Below, one piece after another: positions 1 to 64,000 of a stretch of DNA of 64,000 bases; positions within the stretch are counted from its first letter, which is position 1; each line of letters begins with the position of its first letter. The notes under the pieces are model-generated. The model made no database searches. It was not told the origin of the DNA and saw nothing but the letters and a program-made list of their open reading frames with translations. This DNA is from Eledone cirrhosa (Eukaryota), in assembly GCA_964016885.1 (NCBI GenBank), contig OZ024747.1, positions 74,338,001-74,402,000 on the forward strand, in the 5' to 3' direction. The position numbers and the translations under genes were made by a program.

Positions 1-2820
1 CACTACAACCGCTACTGTAACCACTACCACCACCACTGCCACTACAACCGCTACTGTAACCACTACCACCACCACTGCCACTACAACCACTATTGCTACC
101 ACTACAACCACCACTGCCACTACAACCACTACTGTAACCACTACCACCTCTACTGCCACTACAACCACTACTGTAACGACTACCACCACCACTGCCACTA
201 CAACCACTACTGTAACCACTACCACCACCACTGCCACTACAACCGCTACTGTAACCACTACAACCACCACTGCCACTACAACCACTACTGTAACCACTAC
301 AACCACCACTGCCACTACAACCGCTACTGTAACCACTACCACCACCACTGCCACTACAACCACTACTGTAACCACTACAACCACCACTGCCACTACAACC
401 ACTACTGTAACCACTACCACCACCACCGCCACTACAACCACTACTGTAACCACTACCACCACCACTGCCACTACAACCGCTACTGTAACCACTACCACCA
501 CCACTGCCACTACAACCGCTACTGTAACCACTACCACCACCACTGCCACTACAACCGCTACTGTAACCACTACCACCACCACTGCCACTACAACCACTAC
601 TGTAACCACTACAACCACCACTGCCACTACAACCACTACTGTAACCACTACCACCACCACCGCCACTACAACCACTACTGTAACCACTACCACCACCACT
701 GCCACTACAACCGCTACTGTAACCACTACCACCACCACTGCCACTACAACCACTACTGTAACCACTACCACCACCACTGCCACTACAACCGCTACTGTAA
801 CCACTACCACCACCACTGCCACTACAACCGCTACTGTAACCACTACCACCTCTACTGCCACTACAACCACTATTGCTACCACTACAACCACCACTGCCAC
901 TACAACCACTACTGTAACCACTACCACCACCACTGCCACTACAACCACTATTGCTACCACTACCACCACCACTGCCACTACAACCACTACTGTAACCACT
1001 ACAACCACCACTGCCACTACAACCGCTACTGTAACCACTACAACCACCACTGCCACTACAACCACTACTGTAACCATTACCACCACCACTGCCACTACAA
1101 CCACTACTGTAACCACTACCACCACCACTGCCACTACAACCACTATTGCTACCACTACAACCACCACTGCCACTACAACCACTACTGTAACCACTACCAC
1201 CACCACTGCCACTACAACCGCTACTGTAACCACTACCACCACCACTGCCACTACAACCGCTACTGTAACCACTACCACCACCACTGCCACTACAACCGCT
1301 ACTGTAACCACTACCACCACCACTGCCACTACAACCACTACTGTAACCACTACAACCACCACTGCCACTACAACCACTACTGTAACCACTACCACCACCA
1401 CCGCCACTACAACCACTACTGTAACCACTACCACCACCACTGCCACTACAACCGCTACTGTAACCACTACCACCACCACTGCCACTACAACCACTACTGT
1501 AACCACTACCACCACCACTGCCACTACAACCGCTACTGTAACCACTACCACCACCACTGCCACTACAACCGCTACTGTAACCACTACCACCTCTACTGCC
1601 ACTACAACCACTATTGCTACCACTACAACCACCACTGCCACTACAACCACTACTGTAACCACTACCACCACCACTGCCACTACAACCACTATTGCTACCA
1701 CTACCACCACCACTGCCACTACAACCACTACTGTAACCACTACAACCACCACTGCCACTACAACCGCTACTGTAACCACTACAACCACCACTGCCACTAC
1801 AACCACTACTGTAACCATTACCACCACCACTGCCACTACAACCACTACTGTAACCACTACCACCACCACTGCCACTACAACCACTATTGCTACCACTACA
1901 ACCACCACTGCCACTACAACCACTACTGTAACCACTACCACCACCACTGCCACTACAACCACTACTGTAACCATTACCACCACCACTGCCACTACAACCA
2001 CTACTGTAACCACTACCACCACCACTGCCAGTACAACCACTATTGCTACCACTACAACCACCACTGCCACTACAACCACTACTGTAACCACTACCACCAC
2101 CACTGCCACTACAACCACTATTGCTACCACTACAACCACCACTGCCACTACAACCACTACTGTAACCACTACAACCACCACTGCCACTACAACCGCTACT
2201 GTAACCACTACCACCACCACTGCCACTACAACCACTACTGTAACCATTACCACCACCACTGCCACTACAACCACTACTGTAACCACTACCACCACCACTG
2301 CCAGTACAACCACTATTGCTACCACTACCACCACCACTGCCACTACAACCACTACTGTAACCACTACCACCACCACTGCCACTACAACCACTATTGCTAC
2401 CACTACAACCACCACTGCCACTACAACCACTACTGTAACCACTACCACCACCACTGCCACTACAACCACTATTGCTACCACTACCACCACCACTGCCACT
2501 ACAACCACTACTGTAACCACTACAACCACCACTGCCACTACAACCGCTACTGTAACCACTACCACCATTACTGCCACTACAACCACTACTGTAACCACTA
2601 CCACCACCACTGCCACTACAACCACTACTGTAACCACTACCACCACCACTGCCACTACAACCGCTACTGTAACCACTACCACCACCACCACTGCCACTAC
2701 AACCACTACTGTAACCACTACCACCACCACTGCCACTACAACCACTACTGTAACCACTACCACCACCACTGCCACTACAACCACTACTGTAACCACTAAC
2801 ACCACCACTGCCACTACAAC
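1..2820. repeat. 39-bp minisatellite (CACTACAACCGCTACTGTAACCACTACCACCACCACTGC), ~72 copies, runs off the window start
   Basis: 39-bp period read directly; variant units recur at a 741-bp (19-unit) spacing. Confidence 0.95.
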
Positions 2821-5820
2821 CACTAACGCCACTACTGCTTCTAGAACCACTACTGCTACCACTACTACTAATACTGTTACCACTACCACTACCACTACCA
2901 CTACAACCACCACTTCTACTGCCACTATCACATCTCTACCTTATCATTGTATCTAATGTAACCACCACAACCACCACTACCACCACCACAACTACCACTA
3001 CCACCGTCGGTATCACCACCACTATCACCAGCACCACCACCACAACCACCGCAACCACCACTACCACTACCGCAACCACCACTATCATCAGCACCACCAC
3101 CACAACCACCACAACCACCACTACCACCACCACAACCACCACTACCACCACCGCAACCACCACAACCACCACTACCACCACCACAACCACCACTACCACC
3201 GTCGGTATCACCACCACTATCACCAGTACCACCACCACAACCACCACAACCACCACTATCACCAGTACCACCACCACAACCACCACTACCACCACCACAA
3301 CCACCACTACCACCACCGCAACCACCACTATCATCAGCACCACCACCACAACCACCACAACCACCACTACCACCACCACAACCACCACAACCACCACTAC
3401 CACCACCACAACCACCACTACCACCACCGCAACCACCACTATCACCACAACCACCACCACCACAACCACAACCACCACCACCATCACTGTTTCACTACAA
3501 TGGTATTTACCATCACTATACCTTCAGTATAACCATCTAGAAAATGTGCCGGTTCTCCGACGCCCCACCGTCACCATCACCATCACCACCATTACCATAA
3601 TCATAACCACTATTACAACCATCATCATACCATCAATACCATCAACACAAACACCATCAATGCAGCGATCACCACCACCGCCCCTACCAGCATCAACAGC
3701 AACAGCAATAGCAGCAGCAATATACCACCAGCAACAGCAACAGCAACAGAAAGATACTACAGCAACAGCAACAGCAACAGCAGCAGCAATATACCATCAG
3801 CAACAGCAACAGCAGCAGCAATATACCATCAGCAACAGCAGCAGCAGCAGCAGCAACAGCAACAGCAATATACCATTATCAACAACAGCAGCAGTAATAT
3901 ACTATCAGCAACAACAGCAGCAATACACTATCAGCAACAGCAGCAACAGCAATATACCATTATCAACAACAACAGCAGTAATATACCATTAGCACAACAG
4001 CAGCAGTAATATACTATCAGCAACAACAGCATTAATATACCATTAGCAACAACAGCAGCAGCAATATACCTCAGCAACAGCAGCAGCAACAGCAATATAT
4101 CAGCAGCAACAACAGCAGCATTAATATACCATTAGCAACAACAGCAGCAGTAATATACCATCAGCAACAGCAGCAACAGCAGCAGCAATATTACATCAGC
4201 AACAACAACAGCAGTAATATACCATCATCAACAACAACAGCAGTAATATATCATCATCAACAACAACAGCAGTAATATATCATCACCAGCAACAACAGCA
4301 GTAATATATCATCATCAACAACAACAGCAGTAATATACCATCACAGCAACAACAACAGCAGCAATATACCAGCAACAGCAACAGCAGCAGTAATATACCA
4401 TCATCAACAACAACAGCAGTAATATACCATCACAGCAAAAACAACAGCAGCAATATACCAGCAACAGCAACAGCAGCAGTAATATACCATCATCAACAAC
4501 AACAGCAGTAATATATCATCATCAACAACAACAGCAGTAATATACCATCATCAACAACAGCAGTAATATATCATCACAGCAACAACAACAGCAGCAATAT
4601 ACCAGCAACAGCAACAGCAGCAGCAGTGCAATTAACATTACCGTTCTCGCAACCACCTGACACAGCTATTACCACTACCACCACCAACAACAACAACACC
4701 AACACCCACACCAATACCACAACCACTGCCACCACCACCACCATCAACGACACCAACACCATCACAACCACTACCACCACAACACAACCACAACAACACA
4801 ACCACTACCACCACCATCAACGACACCAACACCAACACAACCACTGCTACCACTACTACCCCCACAACAACACCAGACCCACTACCACCACAACACAACC
4901 AAAACCACAACACCACCACAACACCACCACCACAACGCCACCACAACACCACCACTACACACACCACCAGAACACCACCACAACACAACCACCACACCAC
5001 GACGACCACTACCACCACACCACCACAAGCACAACACCACCACAACACAACCACAACCCCACGACGACCACTACCACCACACCACGACGACCACTACCAC
5101 CACACCACCACAAGCATAACACCACCACAACACAACCACAACACCACCACAACCACAACACGTACTGTTGTTACCGCTGTCTTTGAAAGTACACTTCTTT
5201 CCTCGTTCATTCTTCTAAGTGTTCTCCATATTTCTGTAGCACCACTCCTACCACCATCACCACCACCACAGAAGCCGTCACTATTATCAACACCACCACA
5301 ACCATCACCATCATCTCCACCATCACCACCACAGAAGCAGTCACTATCACCATCATCATCATCACCACCACCACAGAAGCCGTCACTATCACCAACATCA
5401 CCACCATCACCACCATCATCATCACTAGCGCTATTACCACCGCCATCAGCTTCATCACCATCATAACAATCATAATTATTATTACAACCACAACAATAGC
5501 CACAACCACCACCACCACATCACCTCCACCACCACTACAACCACCACACCACCATCACCACATCACCACCACCACCACTACCACCATACCACCACCACCA
5601 TCAATCACCCCCACAACAACCACCACCACCACCACCACACCACCACAACAACCACCACAACCACCACCACAACAACAACCACCACTATCACCACCACCAC
5701 CACACCACCTCCATCACCACTACCACCACTACCACCACCACCACCACAACCACCACCACTACCACCACCACCACCACAACCACCACCACTATCACCACCA
5801 CCACCACAACAACCACTACC
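2821..5820. repeat. Degenerate (CAC/ACC)n, (CAG/CAA)n low-complexity tracts
   Basis: Trinucleotide-derived simple repeats; poly-V/T/Q ORFs are by-products. Confidence 0.9.
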
Positions 5821-6119
5821 TTCTGTCAGAACCACCACTCCAAATATATATTACCTGTAAACAAGGTAGTCACTCCACTTACTAGAAATAGCAACCACAT
5901 CTTTTCCAAATCACACACTTCTGTTCTAGAAAACGCCTTGGATCAAGTGGTCCTGCGTTCAGTACAAGTTGAAAAAAGACAGGATGGTCACGGCTGGAAT
6001 GTCTACAATTATAGGTCTGTCTGTTTAGTGAGGGCGACCCTGAGGCTAAACAACACCAAAAACCACCACCACTACTGTCACTACACAAATAGACAATATT
6101 TCACTACCACTACTACTAC

Positions 6120-6860
6120 TACCACTGTCACAAACAGTAGTGTGATTACTACTACCACCACCACCACTACCACAGTCACAAATGTAGTGTAACTACTAGC
6201 AGCACCACTACTACTGTCACAAATGTTGTGTGACTACCACTACTACCACCACCACCACCACCACCACCACCACCACTACCACCACCACTGTCACAACTCT
6301 AGTGTGACTACTACCATCACTACCACCACAACTACCACTCCCACTACCACTACCACTGTCACAACTGTAGTGTGACTACCACTACTGCTTCCACCACTAC
6401 CACTCCCACTGTCACCACCACTGTCACAACTGTGGTGTGACTACCACCACCACTACTGTCACAACTCTAGTGTGACTACCACTACCACCACCATTGTCAC
6501 AACTCTAGTGTGACTACTACCACCACTATCACCACAACTACCACTCCTACTACCACTACCACTGTCACAACCCTAGTGTGACTACCACTACTGCTTCCAC
6601 CACTACCACTCCCGCTACCACCACCACTGTCACAACTCTAGTGTGACTACCACCACCACCACCACTGTCACAACTCTAGTGTGACTACTACCACCACTAT
6701 CACCACAACTACCACTCCTACTACAACTACCACTGTCACAACTGTAGTGTGACTACCACTACTGCTTCCACCACTACCACTCCCACTACCACCACTACGG
6801 TCACAACTGTAGTGTGACTACCACTACCACCACCACTGTCACAACTCTACTGTGACCACC
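6120..6860. repeat. ~14 copies of a small hairpin motif GTCACA-N7-TGTGAC separated by (CAC/TAC)n spacers
   Basis: Repeated gtcacaactctagtgtgac / gtcacaactgtagtgtgac. Confidence 0.85.
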
Positions 6861-7494
6861 ACTACTGCTACCACCTCTATAGTAAGATATTACCTGTAAC
6901 TCTCACCTCCACCGCTACCATCATCGATTGTACTAAAAATACTACCACCGCCACTGCCACCATTATTTCACATAGCACCACTACTACTACTGCCACTACC
7001 TAACAATACCAGAATATTATATTACCTGCAACTACAATCATAACCACAACCAGCACCTCTGCCACCACTGTCACCACCACCACCACTACTACCACCACCG
7101 CCACCACCACCACCATCATCACCACCGCTACCACTACCATCACCACCACCAGCACTACCATCACCACCACCGCCACTAACACCAACACCAACAACACCAC
7201 TAACACCAACACCCCAACACCAACACCAACACCACCATCACCACCGCTACCACCACCTCCACCACCTCCACCACCACCACCACCACCACCACCACCACCA
7301 TCATCACGTCATTTCACTTTCTCATGTCTCGGCGGTTTCTATTTTTGTAATACTCAGACTTCCCCCTCTCTCACACCGCCATTCACTCTCTATGCTCACT
7401 ATTCTATATGTATATATATATATATATATATATGTATATGTATGTGTATATATATATATAATATATATATGTATATATATATTATATATATATG

Positions 7495-7554
<60 letters not shown>

Positions 7555-7576
7555 AAATGTTTCTTCTCTCTTCATA

Positions 7577-7609
<33 letters not shown>

Positions 7610-7737
7610 CATATATATACATACATATTTTCGTGACTACACACATTTATTTGCACAAACATAAATGCATAGATATTTTCGTGCGCATATACAAGAATGT
7701 ATTGTATATATATGTGTGGGGGGGGGGGGAGTGTTTG

Positions 7738-7772
<35 letters not shown>

Positions 7773-7894
7773 CTGTGTGTGTGTGTGTGTCCGTCTATAT
7801 TAGTATGTAATTACATAAACGTATGAATATTTCTGTGTGCACGCTTGGTTACATGTCTGCACATACATACATACACACATACAGACATACATAT

Positions 7895-8211
7895 ATGATG
7901 GCTGCCCTCTCGTTATCGAGTATGGCCATTGCTCGATAAACCATTATTAATAATTATCAATTAATTCTACCGTGCATTGCCTGTACCTGAAGATATTTTT
8001 TAAAGTGAGGAAAGACTGTGCACTGAGCCAGTCCCACTCTCTGAGCGACAGTAGCTATGACCAGAAAAGAAGAAAAGATCAACATCATCGGTAACTACTG
8101 AGTCGCAGGTTTTATATCGGAGTTATCCCAGTTTCCTGAGTTGCCTTCCCCTAGAAGAATGCCCTCACAAAGGCTAGGGGTCCTTCACTCCCAGTGGTTT
8201 AACCGCGCGGT
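7895..8211 (-). mobile_element. Non-autonomous RTE-derived short element (divergent subfamily), 5'-truncated
   Basis: 3' end GCAATGGCCATACTCGATAACGAGAGGGCAGCCATCAT nearly identical to the LINE 3' end at 42432-42473; body homologous to ~42005-42205; flanked by (TACA)n. Confidence 0.75.
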
Positions 8212-8478
8212 ACATACACACATACATACATAGACACATACATACATACATACATACATACATACATACATACATACATAGACACATACATACATACATA
8301 CATACATACATACATACATACATACATACATACATACATACATTCATACATACATACATAGACACATACATACATACATACATACATACATACATACATA
8401 CATACATACATACATGATTGCATGCATGCATATGTACATGCTTGGGTGTGCATGTATATATATATATATATATATATA

Positions 8479-8553
8479 GAAGTTGTTACACAACAGTTAG
8501 TTCACCATACCGAGAACAATTGTTTCACCACCGCGGGCGGATCTTCAGCATAC
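8479..8553 (-). ncRNA. Truncated minimal hammerhead-like motif (PLE type), same family as 22194-22312
   Basis: Minus strand CTGAAGA-tccgcccgcggtggt-GAAA-caattg-TT-ctcggtatgg; palindromic helix III; 5' helix I strand missing. Confidence 0.55.
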
Positions 8554-8725
8554 TTATATATCTACTCACACACATACACACATACACACTCACACATACA
8601 CACATACACACTCACACATACACACATACACACACACGCACATACACACATACATCCTCATATACCTACTCACACACATACACAGACACATATATATAAC
8701 TATTATATGTATATATATCCAGGGA

Positions 8726-8772
<47 letters not shown>

Positions 8773-9059
8773 TATATGAGTATGTATGTGTGTATGTGCG
8801 TGTGTGTGTATGTGTGAGTGTGTATGTGTGTATGTGTGTGAGTAGATATATAAGTATGTATGTGTGTATGTGCGTGTGTGTGTGTATGTGTGAGTGTGTA
8901 TGTGTGTATGTGTGTGAGTATGTATGTGTGAGTGTGTGTGTGAGTAGGTACATGAGTATGTATGTGTCCATGCGTAGTCACCAGTGAAACTGTAGTCCCA
9001 CTTTCTTCTCCAACTGACCAGACCAGCTGCTAATGTAGCGAATGGTCTACCCCTACCAT

Positions 9060-10542
9060 CTGGTGGTGGTGGTGGTGGTGGTGGTGGTGGTGGTGGTGGT
9101 GGTGGTGGTGGTGGTGGCGGCGGTGGTGGTGGTGGTGGTGGTGGTGGTGGTGGTGGTGGCGGTGGTGGTGGTGGCGGCGGTGGTGGTGGTGGTGGTGGTG
9201 GTGGTGGTGGTGGTAGTGGTGGTGGTGGTGGTGGTGGTGGTGGTGGTGGTAGTGGTGGTGGTGGTGGTGGTGGTGGTGGTGGTGGCGGTGGTGGTGGTGG
9301 TGGTGGTGGTGGTGGTGGTGGTGGTGGCGGTGGTGGTGGTGGTGGCGGTGGTGGTGGTGGTGGTGGTGGTGGTGGTGGTGGTGGTGGTGGTGGTGGTGGT
9401 GGTGGTGGTGGTGGTGGCGGCGGTGGTGGTGGTGGTGGTGGTGGTGGTGTTGGTGGTGGTGGTAGTGGTGGTGGTGGTGGTGGTGGTGGTGGTAGTGGTG
9501 GTGGTGGTGGTGGTGGTGGTGGTGGTGGTGGTGGCGGTGGTGGTGGTGGTGGTGGTGGTGGTGTTGGTGGTGGTGGTGGTGGTGGTGGTGGTGTTGATGG
9601 TGTTGGTGGTGGTGGTGGTGGTGGTGGTGGTGGTGGTGGCGGCGGTGGTGGTGGTGGTGGTGGTGGTGGTGGTGGCGGCGGTGGTGGTGGTGGTGGTGGT
9701 GGTGGTGGTGGTGGTGGTGGTGGCGGCGGTGGTGGTGGTGGTGGTGGTGGTGGTGGTGGTGGTGGTGGTGGCGGCGGCGGTGGTGGTGGTGGTGGTGGTG
9801 GTGGTGGTGGTGGTGGTAGTGGTGGTGGTGGTGGTGGTGGTGGTGGTGGTAGTGGTGGTGGTGGTGGTGGTGGTGGTGGTGGTGGTGGTGGTGGTGGTGG
9901 CGGTGGTGGTGGTGGTGGTGGTGGTGGTGGTGGTGGTGGTGGTGGTGGTGGTGGTGGTGGTGGTGGTGGTGGTGGTGGTGTTGATGGTGTTGGTGGTGTT
10001 GGTGGTGGTGGTGGTGGTGGTAGTGTTGATGGTGTTGATGGTGTTGGTGGTGTTGATGGTGGTGGTGGTGGTGGTGGTGGTGGTAGTGTTGATGGTGTTG
10101 ATGGTGTTGGTGGTGTTGGTGGTGGTGGTGGTGGTAGTGTTGATGGTGTTGATGGTGGTGGTGGTGTTGGTGGTGGTGGTGGTGGTGGTGGTGGTGGTGG
10201 TGGTGGTGGTGGTGGTGGTAGTGTTGATGGTGTTGATGGTGGTGGTGGTGTTGGTGGTGGTGGTGGTGGTGGTAGTGTTGATGGTGTTGATGGTGGTGGT
10301 GGTGGTGGTGGTGGTGGTGGTGGTGTTGATGGTGGTGGTGGTGGTGGTGGTGGTGGTAGTGTTGATGGTGTTGATGGTGGTGGTGGTGTTGGTGGTGGTG
10401 GTGGTGGTGGTAGTGTTGATGGTGTTGATGGTGGTGGTGGTGGTGGTAGTGTTGATGGTGTTGATGGTGTTGGTGGTGTTAATGGTGGTGGTGGTGGTGG
10501 TGGTGGTGGTAGTGTTGATGGTGTTGATGGTGTTGGTGGTGT

Positions 10543-10573
<31 letters not shown>

Positions 10574-10795
10574 GGTGTTGGTGGTGGTGTTGGTGATGGT
10601 GGTGATGATGATGGTGGTGGTGGTGTTGGTGGTGGTGGTGGTGTTGGTGGTGCTGGTGGTGGTGGTGGTGGTGGTGGTGATGGTGGTGATGGCGATGGCG
10701 ATGGCGGCGGCGGCAGCGGTGGTGGAGGTGATGGTGGTAGTGGTGGTGGTGTTGGTGGTGGGGAGTGGGGGGTGGGGTTAGTGGTGGTGGTGGTG
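9060..10795. repeat. ~1.7-kb (GGT)n microsatellite with GGC/GTT/GAT variants
   Basis: Direct reading; poly-V ORF is an artefact. Confidence 0.95.
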
Positions 10796-11802
10796 GTTCT
10801 ACTGCTGTTACTGCTAATGGTGCTATTACATCTACGCTACTTTTGTTGCAACATCTGCTACCACTGCCACTACCACCACTACTCATTCTGCTGGTGAAAC
10901 ATCTACTGCCCCTACCACTACTACTACAGCTGCTGGTGCAACGATGCTACCACCACTGCCACCACTGCTAGGGAATCTACCTGTGCAACCACCACTTCTA
11001 CTGCTGTTGGTGCTACCACTACCACTACTTCTACTACTGCTGGTGCATCCTCTACTACTACCGCTACTACAGCTGCTGGTGTAACGATGCTACCACTGCC
11101 ACTACCACTACTACTACTACTACTACTACAGCTGCTGGTGTAACGATGCTACCACTGCCACTACCACTACTACTACTACTACTATTACTACTACTACTAC
11201 TACTACTACTGCTACTGCTACTGCTGCTGCTGCTGTTGGTGCTGGTGCAACGTATACTACATCCGCAACTGCTTCTGGTGCATGATATGCTACCACCACT
11301 ATTAGTACTTCAACCTGTGCAACCTCCACGTCTACTGCTGGTGTATTATATACTACCACCACTACTGAGGATGTCACCTCTGCTACCCCACTCTACTACT
11401 ACCGCTACTGCTACTCCAGCGTATACAAACAGCACTTACTGGAGTAAACCTCTACTGCTACCACCGCTACTGCTGCAGTATATACCACTAATACTAGCAC
11501 TGCAACAACTAGTGCAACCTTTACTACTACCACCACCTCTAATACTGCTACAAAATATACCACTACTACTACTACCACCACCTCTAATACTAGTGGAACA
11601 TATACCACTACTACTACTACCACCTCTGATACTACTGCAGCATATACCACTACTGCTACCACTACTACAATTAGCGCAACTTCTGCTACAAACGTAGTTA
11701 TGCCGTGGTGTCATATACTACAACCAATACTACTGCAGGTGCATTCACTACAAATGCTAAGGCTTAGAATTTGACAACTACATCCGCTACTGGTGGTGCA
11801 AT

Positions 11803-11850
<48 letters not shown>

Positions 11851-11918
11851 GTGCTGCAGCTGTTGCTGTTTGTGAACCACCACTACTACTGCTGCTACTG
11901 CTACTACTACTGCTGCTA

Positions 11919-11949
<31 letters not shown>

Positions 11950-12329
11950 ATCATACGCTACAGCCACTACTACATCTGGTCCAGCCTACACCAGCCCTAA
12001 TACTACTGCTGCTGGTGCACCACTACTACATCTGGTGCAGCCTACTGCAGCACTACTACTACTGCTGGTGCACCATCACTACATCTGATGCAGTCAACAC
12101 CAGTCATACTACTTCTGCTGGTGGTGCACCATCACTACATCTGGTGCAGCCTACACCAGCCCTACTACTACTGCTGGTGGTGCACCATCACTACATCTGG
12201 TGCAGTCTACACCAACACTACTACTACTGCTGGTGGTGCACCATCACTACATCTGGGCAGTCTACTGTAGCAGTAGTATTGCTACTATTGCTGGTGCAAC
12301 ATATGTAGACACCACCACTGCTACAACTA

Positions 12330-13693
12330 CAGCTCCCAATCTACCCACCACTAATACAACTACAGCTACCAATCTACCCACCACTAATACAACTTCAGCT
12401 ACCAATCTACCCACCATTGCTACAACTACAGCTACCAATCTACCCACCACTGCTACAACTACAGCTACCAATCTACCCACAACTGCTACAACTACAGCTA
12501 CCAATCTACACACCACTGCTACAACTACAGCTACCAATCTACACACCACTGCTACAACTACAGCTACCAATCTACACACCACTGCTACAACTACAGCTAC
12601 CAATCTACCCACCACTGCTACAACTACAGCTACCAATCTACCCACCACTGCTACAACTACAGCTACCAATCTACCCACCACTGCTACAACTACAGCTACC
12701 AATCTACACACCACTGCTACAACTACAGCTACCAATCTACACACCACTGCTACAACTACAGCTACCAATCTACACACCACTGCTACAGCTACAGCTACCA
12801 ATCTACCCACAACTGCTACAACTACAGCTACCAATCTACCCACCACTGCTACAACTACAGCTACCAATCTACACACCACTGCTACAACTACAGCTACCAA
12901 TCTACACACCACTGCTACAACTACAGCTACCAATCTACACACCACTGCTACAACTACAGCTACCAATCTACACACCACTGCTACAGCTACAGCTACCAAT
13001 CTACCCACAACTGCTACAACTACAGCTACCAATCTACCCACCACTGCTACAACTACAGCTACCAATCTACACACCACTGCTACAACTACAGCTACCAATC
13101 TACCCACCACTGCTACAACTACAGCTACCAATCTACACACCACTGCTACAGCTACAGCTACCAATCTACACACCACTGCTACAGCTACAGCTACCAATCT
13201 ACCCACAACTGCTACAACTACAGCTACCAATCTACCCACCACTGCTACAACTACAGCTACCAATCTACCCACAACTGCTACAACTACAGCTACCAATCTA
13301 CACACCACTGCTACAGCTACAGCTACCAATCTACCCACAACTGCTACAACTACAGCTACCAATCTACCCACCACTGCTACAACTACAGCTACCAATCTAC
13401 ACACCACTGCTACAACTACAGCTACCAATCTACACACCACTGCTACAGCTACAGCTACCAATCTACCCACAACTGCTACAACTACAGCTACCAATCTACC
13501 CACAACTGCTACAACTACAGCTACCAATCTACACACCACTGCTACAACTACAGCTACCAATCTACCCACCACTGCTACAACTACAGCTACCAATCTACAC
13601 CCCACTGCTACAACTACAGTTACCAATCTACCCACCACTGCTACAACTACAGCTACCAATCTACACACCACTGCTACAACTACAGCTACCAAT
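12330..13693. repeat. 33-bp minisatellite (GCTACCAATCTACMCACCACTGCTACAACTACA), ~41 copies
   Basis: 33-bp period; open in two + frames and one - frame as expected for such a unit. Confidence 0.95.
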
Positions 13694-13844
13694 CAACAGC
13701 CTACAGACTAGCTTCCAACCTCCATCCTCCGACCTTCAACCTCCAACCTACGCCCCCACCAGCTACAGCCTCCAACTTCCAGCCACCAGCCTAAAGCACC
13801 TAACCTCACGTAGCTTCCAATAACAGCAGCACTACTACTATTAT

Positions 13845-13922
<78 letters not shown>

Positions 13923-14102
13923 AGTAACTGCTGCTGCTACTACTTTTCGTGTTATAGTGTTAGTGGTAAGGGTGGTGTAGTCGCTCTTGTGGTGATGGTA
14001 GTGGTGGTAATGGTTTTATTGGTTTTGAGTAGGGGGAACGGTGGTACAGACATAATTAGTGCTGGCTTAATAATTAAACAATATCACTGAATACATACAT
14101 AC

Positions 14103-14155
<53 letters not shown>

Positions 14156-14228
14156 GAGAGAGGAGAGAGAGGAGAGTGAGAGGGAGGTAGGGAGAGAGGG
14201 TTATTTTTTGTCTTATATTTTACTCCAG

Positions 14229-14339
14229 GGTCCAAGCTTTGACTTGTTTGTCAGACACTGTGACCCCGGGTTGACAAGGAGTGCCGTTGGTAGGGGTCGA
14301 AACTGCCTAAGTCCGTCTGAACAGCTGAATACCTTGGAG
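14229..14339 (+). CDS. Candidate internal coding exon (GPSFDLFVRHCDPGLTRSAVGRGRNCLSPSEQLNTLE), gene unknown
   Basis: Polypyrimidine tract + CAG acceptor at 14226-28, GAG|GTTTGT donor, 111 nt, only frame 0 open, GC-richer unique island between microsatellites. Confidence 0.35.
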
Positions 14340-14421
14340 GTTTGTATATGGGCAAGGTGCATACATCGAAGTGTGGTAGTTCTACACTGTTGGACCTATT
14401 GCTCGTGGTGGCCATCATATG

Positions 14422-14481
<60 letters not shown>

Positions 14482-15430
14482 CCGCGTGAGTATGTGTGTT
14501 TGTGTGTAAGTGTGTGTATGTAAGTGTGTATGTGTGTGTATGTGTGTGTATGTGTGTGTGCGCGTAAGTATGTGTGTGCGTGAGTATGTGTGTGTGCGTG
14601 AGTATATGTGTGTGTGTAAGAGTGTGTGTGTGTGTGTATGTGTGTGCGTGAGTATGTGTGTGTGTGTATGTGTGCGTGAGTATGTGTGTGTGTGTATGTG
14701 TGTGCGCGAGTATGTGTGTGTGTGTTATACATCTATGTTATACATGTATGTGTTGATGTTCCAAAGGGAGATTGCTAGTTGTTCCAGAAACTATGTCATT
14801 TATGACTCTGTCATCTTGTGTGTGTATGTGTGAGTATGAATGTATGTGTCTGTGTGTGTGAATGTGTGACTTTATGTGTGTGAATGTGTGACTTTGTGTG
14901 TGTGCATGCATATTATACGTGTGTATGCATGTATATTATATGTGCGTGTGTGCATGTATATTTAGGTGTCTGTGTGTGCATGTATATAATACATGTGTGT
15001 GTGTGTGCATGAATATTATACGTGCTGCGTGTGTACATGTATATTATTCGTGTGTGTGTGCGTATGTATATTATACATGCGTGTATGTATATCATATGCG
15101 TGTGTATATACTATACATGTGTGTGTATATATATTATGCGTGTATATATATCATATGTATGTGTATATATTATACATGTGTGTGTGTATTATATACGTGT
15201 GTGTGAGGGAGCCCACTGTTCCAGATATCATTTGAGGTTTCTATTGTGATACAAGGCCGGGACATGGTTGTTATTGTTGTTATTGTTGTTGATAACGCTA
15301 ATGATGCTACATTTTACTGCCAGCTTCCTGGTTTATGTAACAGTACAAATATTTACCAATTTCACGTTGTTATTTTTTCTCTGATTCAGTTTCTTCCATT
15401 TTGTTTTATTTTTGCCAAAAAGTAGAAACA

Positions 15431-15494
<64 letters not shown>

Positions 15495-16182
15495 TTTTTG
15501 GTTATTTCCTTTGTTGTTTGCTGAGTTTTATTTCTGCCGCTTGTGGTAATGTTATATTGTATTTAAGGTTAACTCTGGATTTTATATGAGTTGGCTATTT
15601 CTGATGTGTAACCTAGGCAGTATTTTTTCATATTGTCACATGGAATATGTTCTTTGGATGTCACTGTAATAATATTATTGAATGCAGGAGCAAGTGTGTT
15701 CATTCGTGGTGGTTATAGTGTTGTTGAATTCTAAAAAAAAACATTCATACTCTTCCTTGATGAAATACCTTCCATTGGTGCATTGTTAAACTGTTGATGG
15801 ATAATTCTGGATACCAAAAGTTGATGACCGTATTTATCCGTTCTGGGGTTTGGGATATATAATTTGGATCAATAGTCACGTGTAATTATTCGGCACAAAA
15901 GAGAATTGTTATATAATAATGAATATTGGCGCAAGACCTCACATATATTTGGATTGGGTGAGAAGTTGGGTAGAGAATAAAGATTAAATAAAGATTTAAC
16001 AGCTTTTTACTGCTTTGTAGTACGATAAAAGGTAAGTTCGACTCAGAAGGTATATCAGTGCAGAACATAAGAGAGCATAAAAGGAGGTAACTATCTACCA
16101 CGGGACAATATATTCGACGCTCTACTTGATCTGCCAAACTTTCATGCTTATATACATTAAGAATACTGATGCTAATAATAAA

Positions 16183-16398
16183 AATAATTGTTTCTACTTT
16201 AGGCCCAAGGCCAGCAATTTGAAGGGGACGGGAAAGTGTATTAAATCGACCCCAATGCGTTACTGGTATTTTATTTTATCGACCCCGTAAGGATGAAAAG
16301 CAAAGCTAACCTTGGGGGATTTGAAATCAGAACGCAAAAGGAAGTAACTCTATGCTACGAAGCAATGTATTCGACGCATTACCAATACAACCAATCTA
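16183..16398 (-). mobile_element. tRNA-derived SINE (family A), diverged
   Basis: Central ...TTTCATCCTTACGGGGTCGATAAAATAAA... motif and TTGCTGGCCTTG...AGTAGAAACAATT tail shared with many copies. Confidence 0.8.
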
Positions 16399-16621
16399 AC
16401 ATAAATGCTAGAAGTCCATTCACTACAATGAGCATCTGGGTAGTTGCAGAGATTAGATATCGTCATAAGTTCTGAGGTGGAGTGACGAAGAAAAGATTAA
16501 AATTTGTACAAGTACCACTTCTGTTATATCCCGGTTCGTTCTCTTTCAGTAGAGACTGTTCTTCTCTTGGGGAGAGAAGCTAAATATTCTAAAGTCCTGA
16601 AACCTAACTACACACACAGAC

Positions 16622-16720
<99 letters not shown>

Positions 16721-16910
16721 TATGTATGTATATGTGTGTGTCTGTATGTCTGTGTGCGCGCGCGCGTGTGTGTGTGTATAACACATTCCTCTGAGACCAA
16801 GCATGGTACAAATTTGTTGCGAAGAGAACTTCTTAACTACACAACCATGTCTGAACGCATACACACATATCCGTGCCTTATATACGCACACACACCCACA
16901 TACTAACACG

Positions 16911-17052
<142 letters not shown>

Positions 17053-17183
17053 GATAAATCTACCAAGAGTTTACGGTAGTGTCCAATCCGTATGAAGAAC
17101 TCAATGTATTCCGGATATCATGGAAAGAAGAGATGTAATGAAAAATCACTTTCGGTGAAAGATAAACGGTATACAGAGTCAAG

Positions 17184-17611
17184 ATAAAATATTAAACAAA
17201 TAATGAATAAAACAATGAAACAGTTCCTTATATTAAACAAAAAAAGTTCATTATTTAACGATCGTTTCTAGGATATATATGTGTTAGAATTGGCATGCAT
17301 ATTCAACAGATCTATGTACAAAATTATACAAAATTATACAAACTATCAAGATTAAATATACATACCAAACACACATATACGCCGTCTTCAGAAATAATAT
17401 TATTTCTGAAGACGGCGTATATGTGTGTTTGGTATGTATATTTAATCTTGATAGTTTGTATAATTTTGTATAATTTTGTACATAGATCTGTTGAATATGC
17501 ATGCCAATTCTAACACATATATACTAGAAACGATCGTTAAATAATGAACTTTTTTTGTTTAATATAAGGAACTGTTTCATTGTTTTATTCATTATTTGTT
17601 TAATATTTTAT
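17184..17611. repeat. Near-perfect 428-bp palindrome with zero spacer (centre 17398/17399), ending in (TA)n
   Basis: Arms are reverse complements except a small indel; mirrored identical 72-aa ORFs on both strands. Confidence 0.95.
17399..17545 (+). ncRNA. Type I hammerhead ribozyme candidate (mirror copy on minus strand 17250-17398)
   Basis: attattt-CTGAAGA-[long helix II gtatatgtgtgtt/aacacatatatac]-GAAA-cgatcg-TT-aaataat; 7-bp helix I, palindromic helix III. Confidence 0.7.
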
Positions 17612-17751
17612 ATATATATATATATATATATAACCGCGGGTAATAGCATTATGAACAGGTAGATATTTAAATCATTTTTTAATTTATTTTAAAGGATTGT
17701 TTAATGTTTGTTTGTTCTGCTCATCAATTGTAATATATATATATATGTATG

Positions 17752-17782
<31 letters not shown>

Positions 17783-17834
17783 GCATAGATATATACATAT
17801 ATATATATATTTATATATATATGCATAGATATAT

Positions 17835-17888
<54 letters not shown>

Positions 17889-17892
<4 letters not shown>

Positions 17893-18218
17893 TGGCTGCC
17901 AACTCATTTTCGAGTACGGCCACTACTTTATATCCATGTAGGAGAACCCCTACCGATGCGCTGAACGAGTGTGACTTTTTAGTCCAGCCAGCGACTTTAA
18001 AACTCTGGTACAAACACTACACTTGTGACAATTATTGACACATAGTGCTGTGTCTATGGTAACATGTGACGACAAGTGCAGAGAGATCTCCAGATATAAA
18101 GCAATGCCTGTGACATGAAGCTTTTATAGTGAGAAAAGGCACTGCACAAAGCCAGTCCCACTCTCTTAACCAAGATGATATTTAGCAAAAAGAAGAACAA
18201 GTCAACATCATTGGATAC
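17889..18218 (-). mobile_element. Non-autonomous RTE-derived element, 5'-truncated copy
   Basis: High identity to 41794-42123; inserted in (TA)n. Confidence 0.85.
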
Positions 18219-18246
18219 ATATATACATACATACATATATAAATAC

Positions 18247-18331
<85 letters not shown>

Positions 18332-18371
18332 TATATATATATATATAGTGGCTGTATATATATATATATAT

Positions 18372-18441
<70 letters not shown>

Positions 18442-19014
18442 CGGCGATGAATTAGTTTTGCGAGGTTTTTTATATGAAATCGTGTGTCGAAACAGATATT
18501 GTTATATTTGGGGAGGGTCATATTTGCGTAATATTGCCAGAATTAATAACAGAACACACTCACTGTTTGGTTGGTTTTCGCTTCTCGCTGTCTTTTATAT
18601 ATATATATCTGCGATCTAACTTACTCGGTCCTCAATGTTGCCATTGACTGACCGGCGGTCAAAAATAATACAGATACAATATAGACACAAACACATATAT
18701 ATAGTTTACATAATTTACATAAATCTTTCGTTGTACATCTGCAACATCGTCAGTGGTGTTATATTCATTGTTCCTCCTGTTGTGTTGTATGTCTATGCCA
18801 TTTTTTTTTGTTCAGTCTGTCTATATATTTATTTATTTATTTGCTTGTTTGTTTATCTTATTTTTTTTGTCTTCTTTGCGCATGCGTTTGCGTGTGTGTA
18901 TAGTGTGATGTGTGACTAGTGTGTATAGTGTTGTGTCTGCTGGGTGACTAGTGTGTGTTTATGTGCTTGTGTATGTATTTATTTATCTTATTTTATTTAA
19001 TTTTATTTACTTAT

Positions 19015-19248
19015 TTATACTTCTCTTAGGTCAGTGTTGTTTGTTTGGGTGTTGTTGTTGTTCCACTCATTCTTTCTGTTTAGCTTTGGTCTTCTAATTT
19101 CTATTTCACTGGCCTCTCTGATTTGCCTATCTGCTGGGTCATTCCTATGTTTAGATATTATTCTAATTTCTATGTTGTCTATGTTACCGTCATGTTGTTG
19201 TCTAGCATGTTCGTATAGTACTGACCCGTTTTTTCGTCCTTTTAGTTC
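19015..19248 (-). pseudogene. C-terminal fragment of Penelope GIY-YIG endonuclease (not in ORF track)
   Basis: Manual translation ELKGRKNGSVLYEHARQQHDGNIDNIEIRIISKHRNDPADRQIREASEIEIRRPKLNRKNEW...REV*; matches the PLE pattern S..H....H...R.I.EA..I....P.LN. Confidence 0.75.
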
Positions 19249-19274
19249 CCCCCAACAGGAGGAACAATGAATAT

Positions 19275-19325
19275 AACACCACTGACGATGTTGCAGATGT
19301 GCAACGAAAGATTTATGTAAATTAT
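19275..19325 (+). ncRNA. Partial hammerhead core in PLE terminal repeat (sense copy on minus strand ~18715-18760)
   Basis: CTGACGA-t-gttgca(gatg)tgcaac-GAAA; helix III/I closure not clearly retained. Confidence 0.45.
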
Positions 19326-19523
19326 GTAAACTATATATATATGTGTTTGTCTATATTGTATCTGTATTATTTTTGACCGCCAGTCAGTCAATGGCAACAT
19401 TGAGGACCGAGTAAGTTAGATCGCAGATATAAAAGACAGCGAGAAGCGAAAACCAACCAAACAGTGAGTGTGTTCTGTTATTAATTCTGGCAATATTACG
19501 CAAATATGACCCTCCCCAAATAT

Positions 19524-19561
<38 letters not shown>

Positions 19562-19904
19562 GCTGATATTACGAAGTATCCCCAATGGCTGCTCGTCAAT
19601 CGTCAAATGAAACCTCTACGTTTACTATCGTACCATATCTTCCATGAATGTTTCCGATGTTTTTAATTTGAACACATACACCAAGTAGTGTACACATGTA
19701 TGTGCCTGTGTGCATTCATTAGTGACAAAAAGCAGGAAGGAAGGTTCTCCACTGTGGCCTTTCAGCCGTCTAACACCTTTTTTTTACTAATTTCTCCTGC
19801 TGAAGTAGTCGGTCGTCCGTATAAATGGATTATATGAAAGGATGGCGACGAGTGCAGATCCTGGGTGACAGAGACTAAAGGGAGAAGAGAAAGGAAAGAA
19901 TTGG

Positions 19905-20022
19905 CAGCAGCAACAAGAGTAGCAGCGGCGACGACAGCAATAACAACAACAACAACAGCAGCAAAAACAACAACGGCAACAATAACAGCAACAACAACAA
20001 CAACAACAACGGCAACAACGGC

Positions 20023-20056
<34 letters not shown>

Positions 20057-20897
20057 GTAACAACAACAACAACAACATCATCAACAACAACAGCAACAAC
20101 AACAACAGCAACACCGACGACAGTAACGGTAACAACAACAGCAACAACAACGACAACGACGACGACAGTAACAACAACAACAGCAACAACAACGACAACA
20201 ACAACAACAACTACAACAACAACAACGACGACGACGACGACAACAACAACGACAACAACAGCAACAACAACGACAACAACAACAACGACAACAACAACAA
20301 CGACAACAACAACAACGACAACAACAACGACAACAACAACGACAGTAACAACAACAACGACAACAACAACAACAACGACAACAACAACAACGACGACGAC
20401 GACGACAACAACAACGACAACAACAGCAACAACAACGACAACAACAACAACGACAACAACAACAACGACAACAACAACAACGACAACAACAACAACGACA
20501 ACAACAACAACAGCAACAACAACGACAACAACAACAACGACAACAACAACAACGACAACAACAACAACGACAACAACAACAACGACAACAACAACAACGA
20601 CAACAACAACGACAACAACAACGACAGTAACAACGACAACAACAACAACAACTACAACAACAACAACGACGACGACGACGACAACAACAACGACAACAAC
20701 AGCAACAACAACGACAACAACAACAACGACAACAACAACAACGACAACAACAACAACGACAACAACAACGACAACAACAACGACAGTAACAACAACAACG
20801 ACAACAACAACAACAACGACAACAACAACGACAACAACAACGACAGTAACAACAACAACGACAACAACAACAACAACGACAACAACAACAACGACAC

Positions 20898-20928
<31 letters not shown>

Positions 20929-20960
20929 GATGACAGTAACAACAACAGCAGCAGCAGCAA
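19905..20960. repeat. (ACA/ACG)n microsatellite ~1 kb
   Basis: Direct reading. Confidence 0.95.
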
Positions 20961-21398
20961 CAATAGAATCAACGGCGTCTAATAAATTGAACGTGACATG
21001 AAAGGAAATGTGTAGACGGCCATCTTTGAGTGTATATGTAATTGTGTGTATGAGAGTATATGTGAATGTGTAGGACAGTGTGTATGTCCATCTGTCAGTG
21101 TGTGTGAGAGAGAGAAAATGTGTGAGGTGTGTGGTATATGTATAAGTGCGTGTGTGTGCGTGTGTGTGTGTATGTATATATGTATGGACAGATGGACATA
21201 TACGTATATGTCCATCTGTCAGTGTGTGTGAGAGAGAAAATGTGAGATGTGTGTGATAGATAAACTGTTGTGTATGTATAAGTTTGTGTGTGTGTGTATA
21301 CGTCCATCTGTCTGAGTGTGTGTGTACAGTACGTGTGATTAAGCAAGTGTAAGTATGTATATATGTGAGTGTGTCTATGTACATGTCCATCTATCTAA

Positions 21399-21476
<78 letters not shown>

Positions 21477-21730
21477 TTGTGTATGTTTGTGTAAATATTT
21501 ATGTTTGTATCTATCTGCCAGCCAAACTTTATGACTGTTTGTAATATGTGCATGCTGCATATATTTCTGTATATACATATATGTGTATATATGACGGTGC
21601 GTATATATCTCTGAGTGATATCTGTATATATATATATATATATATTAAAATAACAGATTAAATTTTAAGCAAAGAATCGCTGCTTTCACCCTTAACGGGA
21701 TCTTCTGAAACTAACAAAGTCAATCTGTGA

Positions 21731-22066
21731 ACTTTGGTACGCGCTCATCAGATAAAATACAGAGCTTGTTTTATAAATATTGACATATCCAGGAATGAGA
21801 CCTTAACGGTTCAAGTTACTATCCAGGTAAAACTTGAACCGTTAAGGTCTCATTCCTGGATATCTCAATATTTATGAAACAAGATCTGTATTTTATCTGA
21901 TGAGGGCGTACCAAAGTTTTGGTACCCTTGAAATATATATAATAGAATAAATATGGTTTTATAAATATAGTTTCCATTTATTAATATCATTGATATTATA
22001 CTCCAGAAAATTTGTCGAGTGCTTCGAATCTGTTATAAATATCTATTTGTTGAATTACCAACAAAT
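21731..22066 (+). mobile_element. PLE-type terminal-repeat fragment with 87-bp 5' inverted arm (21731-21817 / 21831-21917)
   Basis: Inverted arms with 13-nt spacer; contains hammerhead; homologous to 27105-27290; ends in (TA)n(TG)n. Confidence 0.75.
21889..21949 (+). ncRNA. Minimal type I hammerhead ribozyme
   Basis: tattttat-CTGATGA-gggcgtaccaaa(gt)tttggtaccctt-GAAA-tatata-TA-atagaata; 8-bp helix I, intact core. Confidence 0.8.
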
Positions 22067-22124
<58 letters not shown>

Positions 22125-22193
22125 CGCGCGCGTGGGTGTGTGTGTGTGTGTGTGTGTGTGTGCACGTGTGTGTGTTTATTATATATACATACG

Positions 22194-22312
22194 CCATTAC
22201 GAGCTGCGGATCCGCTAAGGTGAAACAATTGTTCTCGGTATGGTGAATTAACTGTTGAGTAACCACTTCCACCTAACTCGTCCCATGGACTGAGTGCTCT
22301 ACCGCTACGGAT
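22194..22312 (+). ncRNA. Minimal hammerhead-like motif with mutated core plus 3' flank (family of 8479-8553)
   Basis: ccattacgag-CTGCGGA-tccgctaaggt-GAAA-caattg-TT-ctcggtatgg. Confidence 0.5.
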
Positions 22313-22364
22313 ATGTATATATATATACATATATATATATATATAAATATAGATATATATATAC

Positions 22365-22427
<63 letters not shown>

Positions 22428-22428
22428 A

Positions 22429-22487
<59 letters not shown>

Positions 22488-22533
22488 AACACACATGTAT
22501 ACATATGCAAACACACATGCATATATACATACA

Positions 22534-22574
<41 letters not shown>

Positions 22575-22722
22575 TCATCATCATCATCATCGCCGTCACT
22601 ACGACCATCGCCATCATTAACATCATCACTAAAACTCTAAACTCTACTAACATCATCTTCCAAATATAAAGGATGGTCAGATTTTGATTATAGAACTTCT
22701 CACTCAGCAGCAGCTGAATAAG

Positions 22723-22762
<40 letters not shown>

Positions 22763-24331
22763 TATTTGATGGAGTAGCAAATGCTAAGAGTCACGGTGGC
22801 GCTTGTATTTTGGTTCTGTTTATGGTGACGGAGATTACGGCAATTGAAGGATGTTAAGTGGATCGTATGGTAAGGAATTGTATAGAATGGTGTAGAAACG
22901 TTTAGAGTGGAGGGGAAGTGGCGAGGACTGATACACACTGGTGTGGAGTTGTGAATTGTAGCTTAAAGCAGTTTAATTGGTGATAATTGATCGCATTCTT
23001 CGTCTTAAGAAGCAAGGTTGAGATTTCCCTCACTGTTTCTATAACTTTGTCTGCCACCAACCTCATGGTCGATTAAGTTTTTGGCAACGATTGTCGGCCA
23101 ATTGAAGTTCAATGTATTTCGGGAAAGTAGATCTGCAAACGCGGCTGCACTTGAAGGAATGGAGATTGGAAAGAATAAAGAAATAATATAATAATAATAA
23201 TTGAGTGTAGTTAATAGACTAGATGGCAAATGTGAAACTATTTTCAGAGCTAGCTATAGAAGGTCAGATTTGCTTTTCATCCGAAGACGATAAGATACAG
23301 TACCAGTCAACAGCGCCGGAGTGGCTGAGTGTTTGTTCTGAATCTAAATCCCAGTACGTCTTACTTGGGTAATAGACACAGTCCCTGTTCAACACTACCA
23401 CCTGGTTTGAGGGTTACTTTAGCGGAGTCTGTATTTTGGGGCCAGTATTTGGAGTAGGTATCAGCTTTGGGATATTTTTACCTTCCTACCAAACTTAGAA
23501 GTTCCCCCAAAAGGGTCATGTTCCCTACTCCATCTGATAAAACAGTAGAAGAAGAATATGAAAATCAGTTAACAATTTCCTTTACTCAAGCAGAAATGTT
23601 GCTTCTAGTAGGCTGCTATCAATCGAATTATAGCCTTAGTCTTTTTTTTTTCTATTGATCTGCGACAGGCGCGGGAAAAGACCTAATGTAGAATTTATCA
23701 TCTAAACTTTCGTTTGAAGAAGCCAAAATTGTATATTTAAACAAATTCTTATTGATTTAAAATTGATTGTAATTTATGGGGGGAAATTCACATATTTCCT
23801 TTATTTCGGTGAAATGTTGGAGGGCGGTGGTTAAGAGGATTATATCAATGCCAGTATTTTAATAATATATACTTGATCTATCACCCCTGGCAAATATATA
23901 AGGTGAAATTGGACAACGACCGACTAGATTTGATCCCAGAACGTACACATATACATACAAGCAGCATGGCAATTCATCCACGATGTTATCAATTCTGCAA
24001 ATCTACCAAAGATTAATATGAATTTGAAATTTAAGCACAGTGTCACCAAATTTTGGAGAATGGCAAAGTTGATTAAATTAACCCCAGTAGTTGACTGGTA
24101 TATTGTTTATCAGTTTCGGAATGGTGAAAGACAAGGTTGGCCATGGCGGTATTTGAACTCAAAATGTGAAGAACCAGAACAAGTGCAATGGCATTTTATC
24201 TGACACTCCACCAATTCTGTGAATCTAACACCCCTTCAGTGAAGACTAACGTTGATTACCAAAATTGACACGAGCCCAGGCGGAGGCGGAGGCGTTTAAA
24301 TTGTGGATTAAATCAACACCAGTACATGGAC

Positions 24332-24332
<1 letters not shown>

Positions 24333-24392
<60 letters not shown>

Positions 24393-24482
24393 CAGCAGGA
24401 GCAGCAGGAGCAGCAGCAGCAGCAGCAGCACTACTAAATGTTGTAGTATCAGCAGCAGCAGCACTACTACATGTTGTAGTAT

Positions 24483-24517
<35 letters not shown>

Positions 24518-24520
24518 GTT

Positions 24521-24551
<31 letters not shown>
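24333..24551. repeat. (GTA)n/(GCA)n microsatellite
   Basis: Direct reading. Confidence 0.9.
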
Positions 24552-24552
<1 letters not shown>

Positions 24553-25619
24553 CCAGGGATGATGCAAACTATTTAAGCTTCAATTTAAAACCTGCCTAAT
24601 GCAAATAAATTGGGTTTTCATCAAAACACAGAACTGTGCAAGGAAGAATTAAAAATAGAGAGGTTAGACAAAGAACGGCGTATTTGGGACAATAGGAAGA
24701 AGTGAATAGGGTTGGCGGCAGAATTTCTAAATATATAGTCTGAATTTTGTTGAAATCAGGCAATGAAGGAAAAAGATATGGCTTGGTGGTGTGTTTTATT
24801 GTATTTAATAAACTTCAAGGTCAAGGTCGTTATGTTGTTATTAAGATAGAAATAAAGGCACCATGGCCGAATGGTTAAGGAGTTTATTTCTCAACCATTG
24901 GGCCCACGTTCGACCACACAGTGAGTCATCTTACTATAATCGCAGCTTAATTTATTTTCTAATTTTGTCAATACAAAATGATGCTGTAAAAAAATAGATA
25001 TAGAAAGTGGTATGGAATCGTTGACTAAGGTTTCTTATTCTTGAGTTATCTCCCCATCGAAGGCAGGGGTGGTGGAACTGGGGGAGCTAGTGGAGCCATG
25101 CCCACCCTCACCCCCACCGTGTTGTATTTGAATTGTTCTCTTTAGCTTACATTTGAGCTTTTTGGTATTTTGTTCTGACCTCGGTGAATACTTATTTAGA
25201 AGTCTCCCACTTTTTCAGTCAAAACAAGGCGTATATTCTAATTCTTAAATATGTGTAAGGTCTGTAAGTGTAGCAAAGCGTATATACAATATTTTATTAT
25301 TTCTGTTCTTTTCAATTTTTTTCCTACTTATACAACTTTGGAGTTTTAATACTCATACCCACATGGGTGATATCCACCATTACTTTTCAAATTAACAACA
25401 TATATTTTACTTCGAAGTGTATCAAATTTCATTATAGCAAGCCTACAATGATTCTGTTCAGAAGCTTAAACTTCTTATGTTGAGTAGAATTTTAAGAAAA
25501 TAAATAAATAAAGTGAAAGAAAACAAGGCTTACTGACTTATTTCTGTATATTTTAATTTTTGTTTATGAAGGGTCCATAGAACCTAAAGTGCCTGAGCTC
25601 CTTGTGATCTAAATCTGAT

Positions 25620-26000
25620 CTTGGATGGGATTTGGAATAGAGGTATATGAGTTCTGAATAAAAGAATAGGCATATAGATGAGAAGGACAGTAGTTTGAAA
25701 TAGAAGAACGTGGATGTGAGAATAGAAAGGTGGCAGTTTGGAACAGAAGGATGTGGATATAGAATAAAAGGATGGTGTTTTAAAATAGAAGGATGGTGGT
25801 TGGGAAAAGAAGAATGGTCGTGAATGACAGAAAGATGGTAGTTCTGTATAGCAGGGGATATAGAATAAGATGGTGGTTTGTAATTGAAAGAAGGTGGTTT
25901 GGAGTACAGGGACGGTGGTTTGTAACACAAGGGCCATGATTTGGAACAGAAAGATGGTTGTTGGGAGGAGAAGGATGGAAATGAAAGGTAGAGTGTTAGT
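25620..26000. repeat. Degenerate ~21-bp tandem repeat (GTTTGGAAYAGAAGGATGGTG-like)
   Basis: Recurring TAGAA..GATGGTGGTTT motif. Confidence 0.65.
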
Positions 26001-26237
26001 TAAGAACAAACATATCATAGTTTGATTTTGATGAGAAAAATGATGGTTTTGAAACTCATTGCAGTCAGAAGTGCAGATGATCTTTCAATAGACTGCATGA
26101 AATTCAGCAACAAAACATTACGACTAAAAATTACTTAACACTCCATATAGCAAATGAAATAATTGATTAATTATAAATAGGGTGTATATTAAATGTTGCC
26201 GTAATACATGCATATATACATAACATATACCCAATAC

Positions 26238-26300
<63 letters not shown>

Positions 26301-26404
26301 TAACACGCACAGGCACACGCAGAAATATGTATGCATGTGTGTGTAAATATGTTTGCGTATATATATATATATATACATATTTTAGTCTTCGCATTTATTA
26401 TTAT

Positions 26405-26477
<73 letters not shown>

Positions 26478-26949
26478 CATGCACTGACAAATATGTGTGT
26501 GCGTATATGTGAGGTTGTAAATATATGTGACTGGATTGCGTGAGAAATGTCTAATCCCCTAGCTAGTATACTCATCCAACACGTTTCCTATTCAGCCATA
26601 TATTGATTGCTACATATTCTCCTCCATTTTACCAACGTCTCTTCAACGTTCTACAACTCATACTGAACAATTCATAATATTGTTTTTAATTATTAAGCAC
26701 CAATCGTTGATTGATGGAACATTTCCAGACGGAGTGGTCACCCTGAAAGGTTGCTCACATCACAATACTATGCACTATACGGCATTGTAGTCATTTTTAT
26801 CTAGTTGTCCGCCTATAGAAACATTCTCTCTGTTTTTATCTCTCTTTTTTTTTTCTTATTTTGTTGCTCTCGACTCAACACCCATATACACACACACCCA
26901 TCCATACATACGCTAATACACATACATATAGATATACATGCATAATTAC

Positions 26950-27028
<79 letters not shown>

Positions 27029-27056
27029 TAATTATATATATATATATATGCATAAT

Positions 27057-27092
<36 letters not shown>

Positions 27093-27220
27093 AAAGTTCT
27101 ATTTAAAATTGTTGGGATACAACAAGTAAATATTTTTATAACTGATATGAAGCACTCGACAAGTATTTGGAGTAGATATACGATATTAATAAATGGAAAC
27201 TATATTTATAAAACCATATT

Positions 27221-27285
27221 TATTTCATTATACATATTTCAGGGATACCAAATTAAATTATGGTATGCCTTCATCAGACAAAATA
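27221..27285 (-). ncRNA. Minimal type I hammerhead ribozyme, homologue of 21889-21949
   Basis: Minus strand tattttgt-CTGATGA-aggcatacca(10 nt)tggtatccct-GAAA-tatgta-TA-atgaaata. Confidence 0.75.
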
Positions 27286-27508
27286 CAATATATAACAGTT
27301 TTACAAATAAGCTTTGACGTACCCTATTAAAATGCAACCATTGTTTTTGGAAGTCATATGGTTGGACTCAGGAAAAGATTTTAGACTGACCTGGACCATC
27401 GCGCGGAGACCGAATGCAATATATAATGCAAATCGTATAGCATACGATATACATCACATACAACATCCACGCTAGGATTCTGTAAATCCGAGATATATAT
27501 ATATATAT

Positions 27509-28208
27509 ATACATTTAAAGTATATGATAAACACGAAATGTGTTTACATTGCAACAGACAAAGTTAGCTATTAATGAAATAAACTAATAAAAGTGAATAC
27601 AATTTGTCTGTCTCGATACAAGTCAATAAAGACAAGATTATATTGGCAACGGCCATGATTCCTGGACATATTTAAATTTCAAAATTCAAACCTGTTCTGT
27701 AGACGAATTTGAACCTCGAAACCCAAATAAGTTTCGCAACGGTGGAATGTGAATTGAAAAATAAAGAGAATCGAAATGGAATAGAAATAAAAGAGTGAAA
27801 TGTCCAAATCTTCTGTGCTTATCAACAGGAATCCAGTAAGATTAGTCTATCTCACATCAACAATTTTGCAGGTCTGACTACACGTGGGTAGGCAGGCCAA
27901 AACTAGCTATCCCACATTCACGGTGCTAGAAATAACAGCCGCTTATGCAGGATTAAGGATCAGCTCTTACAATAAAGGAGCTATACATTATATTATATTT
28001 TGAGAATAAACTCTCAGTCGTTTACAATAATTAAGCTCCAGGAAGGGGCTCTTCCGAGCAGTTAATACATTTAAAGTATATGATAAACACGAAATGTGTT
28101 TACATTGCAACAGACAAAGTTAGCTATTAATGAGATAAACTAATAAAAGTGAATACAATTTGTCTGTCTCGATACAAGTCAATAAAGACAAGATTATATT
28201 GGCAACGG

Positions 28209-28211
<3 letters not shown>
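27509..28211 (-). mobile_element. Non-coding 556-bp unit with ~147-bp terminal redundancy, hammerhead-bearing (retrozyme/PLE-like)
   Basis: Direct repeats 27509-27655 and 28065-28211 (1 mismatch seen); (TA)n on both sides; hammerhead fold at 27657-27833. Confidence 0.75.
27657..27833 (-). ncRNA. Type I hammerhead fold with extended helix III; core mutated (TTGATAA)
   Basis: gattcctg-TTGATAA-gca...tgc-GAAAc...gTC-caggaatc; perfect 8-bp helix I; long helix III hairpin. Confidence 0.65.
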
Positions 28212-28307
<96 letters not shown>

Positions 28308-28359
28308 GATGTTACTATTTAAGACCAGTAAGTCTATTAGTCAACTTAGAACTGCATAC

Positions 28360-28452
28360 TGCTGCCTTTCATCCTTACGGGGTCGATAAAATAAGGTACC
28401 AGTAATACACTGGGTAATTGCTGGCCTTGTGCCAAAAGTAGAAACAATTATA
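28360..28452 (+). mobile_element. SINE family A 3' fragment
   Basis: GCCTTTCATCCTTACGGGGTCGATAAAAT...TTGCTGGCCTTGTGCC. Confidence 0.8.
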
Positions 28453-28862
28453 CTATTGTAGAATATAATGCCCGACGGCAAAGCTTCAACCGAATATAGA
28501 CAGATATATAGGTTGATAGCTATAGATAGTTGCTATTCTATAAATGACAATTCTAAACTTGATATGTCTAATCAACCCTCTGTTAGAGATAGGTAGGGAG
28601 GAAGATATAAAATTACTGTCACCAGAAAAATAACATGTAGTTGCCACGTGATCAAGTGTATTATTATTATATCAACATACTGTTGACTTCACAAAGCTTT
28701 GGAAAAAATTTAGCCTTGAATATATAGTTACCACACTGCAGATAACTATAAGTTGTGTTGATGAATACAAGTAAATAGATACATAAATCGGATAAAGTTC
28801 GCTGGAGAGGGACGATGTGTAGAAAGTATATAAATAGCTTCTTTATGTCAACTGTATTAAAT

Positions 28863-29430
28863 ATAATTGTTTCTAATTTTAGTACAAGGCCAACAATTTA
28901 AAAGGGAAAGGAAATTTGATTAAATCGACCCCACTGGTACTGCATTTTTTCAACCCCGAAAGTATGAAAGGTGAGATTTGAACTCAGAACGCAAAATGAC
29001 GCAAAGTAGTGTTCAATGCTCTACCTATACTGCCAATCCACCGCCCTTAAATAATGATTTTTTATTTAGGCACAAAGCAAGCAATATTTGACAGGGACTT
29101 TATTTTATCGACCCCGTAAGGAGGAAAGGAAAATCTAAGACGGCGGGATTTGAACTCAGAACGTGAAGAGACGGAACTCTATGCCACAAAGGATGTTATC
29201 CGATACTCTAAAGATTCTACTACCATTCCACCACCTCCACATTTAAATAATTGTTTCTACTATTGGCACAAGGCCAGCAATTACCCAGTACATTACTGGT
29301 TCTTTATTTTATCGACCCGGGATGAAAGGCAAAGTTGACCTCGGCGGGATTCGAACTCAGAATGGAAAGGGTCGTAACATTATGCGTCAAAGCATGACGT
29401 CCGACCCTCTACCGATACTGGCAATCCACA
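28863..29430 (-). mobile_element. Three head-to-tail SINE family A copies
   Basis: Three B-box (GAGTTCRAAT on minus strand) units with the shared tail. Confidence 0.8.
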
Positions 29431-29627
29431 TTTAAATAATACATGAACTAAAGGACCAAATACGAGAATGTACAACAATTTTTAGAAAATGAGTTTATTT
29501 TAAAAATAAACACCTACATTTGGTCACACACACACAGACAGACACACACACACACACACACACCCACATACTGTCACACAGATATGTGGGTGTATGAGTG
29601 CTTCTCTGTGTTTACTTTCAAATGATT

Positions 29628-29810
29628 AAATAATTGTTTCTACTTTTGGCTCAAGGCCACCAATCACCCAGTACATTACTGGTACTTTATTTTATCGACC
29701 CCGTAGGGATGAAAGGCAAAGTTAACCTCGGCGAGATTTGAACTCAGACCGTAAAGGGACGTAACTATGCTGGAAAGCATGGCGTCCGACTCTCTACCAA
29801 TACTGCCAAT
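29628..29810 (-). mobile_element. SINE family A copy
   Basis: A box TGGCAGTATTGG, B box GAGTTCAAATC, central and tail motifs. Confidence 0.85.
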
Positions 29811-30631
29811 TAAATAATGAAGCAACCAAATACAAAATAAGTATGTAAATAAAAGGTATCTTTCTCCTGAAAAAAAACAATATAGCAAAGACGCGATAAA
29901 CAACACAACAAAAATAATTAATGTTATATAAGAGAAAATAAAATAAATGAACGGATGGAGTAAAATGAGAAAAAAGAAATGTCGTCCATTTTTTCGACAT
30001 CGTTTTACAAAAGCTGAAAATAGAGATTATATAAAATTTAACGGTAATTCGCCATTTTTCTTCGGCGATCGGTTTCTGCATTTTTGTTAATTTCATTAAT
30101 GCTGCCATCCTAAAAATACTAAAAACGACCAGATAATATGATTTAAATCCCTCCACAGCGAGCATATCGGAAAACATTTTGTAGATTTTTAAAGCATGTT
30201 ATTTTATCTTCCATATATATATGTATATATATATATATGGGTGTGTGTGTCTGTATGTCTATGTTTATATGCCTTTCTCTCTCTCTATATATATATATAT
30301 ATGTATGTGCACATGTGTATATATATGCACATGCACATAAACATGATATCCACACACACACACATACATACACACACACACAAATACACATATATACGCA
30401 TGCATTCACATACTCACATATACAAGTGTGTGCATCTGTATGCGGGGGTGTCTACGTGTATCTTTGTGTGTTTCTATAAGCGTGCGTGTATACGTATGTG
30501 TGAGGGAGGTGTGTATGCATGTGTTTCTATGTGTGTATACATATTGACTCAGCTCCGAACATGAAATTTAATTAAGCAACAAAAACGTAATTAAAGTATT
30601 GAAAAATACTGAAAACAAATTGTAGAATTAA

Positions 30632-31076
30632 AGTAAAGGAGACTTGATGCTGCTTGTAAAGTATGTGTGTGTATGTATGTGTATATATATATATGTGTAT
30701 ATATATGTATGTGTAAAGGAGACTTGATGCTGCTTGTAAAGTATGTGTGTGTATGTATGTGTATATGTATATATGTGTATATATATGTATGTGTAAAGGA
30801 GACTTGATGTTGCTTGTAAAGTATGTGTGTGTATGTATGTGTATATATATATATGTGTATATATATGTATGTGTAAAGGAGACTTGATGCTGCTTGTAAA
30901 GTATGTGTGTGTATGTATGTGTATATATATATATATGTGTATATATATATATGTGTATATATATGTATGTGTAAAGGAGACTTGATGTTGCTTGTAAAGT
31001 ATGTGTGTGTATGTATGTGTATATATATATATGTGTATATATATGTATGTGTAAAGGAGACTTGATGCTGGTTGTA
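30632..31076. repeat. ~80-bp tandem repeat x5-6 (GTAAAGGAGACTTGATGCTGCTTGTAAAG + TG/TA tract)
   Basis: Unique core repeated six times. Confidence 0.9.
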
Positions 31077-32764
31077 ATATGAGAGTAATGGAGGTCGTTG
31101 TGTTTATTTGACTGAACACTGCTGTGTAAATATGGGTCTCTGTGTAGCTGTGTAGGTGTTTGTATGTGGAAATGTGGGTCTCTGTGTATGTGTCTGGCTG
31201 TGTAGGTGTCTGTAAGTGGAAATCTGTGTGCGTGTGTGTGTCTGTCTGTATAGGTGTCTGTATGTGGAAATGCGTGTGTGTGTGTAGCTTTTTTTTAGGT
31301 GTCTGTAAGTGTTAATGTGTAAATGTGTGTTCGCGTGTGTCTGTCTGTGAGTGTGTGGCTGTATATGTTCGTAAATGTGTGTGTGCATGTCTGTAAGTGT
31401 GTGTGGGTGTATGTATGTGTAAATTCCTGTGTGTATGTGTGTTTATATCTGGCTGTGTGTGTGGGTATATGTGTGTATTTGTGCATCGGTCCGTGTATGA
31501 GGGTGTATGTGTGTGTAAATATGTGTATGTGTGGCTGTAATGTTAGTAGATGCATGCATGTGAATGTGTAGGCATGTTTCCATTTGTGTTAACTTGTGTT
31601 TGTGTGTGGGGGGGGGGGGGGTGAAAGGTGAAAGTACTATTGAATATGTATTTATACGTGTGAATGTTCAACTTTGAATATAAGTAGATATATGTCAATG
31701 CCAATGTTAAATATCTTTAATAAGGAATATATGAGTGCATGTTTGTACGAAGTGTATATATAATTACTATAACTTGCATACTCCTCAAGTGGATTTTGTT
31801 GATTTCGGATTGACAGAAACTTACGGGAGATAGTGCTTAATATCGACGCGATGGTCCAGGTTTGTTAAATTATCCTGAGTTGGTTTTCTCGTTGCTTTGT
31901 TCCTTGCGGCTGGCTTACCGGTCGCAATCTTCAATTTGCCGAGCTTTCTAAACGTAATGTTATTACGCTAAGGTAAAATACCTTATTCAGTGCTTAGCTG
32001 TACATTCCGATTGCATTCGTTAGCATAGCTGCAGCCAGTGTGTGTTTGTGTGTGTGTGTGGGGGGGGGGGGTCTTACCCATAAATCCTGATGGAGTTGTG
32101 GGTTCGCTATATTGGCATACACCATTTCTTATGGCAAGTCTTTGAACCTGACGAGGCTCATCTTCTCTCCAGGATAGAGAGGGAGTGAAGGCATGAAAGG
32201 CAAAGCTGACCTTGGCAGTATTTGGACATTAGAGTACAGAAAATCATTTTATCCAACGTTCTAACAATTGTGGGCCAATAAGGCCAACTATATTTGTGGG
32301 GCTAAGAATAGACGTGACCGTATCATCATTTTATCAAAAGCTCTGCTTAAGACTGAATCTAAACAACGTGAGGAGCAATGATATAATCATATAACAAATA
32401 ACATCTATAACAGCTATACAAACTAGTGTATCAATTATATTTTCTTCTGCCAGCAACGTTTAATGTCACAACATCAATACTGGTAATTTTTCCTCCAATT
32501 CAATGAAACTTTGTTCACTGAAAATTTAACCTCTTTTTTATTCGTTTGTTTTTCTTTTATTGTATTTTTCTTTCTTTGGGACTCTTTTTTGTTTTTATTG
32601 CTTTCATCTGATTCAATGATTTTGATAAAGTTTTGTTTGTGTTTTGCCTTTTTGTGGTTTTTCATGTTTCCTCACAGTTACTGTCTCTCTTGTACATAGA
32701 CTAATTCTTAATCACTTGTATCATGCCATGGACCCATTTTAACTTTTTATGCACATATTTTAGC

Positions 32765-32898
<134 letters not shown>

Positions 32899-33260
32899 TT
32901 ATAGATATAGTTATTATATACATGTATACATGCAAGTGTGTAAGTACGAATATCTATATGCTTATAAATATGTGTATGTAAATATACATATATATAGACA
33001 TATATATATATATATATATGTGTGTGTGTATGTATATATATTTACATATATATATGTGTGTGGGTGTGTGTGTAGATGCGTATTTATGTGTATGCATATG
33101 TACGTACCTGTATGTGTGCCTATGTTATAACAGTTATCTACACATTGGAAGAATATAATTCCATTCCATACCCTTAATGTCTAACGAGGTTATTGTTCAG
33201 AAATGCATGTATAGAAAGTAAAATATTTCACTAAGATGTAGTCATCCATATGAGCTAATA

Positions 33261-34015
<755 letters not shown>

Positions 34016-34029
34016 TCGCATATTTTGAA

Positions 34030-34200
34030 GGCCAATGGCTTAGTGTTTAGTGTCTTCAGTTCAGGAGCTTACGATCAAGATTTCGATTTCCTAAGGTTCG
34101 ATGTGTCCTTGAGCAAGTCACTTCATTTCATGTAACTCCGATGACAAAGTCTTTGAGGAATGCTCAGCCACTTACACGTTAATTTCACAAGCAGGATGTT
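34030..34200 (+). mobile_element. tRNA-derived SINE, second family (GTGTCCTTGAGCAAG core)
   Basis: TGGCTTAGTG A-box-like head, GTGTCCTTGAGCAAGTCACTT core shared with 50620, 52180, 56870, 59960. Confidence 0.6.
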
Positions 34201-34619
34201 TCTGTAACACTTGTTTTGTTACGCTTCCCTGTAGTTCCATCGCAGAGATAGATGTATGTATTGTTTGTCTTTCTTTATATGAGTTTATATGTAGGTGTCG
34301 ATGTTTCTTGATACAGATTTAATTCTTTACTGATGTTTTCAATGTTTATCATGTCAGCTTTGGTACCAAACAGCAGAAGCAGAGTTAATGATAAGAGAAG
34401 ACGAGCAAAATGAGAGACTAGGGAATACTAGTGGTTATACTTACATACATATAACCATACATACATACATACATACATACATACATACATACATACATAC
34501 ATACATACATAACATATTTGTGAAATTATAAAACAAGAAGAACATACTTACGTACATACATACTTATATACATATATACATACATATAAATAGACAGATA
34601 GATAGCTAGATAGCTGGAT

Positions 34620-34679
<60 letters not shown>

Positions 34680-35863
34680 GTAGGTAGATAGGTAGATAGA
34701 TATTGTGAGCTTCGGTATAAAGAGAGGATAGGAAGATAAATATATATGGAGGGGTGGTTGGTGATAAGCTATACCGAATGTAGGTATGGACTTGTAGTTG
34801 TATGGGAGATATAAGGGGTGGGTGGTGATTGACGGATGAAGGAATAGTTAGTGATAAGACATGGCAAGTATAGACATAGAGGGATGTTTATAAATGGAGG
34901 ACAGAGAGGGGAATGAGACGATGATTAGAGAACGACAGGATAAACTGAGGAGGGCATGGGTTAAAGTAAGGTATAGAGAAACAACAGCTGGAGACATATC
35001 AATGGGAATGACGGAGTATGTTATAATGAAAAATGTCATCGGGAAATGTATGGACATCATGATAATGGGATCGGTGAAGTTATTGTAGCTAATTGATGGA
35101 TAGTAGAGATAAGTGAGAGTGTAGAGAGGGGGTGAAGGGGTGAGGAGGTGAGTGGGTGGTTGAGTCAGTGAGGGAGTGTGTGAGTGAGTGAGGGACTGAA
35201 TGGGTGTGTGAGGGGGAGGGGAGTGGGTGTGCGAATGGGTGTGCGAGTGAGTGAGTGTGTGACAGAGTGTGTGAGTGAGTGAGAGAGTGAGAGTGTGAGT
35301 GTGTGTGTAAATAAATGAGTGAGTGGGTGAGTGAGTGAGAGAGTGAGTGTGTGAGTGTGTGAGTGAGTGTGTTAGTAAATGAGTGAGTGAGAGAGTAAGC
35401 AAGTGAGTGAGGGGATAACACTATGTAAGACAGAGTGAGATACAAAGAAAGAGAAAGAGAGAGAGTTACCTGGACAACACACGATATGGTTAAGAGTGTC
35501 TTGCTATGGCCAGTATGTGTGTGTGTGTCTCGAAGTCTGTGTGTGTGTGTGACAGTTTCTATATATATATATGTGTGTGTGTGTGTGTCTGTGTTGTGTA
35601 CGTGTGTATGTGATTGTATATGTGTGTGTGGCTGTGTATGTATGTGTGTGTGTAAGGTGGGGGGTGAAGAAGGAATCAGCACGCGAGAAAGAATGAAAAC
35701 ACAAAATAGATAAGAAGATTATAGAGATTAGAGAGAGCAGGGTAAGATACGGGTAGCAACTTTTACCCAGAGAAAGAGTGGATGGTATATATATATATAT
35801 GCGTGTGTGTGTGTGTGTGTGTGTGTGTATAAAGTGTTTATATATTTATTTAATACCTTCTAT

Positions 35864-36287
35864 CATTACAAATATAATTATTCCTACTTTGGGCACAAGG
35901 CCAGCAATTATAACAGTGTATTACTGGTACTTTATTTTATCGACCCCCGTAAGGATAAAAGGCAAAGTTAACCTCGGCGAGATTTGAACTCAGACCATAA
36001 AGGGCCGTAACTCTATGCTGCAAAGCATGGCGTTCGACCCTCTACCGATACTGCCAATCCACCACCCTTCTACCATTACAAATATAATTGATTCTACTTT
36101 AGGCACAAGGCCAGCAATTATCCAGTGCATTACTGGTACTTTATTTTATCGACCCCGTAAGGATGAAAGGCAAAGTCAACCTCGGCGGGATTTGAACTCA
36201 GATCGTAAAGGGACGTAACTATGCTGGAAAGCATGGCGTCCGACCCTCTACCGATACTGCCAATCCACCGCCCATTACAAATATAAT
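35864..36287 (-). mobile_element. Two tandem full-length SINE family A copies with a 15-bp motif repeated at all three boundaries
   Basis: A/B boxes in both; CATTACAAATATAAT at 35864, 36074, 36273. Confidence 0.9.
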
Positions 36288-36437
36288 GTCGTTCATAAAC
36301 ACAACTATAAACGCATAAAAGAGAATAAAAAAGGGGAAAAGAGTCTTTTCCTACTATATCAATCATTAAACTAAAATATTTCTTCATTGTACTGTGTTGT
36401 TTGCCTTGTTGTTTCCGTTTATATTTTGAATATATAC

Positions 36438-36502
<65 letters not shown>

Positions 36503-36854
36503 GAGAGAGAGAGCATTAATATAATTACTATATGTTTGAAAATATTCTCTCATTGAAAGAGTGCCATTGACTATAAAGAAAGCTGGATGTTGGCCTCACG
36601 TGTCGTGATTCCCGACTCGTCAGCAAAACTATACTTTGAAATTTCAATTTTCCACACGCGTCATAAGATGTTTATTATAGAATTAAAGTTTTCCTTTGGT
36701 GGACAAGTACACGATACTTATTCATTTTGTCTCACCTTGTGGCGGAACTAGGAACTATATGGTTGTGAAACCAACTTCTTAATACACCAAACTCTGCTTG
36801 CGCCTATTGAATAATACTGCTCTTCTTGCGTATCATATACAAACTTTGGATGGC

Positions 36855-37170
36855 AGCAAATTGGCAGAGTCATTAGACCGTCGGATAGACTTCTTTGCTG
36901 TATTCGTTTAGGCTCTCTGCTTTTTGAGTTCAAATCCCGCCGAGGTCAACTTTATGTTTCATCTATTCGAGGTCGATAAAAAATTATCACTCAAGTATTG
37001 GAGTTGATTCTTCCTGTATATCTGCTTCGCACTTCCATTATCTCACTCTCTCTGACCTTCTCTGGGAGAAATCAGCTGTCTGCAGACCTGGAGAGGAGAT
37101 GGAATTCTCCAAGTTTTAATAGAATATTCTAGAAACGCCGTATATCAATGCGGAGGTCCTACAACTCACA
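36855..37170 (+). mobile_element. SINE with family A head and alternative CT-rich 3' module (family B)
   Basis: GAGTTCAAATCCCGCCGAGGTCAAC head then ...GGAGAAAT...AGACCTGGAGAGG...GAAACGCCGTAT tail. Confidence 0.7.
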
Positions 37171-37638
37171 CATGAGTTACGGCACCATACAAACTCGTAC
37201 ATACAAATTTTCGATTTCTAAGGCTTCATTCATTAATAAAATATGTTGACACCACTTTCACGCCATTTAATTGGGCTCAGAATTATGTAAAATCTAAATA
37301 ATTCTAGTTTCTTCGTTTAACAACTTTATTCAATTAGAGAAACGTTCGCTGACAAAATCGTTGCATTAATGTAAAACAACACTTCCGTTGATAATTCTGA
37401 AGAAAGCAGATATATATCCGGTTTTGTAACCGCCTAATTTATTTTAATTTAGGTTTTTTAATGCTCCATGTAGTAAATATACTAGCATCGAGTAATTTAG
37501 TTTGATGTAAACAGATCTAATGGAGTTGCCTAGTGGTCAGAGTATTGAATTTACGGCCATAATCTCGTGGGTTCGATTCCTGGATTGAGATGCATGTTGT
37601 GCTCTTGAATGTGCTGGGGCATGTGTGTCTGTCAGTGC

Positions 37639-37679
<41 letters not shown>

Positions 37680-38329
37680 TATTTTCCGTGTGTTTGTGAT
37701 GCCTAAGCGTGTGTATATGAACGTGTACATATATGTGTGCGTGTCTGTTTGTATGTGTTTTGTGTATGTGTGTGTGTTTGTGTATATGCATGTGTATGTA
37801 TGTGTATGTGTGTGTGTGTGGGCGTGGTTTTTTGCCATTGACTTGTTGAAGAATAAGTAAATAGTTCATATTTTTCTAGAGTTACAAGAAAGTAAATGTT
37901 GAAAGATATGTGAACTTGCCTTTTATAAATCTGTCTAAATGTTAACATTAGAATTAGAAGCCACCTCCTCCCACAAAAAAACTTGTCATTTAAAGGGAAC
38001 ATTCTTTTCTTATAATGGAATCCCCTGACTGTATCTGGTATTTATTTATAAGGACTTTTAACATATTTACTCGAGAAAAACCAAAAAGCTAAATAGAAAT
38101 AAAAAATAAAATGATGTTAAGAAAAAACGACGTTCATCATTGCTTAATATTATCTGAATTATTTTGATGATTATGGAAGATAACTCCAGATAACTATCAG
38201 TAGTATTTCCCATAATGCTGGCTTAATACCGGTGAAAGAAACGTTAAGTAAATCTACAAGAATGTACGGTTTTGGCGTGGAAAAATAGAAATACTTAGAG
38301 AATACATTACTCTTAGACACTAACTGTTA

Positions 38330-38641
38330 AGGCTCTTTATGGTCAGAGTTCAAATGCCGCCGAGGTTAACTTTGCCTTTCATCCTTACGGGATCGATAAA
38401 ATAAAGTACTAGTAATACACTGGGATAATTGGTGGCCTTGTGCCCAAAGTAGAAACAATTAATATATTTAAATAGTGCAGTAAGCTGGCACAATTGATAG
38501 AGTATTAACCAACATGACTTGCAATATATTTTCCAGCTCTCTACCACCTGAGTTCAAATCCTACAACGAGCTTCTTTGCCTTTCATCTATTCGAGTTAAT
38601 ACCAGTCACGTACTTCCTCTATGTCTCTTTCTCACTTCCAT

Positions 38642-38686
<45 letters not shown>

Positions 38687-38800
38687 TTCCTTCGCTGGGA
38701 GAAATATGTTGTAATCAGACCTGAAGAGTGATTAACACCGCCAGGTTCCAAATGCCCAAGAAACGCCGTATTCCGCTATGGCGCCCCTACAACTCCATTA
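38330..38800 (+). mobile_element. SINE family A copy followed by a family B copy
   Basis: Shared head, central and tail motifs. Confidence 0.7.
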
Positions 38801-38820
38801 GTTACTACGGGGACCATATC

Positions 38821-38855
<35 letters not shown>

Positions 38856-39092
38856 TGTGTGTGTATCTCTGTGTGTATTAGTGTGTGTAATGTGCATTTG
38901 GTTGGAAATTTAACTGAATTTTCCCTCTCTGGGGATCTTTACAAGATTTTCATAAGGTAATTTATAGAAACAGACTGGAATTGTAGTTAGTTTCTGCGCA
39001 TGAGCTCCCTACACACAGACACACACACACGCACACGCACACACATACATACACATGCACGCACACACACGCACACACACACGCACACATAT

Positions 39093-39162
<70 letters not shown>

Positions 39163-39851
39163 ATATAAAGTTTAATTAATTATGCTGCCAAAAGTATAAC
39201 TGCCATGCAAATAAAACTAATTATTTCAGCTATATTCTGCATCCTGCTTAACAAAAATAGTGATGCTATAAAAAGATTCGTTTGCTGAAAGAATCATAGA
39301 TATAATTATCTTCGGATGAGGAGACAATAATCTCTGAAATGCACAAGGGGGAATTTCACAGCGAGGCTTCTAATTAAAAAACTGTAGCTATATCTACATT
39401 AAGTGTACTTTAACCTTCTCATATACGCCATGTTCTAGCATCAGTATTTATATTGTTATAAATCACTATGTCACCACAATGTAAAGTGGACGATAGATAG
39501 AGAATAAATTGAAGGCAACAAAAATGTAGGTGTGTCACCTGTTATTTTATTTACCTGTCGTAACTTTCAAATAGTTTTATACTCTAACAATGCACCAAGC
39601 AAACTGAAACACCCTCTTATCATTTTATATATTTTTATGTTGTAGTTATACTTTTCGTTTTAATTTAACTAGTTAATCGTATTTCTTAAGGTGTGCTTGG
39701 CTGGTTCAGTCTTGTACTTTGGTTTTGAGTAGGGTCGTATAAGAAACATTTACATATTTCGAATCATGCCCATGCTATTGTCGAGAGTAAGAACCTCATT
39801 GAAAGGTCTCTACTATTACTATGAACAGGGGTTTTTTTTGGGGGGGGGGGT

Positions 39852-40125
39852 GACATACGGCGTTTCTAGGGCATTTTAAAACCTGGCGGAACCCATCTCC
39901 TCTCGAGGTCTGAAAACAGTAGATTTCCTCCAGAATAGAGAGTAAGTGAAAGAATGGCAGTGAGAAAGAGATATAGCGGAAGAAGCTACCCCAGTACTAA
40001 ACTGGTATTTTTTTTTTAACCTTGAATTGTTGAAAGGCGAAGTTGACCTTGACGGGATTTGAACTCAGACAGCAGAGGGCGGAAACAAATACCGAAAAGT
40101 ATTCTATCTGACAATTCGCTGCCTA
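39852..40125 (-). mobile_element. SINE family B copy
   Basis: Reverse complement of family B head and tail. Confidence 0.7.
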
Positions 40126-40794
40126 GAATTAAGTACTTAGTGCATTTCAGAGGTTTGCCCTTTCAATTAGTATTACAGTATATCCGATGAACTTCCAAAT
40201 AGTTTTGTTCACAAGTCTATCCAAGACTAAGGTTAATAAGACTGCGTCAAGATGCCACGCATTCGGATCGAACCTGGGACCTAATGATTTCAAAACTAAT
40301 TCATTAATCATTCGTCATTGCTGCGTCCACTTAAAACTGAGGAAGCAGTTAAAGAGGAAAATAAGTCATACAAACGAAGCAGTATAAGAAGTGTGATTGA
40401 ATGGGTATTCGAATATAAGTTGTCGACTCTAACTTAAAACATTGACGAGATAACATTTGATATTCACATTTCCCATCTTTTATTTCGATTTTAATCTAAT
40501 TAATATAATCTTTCACGGCTTCTATTAATGATTTTCTTCGAATTATTTTTCGTTTCGTTTTTTCTTTTTTTCTTCCTTGTTTCGGATATATATATATATA
40601 TATGAATGAAGTTAATATGTCCAAGGATACTAAGTACCCCTAGAAATACATAGGTTGTCTATGATTCAAGGTTGTTCAATGGTATTAATTTGATATACCA
40701 GAACTTTAATATTAAGATAAGCAGAACAAGTAAAATTCAACCAATTTTTTAAAATAAATAAAAAAATATAATATAAATATTTACCTCTTCTAAT

Positions 40795-40878
40795 GGCCCT
40801 TACTGATCAGTTTCGCTTTGTAAAACCCCGGAAATCCGATGGATATCTGATGGAAAACCAAAACTCATCAGAGAAGCA
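40795..40878 (-). ncRNA. Type I hammerhead ribozyme candidate
   Basis: tgcttct-CTGATGA-gttttg...caaagc-GAAA-ctgatcag-TA-agggcc; palindromic helix III, GUA triplet. Confidence 0.7.
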
Positions 40879-41441
40879 TTTTCCTTTCTTAGGGCTAAAA
40901 GACAAAGGAAAGATAAACTATATGACTTCCTGCCAGCTAATACAGGTCTGAAAGGTCGTGAAAGTGACCCGTATGTAAACCGGTCTGCAATAAAAGCGGG
41001 AAACCACAGACTTGCTGTCTATAATTACTACTAAAAAAATAGCAACTAAATAGAACAACAGATTTGTTCTCTACATAACGGAGAATAATGAATGAAGTTA
41101 ATATGTCCAAGGATACTAAGTACCCCTAGAAATACATAGGTTGTCTATGATTCAAGGTTGTTCAATGGTATTAATTTGATATACCAGAACTTTAATATTA
41201 AGATAAGCAGAACAAGTAAAATTCAACCAATTTTTTTAAATAAATTATGTAGAGAACAAATCTGTTCTATTTAGCTGCTATTTTTTTAGTAGTAATTATA
41301 GACAGCAAGTCTGTGGTTTCCCGCTTTTACTTCAGACCGGTTTACATACGGGTCACTTTCACGACCTTTCAGACCTGTATTAGCTGGCAGGAGGTCATAT
41401 ATTTTATCGTTCCTGGGTCTTTTAGCCCTAGGAAAGGAAAA

Positions 41442-41525
41442 TGCTTCTCTGATGAGATTTGGTTTTCCATCAGATATCCATCGGATTTCCGGGGTTTTAT
41501 AAAGCGAAACTGATCAGTAAGGGCG
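41442..41525 (+). ncRNA. Type I hammerhead ribozyme candidate (inverted copy)
   Basis: tgcttct-CTGATGA-gatttg...taaagc-GAAA-ctgatcag-TA-agggcg. Confidence 0.65.
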
Positions 41526-41793
41526 ATTAGAAGAGGTAAATATTTATATTTTATATTATATTTTTTAATTTAATTAAAAAAATTGGTTGAATTTTACTTG
41601 TTCTGCTTATCTTAATATATATTATATATATATATATGTATATATATGTATATATATATATATTATATATATATAATCAGTAGACGATTAAACTATTTAT
41701 ATATATTTATATATGTATATATATATATGTATATATATTATATATATATAATCAGTAGACGATTAAACTATATATATATATTTATATATATAT

Positions 41794-42369
41794 ATGGTGG
41801 CTGCCAACTCGTTTTCGAGTACGGCCACTACTTTATATCCATGTAGGAGAACCCCTACCGATGCGTTGAACGAGTGTGACTTTTTAGTCTAGCCTGCGAC
41901 ATGAAAACTCTGGTACAAACACTACACTTGTGACAATTATTGACACATAGTGCTGGGCCCATGGTACCATGTGACGACAAGTGCAGAGAGATCTCCAGAT
42001 ATAAAGCAATGCCTGTGCCGTGAAGCTTTTATAGTGAGCAAAGGCACTGCACAAAGCCAGTCCTACTCTCTTAACCAAGATGATATTTACCAAAAAGAAG
42101 AACAAGTTAACATCATTGGATACCAGCAGGGTTGCAGGTGTTATATCAGAGTTTTCCTTCTCCTAGAATTCTGCCTTGACAAAGGCTAAGGGGTCATCTC
42201 TCCCGGTGATTTTGGATGGCCATTGACTCTTAAGAGCTCCTTTGCCCTTTGACAGGTTTTGTTTTTAGTCCTGCAGGATGTCCAAAGTCACCCTCCTCAC
42301 CAAGAAACCTTGGTGGGGTTGCCAGTTTAGTCGCCAACGACCCGACCATGGGACAGGTTGTACTGGGAT
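41794..42369 (-). mobile_element. Non-autonomous RTE-derived element, apparently full length (~575 bp)
   Basis: RTE 5'UTR-like motif CTAGGAGAAGGAAAACTCTGA; 3' end GGCCGTACTCGAAAACGAGTTGGCAGCCACCAT similar to LINE 3' end; other copies at 17889, 52661, 7895. Confidence 0.75.
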
Positions 42370-42590
42370 ACATACATACATTCATACATACATACATACA
42401 TACATACATACATACATACATACATACATACATGATGGCTGCCCCCTCGTTATCGAGTATGGCCATTGCACGAGAAAAAAAAAGAAAAGAAAAGAAAAGA
42501 AAATAATAATAGTAATAATAATAATAATAATAAATAAATAAAAAAAAAGAAATATATATATATATATATACATACATACATATATACATA

Positions 42591-42655
<65 letters not shown>

Positions 42656-42662
42656 TAAAAAC

Positions 42663-42696
<34 letters not shown>

Positions 42697-42811
42697 GCAA
42701 TAATAATAATAGCGACAACAATAATAATAATATACATATTCATATATATATACACACACACGCACGCACATAAGCATAACTACACACACACACACACACA
42801 CACGATAGCAA

Positions 42812-45103
42812 CTAACAGTGCTGCGATCGAATGTGGCTTTTTAGCCCAGCCAATGATCTAAAATGTCTTGCACAGAGTCGGCAACCAAAACTTTTACTGG
42901 GAATAGTCGGCTGTGGTTGGAGTTCGTGTACTTTTGCATGTCGTTTGAGCCCTCCTGCTGATTTACATTCTCTACCACATGTTTGGCAAGCATGATGAGT
43001 AGCATCTCCAACAGCAGCCTGGTAGTCAACCACTGGTCTTACTTTATGACTGCGAAGATGACTTTCGAGTCCAGCTTTGCTTAGGCAGAGTCTCGCACAG
43101 ACGCTGCATGTCAGCACCATAGGAGGACCCTCGCCGTCTGGAAGTGCAACAGCAATGCCCTTCCTCACGTCCCGCTTTACTTTCTCGTGTGCGATTCGAG
43201 ATGCCTCAAAGGCAACTTTTCCTTCATATACAGTTTTTTTCCATTTATTACGATCAGCAGCAACATTTTCCCATGTATCAGCAGAGATGTTAGCGTCTTT
43301 CAGAGAGGCTTTCAAGGAATCCTTATACCTCTTTTTTGGTTTATGTGGCGGTCGTTTTCCTTTAACCAACTCTCCATAGAAGAGTTGTTTTGGTATTCTA
43401 GAAACCTTCATCCTGGCAAGGTGACCACTCCAACGGAGTCATTGCTTAAGCACAAGAGCTTCTATACTGTCACACATAGAGCTTTCCAAAATCTCGACAT
43501 CACTGATGTGGTCCCTCCAGTGAACGCCATGGATCCGTCTGAGACACATCTGATGGAAACGCCCCAATTGCTTAAGGTGGTGTCGATATGTGACCCAGGT
43601 CTCGCAGGCATAAAGAAGACAAGAGAGCACACATGCCTTGTACACCTTTACCTTTGTCCTCCTGCATATGTCTCGCCGACCCCAGAGTCGCTTTTCTAGC
43701 TTTCCGAAAGCATCACTTGCTTTCCTAATCCTAAGTGAGATTTCACTGTCAAGGTTGCCGTATCGATTGACAGTGCTTCCCAGGTAGACAAACTGATCAA
43801 CCACTCCAAGTCGTTTGACATACACATAGATGTTTGGTTCAGTGTACTGCTTACTAGGGGCAGGTTGGTACATGACGACGGTTTTCTTGAGACTGACAGT
43901 CAAACCCAGGGCAGTGCAAGCGTCAGAAAATGCATTCAAAATGTGCTGCATATCACTCTCTGTGTGCGCTACAAGATCGCAATCATCTGCATACAAGAGG
44001 TCTCTTATGATTGATGTAAACACCTTTGTCTTCGCAGCAAAGCGCCTGATGTTAAATATGCTGCCTGAGGTTCGATATCGGATGTAAACACCATGCTCGC
44101 AATTCCTGAATGCAATACAGAAAACCATTGCAAAGTATATGGCAAACAGGGTCGGTGCTGGAATATCCCCCTGTTTCACTCCATTTTTTACTGAGATAGG
44201 CTCCGACATGTTACCTCCGACATTAACCCAAGCCTTCATGTCGTCATGGAAAGACCTAACTAAAGCAAGGAACTTATCAGGGCAACCAAGTTTCTGGAGA
44301 ACCTTCCATAATGCATCTCTGTTGACAGTATCGAAAGCTTTTGTCAGATCGACAAAAACCTGATACAGATCCAAGCCTTGTTCAATGCACTTCTCCTGGA
44401 GCTGTCTAGCTGAGAAGATCATATCAGTAGTGCCGCGTCCATCACGAAAACCAGATTGACTTTCAGGAAGAACACAATCTGCAGTGTGTGTCAGCAGACG
44501 GTCCAGAAGCACCCTACATAAAACTTTCCCTACGACAGAAAGCAATGATATACCTCTGTAGTTCCCACAATCATTCCTGTTACCCTTTTCCTTGTACAAG
44601 ACCACCATTACTGCATCTCTCCAGTCCTCAGGTACGGATTCATTAGCCCATATCCTTCCAAACAAAGAGTGCAGATGTTGCAGGAGTCTCTCACCACCAT
44701 ATTGTAGGAGCTCAGCATGTATGCCATCCATACCTGGAGATATTCCACTGTTCAGCTTCGAAATAGCCACTGCAACCTCCACAAGCGTCGGAGGTTCTGC
44801 GAGAGCTACTTTCACAGGACTTTCTGGAATGAGATTGAGGAAATCTTCACTGACGACAGACGGCTGATTCAAAAGATCATCAAAGTGCTCTCGCCACCTT
44901 CGTAGAATTCCCTGTGAGTCACGAAGAAGTTCTTTGCCATCCTTGCTGCGAAGCGGTGTCACTAGAGAAGAAGACGGTCCATAAACCTCACGCAAGAGAC
45001 TGTACAACAGCTTTGTGTTATTGGAATCAGACGCAGTTTGTATCTCACCAGCCTTCTCACTCCACCACTGATCCTTCATCTGAGAAAGACTCCGCCTAAC
45101 ACG
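42812..45103 (-). pseudogene. RTE ORF 3' part: reverse transcriptase plus three C-terminal C2H2 zinc fingers; one in-frame stop at 43439
   Basis: NYRGISLLS, LPESQSGFR, FVDLTKAFDTV, GVKQG, LLYADD, FVYLGS, KQ*LRWSGH (TGA probably from CGA); CxxC...HxxxH x3. Confidence 0.93.
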
Positions 45104-46200
45104 TGATTGGCTGCTGGAACGTACGGACGCTGCTTGACAGGGATTCCTTGGAGCGTCCTGAACGAAGGACCGCTCTTGTTGCAAAGGAGCTTCGACGTTA
45201 CGATCTTGACATCGTGGCTTTATCTGAGACGAGGTTAGCTGGAGATGGTCATCTTACGGAATTTTGTGGAGAATATACATTCTTCTGGAAAGGAAGAGAT
45301 GAAGGAACCAGAAGAGAGGCTGGGGTAGGATTTGCTGTTAAGACTGTACTTGTGAATAAATTAGAAGAATTCCCAGTAGGGATTAGTGAGCGTCTTATGT
45401 CCATGAGAGTTCCGCTGGACAAAGGAAGATATGCTACCCTGGTGAATGTGTATGCTCCAACTATGAATTCTGTCGATGAAGAAAAACTGTCCTTTTACCA
45501 TGCCTTGAAAGGTGTTCTAAGAAATATCCCTCAGGCAGACAAAGTCATCGTGTTTGGTGACTTTAATGCTAGAGTGGGTAGGGATTTTAACACATGGAAT
45601 GTAATCGGAAGGCATGGGGTGGGAAAGTGTAACAGCAATGGTTTTCTCCTGCTGCAGATGTGTGAGGAGCTGGATCTGTGTGTTACCAACACCATGTTCC
45701 AACAAAAGAACAAATTCAAGACCACATGGATGCATCCTGCATCTAAGGAATGGCATCTTTTGGACTACGTCCTAGTCAGGATGCGTGACAGACAGGATGT
45801 GCAGTGTGTTCGTGTTCTTCGTGGAGCTGAGTGCTGGACGGTCCACCGCCTGGTACGCGCAAAAGTGAAACTAATCACCAAACGTAAAATCCGGGCTCCT
45901 GGTGTTGCCCTGCCCAAAAGATTGAATGCTGCTCGTCTTAAGGATAAAAATGTGAAGAGGACATTGGAAGAAGAGATGCAGGCTGCAGATCTTAGTGAGG
46001 ATTGGCCGACCCTTAAAAAGTCGGTTTATGATGTAGGCAGGCGTGTTCTGGGATTGGTGCAGAGAAAACATCAGGACTGGTTTTATGATGTACATATAGA
46101 AGACTTGTTGGCTGATAAGAGGCGCGCTCTGTCACGCTACTTGACGGCAAAACCACAGGAGAGGAATACGTTGCATGAGGAGCTCAGGGATGTAAAATGT
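45103..46200 (+). pseudogene. RTE ORF 5' part: APE-type endonuclease plus linker, inverted
   Basis: IGCWNVRTL, DIVALSETRL, GVGF, VYAPT, GDFNARVG, LDYVL, TVHRLV (SDH-equivalent); ends LRDVKC at (TA)n. Confidence 0.93.
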
Positions 46201-46246
<46 letters not shown>

Positions 46247-46559
46247 CATCTATATATGTGTGTGGGTGCATATATATATATATGTGTGTGTGTGTGTCTG
46301 TTCCTTTATAAATGATTCTTTAAATCATTGAACTACAAAAGCTGTCTGCGATTTATGTGTGTGTGCGTGTGTATTGGTGTGTGGTGTGTGTGTGAATGTG
46401 TTTGAGTTTGAGTGGCTGAGTGTGTGTGTGCCTATGTGTGAGTATATCCAGAATTTCATAACTATTAACAAAATACAACAACCAGAAACACCAAGTTATT
46501 AATTTTACTGTAAAAGGAATAAACAAAGGCATGGATGTACATGTGTGAGTATATATTAG

Positions 46560-46726
46560 TAATAATTGTTTCTACTTTTGGCACAAGGCTAGCAATTACT
46601 CAGTACATTACTGGTACTTTATTTTATCGACCTCGTAAGGATGAAAGGGAAACTAAGATCGTAAAGGGATGTAACTATGCTGGAAAGCATGTCCGACCCT
46701 CCACCGATACTGCCAATTCACCGCGC
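46560..46726 (-). mobile_element. SINE family A copy with internal deletion
   Basis: Tail and central motif present, B box deleted. Confidence 0.75.
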
Positions 46727-46944
46727 TATCAGTAATAATACATATTCTTATGATTTAAGTTCAAATCCGTACTTTGCCTTTCATTGATCAAAGGGCCGCT
46801 ATAATTATCTCTATTTCACTCCAAAATCACTGGTGTTGTGCCTATGTTTAAAACAATTATCACAATTTAAAGGCCTTTGCCGTTCATTCTAGTACTGTTG
46901 ATAAAATAATGTAGTAGGCAGCGGATTAAAACTTGGTATTCTTT

Positions 46945-47295
46945 CTGAGTTCAAATCTCGCCAAGTTCAACTTTGCCATTAATCCTTTTGAAGTCGATAA
47001 AGTACCTGTCCAGTACTGTAATTGGATATTCCACCCACCCCCTCTCTCTCTCACATACACACACACTCTCTCTCTCTCGCTCGCTCGTGCGCTCTCTCTC
47101 CCTCTCGGTCTCTGGAAGAAATCTCTCTCACTCACTTCTCTCTCCCTCTCGGTCTCTGGAAGAAATCTCTCTCACTCACTTCTCTCTCCCTCTCGGTCTC
47201 TGGAAGAAATCATGTACGTTTTGTCCTGGAGAGAGACGGGCTCCACCAGGTTTTAAAAACCCATGACATGCCGTGTATCAGGATGGTGACCCTGT
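46945..47295 (+). mobile_element. SINE family B copy with internal 44-bp triplication
   Basis: CTCTCCCTCTCGGTCTCTGGAAGAAAT x3. Confidence 0.7.
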
Positions 47296-47799
47296 GATGC
47301 TACCAAGAGTTAAGTGACCTTTACTTTTAATTTATTTACCAGTCATATACTGAGGTCGATATTATCGACTTAAAAAAAGTTGTTTATGTTCTTCCTCCTC
47401 CTTCCAGAACCCCTAATTAATGTTATTAAAGTGTTTGCCCCCAAACTTCAGATATTGCTTATTTTCATTTTTTAATTCTAATATTCTACTAGTTGAGTTG
47501 CTTTTATGTGCCTCTACATTAATCTTGTCAGTTGTTCACTACCTTTGCTCCTTTGCTGTCTTTCATATTGGCTCACTTTTAATTTAGTTTTATGGCTACT
47601 GATCATGGAGATATGTTTTGCAAATTTTCGTTAGTTATTTTTTCAGTTCCACTTAACTTCTATTTATTCACCTTTTCCAGGTAGTTTTTTTTATCTTTAT
47701 CCTAATGTAAAGCCTTTTTACACAGTTTCACGCATTTATAGTTTACAGTTTATTGGTACCTCATAAATAAAGATAATATTTTCTATATTATAAATCCTT

Positions 47800-49800
47800 T
47801 TATAGGTACTTCTCAACATTGTTGCAATTCTACGATCATTACTTTCTAAGAGCTTTCTATGTGTATCAAGTCTATAGCTGCCTGTGAATGTAATAGGTAT
47901 TATCTTATTACATTCAGAAGTACCGACTCTGTCTCTAGTGAATAGTATTATATTTTCTAGCTGCTATTTATTTCTAGTTATAATACTGAAGCTGTAGTTT
48001 ATAACGGGGATATTTAGTGCATCTGTTTATCTCTCGTTTTTACCTATATAAGACTGCTATTCAACTCGAATTTTTAATATTAATCTGATTCACATGCAAT
48101 AACCATTTCCTCGTTATTTTCTTTTATATCTCATATCTGCAGATCTGATCCATTTCATCTTGTTCCAAGTACTTATATCGATGGTTCTCTTCTCAGTCTT
48201 TGATTCTTTCAATCTAAATATCCTTTGACGTTACATTTTCGGTTTTAATTAACTTGTCTATTTTTAGACTATCTTTGGCACATTTTTCACCCTCAACTAA
48301 GTTTAGTTTCAGTTAATTTTATGTACGTCATTTGGTTATTTAGCTGCCTGGTGTTTTTTTTGTATATAGTGTTAATTCATGCATATAGAGGAGATGATTT
48401 ATAGGACAAAATTAACATTTGATACTTATCTTGTTACTTTCGTTAAAAGTTACGTTGCAGCTCCTATGGTGATGATATATTACATCAATATTAATGACTA
48501 TTTTACAATTTATCAAATAATTTAAAATTAAAAGTACAAGTTGTTGTTATCACGACCCTTTCAGAACTAACCGCGGCTCAATTATTCGGTAGATTGGCAA
48601 TATCGTTAGAGAGTCGGACACCATGCTTTGTAGCATAGAGTTACGTCCCTTTATGATCTGAGTTCAAATCCCGCCGTGGTTAACTCTGCCTTTCATCCTT
48701 ACGGGGTCGATAAAATAAAGTACCAGTAATGTACTTGCTGGCCTTGTGCCGAAATTAGAAACAATTATTGTCAAGCATCTCTGGTTCATAGTCTGCAGCT
48801 CAGTTTGTGTCAGGAATCGCTAGTCCATAGTTTGCGGCTCAACTTGTGTCAGGAATCACTGGTTCATAGTTTGCCCACAAGATGTATAATAATCATTCAA
48901 GATTTGATTCAGTATATTTGATATCAGATTTATGTATATTGATATGAATTTTTTTTTTGTGGTTGTTTAACTACAGATCATTGACCAACCCGTTTTTACC
49001 AGTATCGCTTTCCTATTTTCAAACAGTAGAGAGTAATTTATGTGACATTTGGTTGTTATTCATAGAAGGGGGAGCAACCAAAGAAAAACTCCTACATTGA
49101 CTCGTTTCAGAAAAGCAGTGTTTAAACGGAGGGCCTATCATTCCGCTCAAAATATATATTCTATGTCAGGCTTTGGTGTTGTATTCTTATTTCTTTATTG
49201 TAGCATTCTAGATGTTTTCCATTTTAACGTTGTTGATATACTTAGTATTGGAACCGATTTGTTTATGTACAGTGTCTCCAGATGTGGGTTATGTTGTTGA
49301 AAGGGTTTTTTGAGGTAATCAATCCATGCCTTGCTGAGTGATGTTTTTCTTCTTTGTATTTGCTTTATAACTGCTCGTCTTACATATATATGTTCTTTAC
49401 ATCCATATATCCACTTTTGACACCATTCTTGTTCCTCTGGTAAGATATTATTTTCATCCAGATGAGAAACCAATATGCTGGAGAGTAAAGATGCCAGTTG
49501 GTAAATATATTATTGGTGTGTAATTTTAGGAAGAATTAATATTGTTTTCACGAGTCGTGTTGTTTCTGCTCACTTTAGTAACGTTTTGAATGTTGTTACA
49601 ACCGTCCCATGTATAGTTACTAAATACATAATTAGAAATTACGGCTTTTATCATTCCCGGCAGAGAAACAGTTTCTGTTTTCATTATGTTAACTTCCTCC
49701 ACTGGTCATACTGGACCATACATGGATTGTTATTGTCTTTTTATTGTCACTTTCTCTTCAATTACACTTCCTTATATTTGTTCTATATTTAGTTTGCCTC
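47800..49800 (-). pseudogene. Fossil non-LTR RT of R4/NeSL-like (RLE-type) element, interrupted by a SINE
   Basis: NCFSAGNDKSRNF*, HLDENNILPEEQ..C.K..YGCKE, AWIDY.K, YKYLEQDE, ALNIPVINYSFSII in the expected order. Confidence 0.65.
48585..48770 (+). mobile_element. SINE family A copy
   Basis: A/B boxes, central motif, tail. Confidence 0.85.
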
Positions 49801-49889
49801 TACTCTCTTAGTATAATTGGATTTTTTGTCTTATTCTTATATCTTCATTCCAATCCAATGTCTCTTTTGTTGTTGTTATATCAGCATGA

Positions 49890-50190
49890 AGATAATTGAA
49901 CGATTCGTAAGAGCATTAGATTATATGCCTCTGTATTTGTTCCGTCACGGCGCTCTCAGTTCAAATCTCACCGAGGTCAACTTTGCCTTTCATCCTTTCG
50001 AGGTCTATAGAAAAGTATCAGTTTAGTATTGCGGTCGATTCTTCCTCTATAACTCTAACTCACTTCCTCTCCGTCACTTTCTGGAAGGAATCTCCTGTAC
50101 TCAGACCTAGAATGGATTGGTTCCGCCAGGCTTAAAATGCCCAAGAATCGTCGTATGTCAATATGGCGTCCATACGACACCATTAGGAGT
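49890..50190 (+). mobile_element. SINE family B copy
   Basis: Head plus alternative tail. Confidence 0.7.
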
Positions 50191-50619
50191 TGTAAGACCA
50201 CACCATACAATTAACTAGTTTAAGTTCTCAAAAGAAATTTTATCATTTTGCATTTGTATTATGGATCTCTTGTTTCCTTTATTCAACAATTTCCAGCGAC
50301 GTCCTGACTTCCTGAAGTCTACGAAGTATTATTTCTAGAGTCTAATGTGTTTGTATGTTACATTTATTGTGATTTGTTAGGATCTCTGCTTCGTTGTATT
50401 TTCATGTCAATTTAGTTTTCTCTGTTTATCGTGATAAATATTTAATGTGTGACTAATGATATTTTGTTTTATAGTGATTCTGTTATGTATATGCTATATG
50501 AGTTATTCAGAAAATAAATGTAATATCTGCAGAGTGCTATTGAATTGAAATTGGCTTGGTTATAGTGTGGGTTGTTGCTAGATGGGATATTTTTGGACTG
50601 TTTAAGCACTGTTGCGAAG

Positions 50620-50910
50620 ACGCATGGCTTAGGGGTTAGAGCATTGGGCTTGCAATCGTAAGGTGGTGAGTTAGATTTCCGAACCGAGGGGTTCTTTGTG
50701 TCCTTCAGCAAGACACTTTATTTCAGGCTGATCCAGTTTACTCAGATGTCGAAATGAGTTGTAGCGTCACTGGTGCCATACTGTATCAGCCTTTCTCTTG
50801 GATAACATCGGTGGTGTAGAGAGGGGAGTATGGTATGCATGGGCGACTGTTGGTCTTCCACAAAATATTTTGCCCAAGCTTGTGACTCGAAAGGTGAAAC
50901 CTCCTATGGG
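50620..50910 (+). mobile_element. tRNA-derived SINE, second family
   Basis: TGGCTTAGGGGTTAG head, GTGTCCTTCAGCAAGACACTT core. Confidence 0.65.
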
Positions 50911-52179
50911 GTCTTTATAAGTTGTAATCGCTGTTATTTCTTTGTAATGTTTCTGTTCATGTTCTTCTTTTCTAATTATTATTGATATTGTTTACTTTCA
51001 TAGTCCACAACTTGCTTATTTCGCCCATTTTAAAATTCTTGTACTTAACAGATATTTACTTTTTTTCCAGGCAATGTTTTCATCAGAAAGGATCAATATC
51101 TCTACCAGAATTATATATAGTCGCATTACTGACTTTGTTTATGATTTCTAAGTAATCTAGAGTAAGTATTATTCAATTCTTTCTCACTTTGAATAAATGT
51201 TTCATCCATGTAAGGATTTGTGCCATTCCAGTTATGAGGAAAATATTCCATCATTTCCGTGTGTGGTAGTAAATAAACATATACAATTGTTCAAAATATG
51301 TTTTTTCTTTGATAGGAAAGTCAAGACAGAGGAGCAGAAAACATTATTCGAGACAAAAAAATAACAAAAAAATAAACAAATCGGTGAAATAATAGCCATG
51401 CCCCATAGCTTATAGAATGGAAAAGGTTACTAACAACCAGAGCAGCTTTAACGAATACATCATATCTCATATTAGAGTTCGCTAATTAATTACCGAATCA
51501 CACGTATTCATAGAGATGGAACAAACGACCCGTTTCTCAAGCGTTAAGCAGTTGTCAGCCACAATTTCTGCAAAGCTGAGACGATGGTTTATCGCCGCCA
51601 GCTTTTTTCGTGAAGGAAGAGAAGAAGTAAATTAGATTCTGTGAAGCAAAAATCACTCATCCATTTTAGAGTGATACTTAAGATTAGAGAATAAAGCTAT
51701 ACCATCTGAGGTAGCTAATTAGACTTAGGTAATTTAACTTAGATTAGTGGTACCGAACTAATGATAAGTAGCCGCGGACATTTGGATTTAATTGTCTTGC
51801 CCTAAAACACAATTCAGTTCTAGATAATTTATGTCTGGAAAGAATAGGCAGGATTGTCTCGGTTGGGAAGCCTTTCATCATAATGCCAGCTCGATTAGGG
51901 CTGACTTGAAGTTAAACGACATGAATATGAAATTATCGTTATTTTTCTTCCTCCATATATATATATATATATATATATACTAACATAGTACTTGTCAAAA
52001 ATGATGGGATACATTGTCAAATGTTTAATTTGATCATTCCGAGGTTATAACATGTTTGAATCAAAGAGTTTATCTTAATTTTCGTAACCTTCAATCTGCT
52101 GGTGGGTAATGACCGCAACATGGGCCATTATACCATTTGTTCAAGGTCTGTCACTCGACCTGATTCCTATCAAACGTTT

Positions 52180-52440
52180 CGTGGCCTAATGGTAAGGGAA
52201 TTAGGCTTACCATTATATTGTCATGGGTTCAGTTCCTGGACTGGGAGGTTGTGTGCTGTGTCCTTGAGCGAAACATTTCATTTCACCTTGCTCCAGTATA
52301 CACAGCTGAAAATGAGTACCAGCACTATATGGGGGATTAATCCTGTGCAGTGAGGAATCTTGTACTCTCAAACATTTAACCCCATGGAAACTGGGATAAA
52401 CACCGGCCTCATGAGCCTCTGGGATCGAGGCAGACTTAGG
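52180..52440 (+). mobile_element. tRNA-derived SINE, second family (paralogue at 59960-60235)
   Basis: GTGGCCTAATGGTAAG head; shared CAGCT.AAAATGAGTACCAG. Confidence 0.7.
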
Positions 52441-52548
52441 TTCTATTGCTCCTATGTTTACTTATATTCGTATTAGTGCTTCCTGCACTTTACCTGTGAT
52501 TTCATATTCCGTGTCTGCTTCTTTATCTTTCGATATATATATATACAC

Positions 52549-52644
<96 letters not shown>

Positions 52645-52660
52645 ATGTATGTATGTATAT

Positions 52661-52744
52661 TCACTCGTTCAGCGCATCGGTGGGGGTTCTCCTACATGGA
52701 TATAAAGTAGTGGCCGTACTCGAAAACGAGTTGGCAGCCACCAT
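52661..52744 (+). mobile_element. 3'-terminal fragment of the non-autonomous RTE-derived element with (GTAT)n tail
   Basis: Reverse complement of 41794-41875. Confidence 0.85.
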
Positions 52745-53181
52745 GTATGTATGTATATATAGAGAGTATAGAGAGAGAGAGAACATTATAAATAAATACC
52801 AATGAATATGAAATGGATGAAACTTAAAGTAAATATATACAGAAAGATATTACAAAGATACGCTGTTGTCATTTAATAATGAAATATAATTATCAAGAGA
52901 ATTAAGTGTCATTATTCTTGAATTTGAATTATTATGTCTGGTTCTAGTTTTTCTAGCTTTGTTCCGGTTACTTATTCTGTCGCTCTCTGTCTTATTATTT
53001 CTCTGTCCGTGGATATGTCCGTGTGTGCGTATGGGTCGGCTTTTGTAGCGGAAAGCATTCTATCTGAGGTGCTAACGACTCGGCCATTTTGGCGCTTTAC
53101 ATATATACATGCAAAGAGACAGACATATATACATATATACACTCACACAAACACACATTCACTCACACACACACACATGTA

Positions 53182-53222
<41 letters not shown>

Positions 53223-53365
53223 GAACATATTGCGCTCATATTCCATAAGTATCGTAACTCTATTAATTTTATAAAACTAGGACCGATTAATATATATATA
53301 CACACATATATATATATACATATATATATATATGTGTATATATATATATATATGTGTGTGTATAT

Positions 53366-53439
<74 letters not shown>

Positions 53440-53595
53440 TATGGAATGGGGTCACAAACAAACTTTGTAATCTGATGCCAACAACATCTAAACTGGATTA
53501 ATTCTGTTAAACCAGCAACAGATTGAATGTTATGTACTTTTACTTATTGAATTACTGAGAGCAATATATTTCCTCGCACGCACACACACACACAA

Positions 53596-53687
<92 letters not shown>

Positions 53688-54289
53688 GACTTCTACAGGA
53701 CTAGAACTGTTTCATTCGAAGGAAATGATGGGAGATGTATACCTTATATTATATTATATAGCATTGTGTATATCATGTTATATTATATAATATTATATTA
53801 TATTATATAGAAACCATTATATTATATTCCAATTATATTTCTTCGTATATTTGCAGCTACATTATCATATTTTTATCCTGTTAGAGAAACAAAATATGAT
53901 ACGATATTGATTTTCTTTCCTTTTCACTCCCTTCTGTCCTCTCTTGTTAAAATTTTAAATCAGCGTGAAAGCTCACATAATACAAAATACAAGACAGATA
54001 TTTCTACATAGTTATTAGTCACCCTGGCTAATATTTAACTTAAAATCGTTTTAGTGAATATTGTATTTATTTATAAAGTAACTATCTGTTTCTTGAAGTT
54101 GTTGTTCTTATTTTCTAGAAGGACCTGCAATGGGCAGATGGTATCAACAATGGAGAGATAAGAGGGAAATATAATTTCCTTGGTCCGACCTGATGATCGG
54201 TTTCCTTCTTGTTTAACACTTCTCTCTAACCAAATGTGTTTTAGCCCTGTCCATATATTTTATTCAAACGTAGTATAGAACAACGATAG

Positions 54290-54590
54290 GCGGCACATTA
54301 GTAGAGTCGTTAGAACGTCAGACAGAATGCTTTGCGTTATTCATTTCGGCTCTCTACTTTCTGAGTTCAAATCTCGCGGAGGTCAACTTTGCTTCTCATT
54401 CACTGAAGGTCAATAGAAAATACCAGTCCAGTACTGGGGTTGATATATCTTTTTCTCACTTCCATTCTCTCATTCTCTCTATTCTTCTTTGGAAGAAATT
54501 TACTGTATTCAGATCTAGGGAGGAGATGGGACCTGCCAGGTTTTAAAATGCCCTGGAAACGCTTTATGTGAATATGGCGCCTCAATAACC
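54290..54590 (+). mobile_element. SINE family B copy
   Basis: Head plus alternative tail. Confidence 0.7.
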
Positions 54591-55275
54591 CCCACCACCC
54601 AGGATTTATAGGACCATGCATGCAAGATTGAAAAGCAAAGTCGATCTCGACAGAATATGAATTCAGAAGGCAGACAGCCAGAAGAAATACCTCAAGGAAT
54701 TTTGTCTATCCCTGCCCCCTCAGTTTACCACATTAGCTATCTGTCCTTGCACCCTCAGATTACCTCATTAGCTCTCTAATTTAACTATTTATTTTAGAAA
54801 TTAATAACTATAGTTATCTAGTGTGAAAATTATATCGTTTTAGCATTTACCATTTTTCGTCAAATTATCAAAGCGAAACTATATATTTTAGAACATTAAA
54901 CCGTAGATAATGCATTAAACATTAGCTTTATGGAATATAATATCTTTAAATAAACATATATTTAATTAGGTAAAATTATTTAAGCATATCAGAAACGAAA
55001 TAATCTCATTCAATTTGTTAATTGTTTAATTTCCTACAATTCTTGAGATCAAATTCTGCTACAGACATTTTATTTTATCCTTTTTTTTTCTCGTTTCTTT
55101 ATGTGTAGTTTCAGTTCCCTTAGCTGAGGGAAATATATCCCAAATTATCTAGGATTTTAACTCGAAAATTACTGAACATCATTCAATGGAATATTACTTA
55201 TTGCTTCACCTAAAAAATATAAAACTTAAGCTTAGTACTAAAGAAATAACTTCTAGAGCTACGGCAAACACACAT

Positions 55276-55385
55276 ACTGGAGTTGACTGAAAGTTCATGC
55301 TGAAAGTTCATAGGCTGAAAGTTCATAGGCTGACCAGGTTCATGGAATGACCAAATGAGGCTTATTTTTCATCATAATCCTTGGA
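55276..55385 (+). mobile_element. Possible mariner terminal fragment with local triplication of CTGAAAGTTCAT
   Basis: TA-start and GTTGACTGAAAGTTCATAGGCTGACC resemble a mariner TIR (from recall, unverified). Confidence 0.35.
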
Positions 55386-56103
55386 AAGAAACAATGCAAT
55401 TATTAATATGAAGAGTTGAAATTAATGCATGTATATGGCGTTTCTGGGGCATTTTAAAATATGATAGAGCCTATCTCTTGTCCAGTTTTCAGTCATTAAC
55501 TTTGTATCTAAAAACAAAAATCTAGGTGGTCCTGGATGGGATGTTTCGCTTGTCTTCCCTATCACATCTGACCTAGGGAAAGTCACAACAACTATGACAA
55601 AATCATTGTAAAACAACGTTAGGAAAAACAACATTAGTTTTACCTATAAAGATGTTGATGACAAATGTTATTTGACTTCAAAGTCCTGTTAGAGTGATGA
55701 GATAGAATAAATAAAGCGGTGATTTATTTATTTAAATATCAACAAGGTCACAAGCTGATTGGTGTGAAAACTTAACCTTTATTTTCGTAACACACTGTCT
55801 GGAACAAACAGAAATATATTCTGTATTTAGTGACCAATGTTTATTTAAGCAGCATTCTCCCCGTATAATCAATCTGGTTCTATAAACAGCATTAAACCAC
55901 TTATTTCTATTTCCTGAGGTTTCAGGACGAGGGAGAATAAAGGAAAAAAACAACAACACTAGCCTCGTCATGACTAATGGCATTCATCGTTCAATTTACA
56001 CAACAAACTGTTGGCATGTTTGATTTTATATCTCTAATTTTAAGATAGCTGCCAACTCGTGACGTCATTAAAATTGTTCATATTTCCCTTCTAGTTTCCC
56101 GAT

Positions 56104-56170
<67 letters not shown>

Positions 56171-56240
56171 AACACACTCACACATACACACACGCACATG
56201 CTAGCGTGGGAAAATGGACGTTAAACGTTGATGATGTTGA

Positions 56241-56299
<59 letters not shown>

Positions 56300-56312
56300 G
56301 TACATACGTATA

Positions 56313-56494
<182 letters not shown>

Positions 56495-56756
56495 TATACA
56501 TATATATACATATATTTATATGTGTCTGTGTGTGTATGAAAAATACAATGTTGTCTCCGATCGAGACGAAGCGATCATGTATTTGAATACATATAAAAAT
56601 AAGAAAATTTATCTCTAGAAGAGTCGTTAAAACAGTAAGAACTATCAAGGATAAAATATGATGTCGTGAATCGAACTCACGGCAGTAAGGTTGTAAGCCA
56701 CACGTCTTCTCTCCCTCTCTAACTTCCACGCTCTCTCTCTCCAACACATACACAGA

Positions 56757-56831
<75 letters not shown>

Positions 56832-56869
56832 CGTCAAATCGGACCGAGGAAACAATGTTTCCATTGGTC

Positions 56870-57030
56870 TTTCCAATTGCTAATACTATCTATCGGTCGC
56901 AAATCCAGGTAGAAGGAGCAACGTGAAATAAAGTGTCTTGCTCAAAGACATAACGCATCACCCGGTCCAGGAATCGAACTCACAACCTCACGATTGAGAG
57001 TTCAATTCTCTTACCACTCAACCACGCGCC
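56870..57030 (-). mobile_element. tRNA-derived SINE 5' part
   Basis: Minus strand GGCGCGTGGTTGAGTGGTAAG...GAGTTCGATTCC...GTCTTTGAGCAAGACACTT. Confidence 0.75.
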
Positions 57031-57560
<530 letters not shown>

Positions 57561-57726
57561 TGAATATTAATATATGTAAATATCCTAATATATATGTCTC
57601 CGTGTATGTTATAAACACGTCATGCAAAGATCCGTATGTGTATGTACGTATGACGTTTAATATGTGTCTGTATGTGTGTATTTGTTTGTGTTTGTGTGTC
57701 TCTGCGTGTGTGTGTGAGTGTGTCTC

Positions 57727-57775
<49 letters not shown>

Positions 57776-57931
57776 ATATATAGAGGGACGGATAACGCAA
57801 TTGTGATAGATATGGAGAGTGAGAAAGAGAGAGAGAAAGACAAAGATATACAAGCGTGAGAAAGAGGGAGGCGTGAGAGAGAGTGTGTGTGTATGTATAA
57901 GTCAATGACTGTCAAAAGAAGACAACTTGGA

Positions 57932-58357
57932 AGGAACAGGTTTGGGACAGGTTTGGAGCAGATGTGGAACAGGTTTGGGATAGGTTTGGGACAGGCTTGG
58001 GAGAGGTTTGGAACAGGTTTGGGACAGGCTTGGGACTGGCTTGGGACATGCTTGGGAGAGGCTTGGGACAGGTTTGGGACAGGTTTGGGACAGGCTTGGG
58101 ACAGGTTTGGGACAGGCTTGGGACAGGTTTGGGACAGGCTTGGGAGAGGTTTGGGACAGGCTTGGGACAGGTTTGGGACAGGCTTGGGACTGGCTTGGGA
58201 CATGCTTGGGAGAGGCTTGGGACAGGTTTGGGACAGGTTTGGGACAGGTTTGGGACAGGCTTGGGACAGGTTTGGGACAGGCTTGGGACAGGTTTGGGAC
58301 AGGCTTGGGAGAGGTTTGGAACAGGTTTGGGACAGGCTTGGGACAGGTTTGGGACAG
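57932..58357. repeat. 11-bp minisatellite (GGGACAGGYTT), ~38 copies
   Basis: 11-bp period. Confidence 0.95.
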
Positions 58358-59959
58358 CCAGTCTCGGAATAACGAGAATGAAGTAGAATGTAGAACAAAA
58401 ATATTTCTGTTACTTCTGGCAAGAGTCCTAGACAGGTTGACATAGACACTATATAGATCAACTATGTTAGCGATGAGTCATGCTCAATATATGTAGCTTT
58501 ATACACTACACTAGATTAACATTTATCCTTAGCAATCTTTATAATGGATATGATCCAGAAATTTCCAGCCATGTGACTGGATCGATATTTATAACTACAG
58601 CTATGTTGTTCATGTCGGAAATGTTCAAACTTGTGTTAATTCATTTACAGAATTACGTTGTTGGAAAATGCTGTTTATTATCTACGAGTCACTATCATCA
58701 TCACCATCACCATCAATAGCATCATCATCATCATCATCATCATCATGATCATCATCATCATCATCAACATCAACATCATCTCCAAGTAGGTGTTGTAATG
58801 CGTAGGAGGCTTCTCGCCAAAATAAGTCAGGAATCATGGCGTCACTGTTTCAACTACCAGTTGTTACAATCATTTCTGTAAACAAATGTTTAATATCTTA
58901 TCCTGGAGATTTCTTTTAGAGTCTATACGGCTAGTGAAAGCAATGTGTTCTCCTCAGACTAGAGACCTAGATTAAATTAGTGTATGCTTGTAGCATAACG
59001 GATGCCGCGAAAGGTACCCAAATGCCAAGTGGTCGTGTTAAACCAAACGAGGGAGTGAGTCCCCGATCAATAACAGGCACGATTGATATGTAGAGTTGCC
59101 ACAGAATTTTCGTCAACCAAATATTACACATATGAATTTGGTCATTTCGAGAGAATGGTTGATCGATAACACTTTGCTATTGTCATGTAAATGGATTGAA
59201 CTCGGAACTACCTAGATGAAAAATGAACTTCTTAGCTACATACCTATATAGCATACCATAGCAAAAGACGTGTGACAAAGCACTCCACCTCAACCCACGC
59301 ATTTACAGAGAAGGTTTCACGAGTTTAGGTACAGTTTGAGGATGACGCAACATCCTGTTTCAATTCCCCTAATATTTGGATCGTTTTAATGCTCAATAAG
59401 TCGATATTGAAAGATATTGTGTTGCCTCTGCCATATATATATTGGCAAATTAAGTCCTCAGTAAGGGTTCCGTTCAGAAACAGAAACATATATAGCGCTA
59501 CTACCATATGAAAATATAATTTAATCGGCTATGATGTAATATAAAAAAATGTTATTCCCATATTTCTATATAAAGTCGATAAAAAAAATACCAGTAACAC
59601 ACTGGATCGATTTAATTGACCATTCCCTCCCCTAAAGTTGTTAACCTTGTGCCTAAATCAGAAACCCTTATTAACCCCAAGTCAGCTTTCAGTAAGAAGA
59701 CCTATGTTCAAGTGCCCTCAATCCCGTCTTTTATTCAGACGTACTGAAACTGTGACTACACTATCCTAATGCTGGTGTCTTAACAGCATGTTATCTTAAT
59801 GTTATACAGAGTATATCTATGTCATACAGAGCCTACACTACACAACATTTCTACAGATATTATTCAATACTCTAGCTACGATATAAATATAGATAAATTT
59901 ATTTAATTTAAAGCAACATCTTAGCAATATTGTGTATAAAGAAAAGATGTTTATGAAGA

Positions 59960-60235
59960 CTGGTTGTGGTCTAGTGGTGTTTTGCACTTACGTTCATAAT
60001 GTTGTGGGTCATTCCTGGACTGGTTTGTGTGTTGTGCTTTTGAGCAAAACATTTTATTTCACGTTGCTTCAATATACTCAGCTAAAAATGAGTACCAGTA
60101 GTAGCTGTAGAATTAATCCTGCGATGGACTGGCATCCTGTCTGGGAGGGAGACTTGTATTTTCAGTCAGTTAACGGCACAGAAGTCGGGATTAGCAATGG
60201 CCTGATGCATCTTTGGGCTCAAGACAGAATTTAGA
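59960..60235 (+). mobile_element. tRNA-derived SINE, second family
   Basis: Homologous to 52180-52440. Confidence 0.7.
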
Positions 60236-60703
60236 CTTTTAGAAAAGATGTTTACATCTGTCTGTACACACCATGTTGACTAACACATTTATAGATATAT
60301 TTCTGTAGTTTAGTAAGCATTTTTCTATATTCTCGGGGTTTTTTTAAAGATGGTAGGATTATTTTGGGGATTTGGCTGTCATTTCTAGCAAGTAAGGACT
60401 CCTTCATATCCTGGGTACATCATTTGCCAGTGATTGACATCATGTATGTATTCAGTCTACAATAATTCAACGATATTTTCGCTCGTGTATGTCTCCTGCT
60501 TATACATAATGGCTTACATATACTTTATTAACAGCGCAAACAATATCCTAAACGCAACCAAAAAAACTTATTGTTTACTTGGAGTTGGCAAACGTGATTT
60601 TCCTCAGTTATATTCTTTAATAATAAGATTGGACAAACAAACTTCTATGTTCACCCCATAGTCATCTCACTTTCTCTAGAACATTAAATGCCACTCTAAA
60701 TGA

Positions 60704-60764
<61 letters not shown>

Positions 60765-61404
60765 TGGGGGGGGGGGGGTGTACAACATAGATGTATATAT
60801 ATATGAACTCCCACACATAAGTACATACACACACACACATATATACATATATATGTAAACTCATATTTTATTCGTGTTTTGTTTTTTAATACTTTGGTAG
60901 GAATATCATGCAGTTTATTTGGAACTGCAAAGTTCTTATGACCAATTTTTCTAGAACATTTTAGTCAAACATTCCACGATCAAATGAAGTCGACATATAG
61001 TGACGTCTCTTTATATACCGGATGTTTACAGAAACCAAATTAGCTGACAATTAGCTTCTTCTGATGGGACACACAGCTTTGTGTGTATATGGAATATAGA
61101 AAGGATATTTACAATTAACAGTACAAATTATGAAACTATCAGTACCATGTCTACTTGTGTTGTGGATTGGTTTATGTGTGATTCTCTGCTCTCTGAGTTC
61201 AAATCCCGCTGAGGTCAACTTCCATCCTCTCGAGGTCGATAAAAAAGTACCAGTCTAGTACTGGAGTCGATTCTTCCTCTAGATAGATGATAATCAAAAC
61301 GAGAATGTAGTTTATGGTACACCCAAATGATTTAGAAGTCAACCTTAAGTAGGAACAATAATATTAAGAAAGACATGAACGACACCACATGATTTTGTAT
61401 TGAA

Positions 61405-61715
61405 AATTTTGAAAGTAGGTTTATAAGTATGAATTTCCACAAGATTTTCGTAGTTGTCTCTGTGGCCTAGTGGTAGGTGCTAGAGACGGGAAAGTTCCTG
61501 GTCTTGGGTTCAATCCTGGTCAATAGGTAAGCGTAACCTTTTTGCAGTTTTTATTTTACAACCAATAGAAAAAAACTGAAAAGAATTACCGAGAACCCTA
61601 CCAGGATCGAACTTCAGACCAGATCACCATCGTCTGTGACTCCCCCCAACTAGGCCGCTGAGAGAGCTACAGCAGTATAACGAAAATGGATAATTATAAA
61701 CCTACTTTCCAAATT
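61405..61715. mobile_element. Inverted-repeat element containing two convergent tRNA-like Pol III cassettes
   Basis: 26-bp terminal inverted repeats (2 mismatches); A box GGCCTAGT and B box GTTCRATCC on each strand, T-runs between. Confidence 0.55.
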
Positions 61716-62169
61716 AAAGTTAAAAAGATGTCCCGACTAGGATCGAACTTCAGACCAGGATCACCATCGTGATGTATGTTTAAAAACGTAAGGGAAGTAG
61801 AATTTCGGAGCAAGTGAAAAGTGAAAAGTTGACCTCAGCGGGATTTGAACTGAGAGAGTAGAGAGTCGAAACAGATATCGCAAAGAATTCTATCTGACGT
61901 TTTAATAACTCAGCTCATTTGCCACCTGGCTCCACTTTCATATTTCAACGAAGAATCTTAAATGTTAAATCGATACAATTTTCACGCCAAATAATTATAG
62001 TTATTAGTTTTTAGATAAAATTTCATTTTGATGGTTAATGTGTTAATCTGAAGGTGCAGGACAAACATAAATCCTTGCTGTGTATTTCGTCTGGATTTCC
62101 GCCTTCTGAATTCAAATTCTGTCGGGATTATCTTAGCTTTTCACTCTTATATGGTGCCGTAAATCCCGA

Positions 62170-62470
62170 GGGCGTCGTAGCGGGGCCGTAGTGACATACA
62201 GCATTTCTATGGCATCTTATAAACCTGACGGAGCCCAGCTTCTCTCCGGCTCAAAAACAGTAGATTTTTTCAGAGAAGGATAGAAAGTGAGAGAATGGAA
62301 GTGAAGAAGAGATATAGAGGAGAAATCGAACCCAGTACTAGATTTTTTTATCGACTGGATAAAAGTCAAAGTTGACCTCGGTGAGATTTACTCAGGAAGA
62401 AGAGAGATGAAACTAATATCGCAAAGCATTCTCTCCGACGTTTTAACAACTCTGCTAATTCACCACCATA
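62170..62470 (-). mobile_element. SINE family B copy
   Basis: Homologous to 39852-40125. Confidence 0.7.
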
Positions 62471-62726
62471 ACTTAAATATATTTCTTAGTCATGAGTTTC
62501 AGGATTGGTTGATTAGACAGGGAATATTTGGTGAAATATTTGGCTTTTGGTGGAAGTTGTTTTATTGTGTTAAAAGTTGTGTTAAAAGTTCTGTTTTAAG
62601 GATGAGTAAATGTATTTGTCTGATGGCTTTTGGTTTGTTGTATTTCTTTACTGTTTGCTATTATACAGTTGTTAGGTGTGGTTGTCAGAGAATATATATA
62701 TTCTTTTACTGGCTTCAGTCACTATA

Positions 62727-62835
<109 letters not shown>

Positions 62836-62929
62836 CGTGAAAAATAACAAAGAGGGTGTATTGAGGATATAGATAGACAGATGATATCCTGAATATATAT
62901 ATATAGACATACATACATACATACATACA

Positions 62930-63060
<131 letters not shown>

Positions 63061-64000
63061 TGAGTGTAAAAGCAGAATAGAAGGAAGAATATGATATAAT
63101 TGATTCAATTGAACAGAGACAAGTGACTACTGTATCAATTAATTTTATCTTTAGAGATTTTTTTTTCTTATCACATTTTATACCTTATTTTTTTGTTTAG
63201 CAATAATATCCCAAAGCTAGGAATATCTAGTGATATCTTGACGTGTCATATCCTGTAGAAATATTAAAGAAAGGAGCTCAACATAAATAACAATTTCAAG
63301 AAGAAAATAAACTGTTATTATATATATATCTACTCCATGAGTCAATCAATAATAGAACATGATAATTCCGCCATTTAAAGTAAATTGATGAAGATGTTGT
63401 TGCTGTTTTTATTATTGTTGTTTGGTTGTTTGGTTATTTTTTTTTTATGTTTTGATGTATATATATATATGTTGTTTTTTTTTGTTTTTTTTTCTTCTTG
63501 TTACTGCTGAATTTTTCTGATTTTTTTCACGTTTTACTTGTTCTTGTCCATACTGTTGTTGTTGTTGTTGTTCGTCTTGTCATCTTCCTTGCTGGAAAGG
63601 CAATTTGACGCTCGGGAATGTTGCCACCTTCCATCCCTGCTTCATCAACGCGCCAAAATGTCAGTCGTGTTTAATTGAGCATCACCTCGCTAGTATACAC
63701 AGACACGCACTCATACACACACATACACACACATGTCCACACATAGACAGAGAGAGAGATAGAGGGGGCAGTATGATAGAGACAGAGAGAGAGAGAGAGG
63801 GAGCAGTGAGATAGAGAGAGAGACACAGATAGAGAGAGAGAGGGGGACAGTGAGACAGAGAGAGAGAGACAAGGAGAGAGAGACTAAGAGAGAAAGAGAA
63901 GCAGGATTCAAAAGTTACTATTGAGGCCGCCATGCTGGTAATATTTGGCCGGGACATCCCACAGTTACACACACATAGGTTCACATATACACACACTCTC

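Follow-up and report, generated by a model that had tools for sequence, protein, structure and literature searches.

Introduction

Metazoan non-LTR retrozymes are described as non-coding tandem units of low G+C content that carry one type I hammerhead, lack an LTR, PBS, and PPT, and are dispersed as monomers to trimers (PMC7229834; 10.64898/2026.07.22.740005). They have been proposed to be non-autonomous PLE sequences mobilized by PLEs, and the case for this mover has so far come from co-occurrence and repeat homology (PMC7229834; 10.64898/2026.07.22.740005). In the accessible parts of these two sources, we found no retrozyme tied to a given intact element and an RNA signal. Both cleavage and circular RNA have been demonstrated for retrozymes of coral, mussel, and axolotl (PMC7229834).

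PLE insertions are recognizable by partial tandems, by an arm that is inverted and truncated, and by a tail on one side only (PMC8557442). A PLE protein studied in vitro, that of Anolis Poseidon, uses two internal RT starts that yield the tail, cuts AT-rich DNA, and extends both strands (PMC11167929). A circular template has already been proposed for PLEs (PMC4209133).

Here, we analyze an insertion at 27509..28211 of a 64,000-nucleotide stretch of DNA, the whole of which we call the window. Genome-wide comparison places the locus in a dispersed, long-lived non-coding retrozyme family, as one of its copies. Its class is a known one, the non-LTR retrozymes, here predicted to have a named partner, a Hydra-clade PLE. 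The family shares the sequence traits by which retrozymes are described above, and its 556-nt unit falls in the 51- to 972-bp range of a survey of vertebrate retrozymes (10.64898/2026.07.22.740005). Unlike metazoan retrozymes as described, with their canonical core and helix III of 1 to 2 bp, it has a U3-A8 core, a helix III of about 27 bp, and a long insert in helix II, and it forms head-to-head arms with fixed starts. Its link to a partner consists of two short hairpins, whereas in known retrozymes it consists of pLTR homology (10.64898/2026.07.22.740005). In contrast to the retrozymes of coral, mussel, and axolotl, the family is known from sequence alone.

With Hydra-clade PLEs, the retrozyme shares (TA)n targets, partial tandems, an inverted 5'-truncated arm, and a one-sided tail, but unlike them it encodes no protein (PMC8557442). 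With Anolis Poseidon, it shares two internal RT starts that lie 3' of the ribozyme at a spacing equal to the genomic tail, as well as, in the mechanism proposed below, AT-rich cutting, extension of both strands, and a protein dimer; the Anolis element differs in that its starts lie in an AC-rich stem-loop within the ORF and its tail is 30 to 40 nt (PMC11167929). What is new, as far as the sequences go, is an unrelated passenger tied to an intact partner by hairpins alone, together with a natural series of core variants; we found no description of the family or of its start-site hairpins in the openly accessible literature.

Results

A one-armed insertion of 1.26 units in a (TA)n target

The insertion (27509..28211; 703 nt, 1.26 units) is one-armed and primed at site A, one of two fixed start sites, and its RNA sense is the minus strand. 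One 556-nt monomer spans 27509..28064 (minus strand), with its left end, 27509, at start site A. As the preliminary description had reported, the ends are direct repeats: 27509-27655 (unit positions 1 to 147) and 28065-28211, both on the plus strand, are 147 bp each at a period of 556 and differ by a single mismatch (27578/28134). The second repeat ends on the right at the far end of the cDNA, which varies within the family. The reported (TA)n was likewise found on both sides, with the left part of the target at 27493..27508 ((AT)n from about 27493) and the right part at 28212..28262, followed by (AG)n; neither part has a strand. The unit is without an ORF, again as described, the longest stop-free run being 55 codons in six frames of the doubled 556-nt unit.

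Between start site B (about 27982-27990) and site A lies an 83-nt segment (27982..28064, minus strand) that is found at a single end only in two-armed relatives, where it forms a "tail". The redundancy ends before the ribozyme, which is absent from the first repeat, and the window copy therefore holds one hammerhead. With a single ribozyme, it would be unable to free a monomer by two cuts of its own.

A predicted hammerhead ribozyme with a U3-A8 core

The minus strand can be folded as a type I hammerhead, as proposed earlier, and each motif quoted for it was found in its place. The whole motif, the sole one in the window copy, occupies 27657..27833, and all of its parts are on the minus strand. 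Helix I has 8 bp, its 5' strand at 27826..27833 pairing with 27657-27664. The core reads TTGATAA at 27819..27825 (U3-U4-G5-A6-U7-A8-A9, with the covariant pair U3-A8 and with A9 at 27819). Helix II (27736..27818) has three basal pairs (27816-27818/27736-27738) and a length-variable, pyrimidine-rich 83-nt insert, and the core residues G12-A13-A14-A15.1 lie at 27732..27735 (GAAAC, 27731-27735). The long helix III hairpin (27666..27732) has about 27 pairs, including G-U, with arms at 27706-27722/27676-27692. The GUC triplet at 27665..27667 places the predicted cut between 27665 and 27664.

Relative to shuffles, the fold of 27650-27840 has a z score of -2.2. With the core kept open, the fold lies 4.4 kcal/mol above the minimum-energy fold in the window copy and equals it in one older subfamily copy; across four copies the catalytic fold is 0 to 5 kcal/mol above the minimum, and in three of the four it is not the minimum-energy fold. 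Rfam did not detect the hammerhead at thresholds up to E 5 and returned only (TA)n artefacts. Among 19 representatives, 94% of 722 cells are paired, compared with 13 to 54% for slid-partner controls. Changes on both sides of a pair occur at three of the eight positions of helix I, where they separate this family from a sister family, as well as at the first pair of helix II and at three pairs of helix III. Pairs with double changes are not above shuffles (7 versus 6.3); the double changes come mostly from one split between the two families and thus represent a handful of events, and intermediates with G-U or partial helix changes exist between the families. In the seven core columns that lie outside the selection of our search patterns (GAAA and GTC), there are no propagated variants, compared with 60% of 376 other columns. 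By these comparisons, the hammerhead core and helices are under selection.

The preliminary description expected a CTGATGA consensus and would have taken a consensus that keeps TTGATAA and does not cleave as evidence against its reading. The first expectation failed: an 18-mer with the canonical core has 0 matches in the genome, versus 452 for the exact 21-nt pattern with TTGATAA (reversed control, 0). A C3 core occurs in none of the first 100 listed matches to a pattern permitting C3, and U3-G8 occurs in 6 of them. Nor is TTGATAA a defect. U3-A8 is a natural covariant of the C3-G8 pair and active in vitro (PMC3088659), and it also occurs in Schistosoma PLE ribozymes (PMC4209133). The core is thus a known covariant and not a product of decay, and it is kept together with compensatory helix changes in the sister family. 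The Schistosoma ribozymes are minimal motifs without helix III (PMC4209133), whereas the long helix III seen here is as in fungal and protist PLE ribozymes.

A dispersed family and a diverged sister family

In a 3.0-Gb assembly of 1796 contigs, the unit search returned 1833 candidates with matches on many contigs, so the unit is not single-copy; 40 candidates were scored, and full-length copies are 97 to 100% identical. A degenerate 17-nt core pattern gave 988 matches (control, 0). Copies picked by the core form subfamilies whose identity spans 100% to about 65% and whose monomers measure 523 to 558 nt. A non-ribozyme motif with 912 matches led to the sister family, which has a 564-nt unit at 62% identity and 201 core matches. 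Among 25 loci obtained with this 19-mer, 17 carry TTGATAA and 1 carries TTGATAT; the other 7 belong to another repeat, an unrelated one of LTR type, and were set aside. A tree of 121 natural stretches is ladder-like, and intermediates link the two retrozyme families. Before counting, we removed 13 doubly retrieved loci, the second member of the local duplicates in each of L061 and L062, and a distant final piece of L069; duplicate rows were also removed from the sister-family and core-column sets.

The 19-mer at 27924-27942, which in the RNA lies about 20 nt 3' of hairpin B (see below), is unchanged between both retrozyme families; a promoter or a protein site at this position would be a guess. 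This segment, the most conserved one outside the ribozyme, has an exact 19- to 20-nt match in another non-coding element, which measures about 1.95 kb and whose direct terminal repeats, roughly 330 bp long, look LTR-type by eye (L173:404-2356 and L179:417-2338, also L165, L167, L176, L177, and L192). We also saw near-identical insertions with common flanks at two places (L233/L234, L098/L099, L061, and L062), which point to segmental or tandem duplication or to assembly duplicates.

Core variants that have spread

A9 (27819), which we take to be a conserved hammerhead core position, is replaced by U (TTGATAT) in 26 of the 57 core copies in 36 insertions chosen by whole-unit match, and the A9U core has 145 further matches genome-wide. 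On the tree, A9U needs four changes and is expanded in clades of 8 and 17 rows; the A9U copies (L253, L255, L266, and L020-type) are all on side branches, and the trunk retains A9. A search of the literature for the effect of A9U on cleavage rate gave nothing usable. A9U lineages still form multi-unit arrays with private shared variants (L071 and L072), which suggests that A9U is tolerated or that cleavage is unnecessary, and its spread in at least two lineages suggests that fast cleavage may be dispensable. In the Anolis PLE, cleavage is unnecessary in vitro: ribozyme mutants insert normally, and the main template is uncut RNA (PMC11167929). Of the predicted frog retrozymes, 8/9 were without cleavage (10.64898/2026.07.22.740005).

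A U3-G8 side branch (TTGATGA) with A-U at the base of helix II was seen at L229 and at G000:C1:102165658, 106731635, 119136270, and 136014815. Relative to the U3-A8 cores in the available descriptions (PMC3088659; PMC4209133), the family thus adds the recurrent A9U and this side branch. It amounts to a natural series of hammerhead cores (U3-A8, U3-G8, and A9U) with known reproductive success, and the series is a test of whether spread requires cleavage.

Two fixed starts and variable far ends

We examined 107 distinct insertions, 36 found by whole-unit match, which favors long arms, and 71 by core pattern. Primed ends fall at two sites 83 nt apart, site A at unit position 1 and site B at position 474. 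Forty insertions are one-armed (23 start at site A, 15 at site B, and 2 are damaged), and 67 are two-armed and head to head, of which 58 are A/B, 4 were scored A/A, 5 have a damaged end, and none is B/B. On inspection, the left ends of the four insertions scored A/A are B-type. Young two-armed insertions are A/B in 35 of 36 cases, and 87 of 91 primed ends of young copies adjoin (TA)n. The sister family gives a similar picture (n = 13), with 10 A/B, 1 B/B, and 2 without a clear end type; its B/B insertion, L195, is the sole two-armed one seen with B at both ends. Arm joints overlap by 1 to 4 nt in 20 of 36 cases.

Variation is therefore confined to the far ends, the primed ends lying at two fixed sites, contrary to the circularly permuted start points that had been predicted. 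LTR or TRIM anatomy is absent, as that description had supposed: redundancy runs from none to more than two units with no fixed far end, repeat length is different in every copy, and arrays reach 3.5 units. Two consecutive complete ribozymes are present in 17/107 insertions, compared with the one of the window copy.

Two candidate rules for these ends and arms were rejected. The preliminary description placed the predicted cut about 10 nt from the repeat boundary, which is true for the window copy but is chance in the family at large, where 4 of 174 arm ends lie within 10 nt of the cut site and 6.6 are expected; far ends are not tied to the cut site. Copying back between arms was rejected as a general source of the inversion, since the arms of L086, L089, L095, L111, and L113 are not nested. 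In such insertions neither arm contains the other, indicating that the template, and not the opposite arm, was the source of each.

The features of PLE-type insertion are all present, namely two fixed starts, a one-sided tail, an inverted truncated arm, and a microsatellite target. We conclude that this is almost certainly a non-coding element moved by a PLE.

More-than-unit copies of one monomer

We compared haplotypes at 19 common polymorphic sites in 55 young insertions. Tandem units on the same strand are concordant in 420 of 427 comparisons, against 261 expected for random family members, and opposite arms are concordant in 522 of 529, against 319 expected. Variants private among the 55 sampled insertions point the same way, 10 being common to tandem units in 7 insertions and 12 to both arms in 9. 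Where the units of an insertion do differ, the variant is in nearly every case private (121 rare unshared versus 28 rare shared), as expected of later mutation, and this argues against strong homogenization. One haplotype per insertion is expected if one monomer is read more than once.

The preliminary description had reverse transcription running more than once round a circular monomer. These counts bear out the part that concerns more-than-unit copies of one monomer template; the circle goes beyond them as an inference. The stops of cDNA at the cut site (156 or 239 nt) that a linear cut monomer predicts were not seen. Among sequencing runs, none of RNA was listed as containing the unit. The joint of 28064 to 27509, together with the unit, is present in two sequencing contig runs, but because this joint also exists as DNA, it says nothing about circles. 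A circle would be the simplest template, with linear jumps or uncut multimers as alternatives, and we consider the template probably circular.

The alternative that survives best keeps the same element and the same Hydra-clade partner but has as its template an uncut linear read-through of tandems, or a linear monomer with end-to-end jumps; the hammerhead would be slow or a passenger, and no circle would be needed. The propagation of A9U lineages is in its favor, and the 17 insertions with two tandem ribozymes could be linear sources, yet copying of this kind only shortens arrays, and in the core-pattern sample 45 of 114 arms are longer than one unit and 6 are longer than two. For the Anolis PLE in vitro, the template is mainly uncut RNA (PMC11167929), and the partner PLE itself forms more-than-unit arms with only a minimal ribozyme; against this stand the selection on the ribozyme core and helices and the private variants common to 2 to 4 units in 7 insertions, where unit-specific differences are nearly all private and not inherited. 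Of 187 pieces, 184 span the cut site without an indel, a rate similar to that of other quiet windows that gives no sign of template jumps. We regard a linear template as unlikely and a circle as the better reading.

Start-site hairpins shared with an intact Hydra-clade PLE

Just 3' of each start site in the RNA lies a GCTC..GAGCT hairpin. Hairpin A (28034..28059, minus strand), 5 nt 3' of site A, has a GCTC stem, an inner hairpin, a 2-nt bulge, and GAGCT, and hairpin B (27962..27981, minus strand), just 3' of site B, is short. The window copy, the old subfamilies viewed, and the sister family all carry the pair in the same order, each hairpin 5 to 10 nt 3' of its start site. Stems are intact in 135 of 153 site-A contexts and 88 of 116 site-B contexts, and at least two hairpin matches arose by chance in 3 of 5000 resampled units.

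Starting from a GIY-YIG remnant next to a retrozyme copy, we reached an abundant PLE family (71,361 candidates). Copies of this family have two fixed ends in (TA)n, with a GCTC..GAGCT hairpin just 3' of each, the first long with a 2-nt bulge and the second short. Hairpin A has the build of the PLE end 1 hairpin, and hairpin B that of the PLE end 2 hairpin. A 20-mer over the PLE site-2 hairpin has 77 matches; of the 30 viewed, 29 are PLE leaders and 1 is an old retrozyme subfamily, in which the 20-mer is identical. In one place (L064:2205-2331), a retrozyme insertion lies in the (TA)n that ends an arm of a Hydra-clade PLE, back to back with it.

A young subfamily of this PLE (L343-L362, e.g., L357:1533-5731) is probably still active, as judged from 24 intact 811-aa ORFs in 20 loci fetched, with a mean identity of 99.4%; another example of the intact ORF lies at G000:C2:381823139-381825574. 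It has a 4199-bp period with ends 164 nt apart, and 14 of the 14 two-armed copies that show both ends have one end of each kind. Read by eye, the 811-aa protein has DKT, a CxCx5C linker, and CxxC and CxH around a C-terminal GIY-YIG, and it follows the published Hydra alignment motif by motif (PMC8557442). It has RWR where the Hydra clade has RWK, and its period of 4.2 kb compares with "generally <3 kb", a tendency (PMC8557442). Pfam and PDB returned no family for the protein. The published alignment includes a family from an octopus, and the accessible Hydra-clade description does not mention start-site hairpins (PMC8557442). The PLE ribozyme, located in older subfamilies close to the 3' end, is minimal, with a C3-G8 core and a palindromic helix III. 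Neither a match of the whole PLE period to the retrozyme unit at E < 0.001 nor any homology of the unit to PLE 3' regions was found; when the young PLE repeat region is compared locally with the unit, the best match is a 12-mer at the start site.

The control for the hairpins was one other PLE family (12,507 candidates), which also targets (TA)n and has two fixed ends about 40 nt apart. The GCTC..GAGCT hairpin is absent from this family at 24 of 24 loci, the sequence past the second end being visible in one copy. At L364-L387, this second family is young, and its GIY-YIG is C-terminal.

Hairpins common to the retrozyme and an intact PLE likely name the copying enzyme. The link to the partner rests on short motifs, and we consider it very likely that this Hydra-clade PLE lineage moves the retrozyme. 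Alternatively, another PLE, of the Hydra clade or not, could be the mover, the hairpins being a clade-wide signal or a coincidence. The genome does hold several PLE families, but the control family, which shares the (TA)n target and the paired fixed ends, is without the hairpins. The hairpin loops differ between young retrozyme and young PLE, whereas the order, build, and offset of the hairpins are equal, the 20-nt identity ties an old retrozyme subfamily to older subfamilies of the Hydra-clade PLE, the best young-PLE match falls at the start site, and the young intact PLE ORFs match the youth of the retrozyme copies. A different PLE is therefore a quite improbable mover. Least probable is that the units are solo pLTRs or internally deleted copies of an autonomous PLE with this ribozyme, not an independent RNA parasite. 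Frog retrozymes are related to PLE pLTRs (10.64898/2026.07.22.740005) and the insertion anatomy is PLE-like (PMC8557442), but across 107 insertions of family 1 and 24 loci of the sister family the unit adjoins itself or (TA)n and never an ORF. The Hydra-clade PLE carries a different, minimal C3-G8 ribozyme and has no homology to the unit, and the ladder of subfamilies shows the family evolving in monomer form.

Discussion

We consider it likely, as a whole, that the retrozyme is copied from a one-unit RNA, probably a circle, by the enzyme of the Hydra-clade PLE. Tandem copies with two ribozymes would be transcribed, and the predicted hammerhead would cut out a monomer, which would then close to a circle. 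A protein dimer would bind hairpins A and B of one RNA, the PLE enzyme would likely cut (TA)n, and each cut DNA end would prime one cDNA, from sites A and B. Rolling synthesis would go more than one turn round the one-unit RNA. Two cDNAs joined by microhomology of 1 to 4 nt would give a two-armed copy, and one cDNA joined to the far (TA)n end would give a one-armed copy. The copy in the window is of this second kind and would be an A-primed, dead-end daughter of 1.26 turns with a single ribozyme.

Set against this model, the preliminary description was sound in its observed features, its multiple copies, its exclusion of LTR or TRIM anatomy, and its more-than-unit copying of one monomer, and it erred on permuted starts, the CTGATGA consensus, and the weight given to the nearby cut site. 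It overlooked the head-to-head arms with their one-sided 83-bp tail, the hairpins shared with a PLE, the recurrence of A9U, and the consequence of a single ribozyme.

We propose more tentatively, leaning slightly against it ourselves, that a circular RNA parasite hijacks the Hydra-clade PLE RT purely by mimicry of the start hairpins, that a dimer on one circle primes both (TA)n ends and rolls, and that a weak core has been selected against reopening of the circle. If so, dimer priming on one circle would account for the PLE tail and inverted arms, and the weakened core (U3-A8, with repeated A9U) beside a very stable helix III would stop a ribozyme active as a monomer from opening the circle again. 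On this view the hairpin pair would be portable, and any RNA that carried this signal would become a template for the Hydra-clade enzyme.

The pairing of retrozyme and PLE suggests how the PLE tail and inverted arms may arise. It combines many copies of an intact 811-aa ORF with two hairpins of 17 to 35 nt in a passenger without other homology. With the intact ORF and the hairpin signal both in hand, a direct in vitro test is possible with the published PLE assay.

Other repeats in the window

Window positions 28860-29810 and 35856-36273 hold several diverged interspersed repeats of about 200 bp with a tRNA-like box, SINE-like by eye. Positions 1-14000 hold long ACC/ACT-rich arrays with periods of 39, 33, 29, and 3 nt and a strong strand skew.

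Follow-up and report, generated by a model that had tools for sequence, protein, structure and literature searches.

The closest described counterparts of the locus reported here are the complex insertions of Penelope-like elements (PLEs). As laid out in the insertion-structure passages of PMC8557442, PLE insertions are partial tandems truncated at the 5' end, where they often bear, immediately adjacent, an inverted copy that is itself 5'-truncated; one end has a tail, hammerheads occur in canonical PLEs within the pLTRs, and (TA)n is a preferred target. In head-to-head units, as treated in PMC3846280, a single target-site duplication surrounds the whole unit, and the Discussion of that paper proposes self-priming for palindromic joints. 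How the tandem and inverted ends form is stated to be undefined in the corresponding part of PMC8557442. In the in vitro work given in PMC11167929, the purified PLE protein cuts and extends both strands of AT-rich DNA and starts inside its RNA, hammerhead cleavage being unnecessary; the protein is a predicted dimer. A second point of comparison is provided by the animal retrozymes, which derive from pLTRs and which, as active non-LTR retrozymes, need two consecutive units with complete hammerheads (as defined in bioRxiv 10.64898/2026.07.22.740005); type I motifs can cleave as dimers, according to the section of PMC6155905 that deals with them. Finally, siRNAs matching inverted Penelope repeats have been reported in Drosophila (PMC3681739, in its part on such repeats).

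We analyzed a 64,000-nucleotide stretch of the Eledone cirrhosa genome (GenBank assembly GCA_964016885.1, contig OZ024747.1, positions 74,338,001 to 74,402,000 of the forward strand), referred to here as the window, in whose coordinates all positions are given. The insertion under study, at 40602-41618, and its immediate surroundings consist of the following parts.

40586..40603, no strand: (AT)9 run, read from the sequence, that borders the insertion on the left (3'); its last two bases are common with the element
40602..40759, minus strand: repeat R, copy A, the 3' end of the leftward arm; extends 107 nt past the inverted-arm end
40640..40784, minus strand: candidate retained intron just after the hammerhead, suggested by a motif scan (donor-like GT at 40784, acceptor-like AG ending at 40640)
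40760..41087, minus strand: unique part U, which makes up 328 of the 486 bp in a period; non-coding by the searches made
40792..40880, minus strand: direct-arm hammerhead motif (type I); the core begins at 40871, and cleavage is predicted 3' of 40801
41088..41245, minus strand: repeat R, copy B, the 5'-truncated upstream copy making the partial tandem; ends 41 nt before the next predicted cut site
41245..41247, no strand: head-to-head junction, 1 to 3 nt of microhomology
41245..41618, plus strand: inverted 5'-truncated copy C; starts 9 to 10 nt inside U and ends 51 nt into R
41440..41528, plus strand: inverted-arm hammerhead motif (type I); the core begins at 41449, and cleavage is predicted 3' of 41519
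41619..41795, no strand: AT microsatellite at the right (3') end; it contains, at 41622-41795, a 75-bp internal duplication with a short non-repetitive core
41796..42123, minus strand: right flank, a probable LINE 3' end, 95% like 17891-18218

The two copies of R (40602-40759 and 41088-41245; 158 bp, period 486) are identical at 157 of 158 positions, and the inverted copy (374 bp) matches 40709-41078 at 93.4%, with 15 substitutions over 367 columns, 5 of them transitions, and two indels (7 nt and 3 nt); both the near-identical direct repeats and the adjoining, diverged inverted copy of about 370 bp described in a first-pass annotation were therefore borne out. The inverted copy overlaps the second direct repeat by 1 nt, or by 3 nt when the repeat is compared with the inverted copy. 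Read in sense orientation, the insertion runs from the inverted copy through the junction to R, U, R, and (AT)n, and both of its outer ends adjoin AT microsatellite. It comprises 1.33 periods of 486 bp with one hammerhead per orientation, which upholds the period of the previously proposed 486-bp monomer and only suggests that the unit is a monomer. Assemblies are known to have difficulty with complex PLE insertions (PMC8557442, where assembly is discussed), and such a locus might be mimicked by a chimeric read of the fold-back type or by the joining of two haplotypes in opposite orientation. We nevertheless regard an artefact as the least probable of the explanations weighed here, hardly to be credited, since the arms end at different points and run into different flanks, their differences are mostly substitutions (15, versus 2 indels), the 64-kb window contains no N, and three other head-to-head elements are found in it.

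With the orientation of the arms taken from the strand of their hammerheads, the insertion shows a pLTR-forming partial tandem, an adjacent head-to-head inverted 5'-truncated copy, a hammerhead in the repeat region, and a (TA)n target. In these traits, as well as in having one end longer than the other and a microhomology junction, it is like the complex insertions of endonuclease-bearing PLEs (Penelope/Poseidon, Neptune, and Naiad, as portrayed in PMC8557442, and Pen2a_Av, as portrayed in PMC3846280). Unlike them, it has neither RT nor GIY-YIG coding sequence, one arm exceeds the other by 107 nt rather than by the 30 to 40 bp of the published PLE tail, the junction is not palindromic, and the arms are 4% apart; the passages of those papers on PLE insertions give no arm-divergence figures. 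The layout itself, presented as striking at first pass, is not: it is the typical PLE insertion structure as set out in both papers and recurs in the window. We are highly confident of a PLE-type origin of the insertion, with a tie to an autonomous family that is one of architecture only. In summary, the insertion is largely ordinary, non-coding, and of known PLE layout, the divergence of its arms being its one unusual point.

With the non-LTR (animal) retrozymes, as characterized in bioRxiv 10.64898/2026.07.22.740005 and in the relevant part of PMC6155905, it has in common a non-coding unit of a few hundred bases, a type I hammerhead, tandem repetition, and derivation from PLE pLTRs. It departs from them in having 1.33 units, a single hammerhead per orientation, and an inverted arm in addition, and an active non-LTR retrozyme, with its two consecutive units, was rejected as a candidate on the number of its units and hammerheads.

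The hammerhead cores lie at 40871 (minus strand) and 41449 (plus strand), with sense strands that point away from the junction, i.e., head to head. A purpose-written type I descriptor found four matches on the two strands of the window (40871-, 41449+, 21897+, and 27277-) and none in any of the simulated windows (0 matches in 40/40). Conserved core and stems I, II, and III occur in type I order in both arms, more weakly in the inverted one. While the motif of the direct arm has 8 of 9 pairs in stem I, 6 of 6 in stem II, and a 10-nt palindromic stem III, that of the inverted arm has 7 of 9 pairs in stem I and 5 of 6 in stem II, where there is an A-G mismatch and one G-C pair has turned into G-U. 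The three substitutions within the hammerhead helices all (3/3) make the inverted copy weaker, a pattern that points to their origin on the inverted side. Correspondingly, an imposed hammerhead fold scores -12.0 kcal/mol for the direct arm versus -3.5 for the inverted arm; the lowest-energy monomer folds reach -23.5 and -21.5 kcal/mol, placing the hammerhead fold 11.5 and 18.0 kcal/mol above them, respectively, and the palindromic stem III of the direct arm self-pairs as a dimer at -13.6 kcal/mol. From sequence and folding model, the motif of the inverted arm thus appears decayed, with its core nucleotides intact; of the core that had been called intact in each orientation, the nucleotides hold up and three helix pairs of the inverted copy are lost or weakened. 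No Rfam hammerhead family was matched at gathering level in the window or at E ≤ 10 around the locus, where the only matches at that threshold were four of AT repeats to microRNA models, and because of this we call both arms hammerhead motifs, not Rfam members. Hammerhead-motif scans of metagenome contigs, prokaryote genomes, and viral contigs gave 0 matches, as expected for an animal repeat.

The insertion is a truncated or non-autonomous PLE-type insertion that encodes nothing detectable. Neither a telomerase-like RT nor a GIY-YIG ORF, the pair that marks an autonomous PLE, is present in it. A Pfam scan gave no match for those of its ORFs that were scanned and revealed no PLE or host-exon family among the 145 window ORFs scanned (145 of 162 selected by complexity and GC from 632 of at least 45 aa, covering ORFs outside 42.8 to 46.4 kb and clear of 40700-40800). 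Atlas returned a best score of 0.79 for the insertion's ORFs, for one sense-strand ORF, and tblastn with the 37 proteins related to a GIY-YIG-like fragment nearby (see below) produced no match in the insertion. A long open frame on the plus strand of U was rejected as coding, having no Pfam match and lying antisense to the hammerhead.

That fragment belongs to a neighboring element, 18496-19531, a 5'-truncated PLE of the same head-to-head layout, whose inverted arm (19253-19531) shows 2 substitutions over 277 columns; a core-like motif at 18753(-) failed the strict hammerhead descriptor. Between its arms lies a GIY-YIG-like C-terminus (19260-19018, minus strand) with 37 relatives at E ≤ 0.001 (best, 3e-11), found by a full HMMER search and missed by Pfam and by a word-index search of the fragment. 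Among the 19 relatives scanned, 5 match Pfam GIY-YIG, 3 of them above the cut-off, and, judging from the clade description in PMC8557442, their upstream cysteine motif resembles a Neptune-type linker. Since this sister element carries the GIY-YIG-like fragment, the layout goes with PLE coding sequence in this genome, and a link to RT/GIY-YIG, raised as a possibility at first pass, holds for the neighbor, in GIY-YIG-like form, and not for the insertion at 40602-41618 itself, which has no coding match.

Further elements of this kind were seen in the window. A perfect head-to-head palindrome, 17184-17611, lies between AT runs, with 0 substitutions over 213 columns, one 2-nt indel, and a longer tail on one arm; a hammerhead-core-like motif at its center failed the strict descriptor. 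This palindrome is compatible with fold-back self-priming. Another hammerhead family is represented by 21647-22067 and 27090-27487, which are 82% alike and contain the descriptor matches 21897+ and 27277-; within the former, 21730-21918 is an inverted pair with 4/88 differences and a 13-nt spacer, and the inverted arm of the element is cut short in stem II, beyond which the sequence is unrelated. A second partial tandem, 27509-28211, has 147-bp direct repeats with a period of 556, 1 difference, and AT runs on both sides; no hammerhead core was found in it.

The comparison of arms with direct repeats that had been suggested at first pass yields a divergence of 4.1% for the arms (95% interval, 2.3 to 6.7) versus 0.6% for the direct repeats (0.02 to 3.5), with intervals that overlap. 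By Fisher's test, 15/367 in the arms against 1/158 in the direct repeats gives a p of 0.048, and 12/304 against 1/158 gives a p of 0.042; when the ambiguous junction base is counted (12/304 against 2/160), p becomes 0.153. With indels counted as events, p is 0.025, or 0.066 with the junction base. The other PLE-like repeat pairs in the window show 0/213, 2/277, 1/147, and 4/88 differences; pooled with the direct repeats, they amount to 8/883 (p = 0.0003 against the arms), or to 4/795 without the 21.7-kb pair, a control that mixes elements of unknown ages and does not date the insertion at 40602-41618. Over the 51 nt common to all three copies, pairwise differences number only 1, 1, and 2, a point against two templates. 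As judged from these counts, the arms were likely, but not demonstrably, copied from two non-identical RNAs rather than by fold-back self-priming, the former being favored only marginally; the two RNA templates in one event invoked at first pass accordingly persist as the likeliest reading, with support that is marginal (p = 0.042; p = 0.153 with the junction base). Our literature search, which covered few subscription papers, found no two-template account of PLE inversions.

We put at slightly better than even the chance that the insertion arose in a single event, in which a Penelope-type protein acting in trans primed the reverse transcription of two non-identical RNAs, using both microsatellite strands. 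In such an event, a GIY-YIG nuclease would nick both strands within the AT run. The leftward cDNA would start at 40602 and extend over 644 nt (R-U-R), either on an RNA that is tandem or circular or through re-entry at the same start site; with R-U-R copied in one event, the two copies of R would be born identical. The rightward cDNA would be made on a second RNA, one more decayed, with its start 107 nt deeper inside and a length of 374 nt, and the two 5'-truncated ends would then join head to head via 1 to 3 nt of microhomology, likely leaving a dead-on-arrival copy. Helix substitutions that weaken only the inverted copy are as expected from a different, decayed source, and a single event with two non-identical RNAs best fits the both-strand extension, internal start, and predicted dimer given for the purified protein in PMC11167929.

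What further counts against two RNAs is that the inverted arm begins no more than 10 nt from the R/U boundary: U has its 5' end at 41087 and the inverted arm at the equivalent of 41078, almost the same point, which is what a palindrome with R placed at its center would show. This near-coincidence is not explained by a circular or tandem template and would suit a later duplication of R into the center of a palindrome. It therefore speaks for one template followed by ageing, i.e., for arms born identical, by fold-back self-priming or twin priming, that drifted to 4%; the second copy of R would then be younger (a local duplication or repair filler at an unstable palindrome center), homogenized, or near-identical by chance. 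Self-priming is, moreover, the published proposal for head-to-head PLE junctions (PMC3846280, in its Discussion), the window does hold a perfect palindromic element (0/213), and the contrast in rate between arms and direct repeats is marginal. Yet copy B starts exactly at the base of the element/(AT)n boundary, for which a filler made at the DNA level has no reason, and all of the helix-breaking changes (3/3, albeit a small number) are on one arm. Taken together, we consider descent from one template unlikely, although with an appreciable share of the probability.

An older first insertion would also account for decay being restricted to one arm, and in that respect the restriction counts against an event with two RNAs. 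Two successive insertions would require that an older, decayed copy in the AT tail was later adjoined, in the opposite direction, by a younger copy of the same family, with deletion of the intervening AT. Several PLE-like families do pile into the same AT runs (the palindrome ends at 17611 and a relative of the insertion begins at about 17633). However, one family must have inserted twice where at least four families use AT runs in the window, and in the opposite orientation, and no AT may remain at the junction; in addition, the published head-to-head units have one target-site duplication around the whole unit (those of PMC3846280). We therefore think such a succession quite improbable and keep to a single event with two RNAs as the preferred reading.

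With regard to transcription across the locus, the folding model predicts a hairpin for read-through RNA of either strand, held by 354 arm-to-arm pairs (about -630 kcal/mol) and including perfect helices of 66 to 69 bp, and the hairpin of about 370 bp that had been proposed for read-through RNA is in this sense upheld as a prediction. Such a duplex would bury or trap the one sense hammerhead in each transcript. No trace of A-to-G editing was found between the arms: of the 15 differences, read on the RNA-sense strand, 2 are A/G and 2 are T/C, so the bias for which a check had been proposed is absent. Like the siRNA-yielding inverted-repeat Penelope copies of Drosophila, the insertion is an extended inverted repeat whose read-through RNA could become double-stranded, although in its case transcription is hypothetical (comparison with the pertinent part of PMC3681739); since that paper already reports siRNAs matching such Penelope repeats, the idea of an siRNA hairpin is not new. 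This precedent, together with the predicted 354-pair duplex and its perfect helices of up to 69 bp, might suggest a functional hairpin locus, retained by the host as an siRNA source or editing substrate. We judge this very unlikely, as any young inverted repeat folds in this way, the mismatches are without compensation, A-to-G bias is absent (2/15), and no host exon was seen among the 145 ORFs scanned.

By itself, the insertion at 40602-41618 matters little, being one more decaying PLE-type insertion, and its value is that of a pointer. We tentatively speculate, at somewhat less than even probability, that PLE head-to-head insertions fall into two mechanistic classes separable by genome sequence: perfect palindromes with identical arms, made by fold-back self-priming (17184-17611), and non-palindromic joints with arms derived from two different source loci (this insertion and perhaps 21730-21918), the product of a PLE protein that acts as a dimer with two bound RNAs. 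If so, each non-palindromic insertion would record a pair of co-packaged RNAs, and the origin of PLE inverted ends could be tested by genome-wide variant counts; arms carrying variants of two subfamilies would exclude self-priming for such insertions and support two RNAs per event.

A few observations concern the surroundings of the insertion and its relatives. The 3' part of the insertion has a diverged relative at 17640-17740 (14 substitutions over 95 columns), which ends about where the inverted arm does in the alignment and keeps, at the aligned place, the donor-like GT that follows the hammerhead. Retention of an intron would add another PLE trait, for which 40784-40640 is a candidate only. 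At about 17633-18218, a relative of the 3' part is followed by an AT run and then by a probable LINE 3' end, as at 41796-42123 (95%), and this repeated pairing of families is likely due to the AT tail of the LINE being the target. The flank at 41796-42123 has a weak C2H2 match below the cut-off (E = 0.0013) and a 30-nt match of 87% near the end of an RT-bearing LINE. That at 42812-46311, which we take to be RTE-like, has its RT and C2H2 fingers in minus-strand orientation but its AP-endonuclease part on the plus strand, where this part starts at the joint and ends in microsatellite; with the contiguity of its two parts judged by eye, the LINE looks like a twin-priming 5' inversion, the apparent case spanning 43439-46311. 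Classical twin priming involves one RNA, of which adjoining rather than homologous segments are copied. The insertion at 40602-41618 is like such 5' inversions of LINEs in its two presumed primings on opposite strands and its head-to-head joint with microhomology but differs from them in that its inverted arm re-copies the same sequence, 4% different. Elsewhere in the window, positions 1-13900 are occupied by long low-complexity tandem arrays (periods of 39, 29, 33, and 56, as well as trinucleotides) with long Thr-rich open frames, and dispersed short repeats of one or two families, in many copies 70 to 94% alike, were seen at 16176-16398, 28362-29811, 35856-38471, and 39850-40112, with further sites of the same one or two families at 46557-50186, 54286-54873, and 61183-62467.
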